The notes: a model not told the origin generated them from the letters alone. Positions 1 through 64,000 are shown, counted from the stretch's first letter. The stretch is 64,000 nucleotides of DNA from an uncultured Thiotrichaceae bacterium (GCA_964600755.1 CAZRKQ010000039.1:421-64420); one strand, 5' to 3'. Numbers and translations: made by a program.

Positions 1-1043
1 AGCCGTGCCCAATGATAGGCGAGTGACGATTGCACAGGTTTGCCGTTGCTGACGGCCTTGAATTCTATGCGCTCTTTTTCAGCCAGGGGTGTGGTGAAGA
101 AATCGCAGTTATTGACACGGGCCAGTGGACCGACACGGTACCAGCCATTATCTGCACCAATGGCATCGATGAAGGGGAACTTCATGTAGCTCCAGTTCTT
201 CACGCCTTCCTTGATGTAATCTGCGTAACGGGTGTAATCTGCGTGATCAAAAATAATGTTGCCGTCTTTGTCTGTAGCGCGCAAACCGCCGTGGTAGATA
301 TCAAAGGCGCCATCACTGGCAATCATGCTGAGCATATTGCTGTCGATGGTTGCAAAGGCCATGTGATATTCAAGCTGTTCAAAAAAGATGCGCTTGATCA
401 GCGCGACGGCATCAACACTCCAACTGACGATCTGTTCAATATCTTTCAACAGGTAATCAATTTCTTCACGGTCCAGTGATTTGTTGACGCCGCCGGGAAT
501 TGCGCCGGTACCGTGAACGCGTTTACCCGCAGTGAGGCGGATGACTTCCTGGCCATACTTGCGCAGCAGCACACCCTGTATGGCGATTTCCGGGTGGTCT
601 TCTATTACCCCAACAATGTTGCGATGACGCACTTCATCATCAAAACCGAACAATAAATCAGGCGAGCACAGGTGAAAGAAATGCAGGGCGTGCGATTGCA
701 GCGTCTGGCCGAAGTGCATCAGGCGGCGTATCTTTTCTGCCGTGGGCGTAAGCTTCGATGTACCCACAAGCATGTCGGTCGCCTTGGCGGCAGCCAGGTG
801 ATGGCTGACAGGGCAGATGCCACACAGGCGTTGCACCAGTACCGGCAGTTCCCAGTAGGGGCGGCCCTGGATGAATTTTTCAAATCCACGGAACTCGACG
901 ATGTGCAGGCGCGCCTGCTTGATAAGATTGTTTTCATCCTGCAGCAGTGTGACCTTGCCGTGTCCTTCGACGCGGGTAAGCGGCTCGATCACTACGCGTT
1001 CGAGTTTTTCCGGGTTGTTGGCGGTTTCGAGTTCGTTATACAT
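1..1043 (-). CDS. hoxH: [NiFe] hydrogenase large subunit, NAD-reducing bidirectional type (HoxH); partial, C-terminus beyond window start
   Basis: Minus-strand translation from ATG at 1043 gives MYNELETANNPEKLERVVIEPLTRVEGHGKV...RLCGICPVSHHLAAA (N-terminal RxCGxCxxxH Ni-binding motif); GAGG SD 9 nt upstream; lies downstream of hoxY in the same orientation. Not in ORF track because it runs off the window. Confidence 0.8.
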   Translation of the reverse strand, partial: MYNELETANNPEKLERVVIEPLTRVEGHGKVTLLQDENNLIKQARLHIVEFRGFEKFIQGRPYWELPVLVQRLCGICPVSHHLAAAKATDMLVGTSKLTPTAEKIRRLMHFGQTLQSHALHFFHLCSPDLLFGFDDEVRHRNIVGVIEDHPEIAIQGVLLRKYGQEVIRLTAGKRVHGTGAIPGGVNKSLDREEIDYLLKDIEQIVSWSVDAVALIKRIFFEQLEYHMAFATIDSNMLSMIASDGAFDIYHGGLRATDKDGNIIFDHADYTRYADYIKEGVKNWSYMKFPFIDAIGADNGWYRVGPLARVNNCDFFTTPLAEKERIEFKAVSNGKPVQSSLAYHWAR

Positions 1044-1063
1044 CAAGTGGCCTCATACATATT

Positions 1064-1154
1064 CTATTACCGGTCATTCCCGCGGAAGCGGGAATCTGGT
1101 CTGCCAGCATTTAACAAGATTCAAGCTATAGATTTCCGCTTCCGCGGGAATGAC
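1064..1154. repeat. Two inverted copies of a 24-bp hairpin element (REP-like) in hoxY-hoxH spacer
   Basis: tcattcccgcggaagcgggaatc (1064-1086) and gatttccgcttccgcgggaatgacg (1130-1154) are reverse complements; each contains an 8-bp stem attcccgc/gcgggaat around a GGAA loop. Confidence 0.5.
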
Positions 1155-1188
1155 GTTTGTGGTGTGTTTACAATTTACCTGACTCTGC

Positions 1189-1728
1189 TTAATCATAATG
1201 AATCTGTTCATAGGGGAAGCTGATCGGTTTACCTTCGATCAGTTCTGTCAGGAATGTCCAGATGGTATCGCCTGATGGAGGGCAGCCGGGCAGGAAGTAA
1301 TCGATTTTAACTACTTCGTGTATCGGGTGCACCTTGTTCAGCAGCATGGGTATTTCCTTATCACTCGGTATCATCGGATTATCGACACCAATTCCATCAA
1401 CATAGGATTCTTCAAGACATTCTTTCAAGGTGAAACTGTTGCGCATGGCAGGTATGCCGCCATTGACCGCGCATGCACCGAATGACACCAGGATTTTGCA
1501 GTGCTTGCGAAACTCGAGCAGCACTTCCACGTTCTCGGCATTGGCAACACCACCTTCGATAATGCCGATGTCACAGTCGCTGACGGTTTTGATGTCAGTT
1601 ATTGGAGAACGGTCAAATTCCACTAGTTGCACCAGCTCAAGGATACGCTCATCAATATCAAGCAACGACATGTGACAACCGAAACAGCCGCAGAGTGATG
1701 CAGTGGCGACTTTTATTTTATCGGCCAT
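1189..1728 (-). CDS. hoxY: [NiFe] hydrogenase small subunit, NAD-reducing type (HoxY)
   Basis: 179 aa; MADKIKVATASLCGCFGCHMSLLD N-terminal Cys cluster typical of HoxY/bidirectional hydrogenase small subunits; GCPP motif near C-terminus. Confidence 0.85.
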   Translation of the reverse strand: MADKIKVATASLCGCFGCHMSLLDIDERILELVQLVEFDRSPITDIKTVSDCDIGIIEGGVANAENVEVLLEFRKHCKILVSFGACAVNGGIPAMRNSFTLKECLEESYVDGIGVDNPMIPSDKEIPMLLNKVHPIHEVVKIDYFLPGCPPSGDTIWTFLTELIEGKPISFPYEQIHYD

Positions 1729-1730
1729 GT

Positions 1731-2459
1731 TTACAGTTCCTCGTCCTGTTCGTGGGCGGCAACATCACCGACAACGCTGATTGGTTGCCTGTCATACAGG
1801 CGTTCACCGATGGGTTTGTCGTATCCCTGGTGCTTGGGCAGGATGGCGCCAACCGGGCAGACATGTGCTGCCTTGTCAGTCGCAGCAAAGCTGCTGTCAC
1901 CGAGTTTGCCGCTGGCTGAATTGATCACCAGGCGACTGTTGATGCTGCGGCCGTCGATGGCAAACACATTTTTATGATCAACGTCCCGACTGGCGCGTAC
2001 ACACAGTTCGCACAGGATACAGCGGTTAAAATCTATCACTGTATCTGCATGCGATGCATCCACACTTCTCTGTGGAAAAAAGTGCGTGAAATGCGGTGAC
2101 AACATGTTGGTGTAATAGGCAACAGCCTGCAACTGGCAGGCACCGCTTTTTTCACAGCCCGGGCACACATGGTTACCTTCGACAAACAACATTTGCAATA
2201 ACGCGCGTCGATCACTTATGATTTCATCTGAAGAGTTATCGACTTCGATATTTTCCATCGCCGGTTGCGTACAGGCTGAAACCTGTCTGCCATCGATATC
2301 AACGACACAGACGCGACAGCTGCCATGTGGGGTGAATTCGGGGTTATGACACAGGTGCGGAATATATTCTCCTGACCTTAATGCCGCATCCATAATGGTA
2401 TCGCCATCCTCAAAAGCAATGGTCTTGCCATCCAGTTTGAATGTCTTGTTACCACTCAT
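1731..2459 (-). CDS. hoxU: NAD-reducing hydrogenase diaphorase subunit HoxU (NuoG N-terminal-like 2Fe-2S/4Fe-4S protein)
   Basis: 242 aa; 2Fe-2S ferredoxin N-terminus (CHNPEFTPHGSCRVCVVDIDG) plus 4Fe-4S Cys clusters (CPGCEKSGACQLQ, CILCELCVRASR); 4-bp overlap with hoxF stop. Confidence 0.8.
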   Translation of the reverse strand: MSGNKTFKLDGKTIAFEDGDTIMDAALRSGEYIPHLCHNPEFTPHGSCRVCVVDIDGRQVSACTQPAMENIEVDNSSDEIISDRRALLQMLFVEGNHVCPGCEKSGACQLQAVAYYTNMLSPHFTHFFPQRSVDASHADTVIDFNRCILCELCVRASRDVDHKNVFAIDGRSINSRLVINSASGKLGDSSFAATDKAAHVCPVGAILPKHQGYDKPIGERLYDRQPISVVGDVAAHEQDEEL

Positions 2460-4240
2460 GACTTCGTTCCGATATGTGCGCCGGCATCATCTCGCCCGCT
2501 GATGTCGCGTGCATCCTGCAAGGCTGCATCAAGGTCGAAGGCAGGCTCATAGCCAGCATCGCCGAGGCGGGCCTGGTAAATATGCGGAAATTTTTCCAGG
2601 GTGTCGAGCATGGAGCTTGGCGCGGTTGTCCCCAGTCCGCAATGGCTGCTTGCGCGCATCAGCATGCCGATATTTCGTATTTCTCCAAGGTCATACTCTC
2701 CTGCATGACCAGCACATACCTTGTCGACCAGGTCTTTCATCAAGGAGCTGCCGACGCGACAGGGTGTGCAAAAGCCACAGCTTTCGTGGAGAAAAAAGTG
2801 GGCAAAATTCTGCACCATATCGAGCAGGTCTCTATCCTGGTTGAATACCATGAACGAACCGCCGGTGGATATATCTTCAAAGGCAATACTGCGCCCGAAC
2901 TCTCCCGCCGGGATCGCAACACCGGCAGCGCCGGCAACCTGTACCGCCTGGCTGTTATTTGCACCACAGTCCTGCAGGATATCCTGTATCGAAACGCCAA
3001 ACGGGTATTCATAAATACCGGGCTTTTCACAGTCGCCGCTGATACTGAGCAGCTTGGTGCCAGTTGACTGTTCGGTTCCCACGGAGCGAAACCAGTCAGC
3101 ACCATGAATTGCGATCAGCGCAGCAGCCATGAATGTTTCCACGTTATTCACCACGGTTGGCTTGTTTTGATAACCCTGCGTGACCGGGAAAGGCGGGCGT
3201 ATGCGCGGAATGCCGCGTTTACCTTCCAGCGATTCAATCAGCGATGATTCTTCACCGCAGATATAGGCACCAGCGCCCATATGAATCTCGATATCAAAAT
3301 CAAGGCCATCTTTACCAAGAATGTTCGTTCCAAGTAAACCTGCTTCGCGCCGCTGCTGCAGTACCTGTTTAAGTGGTGCACGCAGGTAACGGTATTCACC
3401 ACGTAAATAGAGATAACCTTTCGATGCGCCAATTACACCGGCACAAAGCGTCATGCCTTCAAATACCTGGTCGGCATAAGAGTCTAGCAGTACGCGGTCT
3501 TTAAACGTGCCCGGTTCGCCTTCATCAGCATTGCATACCACGTAATGTTGATCTGCTTCAGCCTGTTTACATAAACGCCACTTCATACCGGTTTTGAAAC
3601 CGGCTCCACCACGGCCGCGCAGGCCGGATGCTTCTATTTGTTCGAGCATGGCGTCATTGCCTTTATCGATGAGCGACCTCAGGGCATCGCCTTTACTCGA
3701 GTCGTCTGAAAGCAGGATATCGCGTCGCTGGATATTGTCTTCAACTTGAAAGAATTCTTCTGGCCATTGTTTAATGTCAACACCAGACTCAATCAGCCGG
3801 GCGATTGATTCAATACTGTTCTGGTCTAGCCTGGTGACCGTCCAGCCATTAATGAGCATGGCCGGGCCCTGGTCACACATGCCGGTGCAAGAAGTGAAAT
3901 CCACAGTGACACGTCCGTCTTTGCGTGGCTGACCGGGCGTGACTCCGAGTTTACTGCACAGGCTGGCCATTAACTCGCGGCTACCGAGCATGTGGTCGGT
4001 AATGCTGTCGCTAAACAGAATATCGTAGGTGCCGCGTGGCAAATCATGCAGGAAGGAGTAAAAGCCTATAACGCCTTTAATGTGCGCTTCGGTCAATGAC
4101 AGTTTTTCAGCCAGGATCTTGACAGCCTGTAGCGGGATACAGGAGTACTGGTACTGGATTTCATACAGATACTGCAACAAATGATCCGGACGGTTATTTG
4201 TTGAATCTGTAAGACTGGAAAGAAATTCATCAATGCTCAT
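2456..4240 (-). CDS. hoxF: NAD-reducing hydrogenase diaphorase subunit HoxF (NuoE+NuoF-like, FMN/NAD-binding)
   Basis: 594 aa; GRGGAGFKTGMKW FMN-site motif, NADH-binding glycine-rich loop, C-terminal 4Fe-4S motif ESCGFCTPCRVG; N-terminal NuoE-like thioredoxin-fold region. Confidence 0.85.
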   Translation of the reverse strand: MSIDEFLSSLTDSTNNRPDHLLQYLYEIQYQYSCIPLQAVKILAEKLSLTEAHIKGVIGFYSFLHDLPRGTYDILFSDSITDHMLGSRELMASLCSKLGVTPGQPRKDGRVTVDFTSCTGMCDQGPAMLINGWTVTRLDQNSIESIARLIESGVDIKQWPEEFFQVEDNIQRRDILLSDDSSKGDALRSLIDKGNDAMLEQIEASGLRGRGGAGFKTGMKWRLCKQAEADQHYVVCNADEGEPGTFKDRVLLDSYADQVFEGMTLCAGVIGASKGYLYLRGEYRYLRAPLKQVLQQRREAGLLGTNILGKDGLDFDIEIHMGAGAYICGEESSLIESLEGKRGIPRIRPPFPVTQGYQNKPTVVNNVETFMAAALIAIHGADWFRSVGTEQSTGTKLLSISGDCEKPGIYEYPFGVSIQDILQDCGANNSQAVQVAGAAGVAIPAGEFGRSIAFEDISTGGSFMVFNQDRDLLDMVQNFAHFFLHESCGFCTPCRVGSSLMKDLVDKVCAGHAGEYDLGEIRNIGMLMRASSHCGLGTTAPSSMLDTLEKFPHIYQARLGDAGYEPAFDLDAALQDARDISGRDDAGAHIGTKS

Positions 4241-4412
4241 GCGTAAAAGCCCGCTTGATTGACATCAGCAATATATTCATTAGCTCGCCTTGTTTTTTAT
4301 TATTCTGATTCTTCGTTCCTGAAGTATTTATAGAACGAAATACTAACATTTTTATTGTAATATCAAGAACCGAGCTTGTGTGCCTAATTTATACTCTGAT
4401 GGACTATTTATG

Positions 4413-4437
4413 TGTTGATCAGGATCAATCTTGATCC
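4413..4437. promoter_or_regulatory. FNR/CRP-family binding-site candidate upstream of hoxF
   Basis: TTGATcaggATCAA at 4415-4428 matches TTGAT-N4-ATCAA consensus exactly, overlapping a second half-site arrangement ATCAAtcTTGAT (4424-4435); ~175 bp upstream of hoxF start codon on the coding strand side. Confidence 0.4.
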
Positions 4438-4548
4438 GAATTAGTGCGCCTGTGCACAATTCTGCACATAAGTGGATTTGCTCGTCTCCAGCCCGGCGAT
4501 AATGACCAGCGTTGATTATACAGATTTCTTCTGATTTTATCGGCCTGA

Positions 4549-6204
<1,656 letters not shown>

Positions 6205-6270
6205 TTATCTCTGCAGGAAAAGTGTTAGTCGTGAATCAATAAGGCACATTCCATTCTTTAAAAATAATAA

Positions 6271-6397
6271 TTCACCGCAGAGGCGCAGAGGCGCTGAGAA
6301 AGAAATTGGGTTTTGTTTTGCGACTGACACATCATTGCAGTGAGCAAAGAAGAAGTTATAGAAGAAGTTACTGTCTTAACAATATTCCTCTGCGTCT
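6271..6397. repeat. MITE-like repeat, copy 1 (TIR ttcACCGCAGAGGCGCAGAGGCGC ... CCTCTGCGTCTCTGCGGTgaa)
   Basis: Terminal inverted repeats with internal tandem GCAGAGGC GCAGAGGC; left subterminal region ctgagaaagaaattgggttttgttttgcg shared with copies 2 and 6. Confidence 0.6.
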
Positions 6398-6429
6398 CTG
6401 CGGTGAAACATGTGTTTGTCTACGTTTAT

Positions 6430-6876
6430 TCAGTTGTCCTGCAGCACGCGTTCGTCGTATTCCGATTCGAAGAACAGCTTGTGCTTGGCTTCTTCCTTGG
6501 CTAGACCGACGAAGACTTCCTTCAGGTTGCTCTCGGGGATTTTTGCAGCCATGTCGCTGTAAAGTTCGAAGGCGGCGCGTTCTTTTTTCATGGCGACGAT
6601 CAGTGCATCCTGGTAGGAAATATCGTCGCTGGCATCGACTTCAACAAGATAGTCGGAAATTTTCAGGTCCAGTACTTCCTGTTCCGGTGTCAGTTCGCGA
6701 TCGCCGGTTTTTACTGCGAGCAAACGTTCCTTGTGGCGTTTCTCTTCTTCGGCAAATTCAAGCAGCAGTTGTTTCATGCCGGCTTTTTCAGCCCGCCCGG
6801 CAAGGTTTGCATAGAAGTCAGCCGCCTGCTGTTCCTGGTCAATTGCGTAATCAAGTATTTCATCAATGGTATTCAT
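6430..6876 (-). CDS. Rubrerythrin-family diiron protein (ferritin-like, no rubredoxin domain)
   Basis: 148 aa; two ExxH diiron motifs (EFAEEEKRH, LAKEEAKH) in four-helix-bundle spacing. Confidence 0.65.
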   Translation of the reverse strand: MNTIDEILDYAIDQEQQAADFYANLAGRAEKAGMKQLLLEFAEEEKRHKERLLAVKTGDRELTPEQEVLDLKISDYLVEVDASDDISYQDALIVAMKKERAAFELYSDMAAKIPESNLKEVFVGLAKEEAKHKLFFESEYDERVLQDN

Positions 6877-6897
6877 CGGTGTTCATCCCCCTGGTCT

Positions 6898-8709
6898 TTA
6901 TCTACCTGCTTGTGAATCGCTGTTAGTGTATGCGTCCGGGTTGAGGAAACGGTCAATGCCGCGCGCCGCGTGGTGGCCATCTTCGATTGCGCTGATGGCG
7001 TCGGCGATACGGTTGGCAACGTCGCCGCCAACAAAGATTTTTTGCAACGGCGTGTGCTGGTACTCACCCGGAGAAAACTTGCCCCATTCGATTGCAAGCT
7101 GTTCCTGTATCTCTTTGGAAAGAAAGTCGAGATCGCTGCCCTGGCCAATGGCCGAGATGATGCTGTCATAGCTTTGTTCATGCATGCGATCTTCCTGCAG
7201 CACCGGGCGCGGGCGGCCGCCTTTCGGGTCCTGCACCATTTCTGCCTCACCCCACTTGATCGTGACCTGGCTGGAATCCGCTGCGTTGACGATCTCGACC
7301 GGGATTGCCTGCGGTACGATGCTGCAGCCCTCTTCCTGTGACTCGTGGATTTCTTCAGTGTCTGCCGGCATATCGGCGATGCGGCGACGGTAGAGTATAG
7401 TGACATCCGCACCGAGGCGTCGTGAGACACGCGCGGCATCCATGGCGACATTGCCCCCGCCGATCACGGCGACTTTGTGGCCGATACCAGGATCGCGCCC
7501 GCTGGCGACATCGGCGAGTACCTGCAAACCTGACAGCACGCGCGGGTGGTCTTCACCCTGAATGCGCATGCTGGACGGTACCGACAGGCCAGTGGAGAGG
7601 AACACGGCATCGTAGTCCTGCAACAGTATCTCGAAGCTGATGTCTTTGCCAACCTGCGTGTTGTAATTCATGTCGACACCCAGTGAGACAATGTATTCAA
7701 TGTCCTTGTCAAGATCGGCATCCGGCAGGCGATAGCTTGGTACACCGTAGCGCAGCATGCCGCCGGCAGTTTTCTGTGCTTCAAAAACAGTCACAGCATG
7801 GCCTTGCTTGCGCAGGTAATAGGCAGCGCTGAGGCCGCCGGGACCGGCGCCGATGATGGCGACCTTGTGGCCGCTTTCATTAATCTCATCATTAAGTATG
7901 CGCCTGTAGTCATTTGCGTCGACCTGGTCGACGATAAAGCGTTTCAGCCAGCGGATTGCGACTGGCTCACCGAGGATGCCGACCGGGCATACGGATTCAC
8001 ACCTGCGAGTACAGATGCGGCCGCAGGTCGCCGGGAACGGATTGGTACGGTACATCAGCTGCAGGCCTTTTTCGTAGTCACCATCGCGGATGCTGTGGAT
8101 GTAGTCAGGAACATCCATGTGTGCCGGACAGGTGGCAACACAGATGCCGCACTCCACGCAGCGGTCGGCTTCTTTCTTTGCCTGCTCGATGCTGTAGCCT
8201 TTAGCGACTTCATCAAACGACTGTACGCTATCCTCCGGCGACAGCATCTCCATTTCGATGCGTTTGGGCGGGTAAAGGTGATAGTCATCCGCACGGCGGT
8301 AGCCATGCTCATTGTCCTGCCAGGGCTTGTCATCCACGCCCGCGGTGAAATGGAACTCGTCCGGGTCTTCGGTAAACCAGGCGTATTCATTGCTCATGCG
8401 CAACGAGGCTGCAGTACAGATGTCCACGCACAGGCCGCACCAGCAGCAGCGGCCATAATCGAAGCGCGGACGCAGGCCGCTGTCACCCGGGCGGCCTTCA
8501 AATTCTTCCACCGCTACCATATCGATGGCGTGGTTCTGGCAGATCGTGTGGCAACTGCCACAACCGATGCATTTTTCTGTAACGTTAATATGAAATCCGC
8601 GATAAGCCGGCGCGCCGGGCCGGTCGATGGTCGGGCGCATCGAGGTGTAGGGTTTCTCGAAGGCGCGCTGCCAGACAAAGAAGGGCGATAACAGGTCTCT
8701 TAAATTCAT
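6898..8709 (-). CDS. Fusion protein: NuoI/MbxN-like 2x[4Fe-4S] ferredoxin domain + additional 2x[4Fe-4S] + GltD/SudA-like FAD/NAD(P)H-binding oxidoreductase
   Basis: 603 aa; N-terminus CIGCGSCHTICQNHAI...CCWCGLCVDICTAASL (NuoI-type CxxCxxCxxxC pairs); second pair CVECGICVATCPAH / CGRICTRRCESVCPVG; then VAIIGAGPGGLSAAYYL and KVAVIGGGNVAMDAA dinucleotide-binding motifs typical of glutamate synthase small-subunit family. Confidence 0.7.
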   Translation of the reverse strand: MNLRDLLSPFFVWQRAFEKPYTSMRPTIDRPGAPAYRGFHINVTEKCIGCGSCHTICQNHAIDMVAVEEFEGRPGDSGLRPRFDYGRCCWCGLCVDICTAASLRMSNEYAWFTEDPDEFHFTAGVDDKPWQDNEHGYRRADDYHLYPPKRIEMEMLSPEDSVQSFDEVAKGYSIEQAKKEADRCVECGICVATCPAHMDVPDYIHSIRDGDYEKGLQLMYRTNPFPATCGRICTRRCESVCPVGILGEPVAIRWLKRFIVDQVDANDYRRILNDEINESGHKVAIIGAGPGGLSAAYYLRKQGHAVTVFEAQKTAGGMLRYGVPSYRLPDADLDKDIEYIVSLGVDMNYNTQVGKDISFEILLQDYDAVFLSTGLSVPSSMRIQGEDHPRVLSGLQVLADVASGRDPGIGHKVAVIGGGNVAMDAARVSRRLGADVTILYRRRIADMPADTEEIHESQEEGCSIVPQAIPVEIVNAADSSQVTIKWGEAEMVQDPKGGRPRPVLQEDRMHEQSYDSIISAIGQGSDLDFLSKEIQEQLAIEWGKFSPGEYQHTPLQKIFVGGDVANRIADAISAIEDGHHAARGIDRFLNPDAYTNSDSQAGR

Positions 8710-8747
8710 TGCATGACTCGTCTGAATACTGTGTTTGAAAAAACTAT

Positions 8748-8881
8748 TTCACCGCAGAGGCGCAGAGGCACTGAGAAAGATGTTGGTTTTTGTATTGCGG
8801 CCGACAGAACAGAGCAGCAAACAGATGTGAAATTACAATCGTATATAGCATTTCTCTGCGTCTCTGCGCCTCTGCGGTTAA
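8748..8881. repeat. MITE-like repeat, copy 2 (sits in the gap between NuoD-like gene and NuoI-GltD fusion gene)
   Basis: ttcACCGCAGAGGCGCAGAGGCAC ... CTCTGCGTCTCTGCGCCTCTGCGGTtaa; subterminal ctgagaaagatgttggtttttgtattgcgg homologous to copy 1. Confidence 0.6.
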
Positions 8882-8893
8882 TCATTTCATTCA

Positions 8894-10063
8894 TTAGCGT
8901 TCGATCTCCGGTGGATAGGTATGCAGCGATACCATCAGGCCGGCGATATCGGCGATGTTGGTGCCGCGCGCCAGGCGTTCCATCACGGCGATGGCGTGGG
9001 TGTAGCTGGGGCCGCGCACGTGTACGCGTCGTACATACTCGGTACCATCAGACACCATGTAGTAAGCGTACTCACCGCGGGTACACTCCGCCTTGACGTA
9101 GGTTTCGCCGGTCGGGATTTTCCAGTGCAGCACGTTGGGCATGTCTGCCTGGAACGGGCCGTCAGTCGGGGTATGGTCGAGGCACTGGCGGATCAGGCTG
9201 ATGCTCTGGCGGGTCTCCTGCAATCGACAGTAGGCGCGGCCGTAGGCATCGGACTCGTTGCCGCTGACAATATCGAAATCGAGCTGGTCATAGGCCAGGT
9301 AGGGCTCGTCCTTGCGCAGGTCGCGGGCGAAGCCGCAGGCGCGTGCATTGGGGCCGACAATGCCGTAGGGGTCGATCATGTCCGGCGTGATGATGCCAAG
9401 GCCTTTTGAGCGTGCCTTGAACACCGCGTTGTTGAACATCACGCGCTCGACCTGGTCGAGCAGCTTTTCGGCACCATCCATAATTTCACGTGCGCGTTGC
9501 TCGAATCCGTCCGGCAGACCGGCACGAACGCCGCCGGGCACGATATACATGTGGTAGATGCGGGCACCGGTCATTTCCTCGAACAGGTCAAGCACGTAGT
9601 CGCGATAGGCCAGGGTCCAGTTGGGCACAGTGTACTGGCCGAAAGCGCTGGCGAGACCACCTATCCACATCAGGAAGCTGGCGAGACGCATCAGCTCCAG
9701 GTTCATGGTGCGCAGCCAGACCGCGCGTTCCGGTACCTCGATGCCGCTGAGTTCCTCGACCGCGGCGGAGTACAGGTACTCGTTGAAAGTCGGTTCGGGT
9801 ACCGCGATGCGGCACACCACGGTGAAGTTCTGGATGTAGGTGCGCCTTTCCATCAGCTTTTCGAAACCACGGTGCAGGTAACCAACATGGGTCTTGCACT
9901 CGATAATAGTGTCACCGTCCAGCACCAGTTCCAGCGACATGTTGCCGGTTATGCCCGGGTGTTGTGGGCCTTGCCACAGCTTGACGTATTTACCCGAAGA
10001 CAGGTCAACCGGTTCGGGTTGCGGGAAATCCAGCGAGGCGGAATGGCCGGTTGACTGCGTCAT
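8894..10063 (-). CDS. NuoD / group-4 [NiFe] hydrogenase large-subunit homolog lacking Ni-binding cysteines (MbxL/Ehr-like)
   Basis: 389 aa; GPQHPG signature near N-terminus; no N-terminal RxCGxC and no C-terminal DPCxxC motifs (C-terminus ...GLMVSLHTYPPEIER); 4-bp overlap with upstream NuoC-like gene. Confidence 0.75.
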   Translation of the reverse strand: MTQSTGHSASLDFPQPEPVDLSSGKYVKLWQGPQHPGITGNMSLELVLDGDTIIECKTHVGYLHRGFEKLMERRTYIQNFTVVCRIAVPEPTFNEYLYSAAVEELSGIEVPERAVWLRTMNLELMRLASFLMWIGGLASAFGQYTVPNWTLAYRDYVLDLFEEMTGARIYHMYIVPGGVRAGLPDGFEQRAREIMDGAEKLLDQVERVMFNNAVFKARSKGLGIITPDMIDPYGIVGPNARACGFARDLRKDEPYLAYDQLDFDIVSGNESDAYGRAYCRLQETRQSISLIRQCLDHTPTDGPFQADMPNVLHWKIPTGETYVKAECTRGEYAYYMVSDGTEYVRRVHVRGPSYTHAIAVMERLARGTNIADIAGLMVSLHTYPPEIER

Positions 10064-10602
10064 TGTTCATCGCCTCCTCGGTTCGGGTACAGGTTTACTT
10101 TCATGTGTTCACGCGGCTCTTCACTGGAACGGCCCTCGCGGTGGCCGAAGCGTTCCTCGCTGAATTTCTTGGTATCGAACTCACGCCGCATCGGCGGGAT
10201 CTGGTCCCAGCCTTCCAGTACAAAATCCTCGTCCTGACGCGGGCTGCCAGGAAAGCGGATACCGTACGCCTCGCGCAGTTCACGCTGGTAGGTCCAGGCC
10301 TGGGCCCACAGGTGATGGATGGATACCATGTCTTCGCCATCGCGGCCGATATCAACATGAATGCTCAAGCTGTCTTTCCTGTCGTAGTTGTGCAGCATGT
10401 ATACCACGGTGAAGAGGCTGTCCTCGATGTAGTCGATGACGGTCATGAAATTGAGGTGCGTGTAACCTTCGCGGTCGCGCAATTCGCGGATCAGCGTCTC
10501 GGTCTTGTCTTTCGCCACTTTCAGTGTGGTCAGGCCGGGCTTAAGCTCGGTGATGTTGGTAACACCGAATTCGCGTTCCAGTCTTTCAAACATTGCACTC
10601 AT
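10060..10602 (-). CDS. NuoC (30 kDa subunit)-like protein (MbxK-like)
   Basis: 180 aa; position and size between NuoB- and NuoD-like genes; NuoC-type fold sequence features. Confidence 0.6.
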   Translation of the reverse strand: MSAMFERLEREFGVTNITELKPGLTTLKVAKDKTETLIRELRDREGYTHLNFMTVIDYIEDSLFTVVYMLHNYDRKDSLSIHVDIGRDGEDMVSIHHLWAQAWTYQRELREAYGIRFPGSPRQDEDFVLEGWDQIPPMRREFDTKKFSEERFGHREGRSSEEPREHMKVNLYPNRGGDEQ

Positions 10603-10622
10603 ATTTGTTCAGCCGTTGTTTG

Positions 10623-11255
10623 TTACCAGTTGTAATCGGGCATGTCCCAGTTTTTTATGACCTTCTTCTGGTTGGCCTTGTACCAGTCGAAGTTTTCGAC
10701 GTAACGGTTGGCACCATCGCAACGGCCCTGCTTGATTTTCTTCTGCAGTTCCATGATACCGGCCACCAGCACTTCCGGTCGCGGCATGCAACCGGTGATG
10801 TAGAGGTCAACCGGAATATACTGGTCGAACTGGTTAATGGTGTTGTAGCTGTCGAAATACATGCCGCCGTTGACCGGGCATATGCCGAGCGCAATCACAA
10901 ACTTGGGTCCCTGCATCTGTTCATAACTGCGAATGATGCGTTTCAGGGTTTTGACCGAGGCATAGCCACCGATGACGAACACCGATGACTGCCGCGGCGT
11001 CGGCCGCCCGGCGACGCCGAAACGGTTGGCATCGAAGCGCGCCGTCATCAACGGTCGCAACTCGATGGCGCCGCAACCGGTACCAAAGGCCAGTACCCAC
11101 AATGAATTCGCGCGCGCCCAGTTGGCGAAATCTTCCACCGCCTTGATCGGGTATGGCTCGTAGGCTTTGGGCCGAGCGTTACTGAACAACTGCTGTTCTT
11201 CTGCGGTCAGCCCGGCATTTTCCAGGGTGTCTTCTGTACTCAGACTTTTAATCAT
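10623..11255 (-). CDS. NuoB / hydrogenase small-subunit-like protein (MbxJ-like), only 3 of 4 cluster cysteines
   Basis: 210 aa; motifs FGTGCGAIE (single Cys where NuoB has CC), LGICPVNGG, TGCMPRPE. Confidence 0.75.
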   Translation of the reverse strand: MIKSLSTEDTLENAGLTAEEQQLFSNARPKAYEPYPIKAVEDFANWARANSLWVLAFGTGCGAIELRPLMTARFDANRFGVAGRPTPRQSSVFVIGGYASVKTLKRIIRSYEQMQGPKFVIALGICPVNGGMYFDSYNTINQFDQYIPVDLYITGCMPRPEVLVAGIMELQKKIKQGRCDGANRYVENFDWYKANQKKVIKNWDMPDYNW

Positions 11256-11266
11256 CTCGGGCCCTC

Positions 11267-12193
11267 TCAGGAAGTCAGCACCATCTGTGCGTATACAATT
11301 GACATTATCCCGATTAGGGTCGGGATTTTAAAGAAGAATCGAATCGCCTGGTCAACGCGAAAACGCGGGAAGGCGACACCGATAACGATTGCGACCATGT
11401 AGATCAGCCAGGTCTTGATCATCAGTTCGACCCAGCCCGTGGCGCCGCCAAAGAACAGGTTCATAAACAGCACCAGCTTGGTCGCACCGAACAGGGCGCG
11501 GTTTGTCTGCAACAGCGACAAATAAGCGCTGTGGAACTCCGTTGGCGGGCCGATGGGGATTTCCTGTGGCGCAAGAAAAACGTCGAACGGCGAGTAGCCG
11601 GTCATGCCGAGCAGGGCCAGCATCGCGGCCAGTGTCGCGACCCAGTTGGTGAACACGGTCCAGTTTTCCCAGCCACCCTGTTGCGCGGCGACGATCTCGG
11701 TGATCGACAGGGTATCGTACTGGATCACGATGGATATCACCGCCAGTGCAAACGGCACTTCGTAGGCGGTCATTTGCGATAAGCCGCGCGCAATTCCGAT
11801 GGCCGCGTAGGGGTGACCGCTTTCACCGGCACCCAGTGCCATACCGAGCTGGCCGAAGAACATGAAGTAGATCACCAGGAACAGGTCGCCGGCCATGCTG
11901 AAATTGGAGAAGGTGTCACTGCCATAGATCACCGGTATGAAAGCCAGGGTGCCGATGCCACCGGCGATGCGGAATACGGGGCCGAGGTAGAACATGATGC
12001 CGTGGCTGACGGCGGTGCGCTTGAACAGGTTTTTCAGGATGTTGATGAACGGTTGCGAATAGGGGATGCCGATGCGGCCCTGAACCTTGGCGATAATCCG
12101 CTCGATGAACGCGCCCACCAGCAGGCCGTAGCCCGTTACAATCAGCAGCGTGAGCGAAAAGTTACCGACTTTACCCAGCCATTCGACGATCAC
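11267..12193 (-). CDS. NuoH / HycD / MbxM-like membrane subunit
   Basis: 308 aa polytopic membrane protein with NuoH-family conserved loop segments (GRIGIPYSQPF..., PFDVFLAPQE). Confidence 0.7.
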   Translation of the reverse strand: MIVEWLGKVGNFSLTLLIVTGYGLLVGAFIERIIAKVQGRIGIPYSQPFINILKNLFKRTAVSHGIMFYLGPVFRIAGGIGTLAFIPVIYGSDTFSNFSMAGDLFLVIYFMFFGQLGMALGAGESGHPYAAIGIARGLSQMTAYEVPFALAVISIVIQYDTLSITEIVAAQQGGWENWTVFTNWVATLAAMLALLGMTGYSPFDVFLAPQEIPIGPPTEFHSAYLSLLQTNRALFGATKLVLFMNLFFGGATGWVELMIKTWLIYMVAIVIGVAFPRFRVDQAIRFFFKIPTLIGIMSIVYAQMVLTS

Positions 12194-15100
12194 TATCCGA
12201 GCCCTCCATTCACCAGCACCATGGCAACAAAAAACATCAGGATGAACAACGCGTAGGTCTGGCCGTTACCGTTGTAGAAAATCCGCAGTGATGAAGCCAG
12301 CGTGTGGCTCCATTCGGCAGCGGCGTTCCAGAAGGCAGTGGCGCGTGGTTTTACCAGGAAGCCGATGGCACGATCGTAGTGGGCGAAGAAGTGATAGGCA
12401 TAATGCGTATCTTCCGGACGGTGCGGACGCTCGGCGGCATAAACGATGTTGAACTGTTCGACTTTCTGGATTTTCAGGGTCAGCGATATCAACAGCAATA
12501 AAATCAGCGGCACCATCCAGACGCCGCCGACTATGGCCATGATCATCGGCGCATTCCAGTAACCATACTGTGTCTGCAAGGCAAAGCCTTCCCATACGAG
12601 TGCACCACCGAGCCACGGCGCAACTGCAGCAGACAGTGGATCGAGCAGCAGTTTCGGGTAAGCCGAGATCACCATGATGGCGGCGATCATGACGAACTGC
12701 GGCGCCAGCAGAATGGCCGGTGCTTCGCGCAGCCTGGCGTGTTCGAGTTTGCGCTGACCGAGGAACACGGTCTGCAGCAGGCGGAACATATAAAGGAAAG
12801 CCACGGCGCTGGAAAAGAACGCGAGGGCGGCGATCCAGTACCAGCCTTTCTCCATCAGGGCATTGAACAGCATCCATTTACCGCCGAAGCCGGTTAGCGG
12901 CGGTACACCGGACATGGCAATAATCGCAATCATGGTGAACACGAAAGTAAACGGCATGTTCTTGATCAGGCCACCCATCCTGTACATCATGCGTTCGTTG
13001 GTACGCAGTATGATGCCGGCGATGCTGAGAAAGAGGATGCCTTTGAACAGAAAATGGTTGACGGTCATGTACAGCGCCGACACCCAGCCAAGGTGGCTCA
13101 TCAGTGCGATGCCGGTAACAATATAACCCAGTTGCCCCATGCTGGAGTAGGCGACCAGGCGCTTGATGTCTTCCTGGAACACGGCCATCAATGCACCAAA
13201 GGTAGCGGTAAGGATACCGATCCAGCCGAGCACGTAGGCCGGATCGAGGCCGATGTCTGAACGAATGCCAAGCTGTGCTGCAATTAGTATAAGCCCGAAG
13301 ATACCGGCCTTGCTGACCACGGCAGAGAGTATCGCGGTAAAGTCATCGTCGGCTTCGGCGTAAGCGGCGGGCAGCCAGACGTGCACGCCAAAGCCACCCA
13401 TCTTGATGACAAAGCCGGCCGCGAGCAGGCTGAAGACGAGGCCGATGGAATCACCGCTGTTGCCGAGGTCCGACAGCAGCAGGCTACCGCTTGCAGCATA
13501 GGCGACCGCAAAACCGGCGAGGATGAAGTACGCCGAAGCGAGTGAGAACAGCAGGTAATTGAGCGCAGGTTTAACGCCCTCACGTCCCAGCGTAACCAGC
13601 AGGTAGGAACTCAGTGTCATCAGTTCCCAGCTGAAGAAAAACTCAAGTGACGTCTTCGCGCGTAACAGCGCAGCGAGTGACAGCAGCAGTACCGCGAGCA
13701 AGGGATAAAATCCCTTGCGGTCACCAGTGCGGTACATTGAAGCAATACTTACCAACAGGCCGCCACCAACCAGTAGATAGCTGAACAGCTGGTTTAAACC
13801 CTCGAGATCATTCGTCAACCAGAGGCCGCCCATACCAACAAAGACCAGCATTGGCAGACCCTTGAGGCGTGCGCAAAGACTGTCGATCAGCCACAGCATC
13901 AAGCCAGCAAGCAGCGGCAGGAACATGCCCGGGATATCGATACTCATTGTCATTGCCATGCCAGAGCCGATAGCGAACAACAGCAATACTGCAATAGCGA
14001 CCGGGGCCTGTTGCCAGAAACTGACGGCTGCCTCAGTCTGTGTTTCAGCCGTGCTGCTTTCATCTTGATGGCGTGCATAGCTGAACCAGCGGAACAGGTA
14101 GGCGGCTTCCAGCAGCGAGCCGATCAGTATCACGGCGATCCAGCCGTACTGCCCGCCACCGGCCAGCAGCATGACCAGCTCCCATTTTGCCCAGAAACCC
14201 GGGAACGGCGGCAGGCCGATCAGCGCAGCCATCATGATGCCGAGCAACAACAACAGGCCGGGGCGCCCGGCGATCGCGGACCAGTCTTTTATGTTCGAAC
14301 GATCAACCATGCCTGCAAGCCAGAACAGCCCAGCCTTGGCCAGCAGGTGGTTGATGAATAAACCACCGACGACGAGAGCCAGTTGTGATGAGGCATCCAG
14401 CTGTTGCAGCAGCGCTATTGCCAGCGTGAGCAGGCCCATCTGGCCAATGGATGAATAACCGAGCAGGCGCCTGGCATTGTCCTGCTTCAGGCCGATGATG
14501 TTGGAAAACAGGAAGGTGGCACCACCGACCAGTGCAATACTGGTCAGGTAATCGCTCATTAACGGCAGCAGTTTATAAAGCGCGAAAAACACACCGGCTG
14601 AAACGCCGACGGATATCAGGGAAGCGATGCCAGTGGGCGCCGTTTCGTACACATCCAGGCCCCAGCCGTTGGCGGGGTATGGCTTGAGTTCGATCAGCAG
14701 GCTGGTGAGCACGAACAGGGTTGCGATCAAACCGATGGGCCCGGTGATCAGTTCACGCTGTGCAATGATGTCGTCGATGTTCAGCGTGCCCGTCTGATAG
14801 TAGATGAAGATGGTGCCGAGCAGGTAGAATGCCGTTGCAACCGAAGTTGCAATGATGTACTTGAAACCGGCGGCCAGGACATTACCGGTGCGCTCCATGC
14901 CGATAAGGGCATAGGTTGCGATCGAGGTGATCTCGATGAAGATGAACAGGTTAAACAGGTCGCGGGTCATTATCATGCCGTTGATACCCATCACCATAAT
15001 CAGGTAAAGCAGCAGCGCCGAGGCATGCTGTTTCAGTGAAGGCAGGAAGTGCCATGCTGCCAGCAATGCAACGGTGTTCACTGCCAGCACAAAGCCACCT

Positions 15101-15363
15101 TCGAACAGGCCGAAGCGCAGGTTGATCGAAAACGGTGGTGCGACACCGGCAGTTTCGATATCGATAGCCGGTGCGCCGTTGACGATGGTTAGCAGGTTAA
15201 GTGCCGCGATTGCCACCATGGCGGCAAGTGCCATAAGAAATACCAGGATAGCCGAGCCACGATGTGCGCGGTCGAACAGCGGTACCAGGAAACCTGCACC
15301 CAGAGCGATGACATAGATGCCCAGTGGATGCAGCAGCACGTCTGTCAGAAATGTATTTACCAT
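12193..15363 (-). CDS. Fused tandem MrpD/NuoN-like antiporter subunits (MbxH-H' equivalent in one polypeptide)
   Basis: ORF 12193..15378 (1061 aa); two separate NuoL/M/N-family cores each with the SS(I/M)GQ(M/L)G signature (LLGYSSIGQMGLL and LVAYSSMGQLGYI); start likely MVNTF at 15363. Confidence 0.7.
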   Translation of the reverse strand: MVNTFLTDVLLHPLGIYVIALGAGFLVPLFDRAHRGSAILVFLMALAAMVAIAALNLLTIVNGAPAIDIETAGVAPPFSINLRFGLFEGGFVLAVNTVALLAAWHFLPSLKQHASALLLYLIMVMGINGMIMTRDLFNLFIFIEITSIATYALIGMERTGNVLAAGFKYIIATSVATAFYLLGTIFIYYQTGTLNIDDIIAQRELITGPIGLIATLFVLTSLLIELKPYPANGWGLDVYETAPTGIASLISVGVSAGVFFALYKLLPLMSDYLTSIALVGGATFLFSNIIGLKQDNARRLLGYSSIGQMGLLTLAIALLQQLDASSQLALVVGGLFINHLLAKAGLFWLAGMVDRSNIKDWSAIAGRPGLLLLLGIMMAALIGLPPFPGFWAKWELVMLLAGGGQYGWIAVILIGSLLEAAYLFRWFSYARHQDESSTAETQTEAAVSFWQQAPVAIAVLLLFAIGSGMAMTMSIDIPGMFLPLLAGLMLWLIDSLCARLKGLPMLVFVGMGGLWLTNDLEGLNQLFSYLLVGGGLLVSIASMYRTGDRKGFYPLLAVLLLSLAALLRAKTSLEFFFSWELMTLSSYLLVTLGREGVKPALNYLLFSLASAYFILAGFAVAYAASGSLLLSDLGNSGDSIGLVFSLLAAGFVIKMGGFGVHVWLPAAYAEADDDFTAILSAVVSKAGIFGLILIAAQLGIRSDIGLDPAYVLGWIGILTATFGALMAVFQEDIKRLVAYSSMGQLGYIVTGIALMSHLGWVSALYMTVNHFLFKGILFLSIAGIILRTNERMMYRMGGLIKNMPFTFVFTMIAIIAMSGVPPLTGFGGKWMLFNALMEKGWYWIAALAFFSSAVAFLYMFRLLQTVFLGQRKLEHARLREAPAILLAPQFVMIAAIMVISAYPKLLLDPLSAAVAPWLGGALVWEGFALQTQYGYWNAPMIMAIVGGVWMVPLILLLLISLTLKIQKVEQFNIVYAAERPHRPEDTHYAYHFFAHYDRAIGFLVKPRATAFWNAAAEWSHTLASSLRIFYNGNGQTYALFILMFFVAMVLVNGGLG

Positions 15364-15737
15364 TTCGACTCCGTGCACTCGTCAATCATCAGGGTCTTGC
15401 GTGCTTTATATATGCGTACTGCATATGACAGCATTACCGCGGTAACGCCGAGACCGATCACGATAGCGGTCAGCACCAGTGCTGATGGCACCGGGTCGAC
15501 CACGCGGTTGGCGGCTTCGGCCATGGGCACAGCATCATTGATGATCGGTGCCGTGCCGCCGGTAACGTAACCGATGGAAACCATGACCATGTGGATGCCG
15601 GTATCTGTCAGTGAGAAGCCGATGATCATGCGGATCATGTTGCGCTGCGTGAGCATGCCCCACAGGCCGACCAGCACCAGGCCAAGGCCGCTGCAAAGCA
15701 CAATCAGGGAAATCGGCAGGTCCGCGAGCAAACTCAT
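15357..15737 (-). CDS. MrpC / NuoK-like small membrane subunit
   Basis: 126 aa; LTQRNMIRMIIGFSLTDTGIHMVMVSIGY matches MrpC/NuoK RN(L/M)I(K/R)..IG.E pattern; 3 TM helices. Confidence 0.6.
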   Translation of the reverse strand: MSLLADLPISLIVLCSGLGLVLVGLWGMLTQRNMIRMIIGFSLTDTGIHMVMVSIGYVTGGTAPIINDAVPMAEAANRVVDPVPSALVLTAIVIGLGVTAVMLSYAVRIYKARKTLMIDECTESKW

Positions 15738-16474
15738 AACGGTCCGGTGTCCTCCTTGCGGAAGCGGTCGAGTACGGCGCTGAGCTCGAAACCGACCTTG
15801 AGGCCGACGAAAATATAGATCAGGGGTATAGCACCGGCGCTGAACAACGAGCCATAGCTGCCGAGGCCCATGATACGGTTGTCGAGGAAGCCCCCGGCCA
15901 GGAGCACGCCGAGTACGCCGACAACGACATAGCTGAAACCCGACAGTGATTCGATGATGGCGATCATCGTGCGGCTGATGTGTGATTCGGGCAATGCCAG
16001 CAACAGGAACATGGTGCCGGATGCGATGATCGCGCCACCCTGGAAGCCACCCCCGGGTGACAGGTGGCCATTGAGGAACACGTAGACGCCGAACAGGATC
16101 ACCATCGGCAGCAGCAGTTCAGTCGCAGTCTCGACGATCTCGCTGGCCGGCTTGTGCACACCCGCGGTTTCTTCCGCGCGGTCGCCCTGTTCAAGGTCTT
16201 CATCATCTTGCTTGCGACGGGTGCGGCGCAGCAGCAGGCCGACACCAGCGGCGGATATGAACAGTACGGTGACTTCACCCAGGGTGTCGAGACCGCGGTA
16301 GGTTACGACCACGGCAGTAACCAGGTTAGGTGCACCGAGTTCCTGCGGGCCATTTGCAGCGTAGTAATGACCGAGTTTGGACAACTCCGTGTTCTCGACG
16401 TAGTTCGAGGCGAGGTTGAAAAACACCATCGCCATCAGAAACAGCATCAGGAAGATGAAGATGCGTTTGATCAT
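15734..16474 (-). CDS. MrpB / MnhB-like membrane subunit
   Basis: 246 aa; NLVTAVVVTYRGLDTLGEV hallmark of MnhB/MrpA C-terminal domain. Confidence 0.65.
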   Translation of the reverse strand: MIKRIFIFLMLFLMAMVFFNLASNYVENTELSKLGHYYAANGPQELGAPNLVTAVVVTYRGLDTLGEVTVLFISAAGVGLLLRRTRRKQDDEDLEQGDRAEETAGVHKPASEIVETATELLLPMVILFGVYVFLNGHLSPGGGFQGGAIIASGTMFLLLALPESHISRTMIAIIESLSGFSYVVVGVLGVLLAGGFLDNRIMGLGSYGSLFSAGAIPLIYIFVGLKVGFELSAVLDRFRKEDTGPL

Positions 16475-16824
16475 TCAGCCTGCTCCTTTGCCTTTTCATC
16501 CTCATTACCGAGCTGGTCGATCACGGTTGTTTCGGTTTCACGGGTGCCAATGGTATGCGCCGCGCGTGCCAGCGCGTGCGATGACACCGGGTTGGTCAGC
16601 ATCACGAAGAAGATCAGGATGATGAGTTTCAGCGTCCATGTCGGATGCAGGAAAGCAATACCGATGAGGATCATGATGGTGCCGAGCGTGGTGGCCTTGG
16701 TGCCGGTCTGGATGCGGTTATAGGTGTCCGGCATGCGCAGCACACCCAGACCGGCCGAGAACAGGAACAGCGCACCGATGAGCAGGAACAGGTTACCGAC
16801 GATGTCAGCATAAAAATCGAACAT
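16471..16824 (-). CDS. MrpG / MnhG-like subunit
   Basis: Internal start MFDFYADIVGN... of ORF 16471..17169; GVLRMPDTYNRIQTGTKATTLG matches MnhG RLPDxYTRLHAxTKxxTLG; upstream part of the long ORF overlaps the neighbouring gene and reads as low-complexity. Confidence 0.6.
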   Translation of the reverse strand: MFDFYADIVGNLFLLIGALFLFSAGLGVLRMPDTYNRIQTGTKATTLGTIMILIGIAFLHPTWTLKLIILIFFVMLTNPVSSHALARAAHTIGTRETETTVIDQLGNEDEKAKEQAE

Positions 16825-16829
16825 GCCGC

Positions 16830-17081
16830 TCAGTCCCCGCCCTGCGTTTTGCGTATCGCGTAAAGAAAAATCATCGTGGTCAAACCCGAGCCGATCGAGG
16901 CTTCGGTCATGGCCACATCCGGTGCTGCCAGTACCACGTAGACCACGGACGCAAACAGGCTGGCGAGCCCCGCGCTGATGACAGCACTGAGCATGTTGTT
17001 GATTGTTACCGCCAGCAACCCGCTGATGAGGATGCCGGCGCAGAGCACGATAGTCAGCAGTGTTATTACAGGTATGGACAT
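16830..17081 (-). CDS. DUF4040 (MbhD / MrpA C-terminal-domain-like) small membrane protein
   Basis: 83 aa; LAAPDVAMTEASIGSGL matches the APDVAxTEAAVGAG motif of DUF4040. Confidence 0.5.
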   Translation of the reverse strand: MSIPVITLLTIVLCAGILISGLLAVTINNMLSAVISAGLASLFASVVYVVLAAPDVAMTEASIGSGLTTMIFLYAIRKTQGGD

Positions 17082-17089
17082 GACGTGAA

Positions 17090-17365
17090 TCAGATACCTT
17101 TTTCCAGGTAGCGGGCAACAGCCAGCACGCCGAGGAAGCTGAGCAGGCCATAGACCAGTGCCACGTCAAGGTAGATGAAGCGTTCCGCCTGGTGCGCGAG
17201 CAAGGCTATCAGCGCGATAGTGACGATCGTCAGCAGGTCGATCGCGACCACGCGATCGACCGTATCGGGACCGATCACGAGGCGGACGATACCGAAGACG
17301 ATGCTGAAAAAAATCAGCAGCGCTGAAATGATGATGGTGATTTCAGTCATGCCGGCTTCAGCCAT
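17090..17365 (-). CDS. MrpF / MnhF-like subunit
   Basis: 91 aa; VIGPDTVDRVVAIDLLTIV matches MnhF GPxxxDR(V/I)xAxD motif. Confidence 0.6.
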   Translation of the reverse strand: MAEAGMTEITIIISALLIFFSIVFGIVRLVIGPDTVDRVVAIDLLTIVTIALIALLAHQAERFIYLDVALVYGLLSFLGVLAVARYLEKGI

Positions 17366-17888
17366 AGATCACCTTCAGCAGTTTTTCGAAGCGGGCGGAG
17401 ATCTCTTCAGTAGCCGCCACCGGGTCAGTCGCGCTGACATTGATCCAGTGGATGAACAGGGAATCGTCTTTTATATCAACCACCAGAGTGCCCGGCGTCA
17501 ATGTGATGGAGTTGGCCAGGGCCAGACGGCCGATAGGGGATTTCAGCCTGGTCTTGATCTCGACAATACCGGGCTCGATATCGATACGAGGCGAGAACAC
17601 CAGTCGCATCACGTTAAGGTTGGCTTTTGTCAGTTCGATGAAAAACACACCCAGGTACACCAGGTAGTAGAAGAGCACTTTCGGTGACCAGCGAATGACA
17701 CTGTAGACCCGGGCGAAGGAAGCGAAAGCCAGCGCGATGGCAGCCGAGATTACAATACCTGCTAACAATGTGTCGTATGCAAGCGTGCCGTTGGCGATTA
17801 CCCAGATGAGCATCAGCGTCAGCCAGAGGTTGAGGAACTGCAGTGTTATATTTGTTGTTTTTTGCATCGGCAGCGAGTCTACTCTCAT
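17358..17888 (-). CDS. MrpE / MnhE-like subunit
   Basis: 176 aa; C-terminal-half hallmark LANSITLTPGTL of MnhE family. Confidence 0.65.
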   Translation of the reverse strand: MRVDSLPMQKTTNITLQFLNLWLTLMLIWVIANGTLAYDTLLAGIVISAAIALAFASFARVYSVIRWSPKVLFYYLVYLGVFFIELTKANLNVMRLVFSPRIDIEPGIVEIKTRLKSPIGRLALANSITLTPGTLVVDIKDDSLFIHWINVSATDPVAATEEISARFEKLLKVIYG

Positions 17889-17943
17889 GGCAGATTAAAT
17901 GAAATAATCTGCAAGGCATCTATAGTGTAAACACGCCATATTG

Positions 17944-18288
17944 TTAGCCCATAACCAAGGTTTCTATGACTTTATTGACCTGCATCAAATATATTTCTGC
18001 CCGCAGGACGACTGCAGCCTGAACTGATTGGCCATGAACGCATATCCAGCTTGCACCACAATAAATCGTGATGGTCCAATCGAGTGCAGAAACGCATGTC
18101 ACTGCCATCAAAAAAGCCCTTTCAGTATCAAATACAAGACCTGTGCCAATTATTTCTGAACTGAAAAACCACGAGGCATCAGTTACAACTGATGTGAATA
18201 ACTCTCTATCACCAGGTGTCATATCTTTGTAACAATTGAACAATGACATCCTGTAATATTCAGGGACGAAAAAGTAAATAGCGATCAT
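17944..18288 (-). CDS. Hypothetical protein upstream of the Mrp-Nuo operon
   Basis: 114-aa ORF, lower GC, no recognisable motif; may be spurious. Confidence 0.25.
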   Translation of the reverse strand: MIAIYFFVPEYYRMSLFNCYKDMTPGDRELFTSVVTDASWFFSSEIIGTGLVFDTERAFLMAVTCVSALDWTITIYCGASWICVHGQSVQAAVVLRAEIYLMQVNKVIETLVMG

Positions 18289-18404
18289 AGCCGTCTTTTT
18301 CTGTTACTGGGTTCATCTTGAATAAAATAAGACTGAATGAAAATGGCGTCATCTTCTTAGAGAGTAACTCCTGCATAGCAATCAACAACTGAGAACTAGG
18401 AATA

Positions 18405-19856
18405 ATGGAAAAGGCAGATATTGGTTTGATTGGACTGGCGGTAATGGGGCAGAACCTGGTTCTGAACATGGCCGACCATGGTTATCGTGTTGCAGTGTTC
18501 AACCGTACCAGCAGCAAGGTGGATGAGTTTATCAACGGGCCGGCAAAAGATAAAAATATCATCGGTACGTACGACCTGGCAGAGCTGGTGGCTGCACTGG
18601 AGAAACCGCGTAAGGTCATGTTGATGGTCAAGGCGGGCGAGGTAGTTGACCGGTTCATTGATCTGCTGTTGCATTTGCTCGAGCCGGGCGATGTCATTAT
18701 CGATGGCGGTAACTCATACTACCCGGACACCACACGACGCACTGCCTACCTTAGAGAAAACGATTTACGCTTTATCGGTACCGGTATTTCCGGCGGCGAA
18801 GAGGGTGCACGCCATGGGCCATCCATAATGCCGGGCGGCGACCCCGAGGCATGGCCGCTGGTAAAGGATATCTTCCAGTCAATTGCCGCAAAAGTCGATG
18901 GCGAGCCTTGCTGCCAGTGGGTCGGGCAGGATGGTGCCGGCCATTTCGTGAAGATGGTGCATAACGGTATCGAATACGGTGACATGCAACTGATCTGTGA
19001 AGCCTATGCGTTGATGGAGCATGCCCTGGGCATGGATTGCGAGCGCATGCATGAGGTATTCAAGCAATGGAACGCCGGCGTGCTGGATTCGTACCTGATC
19101 GAAATCACCGCCGATATACTCGCCATGAAAGATGAGGATGGCGAGCCGCTGCTCAATAAAATACTCGATACGGCGGGGCAGAAGGGCACCGGCAAGTGGA
19201 CCGGCATCAATGCCCTCGACCTCGGTGTGCCGCTGACCCTGATTGGCGAGGCCGTGTTTGCGCGCGTGCTGTCATCGTTAAAAGATGAACGCGTCCACGC
19301 GTCCGCCATCCTCGGGCCGCGCCCGGACCCTGTAGTCTCAGGCAGCGAGGAAGACAACATCATGGCCTTGCATGATGCCCTGTATGCTTCGAAAGTCATT
19401 TCCTATGCGCAGGGTTTCATGCTCATGCGCGAAGCGGCAAGGGAACAGGGCTGGGACCTCAACTATGGAGAAATTGCGTTGATGTGGCGCGGCGGCTGCA
19501 TCATCCGCAGCGCCTTCCTCGGTAATATCAAGACCGCCTACGATACCAATCCGCAACTGGAAAACCTGGCACTGGACACGTTTTTTGTCGATGCGCTCAA
19601 AGCGGCAGAAGCTGGCTGGCGCAAAGCCGTGACGCTGGCTGTAGCGAATGGCATTCCAGCACCCGCATTTGCCTCAGCCTTGTCGTACTTTGACGGCTAC
19701 CGCAGTGAACGTCTGCCCGCAAACCTGCTACAGGCCCAGCGCGACTACTTTGGCGCACATACTTATGAACGCGTTGACCGACCACGCGGTGAATTTTTCC
19801 ATACCGACTGGACCGGCAGCGGCGGCAAGGTTGCATCAACAACATACGATGTGTAA
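18405..19856 (+). CDS. gnd: 6-phosphogluconate dehydrogenase, decarboxylating
   Basis: 483 aa; GLIGLAVMGQNLVLNMADHG NADP-binding N-terminus and full-length Gnd architecture. Confidence 0.9.
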   Translation: MEKADIGLIGLAVMGQNLVLNMADHGYRVAVFNRTSSKVDEFINGPAKDKNIIGTYDLAELVAALEKPRKVMLMVKAGEVVDRFIDLLLHLLEPGDVIIDGGNSYYPDTTRRTAYLRENDLRFIGTGISGGEEGARHGPSIMPGGDPEAWPLVKDIFQSIAAKVDGEPCCQWVGQDGAGHFVKMVHNGIEYGDMQLICEAYALMEHALGMDCERMHEVFKQWNAGVLDSYLIEITADILAMKDEDGEPLLNKILDTAGQKGTGKWTGINALDLGVPLTLIGEAVFARVLSSLKDERVHASAILGPRPDPVVSGSEEDNIMALHDALYASKVISYAQGFMLMREAAREQGWDLNYGEIALMWRGGCIIRSAFLGNIKTAYDTNPQLENLALDTFFVDALKAAEAGWRKAVTLAVANGIPAPAFASALSYFDGYRSERLPANLLQAQRDYFGAHTYERVDRPRGEFFHTDWTGSGGKVASTTYDV

Positions 19857-19898
19857 TGCGAAGGGCCTGCTGCCAGTAGCTGCCTGGAATTAAGGTTG

Positions 19899-20147
19899 TT
19901 TAACCGCAGAGGCGCGGAGAATTATTATTCTAATTTCAGGAGCGGCTTTAGCCGCGAATACCTTGCTGATAGTCTATCACGGGCACTGAAGATGCCATCA
20001 TTCTTTTAATATTTATTACATCGTTCGCGTTTTTCGTGGACACACATTCTTATTAAACTTCTGGCGCAGTAGCCAGAGTGTTCGCGACTCAAGTCGCTTC
20101 TACGTTTACCAGTAACCAACTCTGCGCCTCCGCGCCTCTGCGGTTAA
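19899..20147. repeat. MITE-like repeat, copy 3 (longest, ~249 bp)
   Basis: ttAACCGCAGAGGCGCGGAGA ... TCTGCGCCTCCGCGCCTCTGCGGTTaa flanking a unique core; immediately downstream of gnd. Confidence 0.6.
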
Positions 20148-20257
20148 ACAACAGTATTTATTCGCTCACCTGGTGCCAAGGTGATAGTAAATGTTGATCT
20201 TGTAGCATTGGCCGTGCTTCAATACACGCTCTTCAGCTTTTCTCAAGGCAATGCTAT

Positions 20258-20710
20258 ATGACTGCTACTTCAATCATGGACCCCCATCCAACGGTGGTGA
20301 AGTCAACCGACATCATCAAAACCGCGATTGGTTATATCATGGATAATCGCTACAGAAACCTGCCTGTTGTCGATGATGACGGCCATTACCTGGGCAGCTT
20401 CGGCGTCACCTGCCTGCTGAAGAATGTTTTACCGAAAGCAGTGTTGATGAAGAAGGGTCTGACCAGTGTTCCATTCGTGCAGGAAACGCTGTCTGACCTG
20501 CACAACCGTTTGATCGAACTTGAAAACGAGCCTGTTTCCACGTGCATGAACACGGAAGCCCAAACTGTTCCGCCGGATATGCCACTGGTTCAAACACTGC
20601 TGATTCTCTATCAAAACAAGGACAGTCTACCCGTGGTTGAATCTGATAACGGCAAACTGCTGGGTGTGATTTCCTACTGGGATGCCGGCGAAAAAATCCT
20701 GTCGGCTTAG
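20258..20710 (+). CDS. CBS-domain pair protein
   Basis: 150 aa; two CBS-like segments (NLPVVDDDGHYLGSFGV..., SLPVVESDNGKLLGVIS). Confidence 0.7.
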   Translation: MTATSIMDPHPTVVKSTDIIKTAIGYIMDNRYRNLPVVDDDGHYLGSFGVTCLLKNVLPKAVLMKKGLTSVPFVQETLSDLHNRLIELENEPVSTCMNTEAQTVPPDMPLVQTLLILYQNKDSLPVVESDNGKLLGVISYWDAGEKILSA

Positions 20711-20721
20711 CGGAGAATATT

Positions 20722-22059
20722 ATGCACGAGGCACATCAGGCTTCGATTATCTTTGGCCTGGATCCGGTATGGTATGCAGGTGTACTCTTTATCCTGACTT
20801 ACACTTTAATCGTGGCCGAAAAACTGAATCGTGCCATTGTTGCAGTCAGTGCGGCCAGCCTGATGGTTGTCGGTGGTGTACTTACCCAGGAGGCGGCTGT
20901 ACAGGGCATCGATTTCAATACCATTGGCTTGCTCACCGGCATGATGGTCATTGTCGGTATATCGCGCAAATCGGGCGTGTTCCAGTACCTTGCAATCTGG
21001 TCTGCGAAGCAGGTTAAAGCTGACCCGTGGGGCATACTTGTTATGCTGGTGCTGGTGACGGCAGTGCTCTCGGCCTTGCTCGACAACGTCACCACCGTGT
21101 TGCTGATCGCACCGGTAACGCTGTTGATAACGGACGAGCTCAAGGTCAATGCCTATCCCTACCTGTTCGCCATGATCTTTGCATCCAATATCGGCGGTAC
21201 CGCAACATTGATTGGTGATCCCCCAAATATCATGATCGGCAGTGCAGTGGGATTAAGCTTTAATGATTTCATCATTAACCTTGCGCCAATTGCTTTTGTG
21301 ATCCTGATGATGTTTATTGTACCGCTTTACTTTTTCTGGGGGCGCAAGCTTGAGGCCAGCAGTGAAAGACGGCAAAAAGTCATGAACTACCGTGAAGCCG
21401 ACGCCATTACTGATCATCGACTGTTGAAGCAATCGCTGTTTGTGATCGCGATCGTGATCACCGGTTTCATTATGTCCCACTCAATAGGCGCGGAGCCGGC
21501 TACTATTGCCCTGTTCGGTGCAGCTTTGCTGCTGATATTGGATAACCTGCCACGCAATATTGAAGAGCAGTCCGAAAATGTTCACAAAAGTTTCAGTGAG
21601 GTTGAATGGACCACCATATTCTTTTTCATAGGCCTGTTCATCGTTGTCTATGGCGTAGAGACAGTCGGCATACTCGAAATACTGGCTGAACATGTTATCA
21701 GCCTGACAGGTGGCGATCTCGGTGTCACCGCACTCACAATACTCTGGGTGTCCGCTGTTGCCTCGGCTATTGTGGATAATATTCCATTTGTGGCGACCAT
21801 GATTCCACTGATAGAAAGTATGGCAACTGATTTTGGTGGTACCGAGCAACTGATGCCGTTGTGGTGGTCGCTTGCGCTTGGCGCATGTCTCGGTGGTAAC
21901 GGCAGTCTTATAGGCGCAAGTGCAAACCTGATTGTTGCGGGTTTTGCCGAGCGGTCAGGTCAGCCGATCCGTTTTCTGCCGTTCATGTTGATGGCATTCC
22001 CGTTGATGCTGGTATCCATAGCAGTTAGCACGGTGTATGTCTACTGGCGATTTTTATAG
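20722..22059 (+). CDS. ArsB/NhaD-superfamily permease (anion/Na+ transporter-like)
   Basis: 445 aa, ~12 TM; IGGTATLIGDPPNIMIGSAV and LGGNGSLIGASANLIV duplicated permease motifs typical of ArsB/NhaD/CitMHS fold. Confidence 0.65.
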   Translation: MHEAHQASIIFGLDPVWYAGVLFILTYTLIVAEKLNRAIVAVSAASLMVVGGVLTQEAAVQGIDFNTIGLLTGMMVIVGISRKSGVFQYLAIWSAKQVKADPWGILVMLVLVTAVLSALLDNVTTVLLIAPVTLLITDELKVNAYPYLFAMIFASNIGGTATLIGDPPNIMIGSAVGLSFNDFIINLAPIAFVILMMFIVPLYFFWGRKLEASSERRQKVMNYREADAITDHRLLKQSLFVIAIVITGFIMSHSIGAEPATIALFGAALLLILDNLPRNIEEQSENVHKSFSEVEWTTIFFFIGLFIVVYGVETVGILEILAEHVISLTGGDLGVTALTILWVSAVASAIVDNIPFVATMIPLIESMATDFGGTEQLMPLWWSLALGACLGGNGSLIGASANLIVAGFAERSGQPIRFLPFMLMAFPLMLVSIAVSTVYVYWRFL

Positions 22060-22101
22060 TTAATAACACGGCACTGAATAATAAGGAGTAAATCGCTGTT
22101 G

Positions 22102-24102
22102 TTAGTTTAAGTCCATGGTGGATTCCGGTTTTGTCCCTGCTTCGAATAATGTCATCGACCTGGGTTGGCATACGCGAGAGCAATACTGGTTGAGTTCATC
22201 ATAAAGCTGTTCTGCTTTATTCAGGTAGCGGCGTGAAAAATGGAATGGAACCAGGCGAGAAACTCCAGCTTGTGTGGCAATCTCACCACAGGCGCGCGTC
22301 GTTAAATGACCATTCTGTGTTGCATGGTCTACATCAGCTTCAACAAATGCGCTCTCGCAAAATAATGTATGCGCATGTTGTGCAAAGTGGATTAACTGCT
22401 GACGATTGTCTTGCGTGTCTGCAAGATCGGTGGCATACACCAGTTTTTTTCCGGGTGTTATCAGCACCAGTTCATCAGCCAGGGTGCCGGCGTATTCATA
22501 ACTTTCGTCAGGCAGCTGAATCGCTGCTGACAGATTGTTACTGAGCAACGCCTGTTTTAACTCGTTCAGCCAGGGTCCCGGATCAAGTCCGCGTGCCTTG
22601 AGTCGATCTTTGCGAATGTTAATCTGTTGGTCGGCTTTAAGTGCATAAGCAATTACCGGCGTACCCTGATGATCAAGTGTCAGGCCACGTATGCGAAAAC
22701 CTGTCTCAACAAGCAGTTCACCATTCACCGCTGTTTTTTCATTGAATAACTGCGCTTTAACATTGCCGGCCAGTAAACGAAAACATTTCAAGCGGTCGTT
22801 GTGTAGCTCCATCACCTCAAAGGCCGGAGCATTATTTTCTATACGATCCCACAGAATGCCTTGCAGAAAACCTGCAATATGTCGGGCCAGGCCTGGCGGG
22901 CCATAGAGCCGACACACCGGATAATCGCCTATGCGCGAACGTAATAACCAGAGAAAGCCGCTGATGTGATCCATATGTGCATGACTGATAAATACATCAG
23001 TTACCTGGTGCGCAATGCGTGCTGGCAGACGCCCACCATCACCCAGGTCAAACAACAAACTGCGTCGTTGATGGCGCATGCGCAGATGTAACAATGGATC
23101 ACCAAACACGCCATTAACCAACGCCACATCAACAGCGCCGACACGGCCGACGATGCGTGGGCCATTATTGACATCAATTGATGGCAGCACGTCGTTTGGC
23201 GGCAGATAGTCAAAGCGCTCGGCGGCATAAGGTTTTGCGGTTTCAATATAGCCATCTTGACTCCGTGCAGCATCACGTATCAACAGTGTGTCTGCGTCAC
23301 CTGCTACGCCTGAAAGCGTAACTGTCAACAAATCAGACTCAACATGCTCTACCTCGCCCATGGCTAAGGTACGATTCGTTTGCAACAAGGCTACCTGTTT
23401 ACCTGGCCAGGCGCTGGTTTCAGCTGGCAATGGCGGTGTACCGGTTACATTCAGCCTGGCAAGATCAAGTGTTTGCTCTGTCGCATTGGCCAGATAAGCA
23501 TCCCACTGCGCGGTGCGCTGCCGGGCCCGTACTCGTTTACCAGGCCGTTTCGCCTCGGTGGCTGCATTAACCACGAATACCTCTAGCGGCAATGCACATA
23601 ATTCCTCCAGCAGTGGCGGCGGCCGCCCAGGTGCAGTTAATGCCAGAATTACATCCACAGCTGTCGCTTCAACCAGTCCTTGAAGAAGCTCGCGTCCGGT
23701 GACACCGCGGACCACACCGGGTGCATCGATCAACGCCATACCGGCTGGCAACTGCTGTGCCAGTATTCTGGCTGCAGATACCAGGGGTAAACGAAAGCGT
23801 CCTGCATCTAATGTGCATAACGCTGCAATGTCGGCGACCTGCCAGTGATCATCTCGCCACACTGCTGTCGATACTGAACCAGGCACACCAAACGCCGGCG
23901 AACCGGGATCGGCGTTCAGACAACAACATGGGCGTTGCAAATCAAAAAGAACTTTCGCTAACTGCGCAGCTAATGTCGATTTACCAACACCCATTGGGCC
24001 GAACAGTAATACACGCCGGTCATGTTTCATCACCGTGTTGACAATATCTGCAGCATCCAGTGCCAGTACTGGCAAATCATCAACGGTCTTGCTGGTATTC
24101 AT
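22102..24102 (-). CDS. Fusion: Clp1/Grc3-like P-loop polynucleotide kinase domain + metallo-beta-lactamase-fold hydrolase domain
   Basis: 666 aa; N-terminus LLFGPMGVGKSTLAAQLAKVLFDLQRPCCCLNADPGSPAFGVPGSVS resembles Clp1 Walker A followed by LD.GQ...PG element, then IDAPGVVRG...VDVILAL; C-terminal half has MBL HxHxDH motif (ISHAHMDHISGF) and downstream His/Asp ligands. Confidence 0.55.
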   Translation of the reverse strand: MNTSKTVDDLPVLALDAADIVNTVMKHDRRVLLFGPMGVGKSTLAAQLAKVLFDLQRPCCCLNADPGSPAFGVPGSVSTAVWRDDHWQVADIAALCTLDAGRFRLPLVSAARILAQQLPAGMALIDAPGVVRGVTGRELLQGLVEATAVDVILALTAPGRPPPLLEELCALPLEVFVVNAATEAKRPGKRVRARQRTAQWDAYLANATEQTLDLARLNVTGTPPLPAETSAWPGKQVALLQTNRTLAMGEVEHVESDLLTVTLSGVAGDADTLLIRDAARSQDGYIETAKPYAAERFDYLPPNDVLPSIDVNNGPRIVGRVGAVDVALVNGVFGDPLLHLRMRHQRRSLLFDLGDGGRLPARIAHQVTDVFISHAHMDHISGFLWLLRSRIGDYPVCRLYGPPGLARHIAGFLQGILWDRIENNAPAFEVMELHNDRLKCFRLLAGNVKAQLFNEKTAVNGELLVETGFRIRGLTLDHQGTPVIAYALKADQQINIRKDRLKARGLDPGPWLNELKQALLSNNLSAAIQLPDESYEYAGTLADELVLITPGKKLVYATDLADTQDNRQQLIHFAQHAHTLFCESAFVEADVDHATQNGHLTTRACGEIATQAGVSRLVPFHFSRRYLNKAEQLYDELNQYCSRVCQPRSMTLFEAGTKPESTMDLN

Positions 24103-24292
24103 GCTATTCCGTCTTAAACGTATCGTTTAATTATCAGTTAATTGTACTTACATATTAAGCATACCGAATAAAAGGGGAGGAGGGTTTAAATAATGTCTAA
24201 TTTCACATAATGCTTGAATATTAATCCATCCGTTCACTTTATTATCCTGTTCTATATGAATAAACTGACGGAATAACACAAGGAGAATACAC

Positions 24293-24646
24293 ATGGAAGT
24301 TAAAGCCACGATCAAGCCGGGCCAGAATGGTACCAAGCGTTACACCAGGCAGTATGGAGACCAGCTCGTATGCGTCCGATACCGCTATGACAAACGCAGA
24401 CAGAAACGCCTGACAACCGTCGAACTCATCGTCTATGAGCAGGACTGGATCCAGGGAATAACCATACCACCCGATAAAATCGTACCCATAAGAATTGCCT
24501 ACGGCGAGACAGAATTAAGGGAAAAAGTAAAAGTAGCGGGTGCGTATTGGGACAGCAAGAAAAAATTCTGGAAGTTGAGCTTCAGGCTGGTGTATGCGCT
24601 TGGGTTGGAAAAGAGAATAATCGATGAATTTGATCATTTGGAATAA
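24293..24646 (+). CDS. Hypothetical small basic protein (possible cassette ORF)
   Basis: 117 aa; no motif recognised; AT-rich flanks; followed by AAAGTTAGCC motif at 24751. Confidence 0.4.
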   Translation: MEVKATIKPGQNGTKRYTRQYGDQLVCVRYRYDKRRQKRLTTVELIVYEQDWIQGITIPPDKIVPIRIAYGETELREKVKVAGAYWDSKKKFWKLSFRLVYALGLEKRIIDEFDHLE

Positions 24647-24818
24647 TACTAAAATAACTAATTTACATATAAAGATATTTAGTTACCATATTTAGAAATT
24701 GGATATATAGATGAATAAATTATTACTACTTTTAGAAACGTCCCATACTTAAAGTTAGCCGCTAAGCGTATTTCCTAATTGATGCCAAAAGGCACACATC
24801 TATGCTATCCTTTCCCAC

Positions 24819-25097
24819 ATGAAGCCCATTAATTGGAGTCCTGAAAAGAATCAACAACTTATAGAAGAGCGTGGCATTTCCTTTGAAGATGTTGTTTTCT
24901 ATTTACAGCAAGACGCACTATTAGATGATATTGAACATCCGAATGGAGATAAATATCCAAATCAGCGAATCTTTGTTATCAGCATTGATGATTACGTGCA
25001 CCTTGTTCCATATATTGAAGATCGAAAGGAAATATTTCTAAAGACAATCATACCTAGTAGAAAAGCTACAAAGCAGTATCTTGGAGAAGAGTCATGA
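24819..25097 (+). CDS. brnT: BrnT-family (DUF497) ribonuclease toxin
   Basis: 92 aa; INWSPEKNQQLIEERGISFEDV and C-terminal IIPSRKATKQYL match BrnT W(D/S)xxKNxxNxxxHGVSFEE ... IISARRATxxER pattern; 4-bp overlap with downstream antitoxin. Confidence 0.7.
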   Translation: MKPINWSPEKNQQLIEERGISFEDVVFYLQQDALLDDIEHPNGDKYPNQRIFVISIDDYVHLVPYIEDRKEIFLKTIIPSRKATKQYLGEES

Positions 25098-25414
25098 GCA
25101 AATCAAAACTTTCTAAAGAGGAAAAAGAAATTCTCAAAGATTTCGAGGCTGGTGAATTCAAATCGGTTCTTACATCAAAACGTAAAAAAGCGATTCAAGC
25201 CTCTGCAGAGGAAACCTTTAAAAAGGATAAACGAATCAATATTAGGATCTCGAGCCGTGATCTTGAGTCATTACAACGTAGAGCATTAGAAGAAGGTATA
25301 CCCTATCAAACTTTGGTATCTAGTGTTCTACATAAATATGTGTCAGGTAGTTTGCGTGATATAGCGGCTAACAAGGCGCTCAACAAGGATGTGCAAAAAA
25401 CGCGCACCCGTTAG
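25094..25414 (+). CDS. brnA: BrnA-family antitoxin (RHH/CopG-like)
   Basis: 106 aa; RISSRDLESLQRRALEEGIPYQTLVSSVLHKYVSG typical of BrnA C-terminal RHH region. Confidence 0.7.
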   Translation: MSKSKLSKEEKEILKDFEAGEFKSVLTSKRKKAIQASAEETFKKDKRINIRISSRDLESLQRRALEEGIPYQTLVSSVLHKYVSGSLRDIAANKALNKDVQKTRTR

Positions 25415-25428
25415 CTTAAACGTTAGGT
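25366..25428 (+). mobile_element. attC (59-base-element-like) recombination site, cassette boundary after brnTA
   Basis: GGCTAACAAGGCGCTCAACAAGGATGTGCAAAAAACGCGCACCCGTTAGCTTAAACGTTAGGT: RYYYAAC-like start, internal GC palindrome region, terminal GTTAGGT core (GTTRRRY); overlaps brnA 3' end as is common for cassettes; homologous to site at 26127-26189. Confidence 0.5.
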
Positions 25429-25478
25429 TTTTTATAAGAGTGTATTAAATTTTTTTAAGCAATAATGAGGGAAAAACG

Positions 25479-26099
25479 ATGAAATTATATTACTCCCCTG
25501 GCTCTGGCGCACTTGCTTCACACATCACCATTCGAGAACTGAACTTGGATGTAGATCTAATTAAAGTAGATGTTCAAGTTGAGAATAAAACAGAAACCGG
25601 GGATGATTATCATAATATCAACCCTAAAGATTATGTACCGTATCTGGCTATAGATTCAAATATCAATTTATCGGAAGGTGTAGCAATACTTCAATATTTA
25701 GCTGACCAAAACCCTGAAGGCAATATGACTCCGCTTGAAGGAACCCCAGAACGGTATCAACTTCAGGAATGGTTGACATTTATAGCTACAGAGCCTCAAC
25801 GAATTCTTGGTTCTTTCTTCATTCCAGATAATCTTACCGAAGCGGGACTCACGTTTGCGAAAAACAGATTGCATCATAGGCTGGCGATTATGGAAGATCG
25901 ACTTACTCAAAATGAATACCTCGCAGGAACAAATTACACAATAGCTGATGCATACGCATTTGCTATCTTGAATTGGATACCTGCTTTTAATCTTGATATT
26001 GATATAAGCGCCTACAAGAATCTTAGTATCTATTTGGACAAAATTAGACAGCGAGAAGCCGTTCAAACAGCTATGAAAGAAGAGGGATTGTTAGTGTAA
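25479..26099 (+). CDS. Glutathione S-transferase (cassette-borne)
   Basis: 206 aa; N-terminal thioredoxin-like GST fold (MKLYYSPGSGALASHI) and C-terminal alpha domain. Confidence 0.8.
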   Translation: MKLYYSPGSGALASHITIRELNLDVDLIKVDVQVENKTETGDDYHNINPKDYVPYLAIDSNINLSEGVAILQYLADQNPEGNMTPLEGTPERYQLQEWLTFIATEPQRILGSFFIPDNLTEAGLTFAKNRLHHRLAIMEDRLTQNEYLAGTNYTIADAYAFAILNWIPAFNLDIDISAYKNLSIYLDKIRQREAVQTAMKEEGLLV

Positions 26100-26126
26100 T
26101 CTACAATTATTTATGCGCGAGTCTAA

Positions 26127-26189
26127 ACCTAACAAATCACTCAACCGGACGCGCTATATAGCGCGCGCCCGTTAGCTCAACCGTTAGCG
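26127..26189 (+). mobile_element. attC (59-base-element-like) recombination site downstream of GST cassette
   Basis: ACCTAACAAATCACTCAACCGGACGCGCTATATAGCGCGCGCCCGTTAGCTCAACCGTTAGCG aligns block-by-block with the aadA1 59-be (GCCTAACAATTCGTTCAAGCCGACGCC...GCGCGGCTTAACTCAAGCGTTAGAT): inverse core ACCTAAC, central palindrome GCGCGCTATATAGCGCGC, terminal GTTAG core. Confidence 0.6.
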
Positions 26190-26283
26190 AGCAAAATTAG
26201 CGTCAAAATAAATCCGGGTCAGAGAGCAATTCGTTTTAATATAAAGATCAACAGCGCCTGGATCGATTGATTACTTTCTTTGG

Positions 26284-26320
26284 CAAAGACAAAAGCCCGC
26301 ATAAGCGGGCTTTTGTCTTG
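26284..26320. terminator. Strong hairpin between convergent GST cassette and minus-strand membrane-protein gene
   Basis: caaagacaaaagcccgc-ATAA-gcgggcttttgtcttg, 16-17 bp perfect stem; lies 15 bp beyond the stop of the minus-strand gene. Confidence 0.5.
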
Positions 26321-26336
26321 CAGAATGGCAAGTGAC

Positions 26337-27530
26337 TTAACTATTCAGGTGTCTGCCCGCCCAGTTGTCCGCTATGGCCTTGGCCGCATCTTTGCCGCCG
26401 AAACCAAACGCGAGTGCAATGGCGACTGCGATGCTGCCCAGGGTGAAGCCAAAGGCCATGTTGACGATATTATCCGCCAGGCCCATCGCTCTCAGGCCCA
26501 TTGCCAGCACGAGGCCGAGAATGGCGAAACGTGCGATATTGGCTATGCCGGCACTGCTGCTACTGGATAGCTTCTGGTAGGCGATATTACCGAGGAAATT
26601 ACCAATCACCAGGATAATACTGCCGACCAGGATGCCACCACCAAACTCGATCACGCGCGCGAATATAAGCGAGATCACTTCGATGCCTAGCACATTGACG
26701 GCAGCCGTTGCTGCAGCCAGCATCGAAAAGAACATGATGGTGCCGCCGATCAGTTTTGTCACGGTGAAGCTTTCCGAGAAAATGCCGCTGATTCCCGCTT
26801 TCTCGGGTAATGCATTGATATGCATACCATCGAGCAGGCTACTCAGGATGTGTATCACGAACTTGGTTACCAGGTAGGCGACCAGCATGATTATACCTGC
26901 GCCGATGATATTCGGAATGGCTGCCATCAGCTTTTCGATCATTGCCGATGCCGGTTCCGAGATAGCGGGTATGCTCAGCACGCCCAGTGCGGATACAGCA
27001 ATGGGCAACAGGATGATGATGAAAACAAAAGCGCTTCCGAGCCCGGATACTTTTATTTCGTTATTACCCGTCCTGGATGCAATTTGTTCGTCAACCTTGC
27101 CAAGCGCCATTGAAACCATGCCTGACACAAGCTTTGCGATGATCCAGCCGGCATAACCAATCACGCCTGCGCCGATAATGTTTGGCACGGCACTGGTGAA
27201 CTTGTTAACCATGTCCTTCAGCGGCTCGAGTACATCGGTGAGTCCGAAATATTGCAGCACCGCAATCAATAAGAATATGGTTAGTAAGGCTTTTACCAGT
27301 GACGCAATGGGTGAGGCAAAGTCCACTGATGAGCCATCCTCACTGGAACGGTACAGAAAACCCACTTTCTTGAGTACACGCGCGATAATTCCCGAGATAA
27401 TCTTTACAACAAAAAGACCGGCTATGAGTATGAGCAGACCAACTATTGCATGACCCAGTTGCCCGGAAACGGCAGGTCCGAGTGCTTCTGTTATCCTGTT
27501 TAAAGTTTCTTCAATCATTTCTTTCTCCAA
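26337..27530 (-). CDS. Polytopic membrane protein with repeated conserved-TM-helix motifs
   Basis: 397 aa; repeated IPNIIGAG(V/I)I...K(L/F)V modules reminiscent of the conserved TM helix repeat seen in MscS-related proteins. Confidence 0.45.
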   Translation of the reverse strand: MEKEMIEETLNRITEALGPAVSGQLGHAIVGLLILIAGLFVVKIISGIIARVLKKVGFLYRSSEDGSSVDFASPIASLVKALLTIFLLIAVLQYFGLTDVLEPLKDMVNKFTSAVPNIIGAGVIGYAGWIIAKLVSGMVSMALGKVDEQIASRTGNNEIKVSGLGSAFVFIIILLPIAVSALGVLSIPAISEPASAMIEKLMAAIPNIIGAGIIMLVAYLVTKFVIHILSSLLDGMHINALPEKAGISGIFSESFTVTKLIGGTIMFFSMLAAATAAVNVLGIEVISLIFARVIEFGGGILVGSIILVIGNFLGNIAYQKLSSSSSAGIANIARFAILGLVLAMGLRAMGLADNIVNMAFGFTLGSIAVAIALAFGFGGKDAAKAIADNWAGRHLNS

Positions 27531-27604
27531 TTTAAGACCGGGCGGTTAGTACTCCCGGCCTTTTTCATTGATCCACCATTTCTACCTTATGGCAATACGT
27601 TTCT

Positions 27605-28012
27605 TTAGTGGGTGACCATGGGCTCTATGTTTTTCGCCTGCTCGACCCAATTGCTTACCTTGCTAGTAGCGGGTGACACTTTGCACAAGTGCTTTACGCC
27701 GTTCACTTCAGCCATTTTTTCGGCCAGGTTGTCCGCATTGCGTGTACGAAGTTCCTTAACAGTGTCTACGCCGGCGCCTTCAAGCAGTTCTGCGAACTGC
27801 CCGGCAACACCGTTGATCCTGAACAGGTCGCACATGTTTACCCACTTGAGGATCATTTTCTCATTGAGCTCAGTCTTTTCTGCCAGCGCCTTGCGGCCCT
27901 TTTTGCTGGCACCTGCCTCGAGCAGGTTCATTGTTGTTTTGATGCCTGCCTCGTTTAACATGGCAGCGTATTTTGGACCTATACCTTCTATATCCTTAAT
28001 ATTTTTAGACAT
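27605..28012 (-). CDS. DUF4332-like helix-hairpin-helix protein
   Basis: 135 aa; two DIEGIGPKYAAMLNEAGIKT / INGVAGQFAELLEGAGVDTV HhH-like repeats. Confidence 0.4.
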   Translation of the reverse strand: MSKNIKDIEGIGPKYAAMLNEAGIKTTMNLLEAGASKKGRKALAEKTELNEKMILKWVNMCDLFRINGVAGQFAELLEGAGVDTVKELRTRNADNLAEKMAEVNGVKHLCKVSPATSKVSNWVEQAKNIEPMVTH

Positions 28013-29057
28013 TAGATATTCCTCTCTTTGGACTTATATTGTTTATAAAATTAGCTGAACAGATTTTTTGCCATAACCAGTGCACCATCACCGGGATTCT
28101 CTGTCAGTGAAGACAGTGTGTCAGTCACGCCAGAGCTGCTCACAAATAATTCTGATATGGTCGAAATAGTTGAGTTCATAACCCATACCATCGGTAGCAA
28201 CTATTACGATCGATGCTGTCTCTGGAAGAAACGATGCGGCCTGTTCTGTCGAGAAGCTCGCTGTGCTCAAAGCTTCAGTTAATGTTCCCGCATGCTCTTC
28301 AAATATCCGCCCGACTAATTCCATAGCCGTCTCCGTTAAATATTTTCAATTCAATAATGCAGGCTGTGGACAAATAATATGAACTCGCTAGTTGATACAC
28401 AATTGCCAGTCGTCATCGTTAACTATTGTTTACAATTAAGAATAAAAGGGATCAGACCCATTTACCAAGTCTAAGAAGAAGAAATCGGAGATTTATTCAA
28501 AAGCTTAATCACATTCTTGTCATTCCCACGAAAGTTGTATTCTAGAAATGCCTGTTAATGCGAGCTTTTTATTAGCCTTTACTAATTTGCATCACATAAT
28601 CGAAAGGAGTAAATAAGAAGAACACTTCTAATGCATAGAGATATTAAGGAGGGTGCGGAAATTGAATGGATATTAGCCAGGAAAACAATTTATTGTCATT
28701 TTTATAAATCTCGTTTTGGTCCCTGATGAAAATTAAATAATTGATTAAATTACACCACATTTACTTATATGCCCAAATGTCGTAAAACAAATACGACATT
28801 TGGGTCCTCTAATTAAAGTTAGCTGCATTGATAATCAGGCTGAAATTATATGAGCCATACAGAAATCCACAGGTCACATCGGGTAGGATGGTTACGCGCA
28901 GCAGTGCTAGGCGCTAACGGCAGGAGTAGGCCGAATATTTGGTGTAGTTGCATGATGTGGCATTTAATAAAAGCGCTCACGTCAATATACACAGCTAACA
29001 ATCGGGTCAAGTTGACACCAAAAAGCGGCGCAACTTACCCAAGACGTAAACCGTAAT

Positions 29058-29570
29058 ATGATAACGAGCAAAGTAATAATTGATGACGCAAAAATACTGA
29101 TAAAGCATGAATCTTGTTCAGGTCCCAGTTGGTGTCGAAATAAAGAGATATTCATCGAATCTAATAGCGCTGAAAAGAACACACTATCAACGATAAAATT
29201 CGATGATTATTTGGATATTTATATATTTTGGGAGTCGTTTACTTCAGCCACATCGGTAGAAGTACTTTATGTGCCAGAAACTGGAGTAATGTTTATTGGG
29301 GCGGGAACTGTAAGTGCTCGAATTAGCACAAAAGACAGTTCACTCCTGGATTCAGATGACGTATGTTTATTTTGGGGGTTTGATCGTCACAAAGAAAAAT
29401 ATGTGCTAGAAACTGGTGAATTGGAGTGTTTTTTATATAACCTCGAAGGTAAGAAAATATCAACTGCGGTTGTTGATCCCCCGTATGAAACAAAAATATT
29501 GGAAAAAGGAATTAATTTTGAATCAATTGTGTCAGGAAGCACTTGGCTACTATATGAAGAAAACGTCTAA
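29058..29570 (+). CDS. Hypothetical protein (AT-rich putative cassette ORF A)
   Basis: 170 aa; low GC; no recognisable motif; 37 bp upstream of ORF B (possible two-gene cassette). Confidence 0.4.
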   Translation: MITSKVIIDDAKILIKHESCSGPSWCRNKEIFIESNSAEKNTLSTIKFDDYLDIYIFWESFTSATSVEVLYVPETGVMFIGAGTVSARISTKDSSLLDSDDVCLFWGFDRHKEKYVLETGELECFLYNLEGKKISTAVVDPPYETKILEKGINFESIVSGSTWLLYEENV

Positions 29571-29607
29571 CAAGTCATTCAAAAGGACTAAACCTACCCT
29601 ATAAAAA

Positions 29608-30033
29608 ATGGCAGACATAAAAGATTTAGAAACCTGCAACTACTTTCCAGTCGATAGTGTAAGTTTACTGTTTGTTGGATGGTTGTCTGGGGGATCCGAC
29701 TACGAAACAGGAAAAGTAAGCGAGGACTTTTTCAATAGGCTTTGTGAGCTATCTCATAACCCATGGCAACCGGTTGTAAGCGCAGGCATGCATTTTTGTG
29801 AACTTTGCCAATTTAATCCACCGGCTTTCACAAAGAATATATTTATTCCATATAAAGGTGTCATATATGTAGCTCCAGAGGCAATTACTCACTATATAGC
29901 AGTGCATTGGTATATGCCGCCTGCTATTTTTATTGAAGCAGTTCTGGCGTGCCCTGAGATGCAAAGCATGGAATATAAAAAAGCCATTTTGCAAAACGGT
30001 GGCAGAGGGTTAGTAAAATCAATAAAGGTCTAA
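29608..30033 (+). CDS. Hypothetical Cys-rich protein (putative cassette ORF B)
   Basis: 141 aa; conserved-looking HFCELCQF segment; followed by attC-like sequence. Confidence 0.4.
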   Translation: MADIKDLETCNYFPVDSVSLLFVGWLSGGSDYETGKVSEDFFNRLCELSHNPWQPVVSAGMHFCELCQFNPPAFTKNIFIPYKGVIYVAPEAITHYIAVHWYMPPAIFIEAVLACPEMQSMEYKKAILQNGGRGLVKSIKV

Positions 30034-30044
30034 TAAGTACATTA

Positions 30045-30103
30045 ATTGCGCTCCCATTGGCCGCCGGACGCGCTACCGTGCGCCGCTTATGTAAACGTTA
30101 TGC
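30045..30103 (+). mobile_element. attC-like site (weaker), after ORF B
   Basis: ...ggccgCCGGACGCGCTAccgtgcgccgcttatgtaAACGTTATGC shares the CCGGACGCGCTA block and aaCGTTAnG terminus with attC at 26127-26189; left inverse core not obvious. Confidence 0.3.
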
Positions 30104-30167
30104 ACTGTAAATGATGACTAGAGTATTGTGGGCCACATTAGGATAACTACCACTTACCATATGTGCT

Positions 30168-30536
30168 ATGTTATTCCTTACGGAATGGCGATTGTTGGGT
30201 GGTCAGTATCCAAAAGTGGGCTATGGTATTTTTATGCTTGGGGCCGTTGTTAGTGTCGTAAATATGTATACCTCGTATCTGCGATATCCTGTCCATCGAG
30301 TACTGGGTAAATCTCGAGACAGCTATAAGCATGTTTCAGGATTCCCGCTGATTGGTGGGTTAGTGCTAATCGGTGCTTGGCTTTTACCGCAAAGCCTTTG
30401 GTTAAGTTTAGTAACCGCATTGTTAATGTTACTAGATACAGGGGGGGTATTTAGTGGTTTGTTGCTAAGGTTTGGGCTGATCCTTTTTTTTGGAGGAAGG
30501 AAAATGAATAACAAGTCATTCGTGTGGGACGTCTAA
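30168..30536 (+). CDS. Hypothetical small membrane protein (putative cassette ORF C)
   Basis: 122 aa, 3-4 predicted TM segments. Confidence 0.4.
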   Translation: MLFLTEWRLLGGQYPKVGYGIFMLGAVVSVVNMYTSYLRYPVHRVLGKSRDSYKHVSGFPLIGGLVLIGAWLLPQSLWLSLVTALLMLLDTGGVFSGLLLRFGLILFFGGRKMNNKSFVWDV

Positions 30537-30579
30537 AGCGCTGCGCGCTTTATCCGCCTCCACAATTCTAACGTTAGCT
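30531..30579 (+). mobile_element. attC-like site (weaker), after ORF C
   Basis: gtctAAAGCGCtgcGCGCTTTatccgcctccacaattctAACGTTAGCTg: central palindrome plus aaCGTTAGCT terminus as in the other sites. Confidence 0.3.
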
Positions 30580-30603
30580 GTTCTAAACTGTAGTAATTAA
30601 AAT

Positions 30604-30984
30604 ATGGACGAAAAAATTACATTCACCAATCACGATGATTATTTACTTGTTGGCATCACAGACAAGGTCATAACTGTTCAGCGCGCCCAGGAAATACTGG
30701 CTCGAATCGGGGAGGAGTGCGCTAGCCTGAAATGTAAGAAAGTTCTTCTAGATGAAATGTCTGTTGAGAAGCGAGAGGTTCCTCCAAATGAAATTAAAAA
30801 ACTGGCATTTGATCTTAAAAAAAACAAACTGAATAAAGTCTATATGGCATTTTTATGCCAACCTCATCTTATCGGTTATGATTCACACTTACTAAGTTTA
30901 TACACTTATATGACTGAATTTATAATCCAGCATTTCACCAATAAAGATAAAGCAATTAGCTGGCTTAATAAAAAAGATAGCTAA
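30604..30984 (+). CDS. Hypothetical protein (putative cassette ORF D)
   Basis: 126 aa; AT-rich; no confident motif. Confidence 0.4.
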   Translation: MDEKITFTNHDDYLLVGITDKVITVQRAQEILARIGEECASLKCKKVLLDEMSVEKREVPPNEIKKLAFDLKKNKLNKVYMAFLCQPHLIGYDSHLLSLYTYMTEFIIQHFTNKDKAISWLNKKDS

Positions 30985-31130
30985 CTATACATTTCTATAT
31001 TTATCGAATTTATATTAATAGCGCTTATATTAATGAAAACAGGCCGTGGCCACCGTATATTCAGGATGGTTAGTCGGGTATTCCACAGCAGTGCATTACA
31101 CTCAGTTGAACCGTATAGATATATAGCTTT

Positions 31131-31595
31131 ATGAGGTACTTGTTAATATCTTTTTTATCGCTCTTTCTTTCAGCTTGCGGCAGTTCTTCCTCCGACGTTA
31201 GTTCTAATCCATTAGCTGGCACCTGGTTAAGTAATTGTTATGAGTTGACGGATGAGAATGGATTATTTATTGCATATAAAATCAATAACCTGGTGATTGC
31301 AGGCGGCGAATATACATCGAACACTTCCGATTTTACGGATGTTAACTGTACTAATCCTGCTGGCGGCGCAGGCACACAAAATTCCACGTATACGTTAGGT
31401 GGGCAGGTCACTGCTTCTGACGGTGTTCAGGCACAGTGCATAACACTAATATCAGAGTATCTATTTTATGGACAACCTGTAACGATTACATATGAAGCTA
31501 TATTTCGAATTACCGGTGTTGAGCTTAATTTCGGAGGCTTTGTTAGTGGCCAGACTCCTTCACTTGATTACAGTGTTACCTACATCAAGCAGTGA
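31131..31595 (+). CDS. Predicted lipoprotein (putative cassette ORF E)
   Basis: 154 aa; signal peptide with lipobox LSAC-GSSSS. Confidence 0.5.
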   Translation: MRYLLISFLSLFLSACGSSSSDVSSNPLAGTWLSNCYELTDENGLFIAYKINNLVIAGGEYTSNTSDFTDVNCTNPAGGAGTQNSTYTLGGQVTASDGVQAQCITLISEYLFYGQPVTITYEAIFRITGVELNFGGFVSGQTPSLDYSVTYIKQ

Positions 31596-31692
31596 TGAGT
31601 GCGGCATTATCCCATAGGGCTGTAAGCGTAGATTTGATCTGATTCAGCTCTAGCTGGTTAATTTAGACAGGCTTTGAGCTATACATATATTC

Positions 31693-32079
31693 ATGCAATT
31701 TAAAACATTACATGTATATTATCTGGCTACGCCAGTGTTTTTTATTTTTTATTACTATTTTGATCTAAACCTGAGGCTGTCAATTCCCGGTGGACAGGAA
31801 TATTGGATGTACCTGTATTATATTGTTTGTTTTTTAGCCGGCTTTATAGCTTTTAACAATGTTATTACGGGTGCGGTTTTTTCGCTTATTGAAAGTTCAA
31901 TCAATATATTGTTGCTGTTACTGAGTGTTATGATGCCAGTAGTCGATCTTGCTCAGCACCCGATGGAAAATATTCGGATGAGCTTTGGCGTTCCCGAAAT
32001 AATCCATTTTTTAATTGCAGGTTCTATTCTGTTGCTCAGTTTTTATTCCAATCCATTAATATCCAAATATGAGGCTTGA
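31693..32079 (+). CDS. Hypothetical membrane protein (putative cassette ORF F)
   Basis: 128 aa; 3-4 hydrophobic helices; AT-rich. Confidence 0.35.
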   Translation: MQFKTLHVYYLATPVFFIFYYYFDLNLRLSIPGGQEYWMYLYYIVCFLAGFIAFNNVITGAVFSLIESSINILLLLLSVMMPVVDLAQHPMENIRMSFGVPEIIHFLIAGSILLLSFYSNPLISKYEA

Positions 32080-32284
32080 TGTCATACCATAAGGACGTGA
32101 TGAAAATGACTTGCCATTCACTATGGCATGGCTGCGTCGTCATGATCAATACGAAGACTGATACCGTCGTTGCATAACTCTGGCTAAACTATCCGGGAAT
32201 ATCTGAGTGTGGTAGTCAGTTGTAATGCTGTTGTTTAATTGTTCTAATAGTCTTATCCCATTCAGCTCGAAAAGGAAACAGGCC

Positions 32285-35200
32285 ATGCGCATGAAATGGG
32301 TTCTGATCTCGCTGTCTGCAGTTGTCCTGCTACCGGTTCTGCTGCTTGCTATTGTCCTGGTTTTTCTCGATAGTGCAGATCTCAGCCAACACCGCGATGT
32401 TATTGCCGAACAGGTCAGCAAGATAATTGGGCGGCAGTTAAGCCTGAACGGCGAACTCGACCTCCAGCTATCCGCGAGTCCTTCCATCACGATTACCAAC
32501 ATCGCCCTGGCCAACGCGGCATGGGCCGAACAACCTGAAATGCTGTCTGTGCAGCGCATCGAGGCAGAGATCGAACTGCCGCCCTTGCTGGACGGTAATC
32601 TCCATATCCCCCGCTTCCATGTTGCGGGCGTAAAGGCCTCGCTGGAAACCAGTGCCGATGGTAAGGGCAACTGGGTGCTGGCTGAACCGGATGAGACTGT
32701 TATCGAGGAAGATGATGCCGCCGTGGCTGGCGAGTTTAAATTGCCCTGGCTGGGTGACGTCAATGTCTCCGATGTTGTGTTTGCCTATCACGACGGCCAA
32801 ACAGGGCAAAGCGTTACGGCAACACTCGACAATGCCAAAGTCAGTGCGGTTGACCCGCAATCACCGACTGAATTCGACATCGTCGGGCAGGTGAACAACA
32901 ACCCGGTCGAGATCAATGGCAAGCTGGCGCTGCCGTCCGTGCTGGCAACAGGCAGCCTGGACATTCCCGTTGAGCTGCACGCGCAGGTGCTGGATATAAC
33001 GGCTGATGCAAGCGGTAGCATAACCGGTTCCGCGGAGTCACCTGCAATTGACCTGGGTGTTAAGGCCAATGCGGCCAACCTGAAACAACTGCGGCAGGTA
33101 TTTGGTGATGTTGTACCAGAGGTGCAACCCGTCAAGCTGGATATGGAAGTTAAAGGTGACCAGGGACAGCCGGTGTCATTCAAGCTCAATGCCATCGCCG
33201 GTAAAGGCAAGCTGGATACACAGTTAATGTTGCAGCGAGACGAGCCCAGACCGAATTTAACCGGCAGCGTGGATATCAGCGATGTTGACGTCGCGCGTCT
33301 GTGGGCACCGCTTTTAGCCGGTAAGCCAGGCAAGGCGACGACAACGGAGGCACAAGCCTCACCAATGACAACATCACAGCGACTGGATCAACCGCTACCT
33401 CTTGCATGGCTGAACACGTTTGACGCCGATGTCGTGTTATCTGCTGACAACATCAACCTGCCGCAGGTGCGCATAAAAAGTCTACATAGCCGCCTCATTG
33501 TTGACGACCGCCGCCTGAACATAGAAGAGTTGAAGCTGAGTACCGATGCCGGATCAGTTACGGCAGGTCTGATACTGAATGCCCGCGGCAAGCAACCTGA
33601 TGTGCAGCTCGATCTCAACACAACAACTGTTGCATTGGCCAGGCTGCAACCGCTTGCGGAGAACAAGCGCCTGGCTCACAGCGATGCAAAAGCTTCAATC
33701 TCCCTGACTGCCCAAGGTGACACCGTGGCGGCGCTGATCGAGAGCCTGCAGGGGAACGTGCTGCTGGATTACAACGATCAGAAACGCAAGGAAAAACTTT
33801 CGCTAAAGCTGATGCGAAAACCGCAAGTTAAAGGTGGCCAGCAACAGCCGGTGTCATTAACGCTCAACGCCATCGCCGCTAAAGGCAAGCTGGATTCGCA
33901 GCTAACGTTGCGGCGAGACGGGCCCAGGCCAAATATAACCGGCAGCGTGGATATCAGCGATGTTGACGTCGCGCGCCTACAGGCTTCGCTTTCTGCAAGC
34001 GAGCCAGGCAAGGCGACAACAACAGAGGCACAAGCCTCACCAATGACAACATCACAGCGACTGGATCAACCGATACCTGTTGCCTGGCTGAACACGTTTG
34101 ACGCCAATATCGTGTTATCAGCTAACAACATCAACTTGCCGCAGGCGCGCATAAAAAGCCTGCATAGCCGGTTCATTGTTGACGACCGCAATTTGAAAAT
34201 AGATGAGACAAAGCTGAGTACCGATGCCGGATCAGTTATGGCGGGGCTGCTACTGAACACCCGGGGTAAGAAACCGGATATACACCTTGATCTCAATACG
34301 ACAACTGTTGCGCTGGCCAAACTGCAACCGCTTGCAGCGAACAAGCGCCTGGCTCACAGCAATGCTGAAGCTGCAATCTCCCTCACTGCACAAGGTGAGA
34401 GCGTTGCGGCGCTGATAAAGAGCCTGCAGGGGAGCGTGCAACTGGACTACAACGATCAGCAACGTAAAGAAAAACTTTCGATAAACCTGACGCGTAAACC
34501 GGAAGAGAAAGCTGCAGGTAAGGCCCGGCTTGTTGTGGCTGCCAGTGGAAGCATCGATGGGCAACCGATTGAACTTAGCGGTAATATTATTCCACCCGCC
34601 GGATTTTTACTGAGAAAAAAACCTTACGAAATCGATCTTGCTTTGCAAGCCTTTGGCGTGACTGGCAAGGTAACTGGCACGGCGGCCGACCCCTATGCAT
34701 TGAACGGAATCGATCTTGCTGTTGAAGCGCACGCTGCTGACCTGGCTGGACTGCAGAAGGCATTTGGCAAAAGCGTACCAACAGTCGGCAAAACAGACGT
34801 AAGTACGCGTCTAACAATGCAGCAGTCGAAGCTGAAGCTGTCTAAATTGCAGGTCGGGCTTGGCGGTGGCCGTATTGACGGCTGGCTTGGAGTGGATACT
34901 TCGGCATCTATACCTGATGTACAGGCAGAACTCACATTCACAGATCTCGACCTCGACAAGTTGCTGCCAGCAGAAGACAAGCCGGCCGAAGCTAAGCAGG
35001 CCGCGAAACCTGAAAATGAAAGAGTTTTTTCCGATGCGCCGCTGCCGTTTGAAAGCCTGTCACGAGCAAACATTTCGGCGACACTGCGGGCCAACAACCT
35101 GGTGCGTAATAACAAGCGGCTAAAACAGGCCGAAATCAAAGTTGATTTAATAAACGGTAAACTCACTGCCTCATTACTCAAGGCTGCTTCAGTCCATGGT

Positions 35201-36160
35201 GAGCTTGTCGGTGTTTTTACAGTAGACACCAGCGGTAAGGGAAAACCGGGTGTGACGATCAAGTTTAAAGCGCCTCATATAGAACTGGGTGAATTACTTA
35301 CGGCAAGTGGCAGCACGGCTGCAGTCGAGGGCCCGTTGGTGGCAGATATTTTCCTGCAGGGGCAGGGCAACAGTGTAGCGCAACTCATGGCAACACTGAA
35401 TGGAAATGTACATCTACTGATGGAGCACGGTAGTGCCGACGCCAAGGCGCTTGATTTGTTCGTCGGTGGGCTAAGCGCAATGTTCGGCACCATTTTCGTA
35501 GACCAGTCATCAAAAACCCGGATTAATTGCGCTATCTGTGACCTGAAGATCGATAACGGCATGCTTATACCTCAGCTTGCATTACTCGACACCCAGTACT
35601 CCACGGTGTTCGTCGAAGGACAGGTCGATTTGAAACAGGAACAACTTGATATCACGGTTTCGCCGGAGGCCAAGGGTGTGACCCTGAGCGTGGCAGTGCC
35701 AGTACGTCTGCAAGGCAAGCTAAGCAAGCCGGGTATTGAGATCGAGAAAACCGGCGCGTTGATAAAAACTGGCCAGCTCTGGGCAACCGTAGCTTACCCG
35801 CCTGCTGCACTGGTCAAGTTTACCGACCTGGGTGGTGGCAAGCAGAATCCCTGCGTTTCAATGGTTGCCGAAAAAAGTAGTATGCCCATCGTAGAAGACA
35901 TCGGCAAGGCTGTGGGAGGTGCTGTTAAAGGTGTCGGCGGTGTTGTTAAAGATGTCGGCTCCGGTACCGGTGATGTGGTTAAAGATGTCGGCTCTGATGT
36001 CGGCGGAGCGGTTAAAGATGTCGGCTCGGGTCTTGGTGGTGCTGTTAAGGGTGTTGGCTCAGGATTAGGCAAGATCTTTGGCAAGGGGAAAGAAGATGCT
36101 GAATCAACGACAGCCACGGAGAACGATGACGAGGATGAAGACTTGTTCGACATGGACTAG
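32285..36160 (+). CDS. AsmA-family outer-membrane biogenesis protein (enlarged by internal duplication)
   Basis: ORF 32225..36160; likely start MRMKWVLISLSAVVLLPVLL at 32285 (AGGAAA SD); N-terminal TM anchor plus AsmA-type domain; 226-aa internal direct repeat; Gly/Val/Lys/Asp-rich periodic tail. Confidence 0.7.
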   Translation: MRMKWVLISLSAVVLLPVLLLAIVLVFLDSADLSQHRDVIAEQVSKIIGRQLSLNGELDLQLSASPSITITNIALANAAWAEQPEMLSVQRIEAEIELPPLLDGNLHIPRFHVAGVKASLETSADGKGNWVLAEPDETVIEEDDAAVAGEFKLPWLGDVNVSDVVFAYHDGQTGQSVTATLDNAKVSAVDPQSPTEFDIVGQVNNNPVEINGKLALPSVLATGSLDIPVELHAQVLDITADASGSITGSAESPAIDLGVKANAANLKQLRQVFGDVVPEVQPVKLDMEVKGDQGQPVSFKLNAIAGKGKLDTQLMLQRDEPRPNLTGSVDISDVDVARLWAPLLAGKPGKATTTEAQASPMTTSQRLDQPLPLAWLNTFDADVVLSADNINLPQVRIKSLHSRLIVDDRRLNIEELKLSTDAGSVTAGLILNARGKQPDVQLDLNTTTVALARLQPLAENKRLAHSDAKASISLTAQGDTVAALIESLQGNVLLDYNDQKRKEKLSLKLMRKPQVKGGQQQPVSLTLNAIAAKGKLDSQLTLRRDGPRPNITGSVDISDVDVARLQASLSASEPGKATTTEAQASPMTTSQRLDQPIPVAWLNTFDANIVLSANNINLPQARIKSLHSRFIVDDRNLKIDETKLSTDAGSVMAGLLLNTRGKKPDIHLDLNTTTVALAKLQPLAANKRLAHSNAEAAISLTAQGESVAALIKSLQGSVQLDYNDQQRKEKLSINLTRKPEEKAAGKARLVVAASGSIDGQPIELSGNIIPPAGFLLRKKPYEIDLALQAFGVTGKVTGTAADPYALNGIDLAVEAHAADLAGLQKAFGKSVPTVGKTDVSTRLTMQQSKLKLSKLQVGLGGGRIDGWLGVDTSASIPDVQAELTFTDLDLDKLLPAEDKPAEAKQAAKPENERVFSDAPLPFESLSRANISATLRANNLVRNNKRLKQAEIKVDLINGKLTASLLKAASVHGELVGVFTVDTSGKGKPGVTIKFKAPHIELGELLTASGSTAAVEGPLVADIFLQGQGNSVAQLMATLNGNVHLLMEHGSADAKALDLFVGGLSAMFGTIFVDQSSKTRINCAICDLKIDNGMLIPQLALLDTQYSTVFVEGQVDLKQEQLDITVSPEAKGVTLSVAVPVRLQGKLSKPGIEIEKTGALIKTGQLWATVAYPPAALVKFTDLGGGKQNPCVSMVAEKSSMPIVEDIGKAVGGAVKGVGGVVKDVGSGTGDVVKDVGSDVGGAVKDVGSGLGGAVKGVGSGLGKIFGKGKEDAESTTATENDDEDEDLFDMD
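33167..34522 (+). repeat. Tandem duplication (2 x 678 bp) inside asmA-like gene
   Basis: Unit 1 (33167-33844) and unit 2 (33845-34522) encode QPVS(F/L)(K/T)LNAIA(G/A)KGKLD(T/S)QL...NDQ(K/Q)RKEKLS at ~85-90% identity. Confidence 0.8.
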
Positions 36161-36270
36161 AACAGATTTATTGTGCGAAATGACATACAAAGTGTCGGTT
36201 GATTATGTTCCAGTTGCAGTCGTCGCAGGTATTTAATGTTTTACAGCATTTGAAACATTGACAGGTTAAC

Positions 36271-36659
36271 TTGAGTTGTGAATCCCTAATGAAAAATTTA
36301 ATTGCTATCAGCCTTATCTGTTCATTTTGGTCAGGCATGCTTTTGGCTGAGGAAGGTAGCTCGGCTTACACAAAAAGTCCTATGATCGAACCGGGAAAAT
36401 CTTACGAAGCCTGCATGAAGTTATCACCGGGCGACAAGCTGTACTATGAATTTACTTCCAGCGCTGATCTGCGTTTAACATCCACTATCATGAAGGCGAA
36501 GAAATACTTTATCCTGTGCCGGTAAAACTTATATCCTCGGAAAAAGCGGTATTTGCACCAGAATCGCCAAATCATTATTGCCTGATGTGGAAAAACCCGG
36601 CTCAGGAGGTGGTTGAACTCAAGCTTCGGTATCGAAAGCAGAGCGGCAATGTTATGTGA
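36271..36659 (+). pseudogene. Small secreted protein gene apparently interrupted by a -1 frameshift near 36470-36512
   Basis: Frame 1 ORF (signal peptide MKNLIAISLICSFWSGMLLA...) stops at 36525; overlapping frame 3 stays open from 36468 to 36659 and reads protein-like (IHYHEGEEILYPVPVKLISSEKAVFAPESPNHYCLMWKNPAQEVVELKLRYRKQSGNVM). Confidence 0.3.
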
Positions 36660-37150
36660 AATTCGGTGTCGCTTCGGTATTATCGCTTTATGCCGATAAC
36701 ATCCCTCAAATCAGCCTGTTCCAGCATTTTTCTGCCAGTAATTCTTGGTTGAATTGTGTCTAAATGCTTGGATTATCAGCATATTTTGGCTATTCTATAT
36801 ATTACTGGCAGAATCAAATATACCAAATCAAATCTTCGCACAGCACACGGGCGAGCGGCGATATGCCTGCCCGGGTTACAGGCTGGTTAATCTGCTACGG
36901 CTGATGATTACATCATGACCGGGATAGTAAAGTGTGCTGGGTCAAATCAGTGGATCACAAGTGGCTGTTAATGATACTTGCGTGTTTTCCGCTTCAATTG
37001 CACTAAAAATTTTTTTTCGAGAATTATCTGCTACACGTTACGGCCATACCATGCTTCTGAGCGGGTCTGTTCCGTACGGCTGATTTAAGAATTTAATGTA
37101 CCTGGTCAATCAGCTACCTGGTTAATAAGATCTTTGAGGAAAACAGAATC

Positions 37151-38221
37151 ATGAAGATACGTTTCATCCATACAGCAAGAACCTATATTATTGCTCTTTG
37201 CGCCCTGTTCATCTGTTCAGGCAGTATGGTATACGCCGATAAACCGCAGGAACTGGTGATAATTACCTGGTCTGATTACATAGATCCTGAATTAATCGAG
37301 AAATTCGAAGCGCGTTATAACGCAAAGGTCAAGTTCTCCTATTTTGAGTCTGATGAATTGCGCGATGACTTGCTGGTTGATACCGAAGGTGAAGGTTATG
37401 ATGTAATCTTGACCAACGGCAGTTCTATAAAGTTATATGCGATGCGCGGCTGGCTTGCTCCCATCACCGAGCAGGACGTACCGCAGAAGAAATACATCGA
37501 TCCTCGCTGGGCCAGTGCATTCCCCTACGCAGAAGAATACGCAGTACCGTATTTCTGGGGCACCGTGGGCATCGCCTACCGCAAGGACCTGGTTGAGCAG
37601 GACATCAGCCGCTGGAAAGATCTGCTCGATCCCGCGCCGGAGCTGCAGGGCAACATAGTGATGGTCAAGGATATCCGTGACCTGATGTCGGTGGCGCTGA
37701 AGAGCCTGGGACAGTCCATTAACTCCACTGAGATAAAAATGCTGGAGCAGGCGGAGAACCTGTTGATCAAGCAGAAACCGCATGTAAAGGATTATTCCTA
37801 TGTCGCAGTAACCGAGGGCTCATCACTGGTCAAAGGTGATGCTTTAGCAGCGTTGGCCTACAGCGGTGATGCACTGATGCTGGCGGAATATGACGAGAAC
37901 ATTGCGTATGTTGTGCCGGAAGAGGGCACCAATATCTGGATCGACTACCTGGTGGTGAGCAAGGCATCAAAAAGGCAAAAGCTGGCCATGGACTTTATCA
38001 ACTTTATTAATGAGGCGGAAAATGCAGCGCAGCTGGCCGAGTACGTGTACTACGCTTCACCCAACCTGGCGGCGGTAGAACACTTGCCAGAAGATTTTCT
38101 GAACGACCCGGTTATCTATCCCAGTCAGGCAGTAATCGACAACTCAGAGTTTTATCTTGAGCTGCCGCCACGTATCCGGAAACGCTATAACAGTATCCAG
38201 CCTCTGATTATCGGCCAGTAA
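37151..38221 (+). CDS. Periplasmic PotD/PotF-family polyamine-binding protein, NspS-like sensor partner
   Basis: 356 aa; signal peptide; PotD-family solute-binding fold; sits directly upstream of a periplasmic-domain GGDEF-EAL protein as in the V. cholerae nspS-mbaA pair. Confidence 0.7.
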   Translation: MKIRFIHTARTYIIALCALFICSGSMVYADKPQELVIITWSDYIDPELIEKFEARYNAKVKFSYFESDELRDDLLVDTEGEGYDVILTNGSSIKLYAMRGWLAPITEQDVPQKKYIDPRWASAFPYAEEYAVPYFWGTVGIAYRKDLVEQDISRWKDLLDPAPELQGNIVMVKDIRDLMSVALKSLGQSINSTEIKMLEQAENLLIKQKPHVKDYSYVAVTEGSSLVKGDALAALAYSGDALMLAEYDENIAYVVPEEGTNIWIDYLVVSKASKRQKLAMDFINFINEAENAAQLAEYVYYASPNLAAVEHLPEDFLNDPVIYPSQAVIDNSEFYLELPPRIRKRYNSIQPLIIGQ

Positions 38222-38249
38222 GGCATAGCGGTCCGAGCGACGGTCAGCA

Positions 38250-40796
38250 ATGAAACTGCAAAGCAAAATCCTGATGCTGGTGGTACCGCTGGTGGTACTG
38301 CCACTGGTATGGCTCGGCTGGATTGCCTACGTCAAACTGGGGGAAGTCTCGCGGCAAACTTCGCTGGAACAGATGAACACTGTGCTCGACCAGGTGGGCC
38401 GCAATGTAGTAAGCAACCTCGGGGTAACTAAAGCCAATATCAATCTGTTTGCCGCATCAAGCCTGCTGAAAAAGTATGTTCTCACAGAGGATGAATCCGT
38501 TCGCTACTCGCTGTTGCAATCGCCCTTGATGCGCCTGTTTGCCAGTTACCAGCATGCTTACCCGGAGTATTACGAACTGCGTATTTTGCTGCCGGACGGT
38601 TACGAGGATACCCGTTCCGTACTCACCCGTGTACCAAACAAGACGGAATTTGAAGCCGAAGCAATATTTTTCCAGCATTTGCATGAGTCTGATGATGAGC
38701 TGCACGATATGTACACGCTTAATGTTGATAACGGTGAACCCGTTCTGTACGTTGGCAGAAAACTGATATTGCGCGACGACAGTCAAGATCCGTTAGCTAC
38801 ACCAGCTGTGCTGCGCGGTTACCTGGTGATCAGCGCCAGCCTGGACTTTCTACAACAGCAGCTGGAAACGCAGCGAATTGGTAATAGCGGCTACCTGTTT
38901 GTTACCGACGATGCCGGTCAACCTTTGATACTTCCATCGGGGATGAGCGTGGGTGGCTTCGAACAACAGGAGTTCGCCCATATACTGGCGTCAACGATAG
39001 AAAATAATGTCTTGAAAACTCGATTCAATGGTGATGACGTGTACCTGAAAGGTCGTCAGCTGCACCATGATCTGAATCTGTTCGCGGTGCTACCTGAATC
39101 AGACTTGCATGCTGCCAGCCGTGAGCTTGGCACCCTGGTTACCGGTATTACGCTGTTGACAATCATTCTGGCGAGCCTGCTTGTTTTCTATGCAATCAAT
39201 CATATTCTGATTCATCCTATAAAGAAGCTGGTGAAAATGGCCCATGATATTGGTCATAGTCGCTTCGATATGAGATCGGGTATCACCAGTAATGACGAAA
39301 TCGGCGAACTGGCACACTCACTCGAGGCAATGAGCCGCAACCTGCAACAAACCACGGAACAGGTCAGCTATCTGGCCTACCGCGATGCACTGACTGGAAT
39401 GCCTAACCGGCGCATGTTCAAGGAATATCTCAAGCGTGCCCTTGCACATGCACACCGTTACCATACAGAACTTGCATTACTGTTTCTTGACCTTGACCAT
39501 TTCAAGCAGGTCAACGATACCCTGGGGCATCATGCCGGAGACATGCTGCTACAACAGTTGTCCGAGCGGCTCACGGAGTGTTTGCGTGATGAGGATGAGG
39601 TTTCACTGCAAAAATCAGACGACCCCGACGCTGCTCCACAGGACACGATCGCACGGCTTGGGGGTGACGAGTTCCTGATCCTGTTATCCGATATCAGAAG
39701 CCCGAGTGATTGCGCGAATGTTTCTGAGCGATTGCTGAAAATGCTTGCTAAACCTTTCGTTATCAATGAATTCGAATTTTTTATTACCAGCAGTATTGGT
39801 ATCAGTGTGTTTCCTGCCGATGGCAGGAATGTAGAGACACTGATCAAGAACGCGGACATCGCTATGTACCATGCCAAGGAACAAGGCCGTAATAACTACC
39901 AGTATTTCAATGAATCAATGAACCGGACGGCTGTTGAGCGTATGAACATGGAGAATGCATTACGCAAGGCCATCCAGAACCAGGAACTGATGCTCTATTA
40001 CCAGCCAAAAGTGGACCTGCATAGTGGTGGAATACAGGGCGTTGAGGCGCTGCTTCGCTGGCAGCACCCTGAGCTGGGCATGGTTCCACCCAAGAAATTC
40101 ATTTCGCTCGCCGAGGATTCAGGCCTGATCGTAGCGATCGGTGCATGGGTAATCAATGAAGCCACACAGCAGGTGAGGCGTTGGCAGGATGAGGGCATCG
40201 AGCTGAACATGTCGATCAATATTTCATCAGTACAGCTTCACAGGCAGAACATGGCGACTATTATTAAAGGCTATATTGAACAAAACAAATGCCGGGCTGA
40301 CCGCCTTGAGATCGAGTTGACCGAAACCAGCATGGTAGATGCTTACGAGAACGCGACCAGTTCACTTAACGATATTCGGTCACTCGGAGTGAAAATTTCG
40401 ATGGACGACTTCGGTACCGGCTATTCATCGTTCAGTTACCTTCGCAACCTGCCGGTAAATATTCTCAAGATTGATCGCAGTTTCGTGCGCGACATTACCA
40501 CTGACCATGAAGATGCAGCAATTGTTTCGGCAATACTTGCCATGGCTCACACGCTAAACCTGGTCGTGGTGGCAGAAGGTGTTGAAACCATCGAGCAGTT
40601 GGAATTCCTGCGTAGCCATAACTGTGACATCGTGCAGGGCTATCTATTCAGTCGGCCACTGCCGGAGCCTGAATTGCGACGATTTATTTCTAATCATAAA
40701 CTGCTTGACCAGTTGGACATGGAACTGTCACCGCATAAAAAATCAGGCAAGCATTCTCAGCTGGAACTGATTCGCAACAAAAAATCCTCTGATTAA
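38250..40796 (+). CDS. Membrane GGDEF-EAL c-di-GMP turnover protein with periplasmic sensor and HAMP domain (MbaA-like)
   Basis: 848 aa; TM-periplasmic domain-TM-HAMP; GGDEF domain (RLGGDEFLILL) and EAL domain (ELMLYYQPKV, DDFGTGYSS, E...KIDRSF). Confidence 0.8.
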   Translation: MKLQSKILMLVVPLVVLPLVWLGWIAYVKLGEVSRQTSLEQMNTVLDQVGRNVVSNLGVTKANINLFAASSLLKKYVLTEDESVRYSLLQSPLMRLFASYQHAYPEYYELRILLPDGYEDTRSVLTRVPNKTEFEAEAIFFQHLHESDDELHDMYTLNVDNGEPVLYVGRKLILRDDSQDPLATPAVLRGYLVISASLDFLQQQLETQRIGNSGYLFVTDDAGQPLILPSGMSVGGFEQQEFAHILASTIENNVLKTRFNGDDVYLKGRQLHHDLNLFAVLPESDLHAASRELGTLVTGITLLTIILASLLVFYAINHILIHPIKKLVKMAHDIGHSRFDMRSGITSNDEIGELAHSLEAMSRNLQQTTEQVSYLAYRDALTGMPNRRMFKEYLKRALAHAHRYHTELALLFLDLDHFKQVNDTLGHHAGDMLLQQLSERLTECLRDEDEVSLQKSDDPDAAPQDTIARLGGDEFLILLSDIRSPSDCANVSERLLKMLAKPFVINEFEFFITSSIGISVFPADGRNVETLIKNADIAMYHAKEQGRNNYQYFNESMNRTAVERMNMENALRKAIQNQELMLYYQPKVDLHSGGIQGVEALLRWQHPELGMVPPKKFISLAEDSGLIVAIGAWVINEATQQVRRWQDEGIELNMSINISSVQLHRQNMATIIKGYIEQNKCRADRLEIELTETSMVDAYENATSSLNDIRSLGVKISMDDFGTGYSSFSYLRNLPVNILKIDRSFVRDITTDHEDAAIVSAILAMAHTLNLVVVAEGVETIEQLEFLRSHNCDIVQGYLFSRPLPEPELRRFISNHKLLDQLDMELSPHKKSGKHSQLELIRNKKSSD

Positions 40797-40843
40797 GCAA
40801 GATTTACTGCAGCAGCCAAGCCGGGTGATATCGAGCAACGGGT

Positions 40844-42652
40844 TTATTTCTTTCGAGTTTTCTTCTTGCTGATTTTCTTCTTGCCTGTTTTCTTATGCCT
40901 GGTTTTTCGCTTCTTGCCTGCTTTGTTTTTATTACTGGCAGGTCGGGCTGGTTTTCCGCGGTTGCTTTTTTCTGTCAGTCGTGAAATCTTTAATTGCTGG
41001 CCCGCTACCCAGACATATTTCAAAATATTGAAAATTTCCCTGGGCATACCTTCCGGTAAATCGACCAGGCTATAGTCATCATGGATATTGATGCGTCCTA
41101 TGTATTGACTATCCATGCCCGCTTCATTAGCAATAGCGCCGACGATGTTGCCGGGCATAACATTATGATTATGGCCCACTTCTATGCGGAAACGCTCCAT
41201 GCCCTCTTCGACGGGTGACTCCTTTCCTGGAGCGCGATCATGTTCCTTGTGTGCCCGTTGTTTACGTGGTGGTCGCTCATCTCTGTCCCGGTTTTTATCT
41301 GCCCGGGTTTGACTGGTTTTGCGTTGTGCTTTTTTCTGCAGCAGGAAAGGGGTGTCACCTTGTAGCAGTTGGGCAAGGGCGGCGGCAACCTCTTCAGCAG
41401 GTACGTTATGTTCATGCTGATATTGTTCAATCAGCTGAGAAAAGAACCCTAAATCTTCAGACGCCAGGGTGTCGGTAATGCGCTGTTTGAATTTTGCGAT
41501 GCGCTTGTCGTTGATCAGCTCTGTTGAAGGCAGATCCATGATTTCGATCTTTTTCCTGGTGGCTTTCTCAATGGCGTTCAGCAAACGTTTTTCACGCGGT
41601 GCGACAAACAGGATGGCATCACCCTTGCGACCGGCACGGCCCGTGCGCCCGATTCGATGCACATAGGCTTCCGTGTCATAGGGGATATCGTAATTCACCA
41701 CATGGCTGATACGATCAACGTCGAGACCACGAGCAGCCACATCGGTGGCAACAATAATATCAAGCTTGCCATTTTTTAAGTTTGTTATGGTGCGTTCGCG
41801 CTGATTTTGCGGGATGTCGCCATTGAGTGGTGCCGAGGCATAACCGCGTGCTTCCAGTTTCTCGGATAACTCAACCGTGGCTGTTCTGGTGCGCACGAAA
41901 ACAAGCATGCCGTCAAACAGCTCGGCTTCAAGGATGCGAGTCAAAGCATCAAGTTTGTGTACACCGCTGACCGGCCAGAAGCGCTGGCGAATGGTTTCAA
42001 CCGTGGTGGTTTTGCTCTTGATGGTGATTTGTTCGGGTTTATTTAAATACGTTGTGGCAATACGACGAATCTGTTGTGGCATGGTGGCCGAGAACAGGGC
42101 AATCTGTCTGTTCGATGGTGTTTGTTCAAGTATCCACTCGACGTCCTCGATAAAACCCATGCGCAGCATTTCATCGGCTTCATCCAGCACCAGTGCTGTG
42201 AGCTTGTCCAGTTTCAATGTGCCACGACGCATATGATCCATCACGCGTCCGGGTGTGCCTACCACGACATGTACACCACGTTGCAGGGCGCGGATTTGTC
42301 CACGGTAATCCTGGCCGCCATAAACCGGTAATACGTGAAAACCTTTCATATGCGAGGCGTATTTCTGGAAGGCCTCAGCGACCTGGATAGCCAGTTCGCG
42401 TGTTGGTGCCAGTACCAGTACCTGGGGATCTTTTTGTTTTAAATCGAGGTTGCATAACAGCGGCAGGGCGAAGGCTGCAGTTTTACCGGTGCCGGTTTGT
42501 GCCTGGCCCAGAACATCCTTGCCTTGAAGTAACAACGGGATTGTTTGTGCCTGGATGGGTGAGGGCGTTTCATAGCCCACTTCATCCAGGACTGTCAGAA
42601 TGGATTTATTCAGCGCCAATTGATCGAACGCTGTTACCGTGTCGGTGATCAT
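40844..42652 (-). CDS. deaD: DEAD-box ATP-dependent RNA helicase DeaD/CsdA with Lys-rich C-terminal tail
   Basis: 602 aa; Q-motif, AQTGTGKT, DEAD (VLDEADEML), SAT, HRIGRTGRAG motifs; DbpA-like RNA-binding domain and poly-K tail. Confidence 0.85.
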   Translation of the reverse strand: MITDTVTAFDQLALNKSILTVLDEVGYETPSPIQAQTIPLLLQGKDVLGQAQTGTGKTAAFALPLLCNLDLKQKDPQVLVLAPTRELAIQVAEAFQKYASHMKGFHVLPVYGGQDYRGQIRALQRGVHVVVGTPGRVMDHMRRGTLKLDKLTALVLDEADEMLRMGFIEDVEWILEQTPSNRQIALFSATMPQQIRRIATTYLNKPEQITIKSKTTTVETIRQRFWPVSGVHKLDALTRILEAELFDGMLVFVRTRTATVELSEKLEARGYASAPLNGDIPQNQRERTITNLKNGKLDIIVATDVAARGLDVDRISHVVNYDIPYDTEAYVHRIGRTGRAGRKGDAILFVAPREKRLLNAIEKATRKKIEIMDLPSTELINDKRIAKFKQRITDTLASEDLGFFSQLIEQYQHEHNVPAEEVAAALAQLLQGDTPFLLQKKAQRKTSQTRADKNRDRDERPPRKQRAHKEHDRAPGKESPVEEGMERFRIEVGHNHNVMPGNIVGAIANEAGMDSQYIGRINIHDDYSLVDLPEGMPREIFNILKYVWVAGQQLKISRLTEKSNRGKPARPASNKNKAGKKRKTRHKKTGKKKISKKKTRKK

Positions 42653-42913
42653 GAGAAATACCTAAAAATGATGGATTGCATGGAGCGTCAAGGGTTAGCC
42701 GGAGGATCCTGATTGCCCCGTCTGCCGAGGAGTCGAGTCAAAGTCAGAAGGGTTGCTTAGTTTAACGGTTTATGTGTTATCTTGCATGCCTTATTTACAT
42801 ATAGCTTTATACGTATAACCGTGGTCTGATTGTATATATGCAGGTATTGATAGCACTAGTGGCTCTTATAGGCATGCTCCCACTTTTTAGCTCAGGGTAT
42901 GGTGTAACACACT

Positions 42914-43243
42914 ATGGCATTTGACGAAGGTCTGGCCCAGAGGTTGCGCGAGATTTTTGCAGAAAGAGACGATGTCGTGGAGAAGAGAATGTTCGGTGGC
43001 CTCGCGTTTATGCTGTCAGGAAATATGTGCTGCGGTGTCGTCGGAGACGAGCTTATGGCACGCGTCGGTCCAGAGCAGTACGAGTCGGCGTTAAAACATC
43101 CTTGTGCCCGTAAAATGGATTTCACCGGCAAGCCATTAAAGGGTTTCGTTTATGTGGCGTGCGAGGGCATTCAGTCAGATCAAGATCTTGAAGCCTGGGT
43201 GGGGCGCTGTGAGAAATTCGTGTGTTCACTGCCGTCGAAATAA
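42914..43243 (+). CDS. TfoX N-terminal domain protein
   Basis: 109 aa; MFGGLAFMLSGNMCCGVVGDELMARV matches TfoX_N MFGG.....G.MF pattern. Confidence 0.6.
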   Translation: MAFDEGLAQRLREIFAERDDVVEKRMFGGLAFMLSGNMCCGVVGDELMARVGPEQYESALKHPCARKMDFTGKPLKGFVYVACEGIQSDQDLEAWVGRCEKFVCSLPSK

Positions 43244-43316
43244 AGTGTGTCGCAGCTGATAACTTTGTTTAATAAGTTATATCACTCTCAACGCGAACTT
43301 CAGAATTCAATCAGGC

Positions 43317-43676
43317 ATGATTAAGCAAAAGGGACAATATTTCGGCACCGAGATAAACGAAGCCTGGTGGAAGCGCTACATGAAGGATAAATTGTTTGCG
43401 CGTGGAACTGGTGAGTATTGGTACGATGGCAATGCTTTCAATTTCAGGCGTTACCTGACGAAAGAGCCAATCGTACTTCACTTCAAGAATATCATAGAGC
43501 TGAAAACAGGTTACTGGCATGCAGGCAAATGGGGTGGCAGGCATCCGATAATAAAGTTCATCTGGGAACAAGATGGTATGAGATTGAGTTCAGGGTTTTT
43601 GCTCTACAGGCACAAGGATGTAACTGAAAATATGATCAGGGAATTTCAGGGATACATAAACGCCAATAGAAATTAA
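43317..43676 (+). CDS. Hypothetical protein
   Basis: 119 aa; Trp/Tyr-rich; no motif recognised. Confidence 0.35.
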   Translation: MIKQKGQYFGTEINEAWWKRYMKDKLFARGTGEYWYDGNAFNFRRYLTKEPIVLHFKNIIELKTGYWHAGKWGGRHPIIKFIWEQDGMRLSSGFLLYRHKDVTENMIREFQGYINANRN

Positions 43677-43707
43677 TCATTTCATTGTACTTTAAGGGCT
43701 TCGAGGA

Positions 43708-44484
43708 ATGGGTCGGCGACAAATCTTTATAAATCCCGGAAAATTGAAGTTTCTCCTGTTACCGCTGGCCCTCTCTTCATCTCAACTTATTGCTGGCAGC
43801 AATACCGCTTATATAAACGATATACCTGATTTTACTCAATCACACATCACTGGCTGGCAGACTGGCCACGGCGCTGAGTTTTGTGCTCCAGTGGTGGTAT
43901 CAAACTCATTGTTATGGATGACTGGTATGAGAGGCGAGCAGGCAGAACTGGCAAAACTGCTCGCATCCAGCAGGTATATGAATACGGATGTATGGAAGGG
44001 AACATCAACAGCAGGTATTCTGAGTGGTGTACATGCGATCGCCATGGATTTATTTGGCGACTATAAAAGCCTTGAATACCAGGGCTGGAAGAGGCACCCG
44101 GCTCGTTATTCAACCAGGATAACGGTACCGGATATTCACTGGATCACGCAAGGCATCGCAAAGGACACTGCTGTGTGGCTGAATGTCGGCTGGTACCAAT
44201 ACGACAGGCAACACGATATTTACCACCGGGTAGGCGGCCACTGGGTAACGCTCGTTGGTTATGATGACACTACGCTGATAATTCATGACCCGGCACCCAG
44301 GGCAGGGCAGCAGTTCGCCAACGAGTACGTTCATACGTCACACATTGAAGGTGGTGCACTGGATGACAGGGCAACAGGTTTGTATAAATCAGCAAGAGGC
44401 TACCTGTTATTAGGTAAAGGCATGCATATCAAGCCAGTTGCTGATGTTGCGATTGTCGATGGCGCAGTGAGGTTCAGACGATGA
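43708..44484 (+). CDS. Secreted papain-fold (C39-like) cysteine peptidase candidate
   Basis: 258 aa; signal peptide; Cys in GHGAEFCAPVVVSNSLLW, His in GGHWVTLVGYDD, followed by Asp (IHDP), in the Cys...His...Asp order of papain-like hydrolases. Confidence 0.45.
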   Translation: MGRRQIFINPGKLKFLLLPLALSSSQLIAGSNTAYINDIPDFTQSHITGWQTGHGAEFCAPVVVSNSLLWMTGMRGEQAELAKLLASSRYMNTDVWKGTSTAGILSGVHAIAMDLFGDYKSLEYQGWKRHPARYSTRITVPDIHWITQGIAKDTAVWLNVGWYQYDRQHDIYHRVGGHWVTLVGYDDTTLIIHDPAPRAGQQFANEYVHTSHIEGGALDDRATGLYKSARGYLLLGKGMHIKPVADVAIVDGAVRFRR

Positions 44485-44938
44485 TATATACAGCCGGCTG
44501 CAGAGACACAACAAGATTCAGGACCTGAAGACGGGCTCAATTTATACTGCTGCCTGCTCCGAATAGAATCCCGGGCGATATACCGTATGAGTTAAAGCTA
44601 TCGTCACCTTTCGTTACGCGATTAATGTCAATCACGTCAAGGCGTAACCTTGACTTGCCCTGCGCCAGGGCGACGCCCTATGCATATCCTGTGTCACTAA
44701 CCGCCCTGTTTACTATATAAACGGCAGAAGTATATGGAGATTGATATTAATCAATCACTTAAGAAATCGAATAAAAAGTACGAATTATTAGCGGGATTTT
44801 ATTCGTATTTAATCTCAAATATCTGTTTAGATGTGCTATATAAGTAATTGATAATTAAGCTTAAACTTTCTGGATATTTTTCCTTAATGACCTGGATTTG
44901 AACCAGATTGGGTCAGATAATCATCCAGTGCCGGGTAG

Positions 44939-45694
44939 TTGATAAGGAAACACATGAACAAAAACCATTTCAATTTAGTTCTGCTGGCAGCACTGGTGTC
45001 AGTGATCTTGCTGAGCTCTGCCTGGGAATTCTTTTTAGAAGATCTTTTTGGCCACGTTGTGGACCATGAACATGAGCCGGAAGATCTGCCGCGAAGGCTT
45101 GAATTTGTATTTTCAATTACTGTTTTCGTCGCACTTTCTCTGATCTTTCCAGCCATGGTGGGATACAAGCTGATTGATAACCAGAACATGTTGACTCAAA
45201 AGATCAAGTTGCTTTCAGAGGAAGACTATCTGACCAAACTAAGCAACAGAAGAAAAATACATGAAGTTATCGAAAATGAGATCTCCAGATCGAAACGCTA
45301 TAACAGTACTTTTGCGATCATCTTGCTGGATGTAGATAATTTCAAAACGACAAATGACAATTTTGGCCACAATGTTGGCGATCAAGTGCTCGTTGAACTC
45401 TCGGATATCATAAGGAGGACAATACGTGAATCCGATATCGCCAGTCGCTGGGGCGGCGAGGAATTTCTTGTCTTCTGTCCCCATACGAACGTTGATGGTG
45501 CCTTTGCATTAGCCGAGAAATTACGTACCAACATAGAAAGTAATGAATTTGATGATGTTGGTTATAAAACAGCCAGCTTTGGCGTTACCGACATAGAGCA
45601 CGGGGACACAGTAGAGAGATTAGTACACAGGGCGGATGAGGCCTTATATTCAGCAAAACATTCAGGCAAGAATATGGTGGTGGCAACAAAATAA
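44939..45694 (+). CDS. Membrane-anchored GGDEF diguanylate cyclase
   Basis: 251 aa; two N-terminal TM helices; GGDEF domain with intact GGEEF (RWGGEEFLVF) and RxxD-like I-site region. Confidence 0.8.
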   Translation: MIRKHMNKNHFNLVLLAALVSVILLSSAWEFFLEDLFGHVVDHEHEPEDLPRRLEFVFSITVFVALSLIFPAMVGYKLIDNQNMLTQKIKLLSEEDYLTKLSNRRKIHEVIENEISRSKRYNSTFAIILLDVDNFKTTNDNFGHNVGDQVLVELSDIIRRTIRESDIASRWGGEEFLVFCPHTNVDGAFALAEKLRTNIESNEFDDVGYKTASFGVTDIEHGDTVERLVHRADEALYSAKHSGKNMVVATK

Positions 45695-45978
45695 TTGCAC
45701 TTGTGTATTTAACAGCCTGGAAAAGTGCTGACATCCTGCCCGTTTACACCGCAGCTTCAGTCGAGCTGGTCTCTTTCCAGCTCACTATGATTGGCAATTA
45801 TCGCCAACCGTCACGGAAATTGATACAGGTCATTAAAATTAATAACATCTCCGCTATATTATTTATTGAAAATCATGCGAAATAATTAATGGTTTCCAGT
45901 TGTATATTCAAATACATCGGTACCAACAGGAGGCTATACCGTTCTGGGAGGATCATCAAATTATAAGGTGAGATTATT

Positions 45979-46314
45979 ATGGCACGTACTCCAAACCCCA
46001 TTATTGACAGCTGGTATCATCACACAGAAAAAGCACAAAGGTTCCTGGTAACAGCAATTGATGAGCATAGTGATACCGTTGAAATACAGTATTTCGATGG
46101 CACCCTGGATGAGATTGATCTTATAAACTGGTATGCCATGGATGTCGAACTTGTTGAGGCGCCCGAAGACTGGACCGGACCTGTTGATATCGAGGATTTG
46201 AGTTCGGTTGATGCAGAGATGAGTTCTGAAGACTGGGCAGCACCTTACAACGAGGAAATGGAAAAATCGCACGCGATTTCAAAGAAATTCGAAGTGCCTT
46301 ACGAAGACGAATAA
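45979..46314 (+). CDS. Hypothetical acidic protein
   Basis: 111 aa; highly acidic C-terminal half; no motif recognised. Confidence 0.35.
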   Translation: MARTPNPIIDSWYHHTEKAQRFLVTAIDEHSDTVEIQYFDGTLDEIDLINWYAMDVELVEAPEDWTGPVDIEDLSSVDAEMSSEDWAAPYNEEMEKSHAISKKFEVPYEDE

Positions 46315-46410
46315 TAAGATCGATTAATCAGCCGAGCTGGTCGCGCTTGATCTGATATTCATTGTCTGATTTTGACCAGCCGATATCACCCTGCGTGGAC
46401 ATTCACATAA

Positions 46411-46651
46411 GTCCACAGATGAACGCAGATAAACACAGATATTTTTATGCTACCACTCCTGTAAACACAGGAGTCCAGAGTCTTTATTAAACTACAAAAA
46501 GAAAAATGGTCCGCGAAAAACGCTAACAACGCAAACAACGCAAACAACACAAAAACATAACTAAAGATTTTAACGCCTTTCGCGTCCTTTGCGTTTTTCG
46601 CAGACAAATTACATGTTTAATATCTGTGTTTATCTGCGTTCATCTGTGGAT
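46411..46651. repeat. ~240-bp palindromic element with 31/32-bp terminal inverted repeats and nested inner inverted repeats
   Basis: gtccacagatgaacgcagataaacacagatat (46411-46442) vs atatctgtgtttatctgcgttcatctgtggat (46620-46651); inner pair ccgcgaaaaacgc / gcgtttttcgcag and aacgcaaa / tttgcgtt; CAAACAACG microrepeats in centre. Confidence 0.6.
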
Positions 46652-46659
46652 AAAAGTTT

Positions 46660-48108
46660 TTATATGTGTGTATTTGCGTCACTCTCGACTAGCCCGATAT
46701 CTTCATAGTTCTGTATGATCTTGCCAAGAGCAAGTACATAGGCAGCTGTACGAAAGTCTTTTATATCCGGGTATTGTTTCATTACTTCGCGGATATCCTG
46801 AAAAGCCATACGCATGGTGTCGTCAAGACCGGAACGCACAAGATCAAGTTCACTTGCACCGCTGACAATATTTTTACGTACCTGGTCATCCACTTTCCTG
46901 TCAGAAAGATTTTCCATTGCAGATAGCATCCGTTCGCCACGCATTTCATCATACTGGCGCTGTAAGCGTCCGAAGCGCATGTGCGATATGTTGCGCGTCC
47001 ATTCAAAGTACGAAACGGTTACACCGCCGACATTTGCGTAAACATCAGGCAAGACAGTTATTCCTCTTCTTCTCAGGATCTCGTCCGCTTCATACGTTAC
47101 CGGGCCATTGGCGCCTTCGACAAGCATCTTTGCCTTTATCTGCATGGCATTGCCTGCGTGTATCTGGGATTCCACAGCTGCGGGAATCAGGATGTCGCAT
47201 TCCATTTCAAGCGCGGCGCTTCCATTTGGCGAATATTTACCATCGGGGAAATCCTTCAAGCCACCTGTTTCAACATAATGCTGGCGTACGTCATGCACAT
47301 TCAGTCCATCATTGTTGGTGACTACGCCATCGCGCTCAATGATAGCGATAATTTTTGTATCGTGATCTTCTGAAAGTGATTTGGCGGTATGGAAGCCAAC
47401 ATTACCCAGGCCCTGCACAACGACACGTTGACTTGATAGCCCATCTGACAGGCCTGTCTTTGCCACAAGCTCTGGATGGTGAAAGAATTCCTGCAAAGCA
47501 TATTGAAGGCCTTTGCCGGTAGCTTCTACACGGCCGTGTACACCTCCGTGATTTAGTGGTTTGCCGGTAACGCATGCATCGTGATTCAATTCTTCAGGAA
47601 ACAGGGTCTTGTAGGTATCTGCAATCCACATCATCTCCCTTGATGAAGTACCCATGTCAGGTGCGGGGACATTGGTTGCAGGGTGAATAAAATCCTTTCG
47701 TGCGAGTTCGATAGTGAAACGCCGTGTTATTTCACGCAGTTCATGTTCGTCATAGTGATCGGGATCGATCATCAAACCGCCTTTTGCACCACCAAATGGA
47801 ATATCAGCTATAGCGCACTTATATGTCATGAGTGCAGCGAGTGCTTCGACTTCGTCCATGCATACAATGGGTGAGTAGCGCACTCCACCTTTAGCCGGCA
47901 GTCGATGTGCACTGTGAATTGCCCACCAGCCACTGATGACTTCGGTTCTGTGTTTTAGCTTTACCGGAAACTTGAGCTGCAATACGGCATTGCATGCCTT
48001 TACAACCCTGACTGCGTCCGGGCTCAATCCCATTGTGAGCGCGGCACGGTCGACCATAAGGTCGACACCCTCCCTGAAAGTCATGCTTTCTCGTTCAAAA
48101 CTGTTCAT
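46660..48108 (-). CDS. gdh: Glu/Leu/Phe/Val-family dehydrogenase (glutamate dehydrogenase-like)
   Basis: 482 aa; GGVRYSP and catalytic-Lys motif PFGGAKGG; Rossmann GLGNVG. Confidence 0.8.
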   Translation of the reverse strand: MNSFERESMTFREGVDLMVDRAALTMGLSPDAVRVVKACNAVLQLKFPVKLKHRTEVISGWWAIHSAHRLPAKGGVRYSPIVCMDEVEALAALMTYKCAIADIPFGGAKGGLMIDPDHYDEHELREITRRFTIELARKDFIHPATNVPAPDMGTSSREMMWIADTYKTLFPEELNHDACVTGKPLNHGGVHGRVEATGKGLQYALQEFFHHPELVAKTGLSDGLSSQRVVVQGLGNVGFHTAKSLSEDHDTKIIAIIERDGVVTNNDGLNVHDVRQHYVETGGLKDFPDGKYSPNGSAALEMECDILIPAAVESQIHAGNAMQIKAKMLVEGANGPVTYEADEILRRRGITVLPDVYANVGGVTVSYFEWTRNISHMRFGRLQRQYDEMRGERMLSAMENLSDRKVDDQVRKNIVSGASELDLVRSGLDDTMRMAFQDIREVMKQYPDIKDFRTAAYVLALGKIIQNYEDIGLVESDANTHI

Positions 48109-48292
48109 CTACGGTATATCCTGGCAATTCAATTATTGTCGCACAGACGGTGGCTAAAGGTGACTTTCAGTATTTATGTAATTTACCATGTCATGAAAAT
48201 GTATATTTCTTGATCGACATTGCTATATCAATACCAACATTCGTTAGAATACACTCTCACAGAAAACAGCAACAGGCAGGTTCCGGATCAGT

Positions 48293-51061
48293 ATGAGCAG
48301 TTCCCGGGTTACGGACAATAAAGACGTTGATCATGGCGCTGCGGCTGGTTTACTTCCTTCGGCACCACACGCGGTTCATGACGATGTCATCGTCAGGCAG
48401 TTGAATACCTCAACTCAGGGTATTACCACAGAAGAAGCAGAATCCAGGCTCGAGCTGTACGGTCCAAACAGCCTGCCTCGGTCAAAACCGCCAGCACTGG
48501 CAATGATATTTCTTTGTCAATTTGTAAGTCCGCTGATTTATGTCCTGGTCGCTGCGGCGATTTTTTCACTGGTAATACAGGAATGGTCGGATGCGGCCTT
48601 TATTACCGGCGTGTTGCTGATTAATGCCATCATCGGAACAATACAGGAATCTTCCGCCCAGCGAGCAGCCACTGCCTTGCAGCAACTCGTTACTACGCAG
48701 AGCCGGGTATTACGTGACGGTGATACATACGAAATCAATTCTGAGGACCTGGTGCCGGGCGACATTTTGTTACTGGAGTCAGGTGAAAAGATACCGGCAG
48801 ATGTACGCCTGCTATCCAGTCATGATCTTGAGGTTGACGAGTCATTGCTGACGGGTGAATCGGCTGCAGTGCTTAAAAAAGCGGGTGATGTGCTGCAGAT
48901 TGATACTTTCGTCGGCGATCGTCGCAATATGGTGTTTGCCGGAACCATGGTCAACCGCGGCAGGGGGAATGGTGTTGTGGTGGCTACTGCACTGTCAACT
49001 GAGCTCGGTAATATTGCTACCGAGGTTATCTCCGGTGAATCAGCGAAACCGCCATTGCTGGTTCGCATGGAAAGATTTACTCACAGAATAGCCATAATCG
49101 TAGGTCTCGCTGCATTATTAATGGCCGCCGTGTCTATTACCCGGGGCATGCCGTTTGCTGAAATATTCATGCTGGCGGTCGCGCTGGCTGTTTCTGTTAT
49201 ACCCGAAGGTTTGCCGGTCGCCCTCACGGTTGCACTTGCCATAGGTATGCGGCGAATGGCAAAACGAAACGTCATTATTCGCCGCCTGATTGCGGTTGAG
49301 TCTCTAGGCTCGTGTACCTACATAGCAACTGACAAGACCGGCACACTGACTGTAAACGAGCTGACAGCCAGGCGCATCCGCTTTCCAAATGGGGATAACT
49401 GGGAGATTACAGGTGAAGGTATGGTGCCAGTTGGAGATATTTTACCGCCGCATGAGTCGCACTCAGATGAAGAGAGGGTGCTACTGGAACGTTTGTGTCT
49501 TACATCAATACTGACTAATGACGGCTTTTTGGGGATGCATGATCATCAATGGAGACATTATGGTGATGCCGTAGATGTGTCCTTGCTGGTGATGGCGCAC
49601 AAGGCCGGTATCGTAAAAGCCAGGACGATCAATGATTTTCCCGAAGTGAGCACGATACCCTTTGAATCAGAGCGTCTGTTTTCAGCCAGTCTTAACCAGG
49701 TTGGAGACAGGCGCCGCATGTTTGTCAAAGGCGCCTTTGAGAAATTACTGCCGATGTGTGACAGCATGGCGCTGCCAGGTGAGGATGTGTCTATTGATAT
49801 CGCCAGTCTTGAACAGCAGGCAACTGAACTTGCCTGCCAGGGCTATCGCGTACTCGCGCTTGCGAGCAGCGATAAGGAGCCGCCAGCTGGCGAGGTGTTC
49901 GGTGAACAGCACTTACATGGCCTGACCTTGCTAGGCCTGGTTGGCATGATTGATCCCTTGCGCCCGGAAGCTAAAGAGGCGGTAGCAACCTGCCGCAATG
50001 CAGGTATCGAGGTGGCAATGGTTACCGGCGATCATCCGGCGACAGCGTTGGCAATTGCACAGGAACTGGGGCTGGCAAAACATGAAGCGCAAATTGTTAC
50101 GGGACCGCAGCTGCATGCCACAAGAACCGATGAAGAAGTTGATGAACTCACCCGGCGCGCACATGTTTTCGCACGCGTGGAACCCTCACAGAAACTCGAT
50201 ATAGTACGTTCGCTTCAGCGTAACGGACATTTCGTCGCGGTCAGCGGTGATGGTGCCAATGATGCGCCGGCATTAAAGGCAGCACAGGTTGGTGTAGCCA
50301 TGGGCAAAAGCGGCACTGATGTGGCACGCGAAACCGCAGAAATCATTATTACTGATGATAACTTCAATTCCATCGTATCCGGTGTAGAAGAGGGACGTAT
50401 ATCCTATTCAAACGTGCGCAAGGTCATATTTTTGCTGATCTCCACAGGTGCTGCTGAACTGGTGCTGTTCACGCTGGCCCTGTTCACAGGGCTTCCTTTA
50501 CCGTTGCTAGCGGTGCAGTTGCTGTGGCTTAACCTGGTCACCAATGGTATCCAGGATGTTGCTCTCGCATTCGAACCGGGTGAGGGCGATGAGTTACGGC
50601 AGCATCCACGTTCGCCCAAAGAATCGATTTTCAACCGTATGATGATCGAGCGTGTCATCAGCTCTGCGCTGGTGATAGGTATCGTCGCATTTTTCCTTTT
50701 CAGGACATTGCTAGATTGGGGCTATACCGTTGAGGAAGCGCGTAACAGTACTTTGCTACTGATGGTGCTGTTTGAGAATGTGCATGTGTTCAATTGTCGT
50801 TCAGAAACTCTGTCCGTATTCCGGCATAATCCGATGCGTAATCGCATACTCCTGTTTGGCACATTGACTGCGCAATTGATACACATCGGTGCAATGTATA
50901 CACCCTGGATCAGTGGTGTGCTCCGGATCCAGCCGGTGTCAATAGAACACTGGCTTGAACTGCTGGGGCTGGCATTGACTGTGACCATAGTAATGGAAAT
51001 TCACAAACTGTATTTATTGTTGTGCGGAAGAACAAATGCAAGGTATATATGTCCTTCATAG
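48293..51061 (+). CDS. P2-type cation-transporting P-type ATPase (Ca2+/Mg2+-type)
   Basis: 922 aa; DKTGTLT phosphorylation motif, TGD, GDGANDAPALK hinge, 10 TM segments. Confidence 0.85.
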   Translation: MSSSRVTDNKDVDHGAAAGLLPSAPHAVHDDVIVRQLNTSTQGITTEEAESRLELYGPNSLPRSKPPALAMIFLCQFVSPLIYVLVAAAIFSLVIQEWSDAAFITGVLLINAIIGTIQESSAQRAATALQQLVTTQSRVLRDGDTYEINSEDLVPGDILLLESGEKIPADVRLLSSHDLEVDESLLTGESAAVLKKAGDVLQIDTFVGDRRNMVFAGTMVNRGRGNGVVVATALSTELGNIATEVISGESAKPPLLVRMERFTHRIAIIVGLAALLMAAVSITRGMPFAEIFMLAVALAVSVIPEGLPVALTVALAIGMRRMAKRNVIIRRLIAVESLGSCTYIATDKTGTLTVNELTARRIRFPNGDNWEITGEGMVPVGDILPPHESHSDEERVLLERLCLTSILTNDGFLGMHDHQWRHYGDAVDVSLLVMAHKAGIVKARTINDFPEVSTIPFESERLFSASLNQVGDRRRMFVKGAFEKLLPMCDSMALPGEDVSIDIASLEQQATELACQGYRVLALASSDKEPPAGEVFGEQHLHGLTLLGLVGMIDPLRPEAKEAVATCRNAGIEVAMVTGDHPATALAIAQELGLAKHEAQIVTGPQLHATRTDEEVDELTRRAHVFARVEPSQKLDIVRSLQRNGHFVAVSGDGANDAPALKAAQVGVAMGKSGTDVARETAEIIITDDNFNSIVSGVEEGRISYSNVRKVIFLLISTGAAELVLFTLALFTGLPLPLLAVQLLWLNLVTNGIQDVALAFEPGEGDELRQHPRSPKESIFNRMMIERVISSALVIGIVAFFLFRTLLDWGYTVEEARNSTLLLMVLFENVHVFNCRSETLSVFRHNPMRNRILLFGTLTAQLIHIGAMYTPWISGVLRIQPVSIEHWLELLGLALTVTIVMEIHKLYLLLCGRTNARYICPS

Positions 51062-51108
51062 GGAAATATCAAATTCCGGCTTATAGATCACCTAACTCGG
51101 AGGATTCA

Positions 51109-51816
51109 ATGAACCACTCGACATCAAGACTGACCAGTAAACTAACTTACTGTATATTGAGCATCCTCATTATTGCCTCTATATCGCATGCGCAGGAGCG
51201 GAGTGTAAGTCCAGGCATCAATAGTTATTACCAGAACCCGGACTGGCAGCAATGGGTCAATACGTTTGAACGACCGGGCAGGGAAGTCTATGACAAACGC
51301 TATAACATTGTAGATGCTGCTGGAGTCAGGCCGGGTATGATAGTTGCTGATATCGGGGCCGGGACAGGTCTATTCACCCGCCTGTTTGCCGAAAGGGTCG
51401 AGCCTGAAGGCAGGGTATATGCAGTTGATATTTCGCGGCCATTTATCGAAAATATCCTGCGATCTACCCGCGAGCAGGGATTCACCAATGTTAAAGGCGT
51501 GGTTAACAGTCAACAAGACCTGATGCTGCCGCCGGCTACGATCGAGCTGGCATTTCTGGTCGATACCTACCATCATTTCGAGTACCCGGGCAGCATGCTG
51601 TCTTCAATCCATCAAGCCCTCCGTGCGGGCGGAACGCTCATTGTGATCGATTTCCGGCGTGATCCGCGGCACAGCTCCAGGTGGGTGATGGGTCACGTGC
51701 GTGCCGGTAAGGATATTGTAATTGATGAAATCACAAAAGCAGGCTTCCGCTTGATCGATGACAAACCCTTGCTGCGCACGAATTACTACCTGGTATTCAG
51801 CAAGCATGATGCATAA
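51109..51816 (+). CDS. Secreted class I SAM-dependent methyltransferase
   Basis: ORF 51022..51816 trimmed to MNHST start (GGAGG SD 7 nt upstream; avoids overlap with ATPase); signal peptide; motif I VADIGAGTGLF. Confidence 0.65.
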   Translation: MNHSTSRLTSKLTYCILSILIIASISHAQERSVSPGINSYYQNPDWQQWVNTFERPGREVYDKRYNIVDAAGVRPGMIVADIGAGTGLFTRLFAERVEPEGRVYAVDISRPFIENILRSTREQGFTNVKGVVNSQQDLMLPPATIELAFLVDTYHHFEYPGSMLSSIHQALRAGGTLIVIDFRRDPRHSSRWVMGHVRAGKDIVIDEITKAGFRLIDDKPLLRTNYYLVFSKHDA

Positions 51817-51990
51817 TCGTTTAATGTGAATGCCAATTTCAGTCTTGTGCAAGAACTTGTGGAATCGGTTGCAGGGGCCAGGTAGCCAATAATTTATCAA
51901 ATTTATGCTGTAGATCATGGCTGACCCAATAGCATTGATTTATGATGATCAGTTAAGAAATATCACTGTTACACCATGGGAGTGAAATGA

Positions 51991-52338
51991 ATGGCACCTA
52001 TTACTATCGAATTCAGCCTGAATACAGGCGACAGGGACTTCAAAGAAGATACTGTGGCCTTGCGTACTCCGGAAGAGCTTCTTGAATACGTTGCACCTGG
52101 CGGCGGTTGTGAGTCCATGCCGGATGATGTTGATGAAATACAGCTGGTGTTTCTTCCGCCTGAACATCCGAACAAGCAAAATCCGGTTGCAGATATTCGC
52201 GGAACGCTTCAGCTTGGCATAGTGTTTCTAACCGGCCCGCTTGCTGAAATCCTGCAAGCCTCAGAAGAAATCATCGATAAAGCCGGCCGCGGAGAACTTT
52301 CTGAATCGTTTCTAACGGTAATTGGCGCTAACGGATAG
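51991..52338 (+). CDS. Hypothetical protein
   Basis: 115 aa; no motif recognised. Confidence 0.35.
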   Translation: MAPITIEFSLNTGDRDFKEDTVALRTPEELLEYVAPGGGCESMPDDVDEIQLVFLPPEHPNKQNPVADIRGTLQLGIVFLTGPLAEILQASEEIIDKAGRGELSESFLTVIGANG

Positions 52339-52416
52339 TGGTTCAGACCTGACAGTTCTGTAGCCTGGATGAAGCGAAGCATATTCCAAGTATGATTCCG
52401 CTACTTAAGAATATTA

Positions 52417-52555
52417 TTCAACCGCAGAGGCGCGGAGACGCAGAAGCTATGGCAGGTATTCGTAGGAACGACTTTAGTCGCGAACATTAATAATTCGCGG
52501 TTAAAATCGCTCCTACAACAATTAACAACTCTGCGTCTCCGCGCCTCTGCGGTAA
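52417..52555. repeat. MITE-like repeat, copy 4
   Basis: ttcAACCGCAGAGGCGCGGAGACGCAG ... CTCTGCGTCTCCGCGCCTCTGCGGTaa. Confidence 0.6.
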
Positions 52556-52563
52556 ATCACATG

Positions 52564-53295
52564 TCAAGCTAATTTCCTTAACGAATCAAAAACGTCAGTT
52601 TGCAGCTCGTAGCCGGATTTTTGCATGGCTTCAAGGATCAGTTCCACCAGTTGAACACGATCATAACGGTCGGAGTTCAAAACAAGATCATAGGATAGTG
52701 GATCGTCTATATCGGTGTCATACAATTTCTTGATATATTCAGCGCGTTCCTGGTCAACGTCGTGTGCTTTCTGTTTTGCTTCTTCAAAGCTGATATTCTC
52801 TTCTTCGGCAACACGCTCGGCGCATTTAACGGGGCTGCCTACAATTCGAACACGGAAAGCCCTGTCCGGACCAAGAATCAAATTTGCACCGCGACCAATA
52901 ATGACACCACCTCTGAGGGAGATAGAGAACACCGTTTTAACCAGGTATTTGTAATAGTCTTCATAATTGAAGGTGTCTTTATGAATTAGCGCTTCCCACC
53001 AGTGCTTGTCGATATGGCTGATATGTTCATCGAGAACCCGCACAAGCTCCTCGTCAATATCCGCACGTCGAGCCACTTCCTGAAGGATATAACGGTCACA
53101 ACAGCGCACTTCCAGGGTGTCTGCCAGCAGCTGAGCAACTTCCTTACCCAGTGCGCCATAATTTCGTGAAACTGTTACCACATGGGTTTTTGACTTGTCC
53201 CATGTCCGCCGCGCTTTAATGGCTGCAATAGCATGTTCTTCCTGTAATTGTGCAGTAACCAGGGCCTCTATCAGGCGGTCCGCATTACATCTCAT
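52564..53295 (-). CDS. Cytidylate kinase-like family protein
   Basis: 243 aa; VVTVSRNYGALGKEVAQLLA resembles the ITISRQYGSGG N-terminal motif of the cytidylate_kin2 family. Confidence 0.55.
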   Translation of the reverse strand: MRCNADRLIEALVTAQLQEEHAIAAIKARRTWDKSKTHVVTVSRNYGALGKEVAQLLADTLEVRCCDRYILQEVARRADIDEELVRVLDEHISHIDKHWWEALIHKDTFNYEDYYKYLVKTVFSISLRGGVIIGRGANLILGPDRAFRVRIVGSPVKCAERVAEEENISFEEAKQKAHDVDQERAEYIKKLYDTDIDDPLSYDLVLNSDRYDRVQLVELILEAMQKSGYELQTDVFDSLRKLA

Positions 53296-53517
53296 GTTCA
53301 GATTCCTTGGTAGATATAGCTATTAATTTTAGCATCAATGGCTGCGGCCTTTATTGCTGTATGCACTACGATTGAGCAGCAGTCCATGGCTGTGATCTAT
53401 ATAGGTGCGATTTAAATAAGTATGTGTCTGTAACTAATTGATTTCCTGTTGTATCAAGTTGGCATCAATCCTGCTTTCACTAATAGCAATACATACATAT
53501 TTATTCGAGGTAGTGCT

Positions 53518-54633
53518 ATGTCAACCGGTAGCAGTCACGGTTACCTGCCTTCAGGTCGATACATTGTCAATCACGACATCATGCGTTGTACAGCTGATGG
53601 TGTAGTTGGTAACCATCTTTACTCAGGCCGAGCCCTGGGTCTTACCGAGCCGGATGATTTCATTCAGTTGAATCCTCAACTCAAACCCCTGTGGAGAGAT
53701 ATTACCAGGCACTATCGCCGTGTTGGCCTGAGCCATAGCGAGAACGTTATCTGGGATGTTGATATTTGCGAATTGTCTCTGCATAAGGGTTTTACGCCAT
53801 CTGTTTTTTACTTTGGTCCGGAAGAGGCGAGCGTGTGGGAAGATCCTGCCTGGGTCGATGCGGTTGAATATATCAACTCGAAGAATAATTTTATGGCATT
53901 GGCCGAAGAGCTTGGAATTGAAGTACCTCAGACGCATTGCTACAACAGTGTAGATGAAATCTCCGAGTATGAAATTGTGTCACTGAATATGCCCTGTTAT
54001 CTAAAAGCTGCCATTTCAGTATCGGGGGTTGGTATCTATCGATGTGCAAACCGTGAAGAACTGCGTGATGCTATCGACAAGTTTGATGCTGATGTGCCAG
54101 TACAGGTGCAGGAAGAAATTAAAACCGGTCTTTTTCTCAATCTTCAGTATCGTGTCATAGATGACAGGCTGGTACGACTCGCGGTCAGTGAACAGATACT
54201 TGAGGGTTGTGCCCATCAAGGCAATCGTTTTCCGTCAGGCTATGAGCCCTGGGACGCCATCGAACCGATGGCCCGGTGGCTCAAGGATAATGGGATTAAA
54301 GGTATCTTCGCTTTTGATGTGGCCGTAGTAGACACGCCGAGTGGCCTGCGATTTCCCGCAATTGAATGTAACCCCAGATTTAATGGCGCATCCTACCCAA
54401 CAGTCATTGCACAGAAACTGGATATTCCTGAATGGACGGCGCGCACATTCAAAACCAGGCACCGGAAGCTGTCCGATATTGACCTGAATGATATTGAATA
54501 TGATATGAAAACCGGTGAAGGCCTGGTGATCGTGAACTGGGGCACCTTGCTGGAAGGTAAACTGGTTCTGTTGCTTGCAGGCTCGCCTGAGTACCAGCAG
54601 GCTCTGCTGGACGAACTGGAGCACCGCCTTTAA
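53518..54633 (+). CDS. ATP-grasp fold protein
   Basis: ORF 53449..54633 trimmed to MSTGSS start (GAGG SD); KAAISVSGVGIYRC Gly-rich loop and AIECNPRFNG metal/ATP motif typical of ATP-grasp ligases. Confidence 0.5.
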   Translation: MSTGSSHGYLPSGRYIVNHDIMRCTADGVVGNHLYSGRALGLTEPDDFIQLNPQLKPLWRDITRHYRRVGLSHSENVIWDVDICELSLHKGFTPSVFYFGPEEASVWEDPAWVDAVEYINSKNNFMALAEELGIEVPQTHCYNSVDEISEYEIVSLNMPCYLKAAISVSGVGIYRCANREELRDAIDKFDADVPVQVQEEIKTGLFLNLQYRVIDDRLVRLAVSEQILEGCAHQGNRFPSGYEPWDAIEPMARWLKDNGIKGIFAFDVAVVDTPSGLRFPAIECNPRFNGASYPTVIAQKLDIPEWTARTFKTRHRKLSDIDLNDIEYDMKTGEGLVIVNWGTLLEGKLVLLLAGSPEYQQALLDELEHRL

Positions 54634-54731
54634 CCCGCATTTCACACCAGCGGGCGAGATGCGGGTTAACAGGCAATTATGCTGCGGATATGTGAAAATA
54701 CTCGCGTTAAAGAATTCTACAAGCATAACAA

Positions 54732-55673
54732 ATGAGCAAGAAAGGAACCTATTCACTGATGGTGCACGGTGGGGCCGGCGCACTCGATAACGTCAAAGAC
54801 AATAAAACCGCACTTCGATATCTCGAGAGTATTCGCAGAATCCTCGAACACGGCCGCGAGGTTATGGTTCTGGGTGGTTCAGCTCTGCAGGCCGTTGAAG
54901 CCTGTGCCAGCCTGCTCGAAGACGACCCGGTATTTAATGCTGGCTGTGGCTCGGTGCTGAATGAATACGGCAAGGTTGAAATGGATGCCGCCATCATGGA
55001 CGGCCGCGACCTTGCTGCCGGTGCTGTTGCTGCCGTAGATAATATAGCCAACCCTGTCCAGCTGGCTCGCCTGGTAATGACCGAAAGCGAACACGTCATG
55101 CTGATTTCTGAAGGCGCCATGCGATTTGCCGATCACTGTGGCATGGAACGCGTACCGGAAGATTATTTTTATACGCCTGAGCGTATTGAACAGCTTCACC
55201 AGGCCCGTCTGCAGCACAAGATCATGCTTGATCATGACGATACCGAAGAGGACAGTGAAGACCAGAAATACGGCACTATAGGCGCAATAGCTCGCGACCC
55301 TGATGGCAACCTGGCTGCTGCTACATCGACGGGCGGCATAGTCAACAAGCGCATGGGCAGGGTGGGTGATTCGCCTATTGTCGGTGCAGGTGTGTATGCA
55401 GACAATGAAACCTGCGCAGTCTCAGCCACGGGATTTGGTGAAGATTTCATGCGTTCAGTTATTTCAAAAACTATTTCGGATTTCATCTACATGAAAGGCA
55501 TGGATGCAGAGCGGGCAACAGCAGCCGGCATCGAATACCTGGTGCGTAAAGTACAGGGTCGCGGTGGCGTGATTGTGATCGATAATGCTGGCAATTGCGC
55601 CAGCCGATTCACCACGAAAAAAATGATCCATGGCTGGATAGAGAAGGGCGGAGAAGCCAGCTGTAGTTTTTAA
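54732..55673 (+). CDS. Isoaspartyl peptidase / L-asparaginase (Ntn-hydrolase, plant-type asparaginase family)
   Basis: 313 aa; MVHGGAGAL N-terminus; autoproteolytic nucleophile region GTIGAIARD; GDSPIVGAG. Confidence 0.8.
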   Translation: MSKKGTYSLMVHGGAGALDNVKDNKTALRYLESIRRILEHGREVMVLGGSALQAVEACASLLEDDPVFNAGCGSVLNEYGKVEMDAAIMDGRDLAAGAVAAVDNIANPVQLARLVMTESEHVMLISEGAMRFADHCGMERVPEDYFYTPERIEQLHQARLQHKIMLDHDDTEEDSEDQKYGTIGAIARDPDGNLAAATSTGGIVNKRMGRVGDSPIVGAGVYADNETCAVSATGFGEDFMRSVISKTISDFIYMKGMDAERATAAGIEYLVRKVQGRGGVIVIDNAGNCASRFTTKKMIHGWIEKGGEASCSF

Positions 55674-55732
55674 GTGCAGCCGTTCCTGCGCCTCGTTTAT
55701 AATGGGCCGTATTCATTTGTTTCGATTATTCC

Positions 55733-57316
55733 ATGAATGCGAACGACAAAGATCAGCCAGTGCTAATCAGGTCTTTACTGAAGCCTGATGTCTATGACCA
55801 TCTGGTAGCAAATATTCAGCTTATCGAAACCCATATCTCCTGGATCATCCTGACCGGCGAATATGCTTACAAAATAAAAAAACCGATTGATCTTGGCTTT
55901 CTGGATTTTTCCACACTCGAAAAACGCCTGTTTTGTTGTAATGAGGAATTGCGGCTAAATAGCCGATTGGCAGCAGAAATCTACCTGGATGTAGTTTCCA
56001 TCTCAGGCACCCGGGAACTGCCGGTGCTGCACGGTACTGATGACGTGATTGAATACGCCATCAAGATGGTGCAGTTTCCCCAGCAGGCACAACTGGATAA
56101 CATGCTTGAGAATGGCGAACTCGGAAAACCACATATGGATGCCATTGCAAGGCTGGTGGCAGAATTTCATCAAACGACAGACATTGCTGCTGAAGACAGC
56201 AACTTTGGTGATCCCGATCACGTATACCAGCCTGTTGCAGAAAACTTCATCCAGATAAGACAGCATCTGCATACAAATAAATACAATGATCAGCTTGCCC
56301 AACTGGAAGGCTGGAGCAAGGCAGCATTTAATTTATTAAGGCCGATATTTGAACAACGCAAACGTGACGGTTTTATTCGCGAATGTCATGGTGACATGCA
56401 TTTGCGCAACCTGGTCTGGTTCAATGGCAGGCCGCTTGCGTTTGATTGCCTTGAATTCAATCCGGCATTGCGCTGGATCGATACACTGTCTGAAGTTGCA
56501 TTCCTGGTTATGGATTTGCAGGATAGAGAGCAGCCGCAACTTGCACATAGATTTCTGAATACTTATCTTGAACAATGCGGTGACTATCAGGGCATGCGGG
56601 TATTTAACTTTTACCTGGCATACCGTGCCCTTGTTCGAGCCAAGGTCGATGCCATCAGGGCGGGACAGCAGGGCATAACAGATGCAGAGAGGCGCGAGGC
56701 TGAGAATGAATGTTTTGCCTACCTTGATCTGGCCCGATCTTACACTGAGCCTGTAAAGCCGAAGCTGATTATCACTCGCGGTTTGTCCGCATCAGGCAAG
56801 AGCACAATGACCCAGCCTTTAGTTGAATTAGCTGGTGCGATTCGTATCCGCTCTGATGTCGAACGCAAAAGACTGTTTGGAATTCACCCTGACACTGACA
56901 GCAAGGAAGAGATTGGCGAAGGTATCTATTCAGTTAAGGCAGGGAAAAAAACCTATGCAAAACTCAGGCTTGTGGCAGAGAAGGTACTTGAAGCTGGTTT
57001 TACAGTCATAATAGATGCTGCATTTCTCAAGTATGAACAGCGGCAGCCATTCCGGGAACTGGCATATCAACAACAGGTACCGTTTATTATTCTGGAATTT
57101 ACCGCTTCTGCCGAAACGCTGCGCCAGCGCATTAAGGCCAGAACACAAGATGTATCCGATGCGGATCTGTCAATACTCGAACACCAGCTTGCCACTGCAA
57201 CACCATTGCATGATACAGAAATATCCAGTTTGATTAAAATTGATACTGAGGCAGATTTTGATGCAGCCAACTTGCTTGAACAAATAAAGACATTCTCAGG
57301 TAATGATGGTGCATAG
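55733..57316 (+). CDS. Bifunctional aminoglycoside-phosphotransferase-like kinase domain + P-loop (AAA_33-like) ATP-binding domain protein
   Basis: 527 aa; APH-like N-terminal region with HGDMHLRN catalytic loop; C-terminal Walker A LSASGKST. Confidence 0.6.
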   Translation: MNANDKDQPVLIRSLLKPDVYDHLVANIQLIETHISWIILTGEYAYKIKKPIDLGFLDFSTLEKRLFCCNEELRLNSRLAAEIYLDVVSISGTRELPVLHGTDDVIEYAIKMVQFPQQAQLDNMLENGELGKPHMDAIARLVAEFHQTTDIAAEDSNFGDPDHVYQPVAENFIQIRQHLHTNKYNDQLAQLEGWSKAAFNLLRPIFEQRKRDGFIRECHGDMHLRNLVWFNGRPLAFDCLEFNPALRWIDTLSEVAFLVMDLQDREQPQLAHRFLNTYLEQCGDYQGMRVFNFYLAYRALVRAKVDAIRAGQQGITDAERREAENECFAYLDLARSYTEPVKPKLIITRGLSASGKSTMTQPLVELAGAIRIRSDVERKRLFGIHPDTDSKEEIGEGIYSVKAGKKTYAKLRLVAEKVLEAGFTVIIDAAFLKYEQRQPFRELAYQQQVPFIILEFTASAETLRQRIKARTQDVSDADLSILEHQLATATPLHDTEISSLIKIDTEADFDAANLLEQIKTFSGNDGA

Positions 57317-57373
57317 ATATTTCTGTGCAGCTTTATTTTAATTGATTATTATTGCCAGTTATTTATAGGGGAT

Positions 57374-57558
57374 TTTACCGCAGAGGCGCAGAGGCGCAGA
57401 GAAAATACATGATGTGTTTATAGCCGCTGAAGTTAATTTTCTTATTAAGATAGGAAACACTAATAAACGTCTGTTATGTACTATTTATCTGCTGCTGTAC
57501 GAGTAAAGTCATAATAGTTGGCGCAACAATTTTAATATCTCAGCGCCTCTGCGGTTAA
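57374..57558. repeat. MITE-like repeat, copy 5
   Basis: tttACCGCAGAGGCGCAGAGGCGCAGAG ... CAGCGCCTCTGCGGTtaa (right arm shortened). Confidence 0.55.
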
Positions 57559-57592
57559 TATATTTGCTGAATATTACGAAAAATAGCTTAGT

Positions 57593-58258
57593 ATGAATCC
57601 GCAAAAACAAAATGCACGCCTGCTAGTATTTATCCTGGCTCTTGTACTGCTGCTGGTGGTGGTGCATGTCGGTATTATCAGTATAACTTTCAGTAAACTG
57701 GGGCTTACCCGGGAGTCTGCATTTGTATTACTGTTCTGCTCATTGTTCGGTAGCCTTATAAATATTCCGCTGTTTACCATTAAATCGAAGACGACGATTA
57801 AGGTGCGAGATACTTACATACCTGGATATTTGCGTCCGTACCTGCAGCATCTGAGCGGGAGAACGTTAATAGCAGTTAATGTTGGCGGCTGTCTGATCCC
57901 GTTGCTGTTCTCTATTTACCTGTTTTCAACCCAGCCTCTTATGCTGTATGAAATTCTGCCTGGTATATTGCTGGTGACGCTGATCAGCTATGTTTACAGT
58001 TTTCCAGTCAAGGGCACAGGAATTGGTATGCCGATGCTGATCGCGCCATTGTTTGCTGCAATCATTGCAATAATTATCAACGATGAGTTGAGCGCTCCGC
58101 TTGCCTACATTAGTGGTACGATGGGTGTGCTGGTCGGTGCCGATTTGTTAAATTTCAGGCACGTTTCAAATATGGGAGCGATGGTTGCGTCAATTGGCGG
58201 TGCGGGTACATTCGACGGTATATTCATGACCGGAATACTTGCGGTATTGCTTGCTTGA
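57593..58258 (+). CDS. DUF1614-like polytopic membrane protein
   Basis: 221 aa; 5-6 TM; C-terminal SIGGAGTFDGIFMTG motif. Confidence 0.4.
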   Translation: MNPQKQNARLLVFILALVLLLVVVHVGIISITFSKLGLTRESAFVLLFCSLFGSLINIPLFTIKSKTTIKVRDTYIPGYLRPYLQHLSGRTLIAVNVGGCLIPLLFSIYLFSTQPLMLYEILPGILLVTLISYVYSFPVKGTGIGMPMLIAPLFAAIIAIIINDELSAPLAYISGTMGVLVGADLLNFRHVSNMGAMVASIGGAGTFDGIFMTGILAVLLA

Positions 58259-58289
58259 TGCACGGCATCAATAAACAAAGGAGGAAAAA

Positions 58290-59273
58290 ATGATTTCTAG
58301 ACGCCAGCTTGGTAATAAGGGGCCAGAGGTTGGCTGTCTTGGCTATGGCGCGATGGTGCTGGAAGGTCTCTATGGGAGTGTTGATGAAGCACAGGCAATT
58401 GCAACGATACAGCACGCGCTTGATCTTGGCATGGATTTCATTGATACGGCGGATGCTTATGGTGCCGGGCACAATGAGTCGCTAATAGCCAGAGCAATTA
58501 AAGGTCGCCGGGATGATGCGTTTATCTGCACCAAGTTTGGCATTGTTTACGATGAAAACGAAACAGGTAGTGAACTGCAGACAGGCTGGGGTTTTTCATT
58601 AAAGATAAATGGCACACCTTCGTATGTCAAAAAATCACTGGAGCTCAGTCGCTCCAGGCTTGGTGTCGATATTATTGACCTGTGGTATGCACACTCCCCG
58701 GATCCCTCTATACCCATTGAAGAAACAGTCGGCGCCATGGCTGAATGTGTACAGGCAGGTGATGTTAGTTATCTCGGTTTATGCAATGTGTCAGCCGATG
58801 AGGTCAGGCGTGCCAATGCGGTTCACCCAATTGCCGCAGTACAATATGAGTATTCTTTATGGCGACGAGAAGTCGAAGCGACGCTACTGCCAACTTTGCG
58901 CGAACTGGGAATCGCCCTGGTCCCATGGTCACCGCTTGGTGGCGGGTTTTTGACAGGCGAGGTCAAGTCATTAGCTGAAGACGACTTTCGTCAAAACAAT
59001 CCTCGATATACTGGTGACAATCTTGATATCAACAGGGACAGGTTCGCGCCACTGATGCAACTAGCGAAAGATTTCAGGATAACGCCGGCTCAACTGGCAC
59101 TATCCTGGTTGTTGCATCAGGGTGAGGATATTATTCCTATTCCCGGTACTCGCAAGCCTGAACGGCTTGAAGAGAATGCGGCATCAGCAAACGTTCAACT
59201 GGATGCCGAGACGCTCGCACAAATTGACGAAATAGCACCAGCCGGACTGGCTGAAGGCGCCACATTGTTATAA
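58290..59273 (+). CDS. Aldo/keto reductase
   Basis: 327 aa; LDLGMDFIDTADAYGAG and downstream AKR catalytic tetrad positions. Confidence 0.8.
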   Translation: MISRRQLGNKGPEVGCLGYGAMVLEGLYGSVDEAQAIATIQHALDLGMDFIDTADAYGAGHNESLIARAIKGRRDDAFICTKFGIVYDENETGSELQTGWGFSLKINGTPSYVKKSLELSRSRLGVDIIDLWYAHSPDPSIPIEETVGAMAECVQAGDVSYLGLCNVSADEVRRANAVHPIAAVQYEYSLWRREVEATLLPTLRELGIALVPWSPLGGGFLTGEVKSLAEDDFRQNNPRYTGDNLDINRDRFAPLMQLAKDFRITPAQLALSWLLHQGEDIIPIPGTRKPERLEENAASANVQLDAETLAQIDEIAPAGLAEGATLL

Positions 59274-59288
59274 CAAAACCGATTCAAT

Positions 59289-59696
59289 ATGCAGGAAACA
59301 ATCACATTACAGACCCATCAGCGTGAAATACTGATTGATATTACGCCACTGGTCGAAGCGCTTGTGCAACAGAGTGGTGTTGCATATGGCCTGGTGAATG
59401 TCTACGCACAGGGTGCAACGGCCGCTATTATGATTCAGGAAAACTGGGACGAAAGCATACAAACCGATGTGGTGAATTTGCTGCGAAAAATGATACCCAA
59501 GGGTGTATGGCTGCATGATGCACAGGATGGAAATGGTGATTCACATCTGAAATCCGGTCTCGTAGGGCCTTCTGAAACCATACCCATTATAGAAGGCCGC
59601 CTGGGTTTGTCTACATGGCAGAATGTTTTCTTTTGCGAGTTTGATGGTCCAAGAAGTGACCGCCGTGTGTTATGTACAATCATTTCAGATGAATGA
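59289..59696 (+). CDS. yjbQ: YjbQ-family protein (UPF0047, secondary thiamine-phosphate synthase-like)
   Basis: 135 aa; DGNGDSHLKSGLVGPSETIPIIEGRLGLSTWQNVF matches YjbQ conserved core. Confidence 0.7.
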   Translation: MQETITLQTHQREILIDITPLVEALVQQSGVAYGLVNVYAQGATAAIMIQENWDESIQTDVVNLLRKMIPKGVWLHDAQDGNGDSHLKSGLVGPSETIPIIEGRLGLSTWQNVFFCEFDGPRSDRRVLCTIISDE

Positions 59697-60093
59697 TACC
59701 AGGCGTAAAGATACATCTATAAAGGAATTTGTTCGAGAGCACCTGGGCTGCGCCTGCCCTGATGAGGTGTTCGAGGATATCACTGTAACTGAGCAATCCG
59801 GTATATTTTCATCTGCAAATACCGTGTATGAAATAGGCGGGCGTTTATTCGTAGCCGTATTTGCTCCTGAAGACTGGCATGACATGGCCAGCCATCTTGG
59901 CAAGCTTGTTAATGCCGGAAAGCAGTATCGCGATCTTCATGGTTATAATCGCTTTCGCCTGGTAATAGCCACTAACGGTCATGATGCAACAAGAGACCTG
60001 CAGTTGGTGTTCGATAGCCTGCCAAACATAGACGAGAAAACACATCTGCATGTAATCACACCGGAGTTATTGCCCTGGCATGCAGACGCATGA
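59689..60093 (+). CDS. Hypothetical protein
   Basis: Internal start MNDTRRK of ORF 59623..60093, 8-bp overlap with yjbQ stop; 134 aa; no motif recognised. Confidence 0.35.
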   Translation: MNDTRRKDTSIKEFVREHLGCACPDEVFEDITVTEQSGIFSSANTVYEIGGRLFVAVFAPEDWHDMASHLGKLVNAGKQYRDLHGYNRFRLVIATNGHDATRDLQLVFDSLPNIDEKTHLHVITPELLPWHADA

Positions 60094-61588
60094 TCTATCG
60101 CGAAGATACAGGGCGGCGGGTGAGGCCGTAAAAGGCTGGGTGTTATACCAGGACTACGAACTGGTATCGTGGTTATTTCTACGCCTGCTGGGCATTATCT
60201 ACCTGATTGCTTTTGCGTCGCTGCTGGTACAGATCCAGGGGCTGGTCGGCGAGCAGGGTATATTGCCCGTGGCGGACCTGCTGGCGTACGCAGCCGCCGA
60301 GACTGGAAGTGAACGCTATTACAGACTACCAACCATCTTCTGGTTAGCTCACAGTAATATCGCGCTTGTTGGTGCAACTGTTTACGGTTGTATTGTCTCA
60401 CTTCAGATTCTTTTCAACTGGTGGCAACGACCTGCATTAATCATCGCGTTTATACTTTATCTTTCGTTATTCAATATCTGTCAGCCTTTTCTGCATTTTC
60501 AGTGGGACGGGTTATTGCTGGAAGCCGGCTTCCTGGCTATTTTTCTCGGGTCGCGCTCGGGTATTATTATATGGCTGTTTCGCTGGCTGCTATTCAAGCT
60601 ACGCTTCATGTCAGGACTGTCCAAGCTGACAAGCGGTGATCCGGCATGGTCGGGATTGACTGCGTTAAATACCTACTTTGAGGTCCAGCCATTGCCCAAC
60701 CCGTTGGCATGGTATGTTCATCAATTACCCGAGTTCGTACTGCGTTCAGCTACTGCGGCGACCCTGGTCATTGAAATTCTGGTGCCCTTTATGATGTTCA
60801 TGCCGCGGCGTTGGCGCTTTGCAGCAGCGTGGATCACGATCTTCTGGCAGGTACTTATTATTCTTACCAGTAATCATAACTGGATAAACTTGCTGACAAT
60901 CGCGCTGTGCCTGTTTTTATTTGATGACAGGGCGCTACGTCATGTTATGCCGGCAAGGCTGCAGCCATCGATTCTGATCGTGCAGGTACGTGACAAGTTG
61001 GTCATTCAATTGCGTACTGCATCTATTGCCATAATGGCTGCAATTATACTTGTTGTCAGTTTTGCGCAGCTCTGGATGCTGTCAACAGGACAGACTACAG
61101 GCGGCAGCGCGGGCAAAATGCTTGAACATATGGACGCGTACCGGGTGGTGAACATGTATCACGTGTTCCCGACGATGACAACAGAGAGAATCGAACTTGA
61201 ACTATCGGGCTCTATTGATGGCAAAGAGTGGAAGACGTACCGTTTCAGGTATAAACCCGGCTACCTTGATGAGCGGCCGCGGCTTGTTATGCCGCACCAG
61301 CCCAGGCTTGACTGGCAGATGTGGTTTGTAACTTTGCATGCCAAACACTTGCCCTGGTTTGAGGAGTTCTTATATGCCCTGCTGGATAATTCACCTGATG
61401 TAATAGCATTGCTGGATAACAACCCATTTCCTGACGAAGCCCCGCGATACATCAATGTAGATGCATATAAATATACCTTCACAACGCCTGAACAAAGGCT
61501 GCAGTCAGGAAACTGGTGGAACCGCGAAGCGCTGGGCCCGTTTTTACCAATGCCTGGCGTTATGCGTACTACGCAAGATGCGTATTAA
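60080..61588 (+). CDS. Lipase maturation factor (LMF)-family membrane protein
   Basis: 502 aa; N-terminal multi-TM region with HFQWDGLLLEAGFLAIFL motif characteristic of LMF1-like proteins. Confidence 0.55.
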   Translation: MQTHDLSRRYRAAGEAVKGWVLYQDYELVSWLFLRLLGIIYLIAFASLLVQIQGLVGEQGILPVADLLAYAAAETGSERYYRLPTIFWLAHSNIALVGATVYGCIVSLQILFNWWQRPALIIAFILYLSLFNICQPFLHFQWDGLLLEAGFLAIFLGSRSGIIIWLFRWLLFKLRFMSGLSKLTSGDPAWSGLTALNTYFEVQPLPNPLAWYVHQLPEFVLRSATAATLVIEILVPFMMFMPRRWRFAAAWITIFWQVLIILTSNHNWINLLTIALCLFLFDDRALRHVMPARLQPSILIVQVRDKLVIQLRTASIAIMAAIILVVSFAQLWMLSTGQTTGGSAGKMLEHMDAYRVVNMYHVFPTMTTERIELELSGSIDGKEWKTYRFRYKPGYLDERPRLVMPHQPRLDWQMWFVTLHAKHLPWFEEFLYALLDNSPDVIALLDNNPFPDEAPRYINVDAYKYTFTTPEQRLQSGNWWNREALGPFLPMPGVMRTTQDAY

Positions 61589-61610
61589 TAGGGATAATAT
61601 TTTAAGTTAA

Positions 61611-61795
61611 TTTACCGCAGAGACGCAGAGGCGCCGAGAAATAAATTTTGTTTTTTATGTAATAAAGCTTTACCCGTAAAGCACCAGATAAATATTACAT
61701 AACTAAGGTATATTAGTTTCCTTCCTTCTTCAGGATTGTAAATACCATTAGCCTTTAAAAATTATTCTATTATTTCTCTGCGTCTCTGCGGTGAA
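61611..61795. repeat. MITE-like repeat, copy 6
   Basis: tttACCGCAGAGACGCAGAGGCGCC ... TCTCTGCGTCTCTGCGGTgaa; subterminal gagaaataaattttgtttttt related to copies 1 and 2. Confidence 0.6.
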
Positions 61796-61913
61796 AAATA
61801 GTTGTGCAGGATGCGTATAAATAGAAACTGTATATGTAATAAATATATACGCAATTAGGCAGAGTCTGCAAAGGAGTATATATCCATGCCATGAAAAACA
61901 TTTATAAATTATA

Positions 61914-63998
61914 TTATTTGGTTTTTAATACGGGTTGACTCATCCAGGCGAGAGCATAGAGCAGGATTGCGCTCAGCATAACACCACTAAAGCCTATTTC
62001 GATGGCCAGCAAGATGGCCAGTATTGCGCTCAGTACCGATGCGCAGCCATTGATGCCCCAGGCCCATGGCATCAGTTGCGGGTCGTTATGGCGTGTTCCG
62101 GTCAGCCCAAGTGGAAACGGCATGCCCATAACAAAAGCCAGTGGTGCTGCAAGCAGAATTGCTGCAGCTATTCGCAAGGGTTCATTCATGGACATAATAA
62201 AATCAGTTAAAAGCGGGAGAGCGAAGATATAAACCAGTGTGATGATTGCAATCAAGGTAACTGACCGGCTTAACATTTTCTGAACAATCAGAAGTGGAGA
62301 AGAAGCTATTTTGTGTTGTACATAAAGGCTGCCAAGGCCGGAAAAAATAAGGAATGCACACAGTGTAGCCGCAACAGCATATAGAGGCTGACTCAGTATG
62401 AGGGTGAATTTCTGAATAAAGGCAAGTTCAATGAATAAAAATCCAAGTCCAAGGCTGACAAAGTAGATCACGATGTTCCTGCGTTCTGCTAACTTCGAAG
62501 ACTTGTCTCGCCTGACAAATGCCAGAGGTAGCAAGATGAGTACTACGGCTGCAATGATTGCCTGCAGCATGGTAAATAGCAAGGTAGGGTAGCCAACATC
62601 GATCATTGCAATACCGCCACGACCGGAAATGCTGAGCAGTTCCGGAAGGCTTGACCATTTAAATGTGTTATTAAAATAAGGATTATCGTCAGTTACTGAC
62701 TTGATGTTGTATTTGTAGTTATTAATAAAATCTTTCGAGGATGTTGACAGTAATGACGTTGCTGCCATGTAGTAGATGGGTTGCTGTAATAATTGAAAGC
62801 GATTGACCTCGTCTGCTTTAACGTCTGGCAGCCAGGCAAGGTCAAATGCGCGTGCCGTGCTGAAATCTCTAATACGTTTTATTTCGTCTTTGGCAAGGGC
62901 GCCGTTCTTGATGATGAGTGTTGCTGTATTCCAGCTTCTGATCCATGCAATGTTATTGCCTGGATCATCAAAGCCGGATCTTCCCAGGGCCTCAACAGCA
63001 GTCGCGAACAAGCGCAGGTTTCCACGTGCCGGGGTACTGGTCCAGAATGTAATTGATAGCAGGCCATCAGGCTCGAGCAGGCCCAAGTATTTCTCGAGTG
63101 CCTCGATTGTAAAATTGTATGACGTCGCCAGTGCATGTACACCTGCAGCGCCACCACTTGATCCGCCGGGAACACCAGTTACGATAATGTTATATTTTTC
63201 ATCGCTGGACGCGGCATAACCGCGCGGCGAGATGATATGAAAACTGATGCGTTCTTTAATATGTTCCCAGCCAAAGTACTCTGCGTAGTCCTCGGTAATC
63301 AGTTTTGTCAGCAGTGTGTCGGATTCCACCGCATCAATCTGAGCGGCGTTATGCAACGTCGCTTGAAGCAGTTCGTTACCGGTCGATGAGCCGAGCACCA
63401 GGACTTTTTGCGGTGAGTCGTGAATATGATAGGGCAAAACCGAACTCATATAGTCCTGGTAAACAAGAGAATCCGTATTGTTGCGTTGATCAATCGTGGT
63501 CATTTCATCACCGTCGCGGAATACGGCGAGTTGATCAGGTGTTCCCGACGGGCTCAGCAGACTCATGCCTGGAGCGTTGCGCAAAGGTATATCTTTGCTT
63601 TCGACAACATCTACCTGTGAAATTGAATTTGAATGGCGCTGGAGATGCTCAGTGCCATTTATCAGCAAAACCTGTTCAAGCCCCTTGTATTCTGACAGGC
63701 GTAATTCAAACCAGTCGGCAGGTGCAAATATTATGATTACAGTCAAAAGCACCAGCAATGAACTGACAAGCATGCGACCAAGGCAGGCTAATTTATGAAT
63801 TGCAAGCAGGCCTGCAACAATACCAAGGACACCGAGAATTCGCAGCACCGCATCCGGTGGCAGGAACTGCAACAGCAGTAGAATCGCAATGGCGCCAATA
63901 CCGGCACCAATCAGGTCGACACCATAAACCAGGGCAATGCGGTCACTATAACGTGCCATAGTCAGTGCAATCGCATTTGCAACAAAGAAAAACGGCAA
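61914..63998 (-). CDS. Spermidine-synthase-like (PABS-fold) membrane protein, probably N-terminally truncated by window end
   Basis: 694+ aa; central class I MTase-like PABS region (VLVLGSSTGNEL...IIVTGVPGG) flanked by multiple TM helices; ORF reaches within 2 nt of the window edge. Confidence 0.5.
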   Translation of the reverse strand: MPFFFVANAIALTMARYSDRIALVYGVDLIGAGIGAIAILLLLQFLPPDAVLRILGVLGIVAGLLAIHKLACLGRMLVSSLLVLLTVIIIFAPADWFELRLSEYKGLEQVLLINGTEHLQRHSNSISQVDVVESKDIPLRNAPGMSLLSPSGTPDQLAVFRDGDEMTTIDQRNNTDSLVYQDYMSSVLPYHIHDSPQKVLVLGSSTGNELLQATLHNAAQIDAVESDTLLTKLITEDYAEYFGWEHIKERISFHIISPRGYAASSDEKYNIIVTGVPGGSSGGAAGVHALATSYNFTIEALEKYLGLLEPDGLLSITFWTSTPARGNLRLFATAVEALGRSGFDDPGNNIAWIRSWNTATLIIKNGALAKDEIKRIRDFSTARAFDLAWLPDVKADEVNRFQLLQQPIYYMAATSLLSTSSKDFINNYKYNIKSVTDDNPYFNNTFKWSSLPELLSISGRGGIAMIDVGYPTLLFTMLQAIIAAVVLILLPLAFVRRDKSSKLAERRNIVIYFVSLGLGFLFIELAFIQKFTLILSQPLYAVAATLCAFLIFSGLGSLYVQHKIASSPLLIVQKMLSRSVTLIAIITLVYIFALPLLTDFIMSMNEPLRIAAAILLAAPLAFVMGMPFPLGLTGTRHNDPQLMPWAWGINGCASVLSAILAILLAIEIGFSGVMLSAILLYALAWMSQPVLKTK

Positions 63999-64000
63999 GG

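Follow-up and report, generated by a model that had tools for sequence, protein, structure and literature searches.

The AT-rich block at 24.1-32.1 kb of the analysed DNA from an uncultured Thiotrichaceae bacterium (here called the window, i.e., the whole stretch of 64,000 nucleotides) is a true array of integron gene cassettes, and the interval 24293-32100 is very probably a chromosomal integron platform with head and body, but without an intI of its own. The head of the array comprises an attI and the gene of a conserved 117-residue protein, which occupies the usual place of the integrase gene. Comparison with homologous loci shows that this small gene, four phased palindromes and the attI are one module conserved across many genomes. 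The GC content of the block is 0.37-0.40 against ~0.5 in the flanks, and the block ends at ~32100, where an AsmA-family gene comes next.

Sites were regarded as attC when inverse cores RYYYAAC ... GTTRRRY surrounded an inner palindrome, imperfect and variable in length, and covariance models recognised them. Model R1 was seeded only with six class 1 sites (attC of aadA1, aadA2, aadB, psp, qacL and OXA-732) and recovered the attC of cmlA1, absent from its seed, as a positive control. Model R2 was built from 29 environmental sites and, with it and its pair counts fitted to the R1 structure, gave 87.5% pairing and 100 compensatory cells versus 35 in shuffles, while slid controls paired at 24-38%. 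The following sites were found in the block:

25366-25428, plus strand: attC of cassette 1, GGCTAAC ... GTTAGGT
26127-26189, plus strand: attC of cassette 2, aadA1-like, ACCTAAC ... GTTAGCG, bulged bases at canonical positions
28993-29052, plus strand: attC of a short cassette, degenerate 3' core GTAAACC (GTA replacing GTT)
29564-29590, plus strand: truncated attC, 5' half only, GTCTAACAAGTCATTCAAAAGGAC
30028-30103, plus strand: degenerate attC, GTCTAAT ... GTTATGC
30506-30579, plus strand: attC of the cassette with a 122-aa membrane ORF, GAATAAC ... GTTAGCT
from 30976, plus strand: attC remnant starting AGCTAAC, remainder decayed, possible 3' core GTTAGTC at 31069-31075

Four of these were detected by both models, and one further site was sub-threshold. 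In the 64-kb window R1 placed all four on the plus strand and within the block, with no further match below E 1.7; outside the block neither R1 nor R2 gave a match below E = 0.7 on either strand. The best site, 26127-26189 (R1 33.9 bits, E 1e-7; R2 54.7 bits), lies exactly where the initial annotation had placed an aadA1-type site, and the position given there for 25366-25428 (R1 19.8 bits, E 0.003; R2 41.4 bits) was exact as well, the brnA-like stop codon 25412-25414 lying inside the site. The site assigned to ORF C is a real attC (R1 17.1 bits; R2 35.4 bits), but longer than the 30531-30579 first proposed, whereas the one proposed at 30045-30103 is weak, being missed by R1 and sub-threshold with R2 (10.7 bits, E 3.6), and was taken as the degenerate 30028-30103. 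Overlooked before were 28993-29052 (R1 19.8 bits; R2 26.9 bits), the truncated 29564-29590, which retains a 5' half matching CGCTAACAAGTCATTCAAGCCGAC of the psp attC, and the remnant at 30976.

At five of five sites folding favours the bottom strand over the top strand, by 2-10 kcal/mol with RNA parameters (-19.0 vs -15.1 kcal/mol at 25366-25428, -27.9 vs -17.7 at 26127-26189, -23.5 vs -14.8 at 28993-29052 and -29.4 vs -20.2 at 30506-30579). In the R1 alignment the bulged top-strand C and A of 26127-26189 fall into unpaired model columns as in aadA1, and its bottom strand, GCG[T]CCGGTT[G]AG, shows the extrahelical G and T; the pattern is less clean in 25366-25428. Likeness among the attC of the window is limited to the first two (88% over 26 nt).

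Cassettes and cassette-like segments are arranged as follows:

24755-25422, plus strand: cassette 1, limited by the attI crossover and the G of GTTAGGT
24819-25097, plus strand: brnT-like toxin gene of cassette 1
25094-25414, plus strand: CopG/BrnA-like antitoxin gene of cassette 1
25423-26183, plus strand: cassette 2, glutathione S-transferase gene at 25479-26099 (Pfam GST_N, GST_C)
28819-29046, plus strand: short cassette carrying attC 28993-29052
29058-29570, plus strand: 170-aa ORF of no family, then the truncated attC
29608-30033, plus strand: DUF7919 gene (Pfam) in segment 29608-30103, then the degenerate attC
30098-30579, plus strand: cassette with the 122-aa membrane ORF (30168-30536) and its own attC 30506-30579
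30574-31075, plus strand: cassette with a 126-aa ORF (30604-30984) and the attC remnant at 30976
31131-31595, plus strand: lipoprotein ORF, AT-rich, cassette-like
31693-32079, plus strand: 128-aa membrane ORF, AT-rich, cassette-like

The cargo described initially is borne out by Pfam, which finds the glutathione S-transferase, DUF7919, CopG_antitoxin (29.0 bits, above the cut-off of 28) and, just below its cut-off of 34.5, BrnT_toxin (32.7 bits); toxin and antitoxin genes overlap by 4 nt. The array that a related species carries (L013/L015) contains an 86%-identical copy of the 126-aa ORF, with an attC intact but for its 3' core. The R2 scan and folding revealed no recognisable attC for the ORFs at 31131-31595 and 31693-32079.

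An integron reaction, in which a bottom-strand attC recombines with attI at G|TT, yields cassettes that start with TTRRRY and end with an attC of complementary core; a start complementary to the cassette's own attC 5' core, the signature of circular permutation, was used to recognise cassettes. Most cassette starts of the window are the reverse complement of their own 5' core, four exactly and one with a single mismatch. The exact cases run from the attI to site 1 (GTTAGCC and GGCTAAC), from site 1 to site 2 (GTTAGGT and ACCTAAC), from the junction at 28818 to 28993 (GTTAGCT and AGCTAAC) and from 30573 to 30976 (again GTTAGCT and AGCTAAC). When consecutive attC were paired across loci, the 5' core was the exact reverse complement of the 3' core before it in 16 of 25 pairs, where the null has a mean of 1.5 and a maximum of 7. 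The claim of an integron-type array passed both the independent model R1 and the match test of core and junction. Judged by their sequences, the cassettes of the window are shown to have been inserted one by one at the simple site of attI via the integron reaction.

The head in front of these cassettes is composed of the following features:

24293-24646, plus strand: gene of the 117-aa protein, uncharacterised family, two beta-alpha-beta-beta halves
24662-24738, plus strand: four phased 16-bp palindrome-type sites, spacing ~20-21 bp
24662-24677, plus strand: palindrome 1, weak
24683-24698, plus strand: palindrome 2, TTACCATATTTAGAAA
24704-24719, plus strand: palindrome 3, half-site
24723-24738, plus strand: palindrome 4, TTACTACTTTTAGAAA
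24739-24760, plus strand: attI-type simple site, CGTCCCATACTTAAA-GTTAGCC, crossover G24754|T24755

An attI was defined as a simple site at the array head with two inverted core boxes and a G|TT crossover, and as far as sequence can tell 24739-24760 has all of these; it resembles attI1 GTCGCCCTAAAACAAAGTT, both inverted core boxes being present, and homology between the head of the array and its relatives stops at G|TT. The AAAGTTAGCY motif noticed initially is present here (24751-24760) and at 28815-28824. The best two matches to TTACTANNNNTAGAAA in the entire window are palindromes 2 and 4. Homologous loci carry TTTCTAnnnnTAGAAA-type palindromes at fixed offsets of 0/21/42/61 after the stop codon of the small gene, and behind these an attI1-like site, GYCTAMT-N5-6-GTTRRRY. 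There is no enrichment of promoter-like sites (26 vs 22.2 expected), and no convincing Pc emerged in the search; a single weak sigma-70-like match falls among the palindromes, at 24662-24689.

Strong purifying selection acts on the small gene (dN/dS 0.03-0.08). About 400 close homologues were found, 2718 clusters at 50% identity, and 6710 clusters at 90% identity with a profile of the distant clade. The 117-aa protein has no Pfam or NCBIfam family above threshold and no PDB relative, and no description of its family was found in the searchable literature. DUF5710 scores 14.8 bits, under the Pfam gathering threshold of 26.5, and matches 13 of 25 family members weakly (best E 1.4e-4), always in the C-terminal half.

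The whole module recurs in ~90 loci from other genomes, many of environmental bacteria, although contigs from metagenomes cannot count as independent samples (L072 duplicates L070, and L013-L015 duplicate one another). The small gene is always followed by attI and cassettes in homologous loci. When 83 of its loci were scanned, R1 gave 40 and R2 60 attC matches, all downstream of the small gene and on its strand, although 257 kb of upstream and only 154 kb of downstream sequence were covered. In relatives with 85-90% identical flanking genes the same head adjoins CitMHS and CLP1_P/MBL, with different cassettes. Cassette content is identical in contigs of the same species (L003-L007). Near-identical platforms diverge exactly at G|TT and differ in their first cassettes. 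Up to GTTAG, over 621 nt, L070 matches L071 at 100%, and the two are identical again beyond a single 455-bp cassette, which L071 carries at attI and which ends in the attC GCCTAAC...GTTAGAA. This comparison shows that attI was evidently used very recently in the clade of the window.

A complete integron was taken to have intI beside its array, intI being the gene of a tyrosine recombinase that carries the IntI-specific insertion. As stated initially, the window contains no tyrosine recombinase: tblastn with IntI1 gave no match better than E 8, and a Pfam scan of 30 ORFs (the array and the larger flanking ORFs) no Phage_integrase or recombinase domain. The recombination mechanism is therefore incomplete within the window. 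In the window's clade, 37 loci extend upstream by at least 1 kb and none has intI adjacent to the small gene, whereas IntI homologues (39-55% identical to IntI1) abut it in eight of 18 distant-clade loci and in L100. In the distant loci L081, L089, L069, L066, L078 and L100 intI lies immediately upstream and co-oriented with small gene and cassettes, and in other distant loci (L088, L074 and L073) it has the usual divergent orientation.

The array is interrupted by a stretch of different composition, GC being ~0.49 at 26.2-28.3 kb inside the AT-rich block:

26184-28817: 2.6 kb with host-like composition and minus-strand genes
26286-26319: terminator hairpin
26337-27530, minus strand: membrane protein with MS_channel_1st_1 repeats (Pfam)
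27605-28012, minus strand: DUF4332 protein (Pfam)
28121-28324, minus strand: 67-aa ORF
28804-28824, plus strand: second, attI-like junction, GTCCTCTAATTAAA-GTTAGCT, crossover G28818|T28819

Within 26184-28817 neither R1 nor R2 matched better than E 5 on either strand. The second junction nearly repeats the attI core, with 19/23 positions identical (repeat family D9). Simple cassette insertion leaves both the stretch and this junction unexplained, which counts against the otherwise best explanation.

As the window holds no integrase, the array is a CALIN by the IntegronFinder definition, i.e., at least two attC at most 4 kb apart on one strand with intI absent nearby; with R1 and R2 the attC at 25366, 26127, 28993 and 30506 conform to this, the largest gap being 2.8 kb. 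Sedentary chromosomal integrons have a fixed location in related species, more than ~20 cassettes and homogeneous attC; here the location is conserved in relatives at 85-90% identity, but the array holds only ~8 cassettes.

Class 1 integrons are among the closest known systems: 26127-26189 aligns with the aadA1 attC position by position, sharing the 7-bp inverse cores, the spacer of 5 nt and, in the inner stem, the location of single bulged bases, and the attI core GTCCCATACTTAAAGTT parallels attI1. Unlike class 1 integrons, the window has neither intI1 nor the direct repeats DR1/DR2, it has four 16-bp palindromes upstream of the simple site, the small gene fills the place of intI and Pc, and the cargo is not antibiotic resistance. 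Integrons with an 'inverted integrase', in which intI is oriented as the cassettes, were reportedly described by Boucher et al. in 2007, e.g., from Treponema denticola. The six loci with co-oriented intI share this trait, but have small gene and palindromes between intI and attI, and the clade of the window has no intI altogether. Tyrosine recombination can be assisted by accessory elements, as in lambda Int with Xis/IHF arm sites or Xer with accessory sequences. By analogy, the window may present a comparable layout, with a crossover core flanked by phased binding-site-like repeats and, next to these, the gene of a small basic protein, although comparisons with Pfam, NCBIfam and PDB revealed no homology of the 117-aa protein to Xis, IHF or other known factors. 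The window also resembles CALINs (Cury et al., 2016; PMC4889954) in its at least two attC within 4 kb on one strand, in lacking intI or an intI pseudogene within 10 kb and in its chromosomal cassettes of unknown function. The definition of CALINs includes no attI, and the readings discussed for them are relics, insertions at secondary sites and split arrays, whereas this array has a conserved attI-type head with a dedicated conserved gene, and recent insertion at attI is evident in its clade. That such arrays are unusual outside Vibrio and Xanthomonas was overstated, since CALINs and integrons are common (PMC4889954); the abstract of a 2026 preprint gives 17% of genomes.

Four other explanations have to be weighed. 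It is unlikely that the integron is dead, with intI deleted, small gene and array decaying as relics and recombination no longer occurring. Such decay would agree with the degenerate sites at 29046 (GTAAACC), 29564 (truncated), 30028 (weak) and 30976 (remnant), with GTT-to-GCT changes in the related array L015 and with the uniform cassette content of L003-L007. However, the strongly purified small gene, palindromes kept across the clade without intI, some of them perfectly, the varying first cassettes of near-identical platforms including a one-cassette difference in an otherwise 100%-identical pair, and the perfect core complementarity of the first two cassettes of the window all speak against a relic.

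Very unlikely is the use of a fortuitous attG-like GTT site by a foreign integrase, with small gene and palindromes unrelated to integrons. Insertion of cassettes by integron integrases at non-att genomic sites needing little beyond GTT is among the statements of one preprint (10.1101/2022.09.11.507474), and intI is not adjacent here; but both inverted core boxes go beyond a bare GTT, the module of gene, palindromes and simple site heads arrays in unrelated genomic contexts, and in the distant clade the small gene sits between intI and cassettes.

The initial annotation had offered either a CALIN or the distal part of a sedentary chromosomal integron. The former holds by definition; the latter, a piece split from intI and attI by rearrangement, is largely refuted already and hardly credible, even though intI is lacking from the 24 kb upstream and the 32 kb downstream and the 2.6-kb host-like interruption shows that rearrangements happened. 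Against it, the array begins at a bona fide attI-type site, which the conserved small gene and the palindromes precede. This head keeps its chromosomal position beside the same core genes, CitMHS and CLP1_P/MBL, in relatives with other cassettes, and none of the 37 related platforms with at least 1 kb upstream has intI. Finally, REP- or terminator-like palindromes that separate small AT-rich genes in a horizontally acquired island, suggested by the AT-richness common in genomic islands and by the confusability of attC, as imperfect palindromes after stop codons, with terminators, are refuted by the R1/R2 matches (E down to 1e-7 with the independent model, on one strand only) and core complementarity, with bulged bases at canonical positions, no Rfam family match and no enrichment of terminator-like sites (10 vs 6.9 expected) as further evidence.

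For the preferred reading, an integron platform without its own intI, the folded bottom strand of attC recombines with attI at G|TT, and the integrase, encoded elsewhere in the genome or on a transient element, presumably acts in trans. Decay at 29046 (GTA replacing GTT), 29564 and 30976 makes the distal part of this array partly fossil, and since GTT triplets are mutated at several sites of the window and of L015, some of the array may be inert. By binding the palindromes beside attI, the small protein would organise attI or the transcription of cassettes, placing the recombination complex at attI and/or gating the entry of upstream transcription into the array. In current descriptions, integrons employ host factors only (PMC8946536). 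The small protein may be an integron-encoded architectural or regulatory factor, and attI, palindromes and the 117-aa gene at the head, all overlooked in the initial annotation, are the interesting part of the locus.

The AT-rich block at 24.1-32.1 kb interrupts chromosomal DNA of about 50% GC, in which housekeeping genes for 6-phosphogluconate dehydrogenase, NADH dehydrogenase subunits, glutamate dehydrogenase and an AsmA-family protein are found. GC drops to 0.37-0.40 in the block, apart from a part of about 0.49 at 26.2-28.3 kb, and the low-GC parts are filled with small same-strand ORFs, the cargo of which comprises a BrnT-like toxin, a CopG/BrnA-like antitoxin, a glutathione S-transferase, a DUF7919 protein and several ORFs without a family. 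Directly upstream of the block's first gene lies a 666-aa protein (22102-24102, -) in which a P-loop domain of CLP1_P type is fused to a metallo-beta-lactamase-fold domain, and which also occurs in the relatives L013-L015 and L001; in the platform locus L012 the first gene follows a CitMHS gene almost directly and leaves no space for the fusion. The 1311-aa AsmA-family protein (32225-36160, +) contains a long, near-identical internal tandem duplication (residues ~330-560 and 565-800) and a repetitive, Gly/Val/Asp-rich C-terminus (VKDVGSG...) with an acidic tail at its end. Among the genomes of the species collection, the nearest is an unclassified gammaproteobacterial MAG (85% amino-acid identity in the 666-aa protein), and a scan of the genome collection with that protein returned one related MAG only, on two short contigs. 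No database entry with exactly the 666-aa sequence was found.

For an attC test independent of the window, a covariance model (R1) was built from six attC sites taken from class 1 integron records, with the canonical structure assigned by hand (a 7-bp stem on the outside, spacers left unpaired, and an inner stem bulged by a single base at two places); MAFFT, applied to 10 and to 7 known attC sites, set the 3' inner stem in the wrong place, and long sites and cmlA1 were left out. The aadA1 attC was checked against plasmid records and agreed at 100% identity with 1,962 of them. From 29 R1 matches in other loci a second model (R2) was derived, and an alignment containing reverse-strand self-matches of class 1 sites was kept out of model building. 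Searched with filters off, the whole 64 kb gave four R1 matches with E < 0.03, all on the + strand and all within the block, followed by one with E = 1.7.

attC sites of the window (covariance model scores)
26127-26189, +, attC: R1 33.9 bits (E 1e-7), R2 54.7 bits
28993-29052, +, attC: R1 19.8 bits (E 0.003), R2 26.9 bits
25366-25428, +, attC: R1 19.8 bits (E 0.003), R2 41.4 bits
30506-30579, +, attC: R1 17.1 bits (E 0.02), R2 35.4 bits

Three of the structured spacers that the initial annotation had taken for attC sites are recognised by a model of class 1 origin, as is 28993-29052. The proposed likeness of 26127-26189 to the aadA1 element extends to the bulged bases, which lie at exactly the aadA1 positions (bottom strand GCG[T]CCGGTT[G]AG), and folding favoured the bottom over the top strand at all five sites folded. 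Of the two weaker sites proposed, 30506-30579 stands and 30028-30103 is weak (R2 only 10.7 bits, E 3.6). R1 recovered cmlA1 from outside its seed, and its sensitivity is limited: the longer class 1 sites estX, dfrA14 and aac(6')-Ia/orfG were missed, as were the ~190-bp attC sites of L081, a complete integron. In the 29-site alignment 87.5% of cells are paired, and compensatory changes occur in 16 of the 22 pairs (100 compensatory cells vs 35 after shuffling; in slid controls pairing is 24-38%), counts which are biased towards structure as the alignment was fitted to the model. The top match outside the array (18014-18087, -; R2 13.7 bits, E 0.75; R1 10.7 bits) is devoid of AAC/GTT cores and probably due to chance. 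A scan of the window at Rfam gathering thresholds returned no family; Rfam presumably has no attC model.

Integron recombination cuts the 3' core between G and TT, so that TTRRRY stands at the start of a cassette and the complement of this start opens the attC of the same cassette. This signature was found at most junctions of the array:

Core pairs of the window (3' core / next 5' core)
GTTAGCC 24754 / GGCTAAC 25366: complementary
GTTAGGT 25422 / ACCTAAC 26127: complementary
GTTAGCT 28818 / AGCTAAC 28993: complementary
GTTAGCT 30573 / AGCTAAC 30976: complementary
GTTATGC 30097 / GAATAAC 30506: one mismatch

Over all loci, exact 7/7 complements were present in 16 of 25 consecutive attC pairs (shuffled partners: mean 1.5, maximum 7), which bears out the earlier description as an integron-type cassette array, and the first attC opens with the exact complement of the attI-site GTTRRRY in 15 of 28 loci. 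Terminators or REP elements as origin of the repeats were rejected, being incapable of yielding such complementarity.

The array is headed by an uncharacterised 117-aa gene (24293-24646, +; hereafter small gene), and the related MAG retains this ORF and ~100 bp beyond, diverging directly past ...AGTTA. Upstream of its ~400 close homologues contexts vary (ComF-like, MatE, aldehyde dehydrogenase and others), downstream same-strand small genes follow in every case. With 80 further loci from a metagenome scan, 83 loci were searched with both models, and the attC matches (40 with R1, 60 with R2) all lay on the small gene's strand and on its downstream side, despite 257 kb of upstream vs 154 kb of downstream sequence. 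The small-gene stop is followed at once by 16-bp palindromes such as TTTCTAnnnnTAGAAA, which lie at offsets of 0, 21, 42 and 61 (the one at 42 is often a half-site), a phasing of two helical turns; in the window they begin 15 bp past the stop codon, at 24662, 24683, 24704 and 24723. The last palindrome abuts the left box of the following GYCTAMT-N5-6-GTTRRRY, which resembles the attI1 simple site GTCGCCCTAAAACAAAGTT and in the window occupies 24739-24760, with the crossover between G24754 and T24755. These data show that small gene, palindromes and attI constitute a conserved module, hereafter platform. Covariation of palindromes with protein clades is not claimed as evidence: flanks vary (TTTCTA, TGTCTA, TTACTA, TTGGCA, CATCCA), yet most share a CTA-N4-TAG core. 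A close relative (L057, 663-1021; 94% on the flanking protein) carries a deletion variant without palindromes and attI, in which the small gene matches residues 1-69 only, stops ~70 nt on and runs directly into an attC (953-1021).

In seven loci (L034, L037, L025, L017, L018, L036, L044) a rho-independent terminator-like hairpin of the preceding gene ends 10-60 nt before the small-gene ribosome-binding site and therefore leaves scant space for a promoter; a promoter and terminator scan gave counts not above shuffled expectation, and no promoter was callable. The protein family is large, with 2,718 clusters at 50% identity at E < 1e-3 (1,454 at E < 1e-10) and 6,710 at 90% identity when the search used a profile of distant members, and every member bears the source name 'hypothetical protein'. 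A DUF5710 signal remained below threshold and was confined to the C-terminal half, NCBIfam gave no match, and the open-access literature on the protein motif, DUF5710, CALIN/attI and accessory or upstream ORFs yielded no description of the gene. Integrons are described as consisting of intI, attI and Pc plus cassettes, with accessory factors supplied by the host (PMC8946536).

With IntI1 as query, tblastn gave no match in the window, in agreement with the initial statement that a tyrosine recombinase is absent from it. Integron integrases (39-55% identity to IntI1) adjoin the small gene in eight other loci, just upstream on the same strand in L081, L089, L069, L066 and L078 and divergently in L088, L074 and L073; in a ninth, L100, a Phage_integrase gene lies 9 bp upstream. 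In complete integrons of related clades the gene has its place between intI and attI. All nine carry distant relatives of the small protein (<53% identity to that of the window), and in the window's clade intI occurs in none of the 37 loci with at least 1 kb of upstream sequence, 19 of which have at least 5 kb. Since the gene is adjacent to intI in the distant clade and intI is absent from the window's clade, the small gene is an integron component which has outlived intI across a clade. That it is a pseudogene there was ruled out by its dN/dS of 0.03-0.08 and by the palindromes, which are still well conserved and in part perfect. The locus may accordingly be called a CALIN (a cluster of attC sites lacking an integron-integrase), the first of two options offered by the initial annotation; the other, the distal part of an integron, falls away, since the locus is the head of an intI-less platform. 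In three loci of the distant clade without intI (L097, L098, L099) transposase genes of DDE_5, DDE_3, IS91-type Y2_Tnp and IS110-type lie on the downstream side of the small gene within ~2-5 kb, and in L099 also two PemK toxin genes.

Five pairs of platforms (window/L012, L021/L024, L032/L033, L082/L083, L070/L071) are 90-100% identical upstream and lose all similarity at or just after G|TT, which shows that classical attC cassettes were inserted at the G|TT crossover of an attI-type site. L070 and L071 share 621 nt at 100% identity up to GTTAG and are again 100% identical past an extra segment of 455 bases in L071, which holds one ORF and an attC (GCCTAAC...GTTAGAA); judged from this alignment, the difference is a single cassette gained or excised at attI. 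In 10 kb of upstream sequence of L071, tblastn with IntI1 detected no integrase. In the lineage of the window, species whose flanking genes are 85-90% identical have the platform at an unchanged chromosomal position but filled with other cassettes; one cassette, with a 126-aa ORF of 86% identity, is common to them and the window, at a different array position. Contigs of the same organism, present in several metagenomes, are identical in content. Cassette content varies among related species, and recent cassette turnover in the window's clade is shown. Eleven contigs end within ~250 bp past the small gene (L018, L019, L023, L028, L041, L049, L058, L074, L077, L088, L089), some at the attI GTT itself (e.g., L018, L023), as expected if assemblies break at points where a population carries differing first cassettes; because so many contigs stop near the small gene or attI, the family is badly under-represented in long contigs.

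Two parts of the block do not fit the cassette-array model. In the first, 26184-28817, GC is host-like and attC sites are absent, and the three genes, all on the minus strand, have a terminator of their own. At its end stands a 19/23 near copy (28804-28826) of the attI core (24740-24762), the GTT of which is the true junction for the next cassette. The stretch may have arisen by insertion into an attC, as a second, degenerate platform or from an event between attI and a secondary site; neither a small-gene nor a palindrome copy was found near the second junction (28.3-28.8 kb searched). Immediately 5' of this junction stands a hairpin with a perfect stem of 13 bp and a loop of 7 nt (28772-28804; CCCAAATGTCGTA AAACAAA TACGACATTTGGG), which is not terminator-like, having no T run, and not an attC by R1 or R2. 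The second misfit consists of the decayed distal sites (at 29046 GTA replaces GTT, the site at 29564 is truncated, that at 30028 is weak and that at 30976 a remnant); possible folds at 28745-28822, 30976-31077, 31596-31692 and 32075-32160 had no convincing attC shape, and no attC follows the last two ORFs. The sole ORF of cassette 28819-29046 (28850-29056, +; 68 aa, no family match) overlaps its own attC, and this may be a non-coding or small-peptide cassette. In the array of a related species (L015, 4140-6300) four cassettes show point changes in the core triplets (GCTATGC for GTTATGC, GCATGAC for GCATAAC, GATATAT at the last site), which suggests inactivation of sites by mutation; GC-rich REP-like repeats follow that array.

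Taken together, the initial observation is confirmed and its core interpretation supported, with the corrections named. As to mechanism, the recombination chemistry would be performed by an integrase supplied in trans, and the small protein would bind the four palindromes, a sequence-specific contact that we consider somewhat more likely than not. Its part could then be architectural or regulatory and could concern recombination at attI, transcription into the array, or both, neither role being preferred. Tentatively, and with more doubt than confidence, we suggest that many environmental integrons have a third component, so far unrecognised, in the 117-aa protein and its palindromes: an attI-binding factor keeping intI-less platforms competent to take up and release cassettes at attI by means of a non-local recombinase, which might be IntI in trans or conceivably a recruited host tyrosine recombinase.

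The origin of many integrase-less cassette arrays has been open since 2016 (PMC4889954). As a mere CALIN the locus would be ordinary; it deserves attention as the head of an intI-less platform with a widespread, strongly constrained, uncharacterised gene and an elaborate attI. Our analysis shows that a large class of intI-less arrays is not random debris and shares a conserved head of constrained small gene, four phased palindromes and attI, and the attI of this head is still gaining or losing cassettes. The CALIN puzzle thereby becomes experimentally approachable. If the third-component proposal were true, a considerable part of the 'surprisingly abundant' CALINs would be living platforms, not relics. 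Should the small protein prove to organise attI or to control the expression of cassettes, the parts list of environmental integrons would change, the continuing dynamics of intI-less arrays would be open to direct testing, and the gene would provide a simple marker for array heads and attI sites beyond the detection of current tools.
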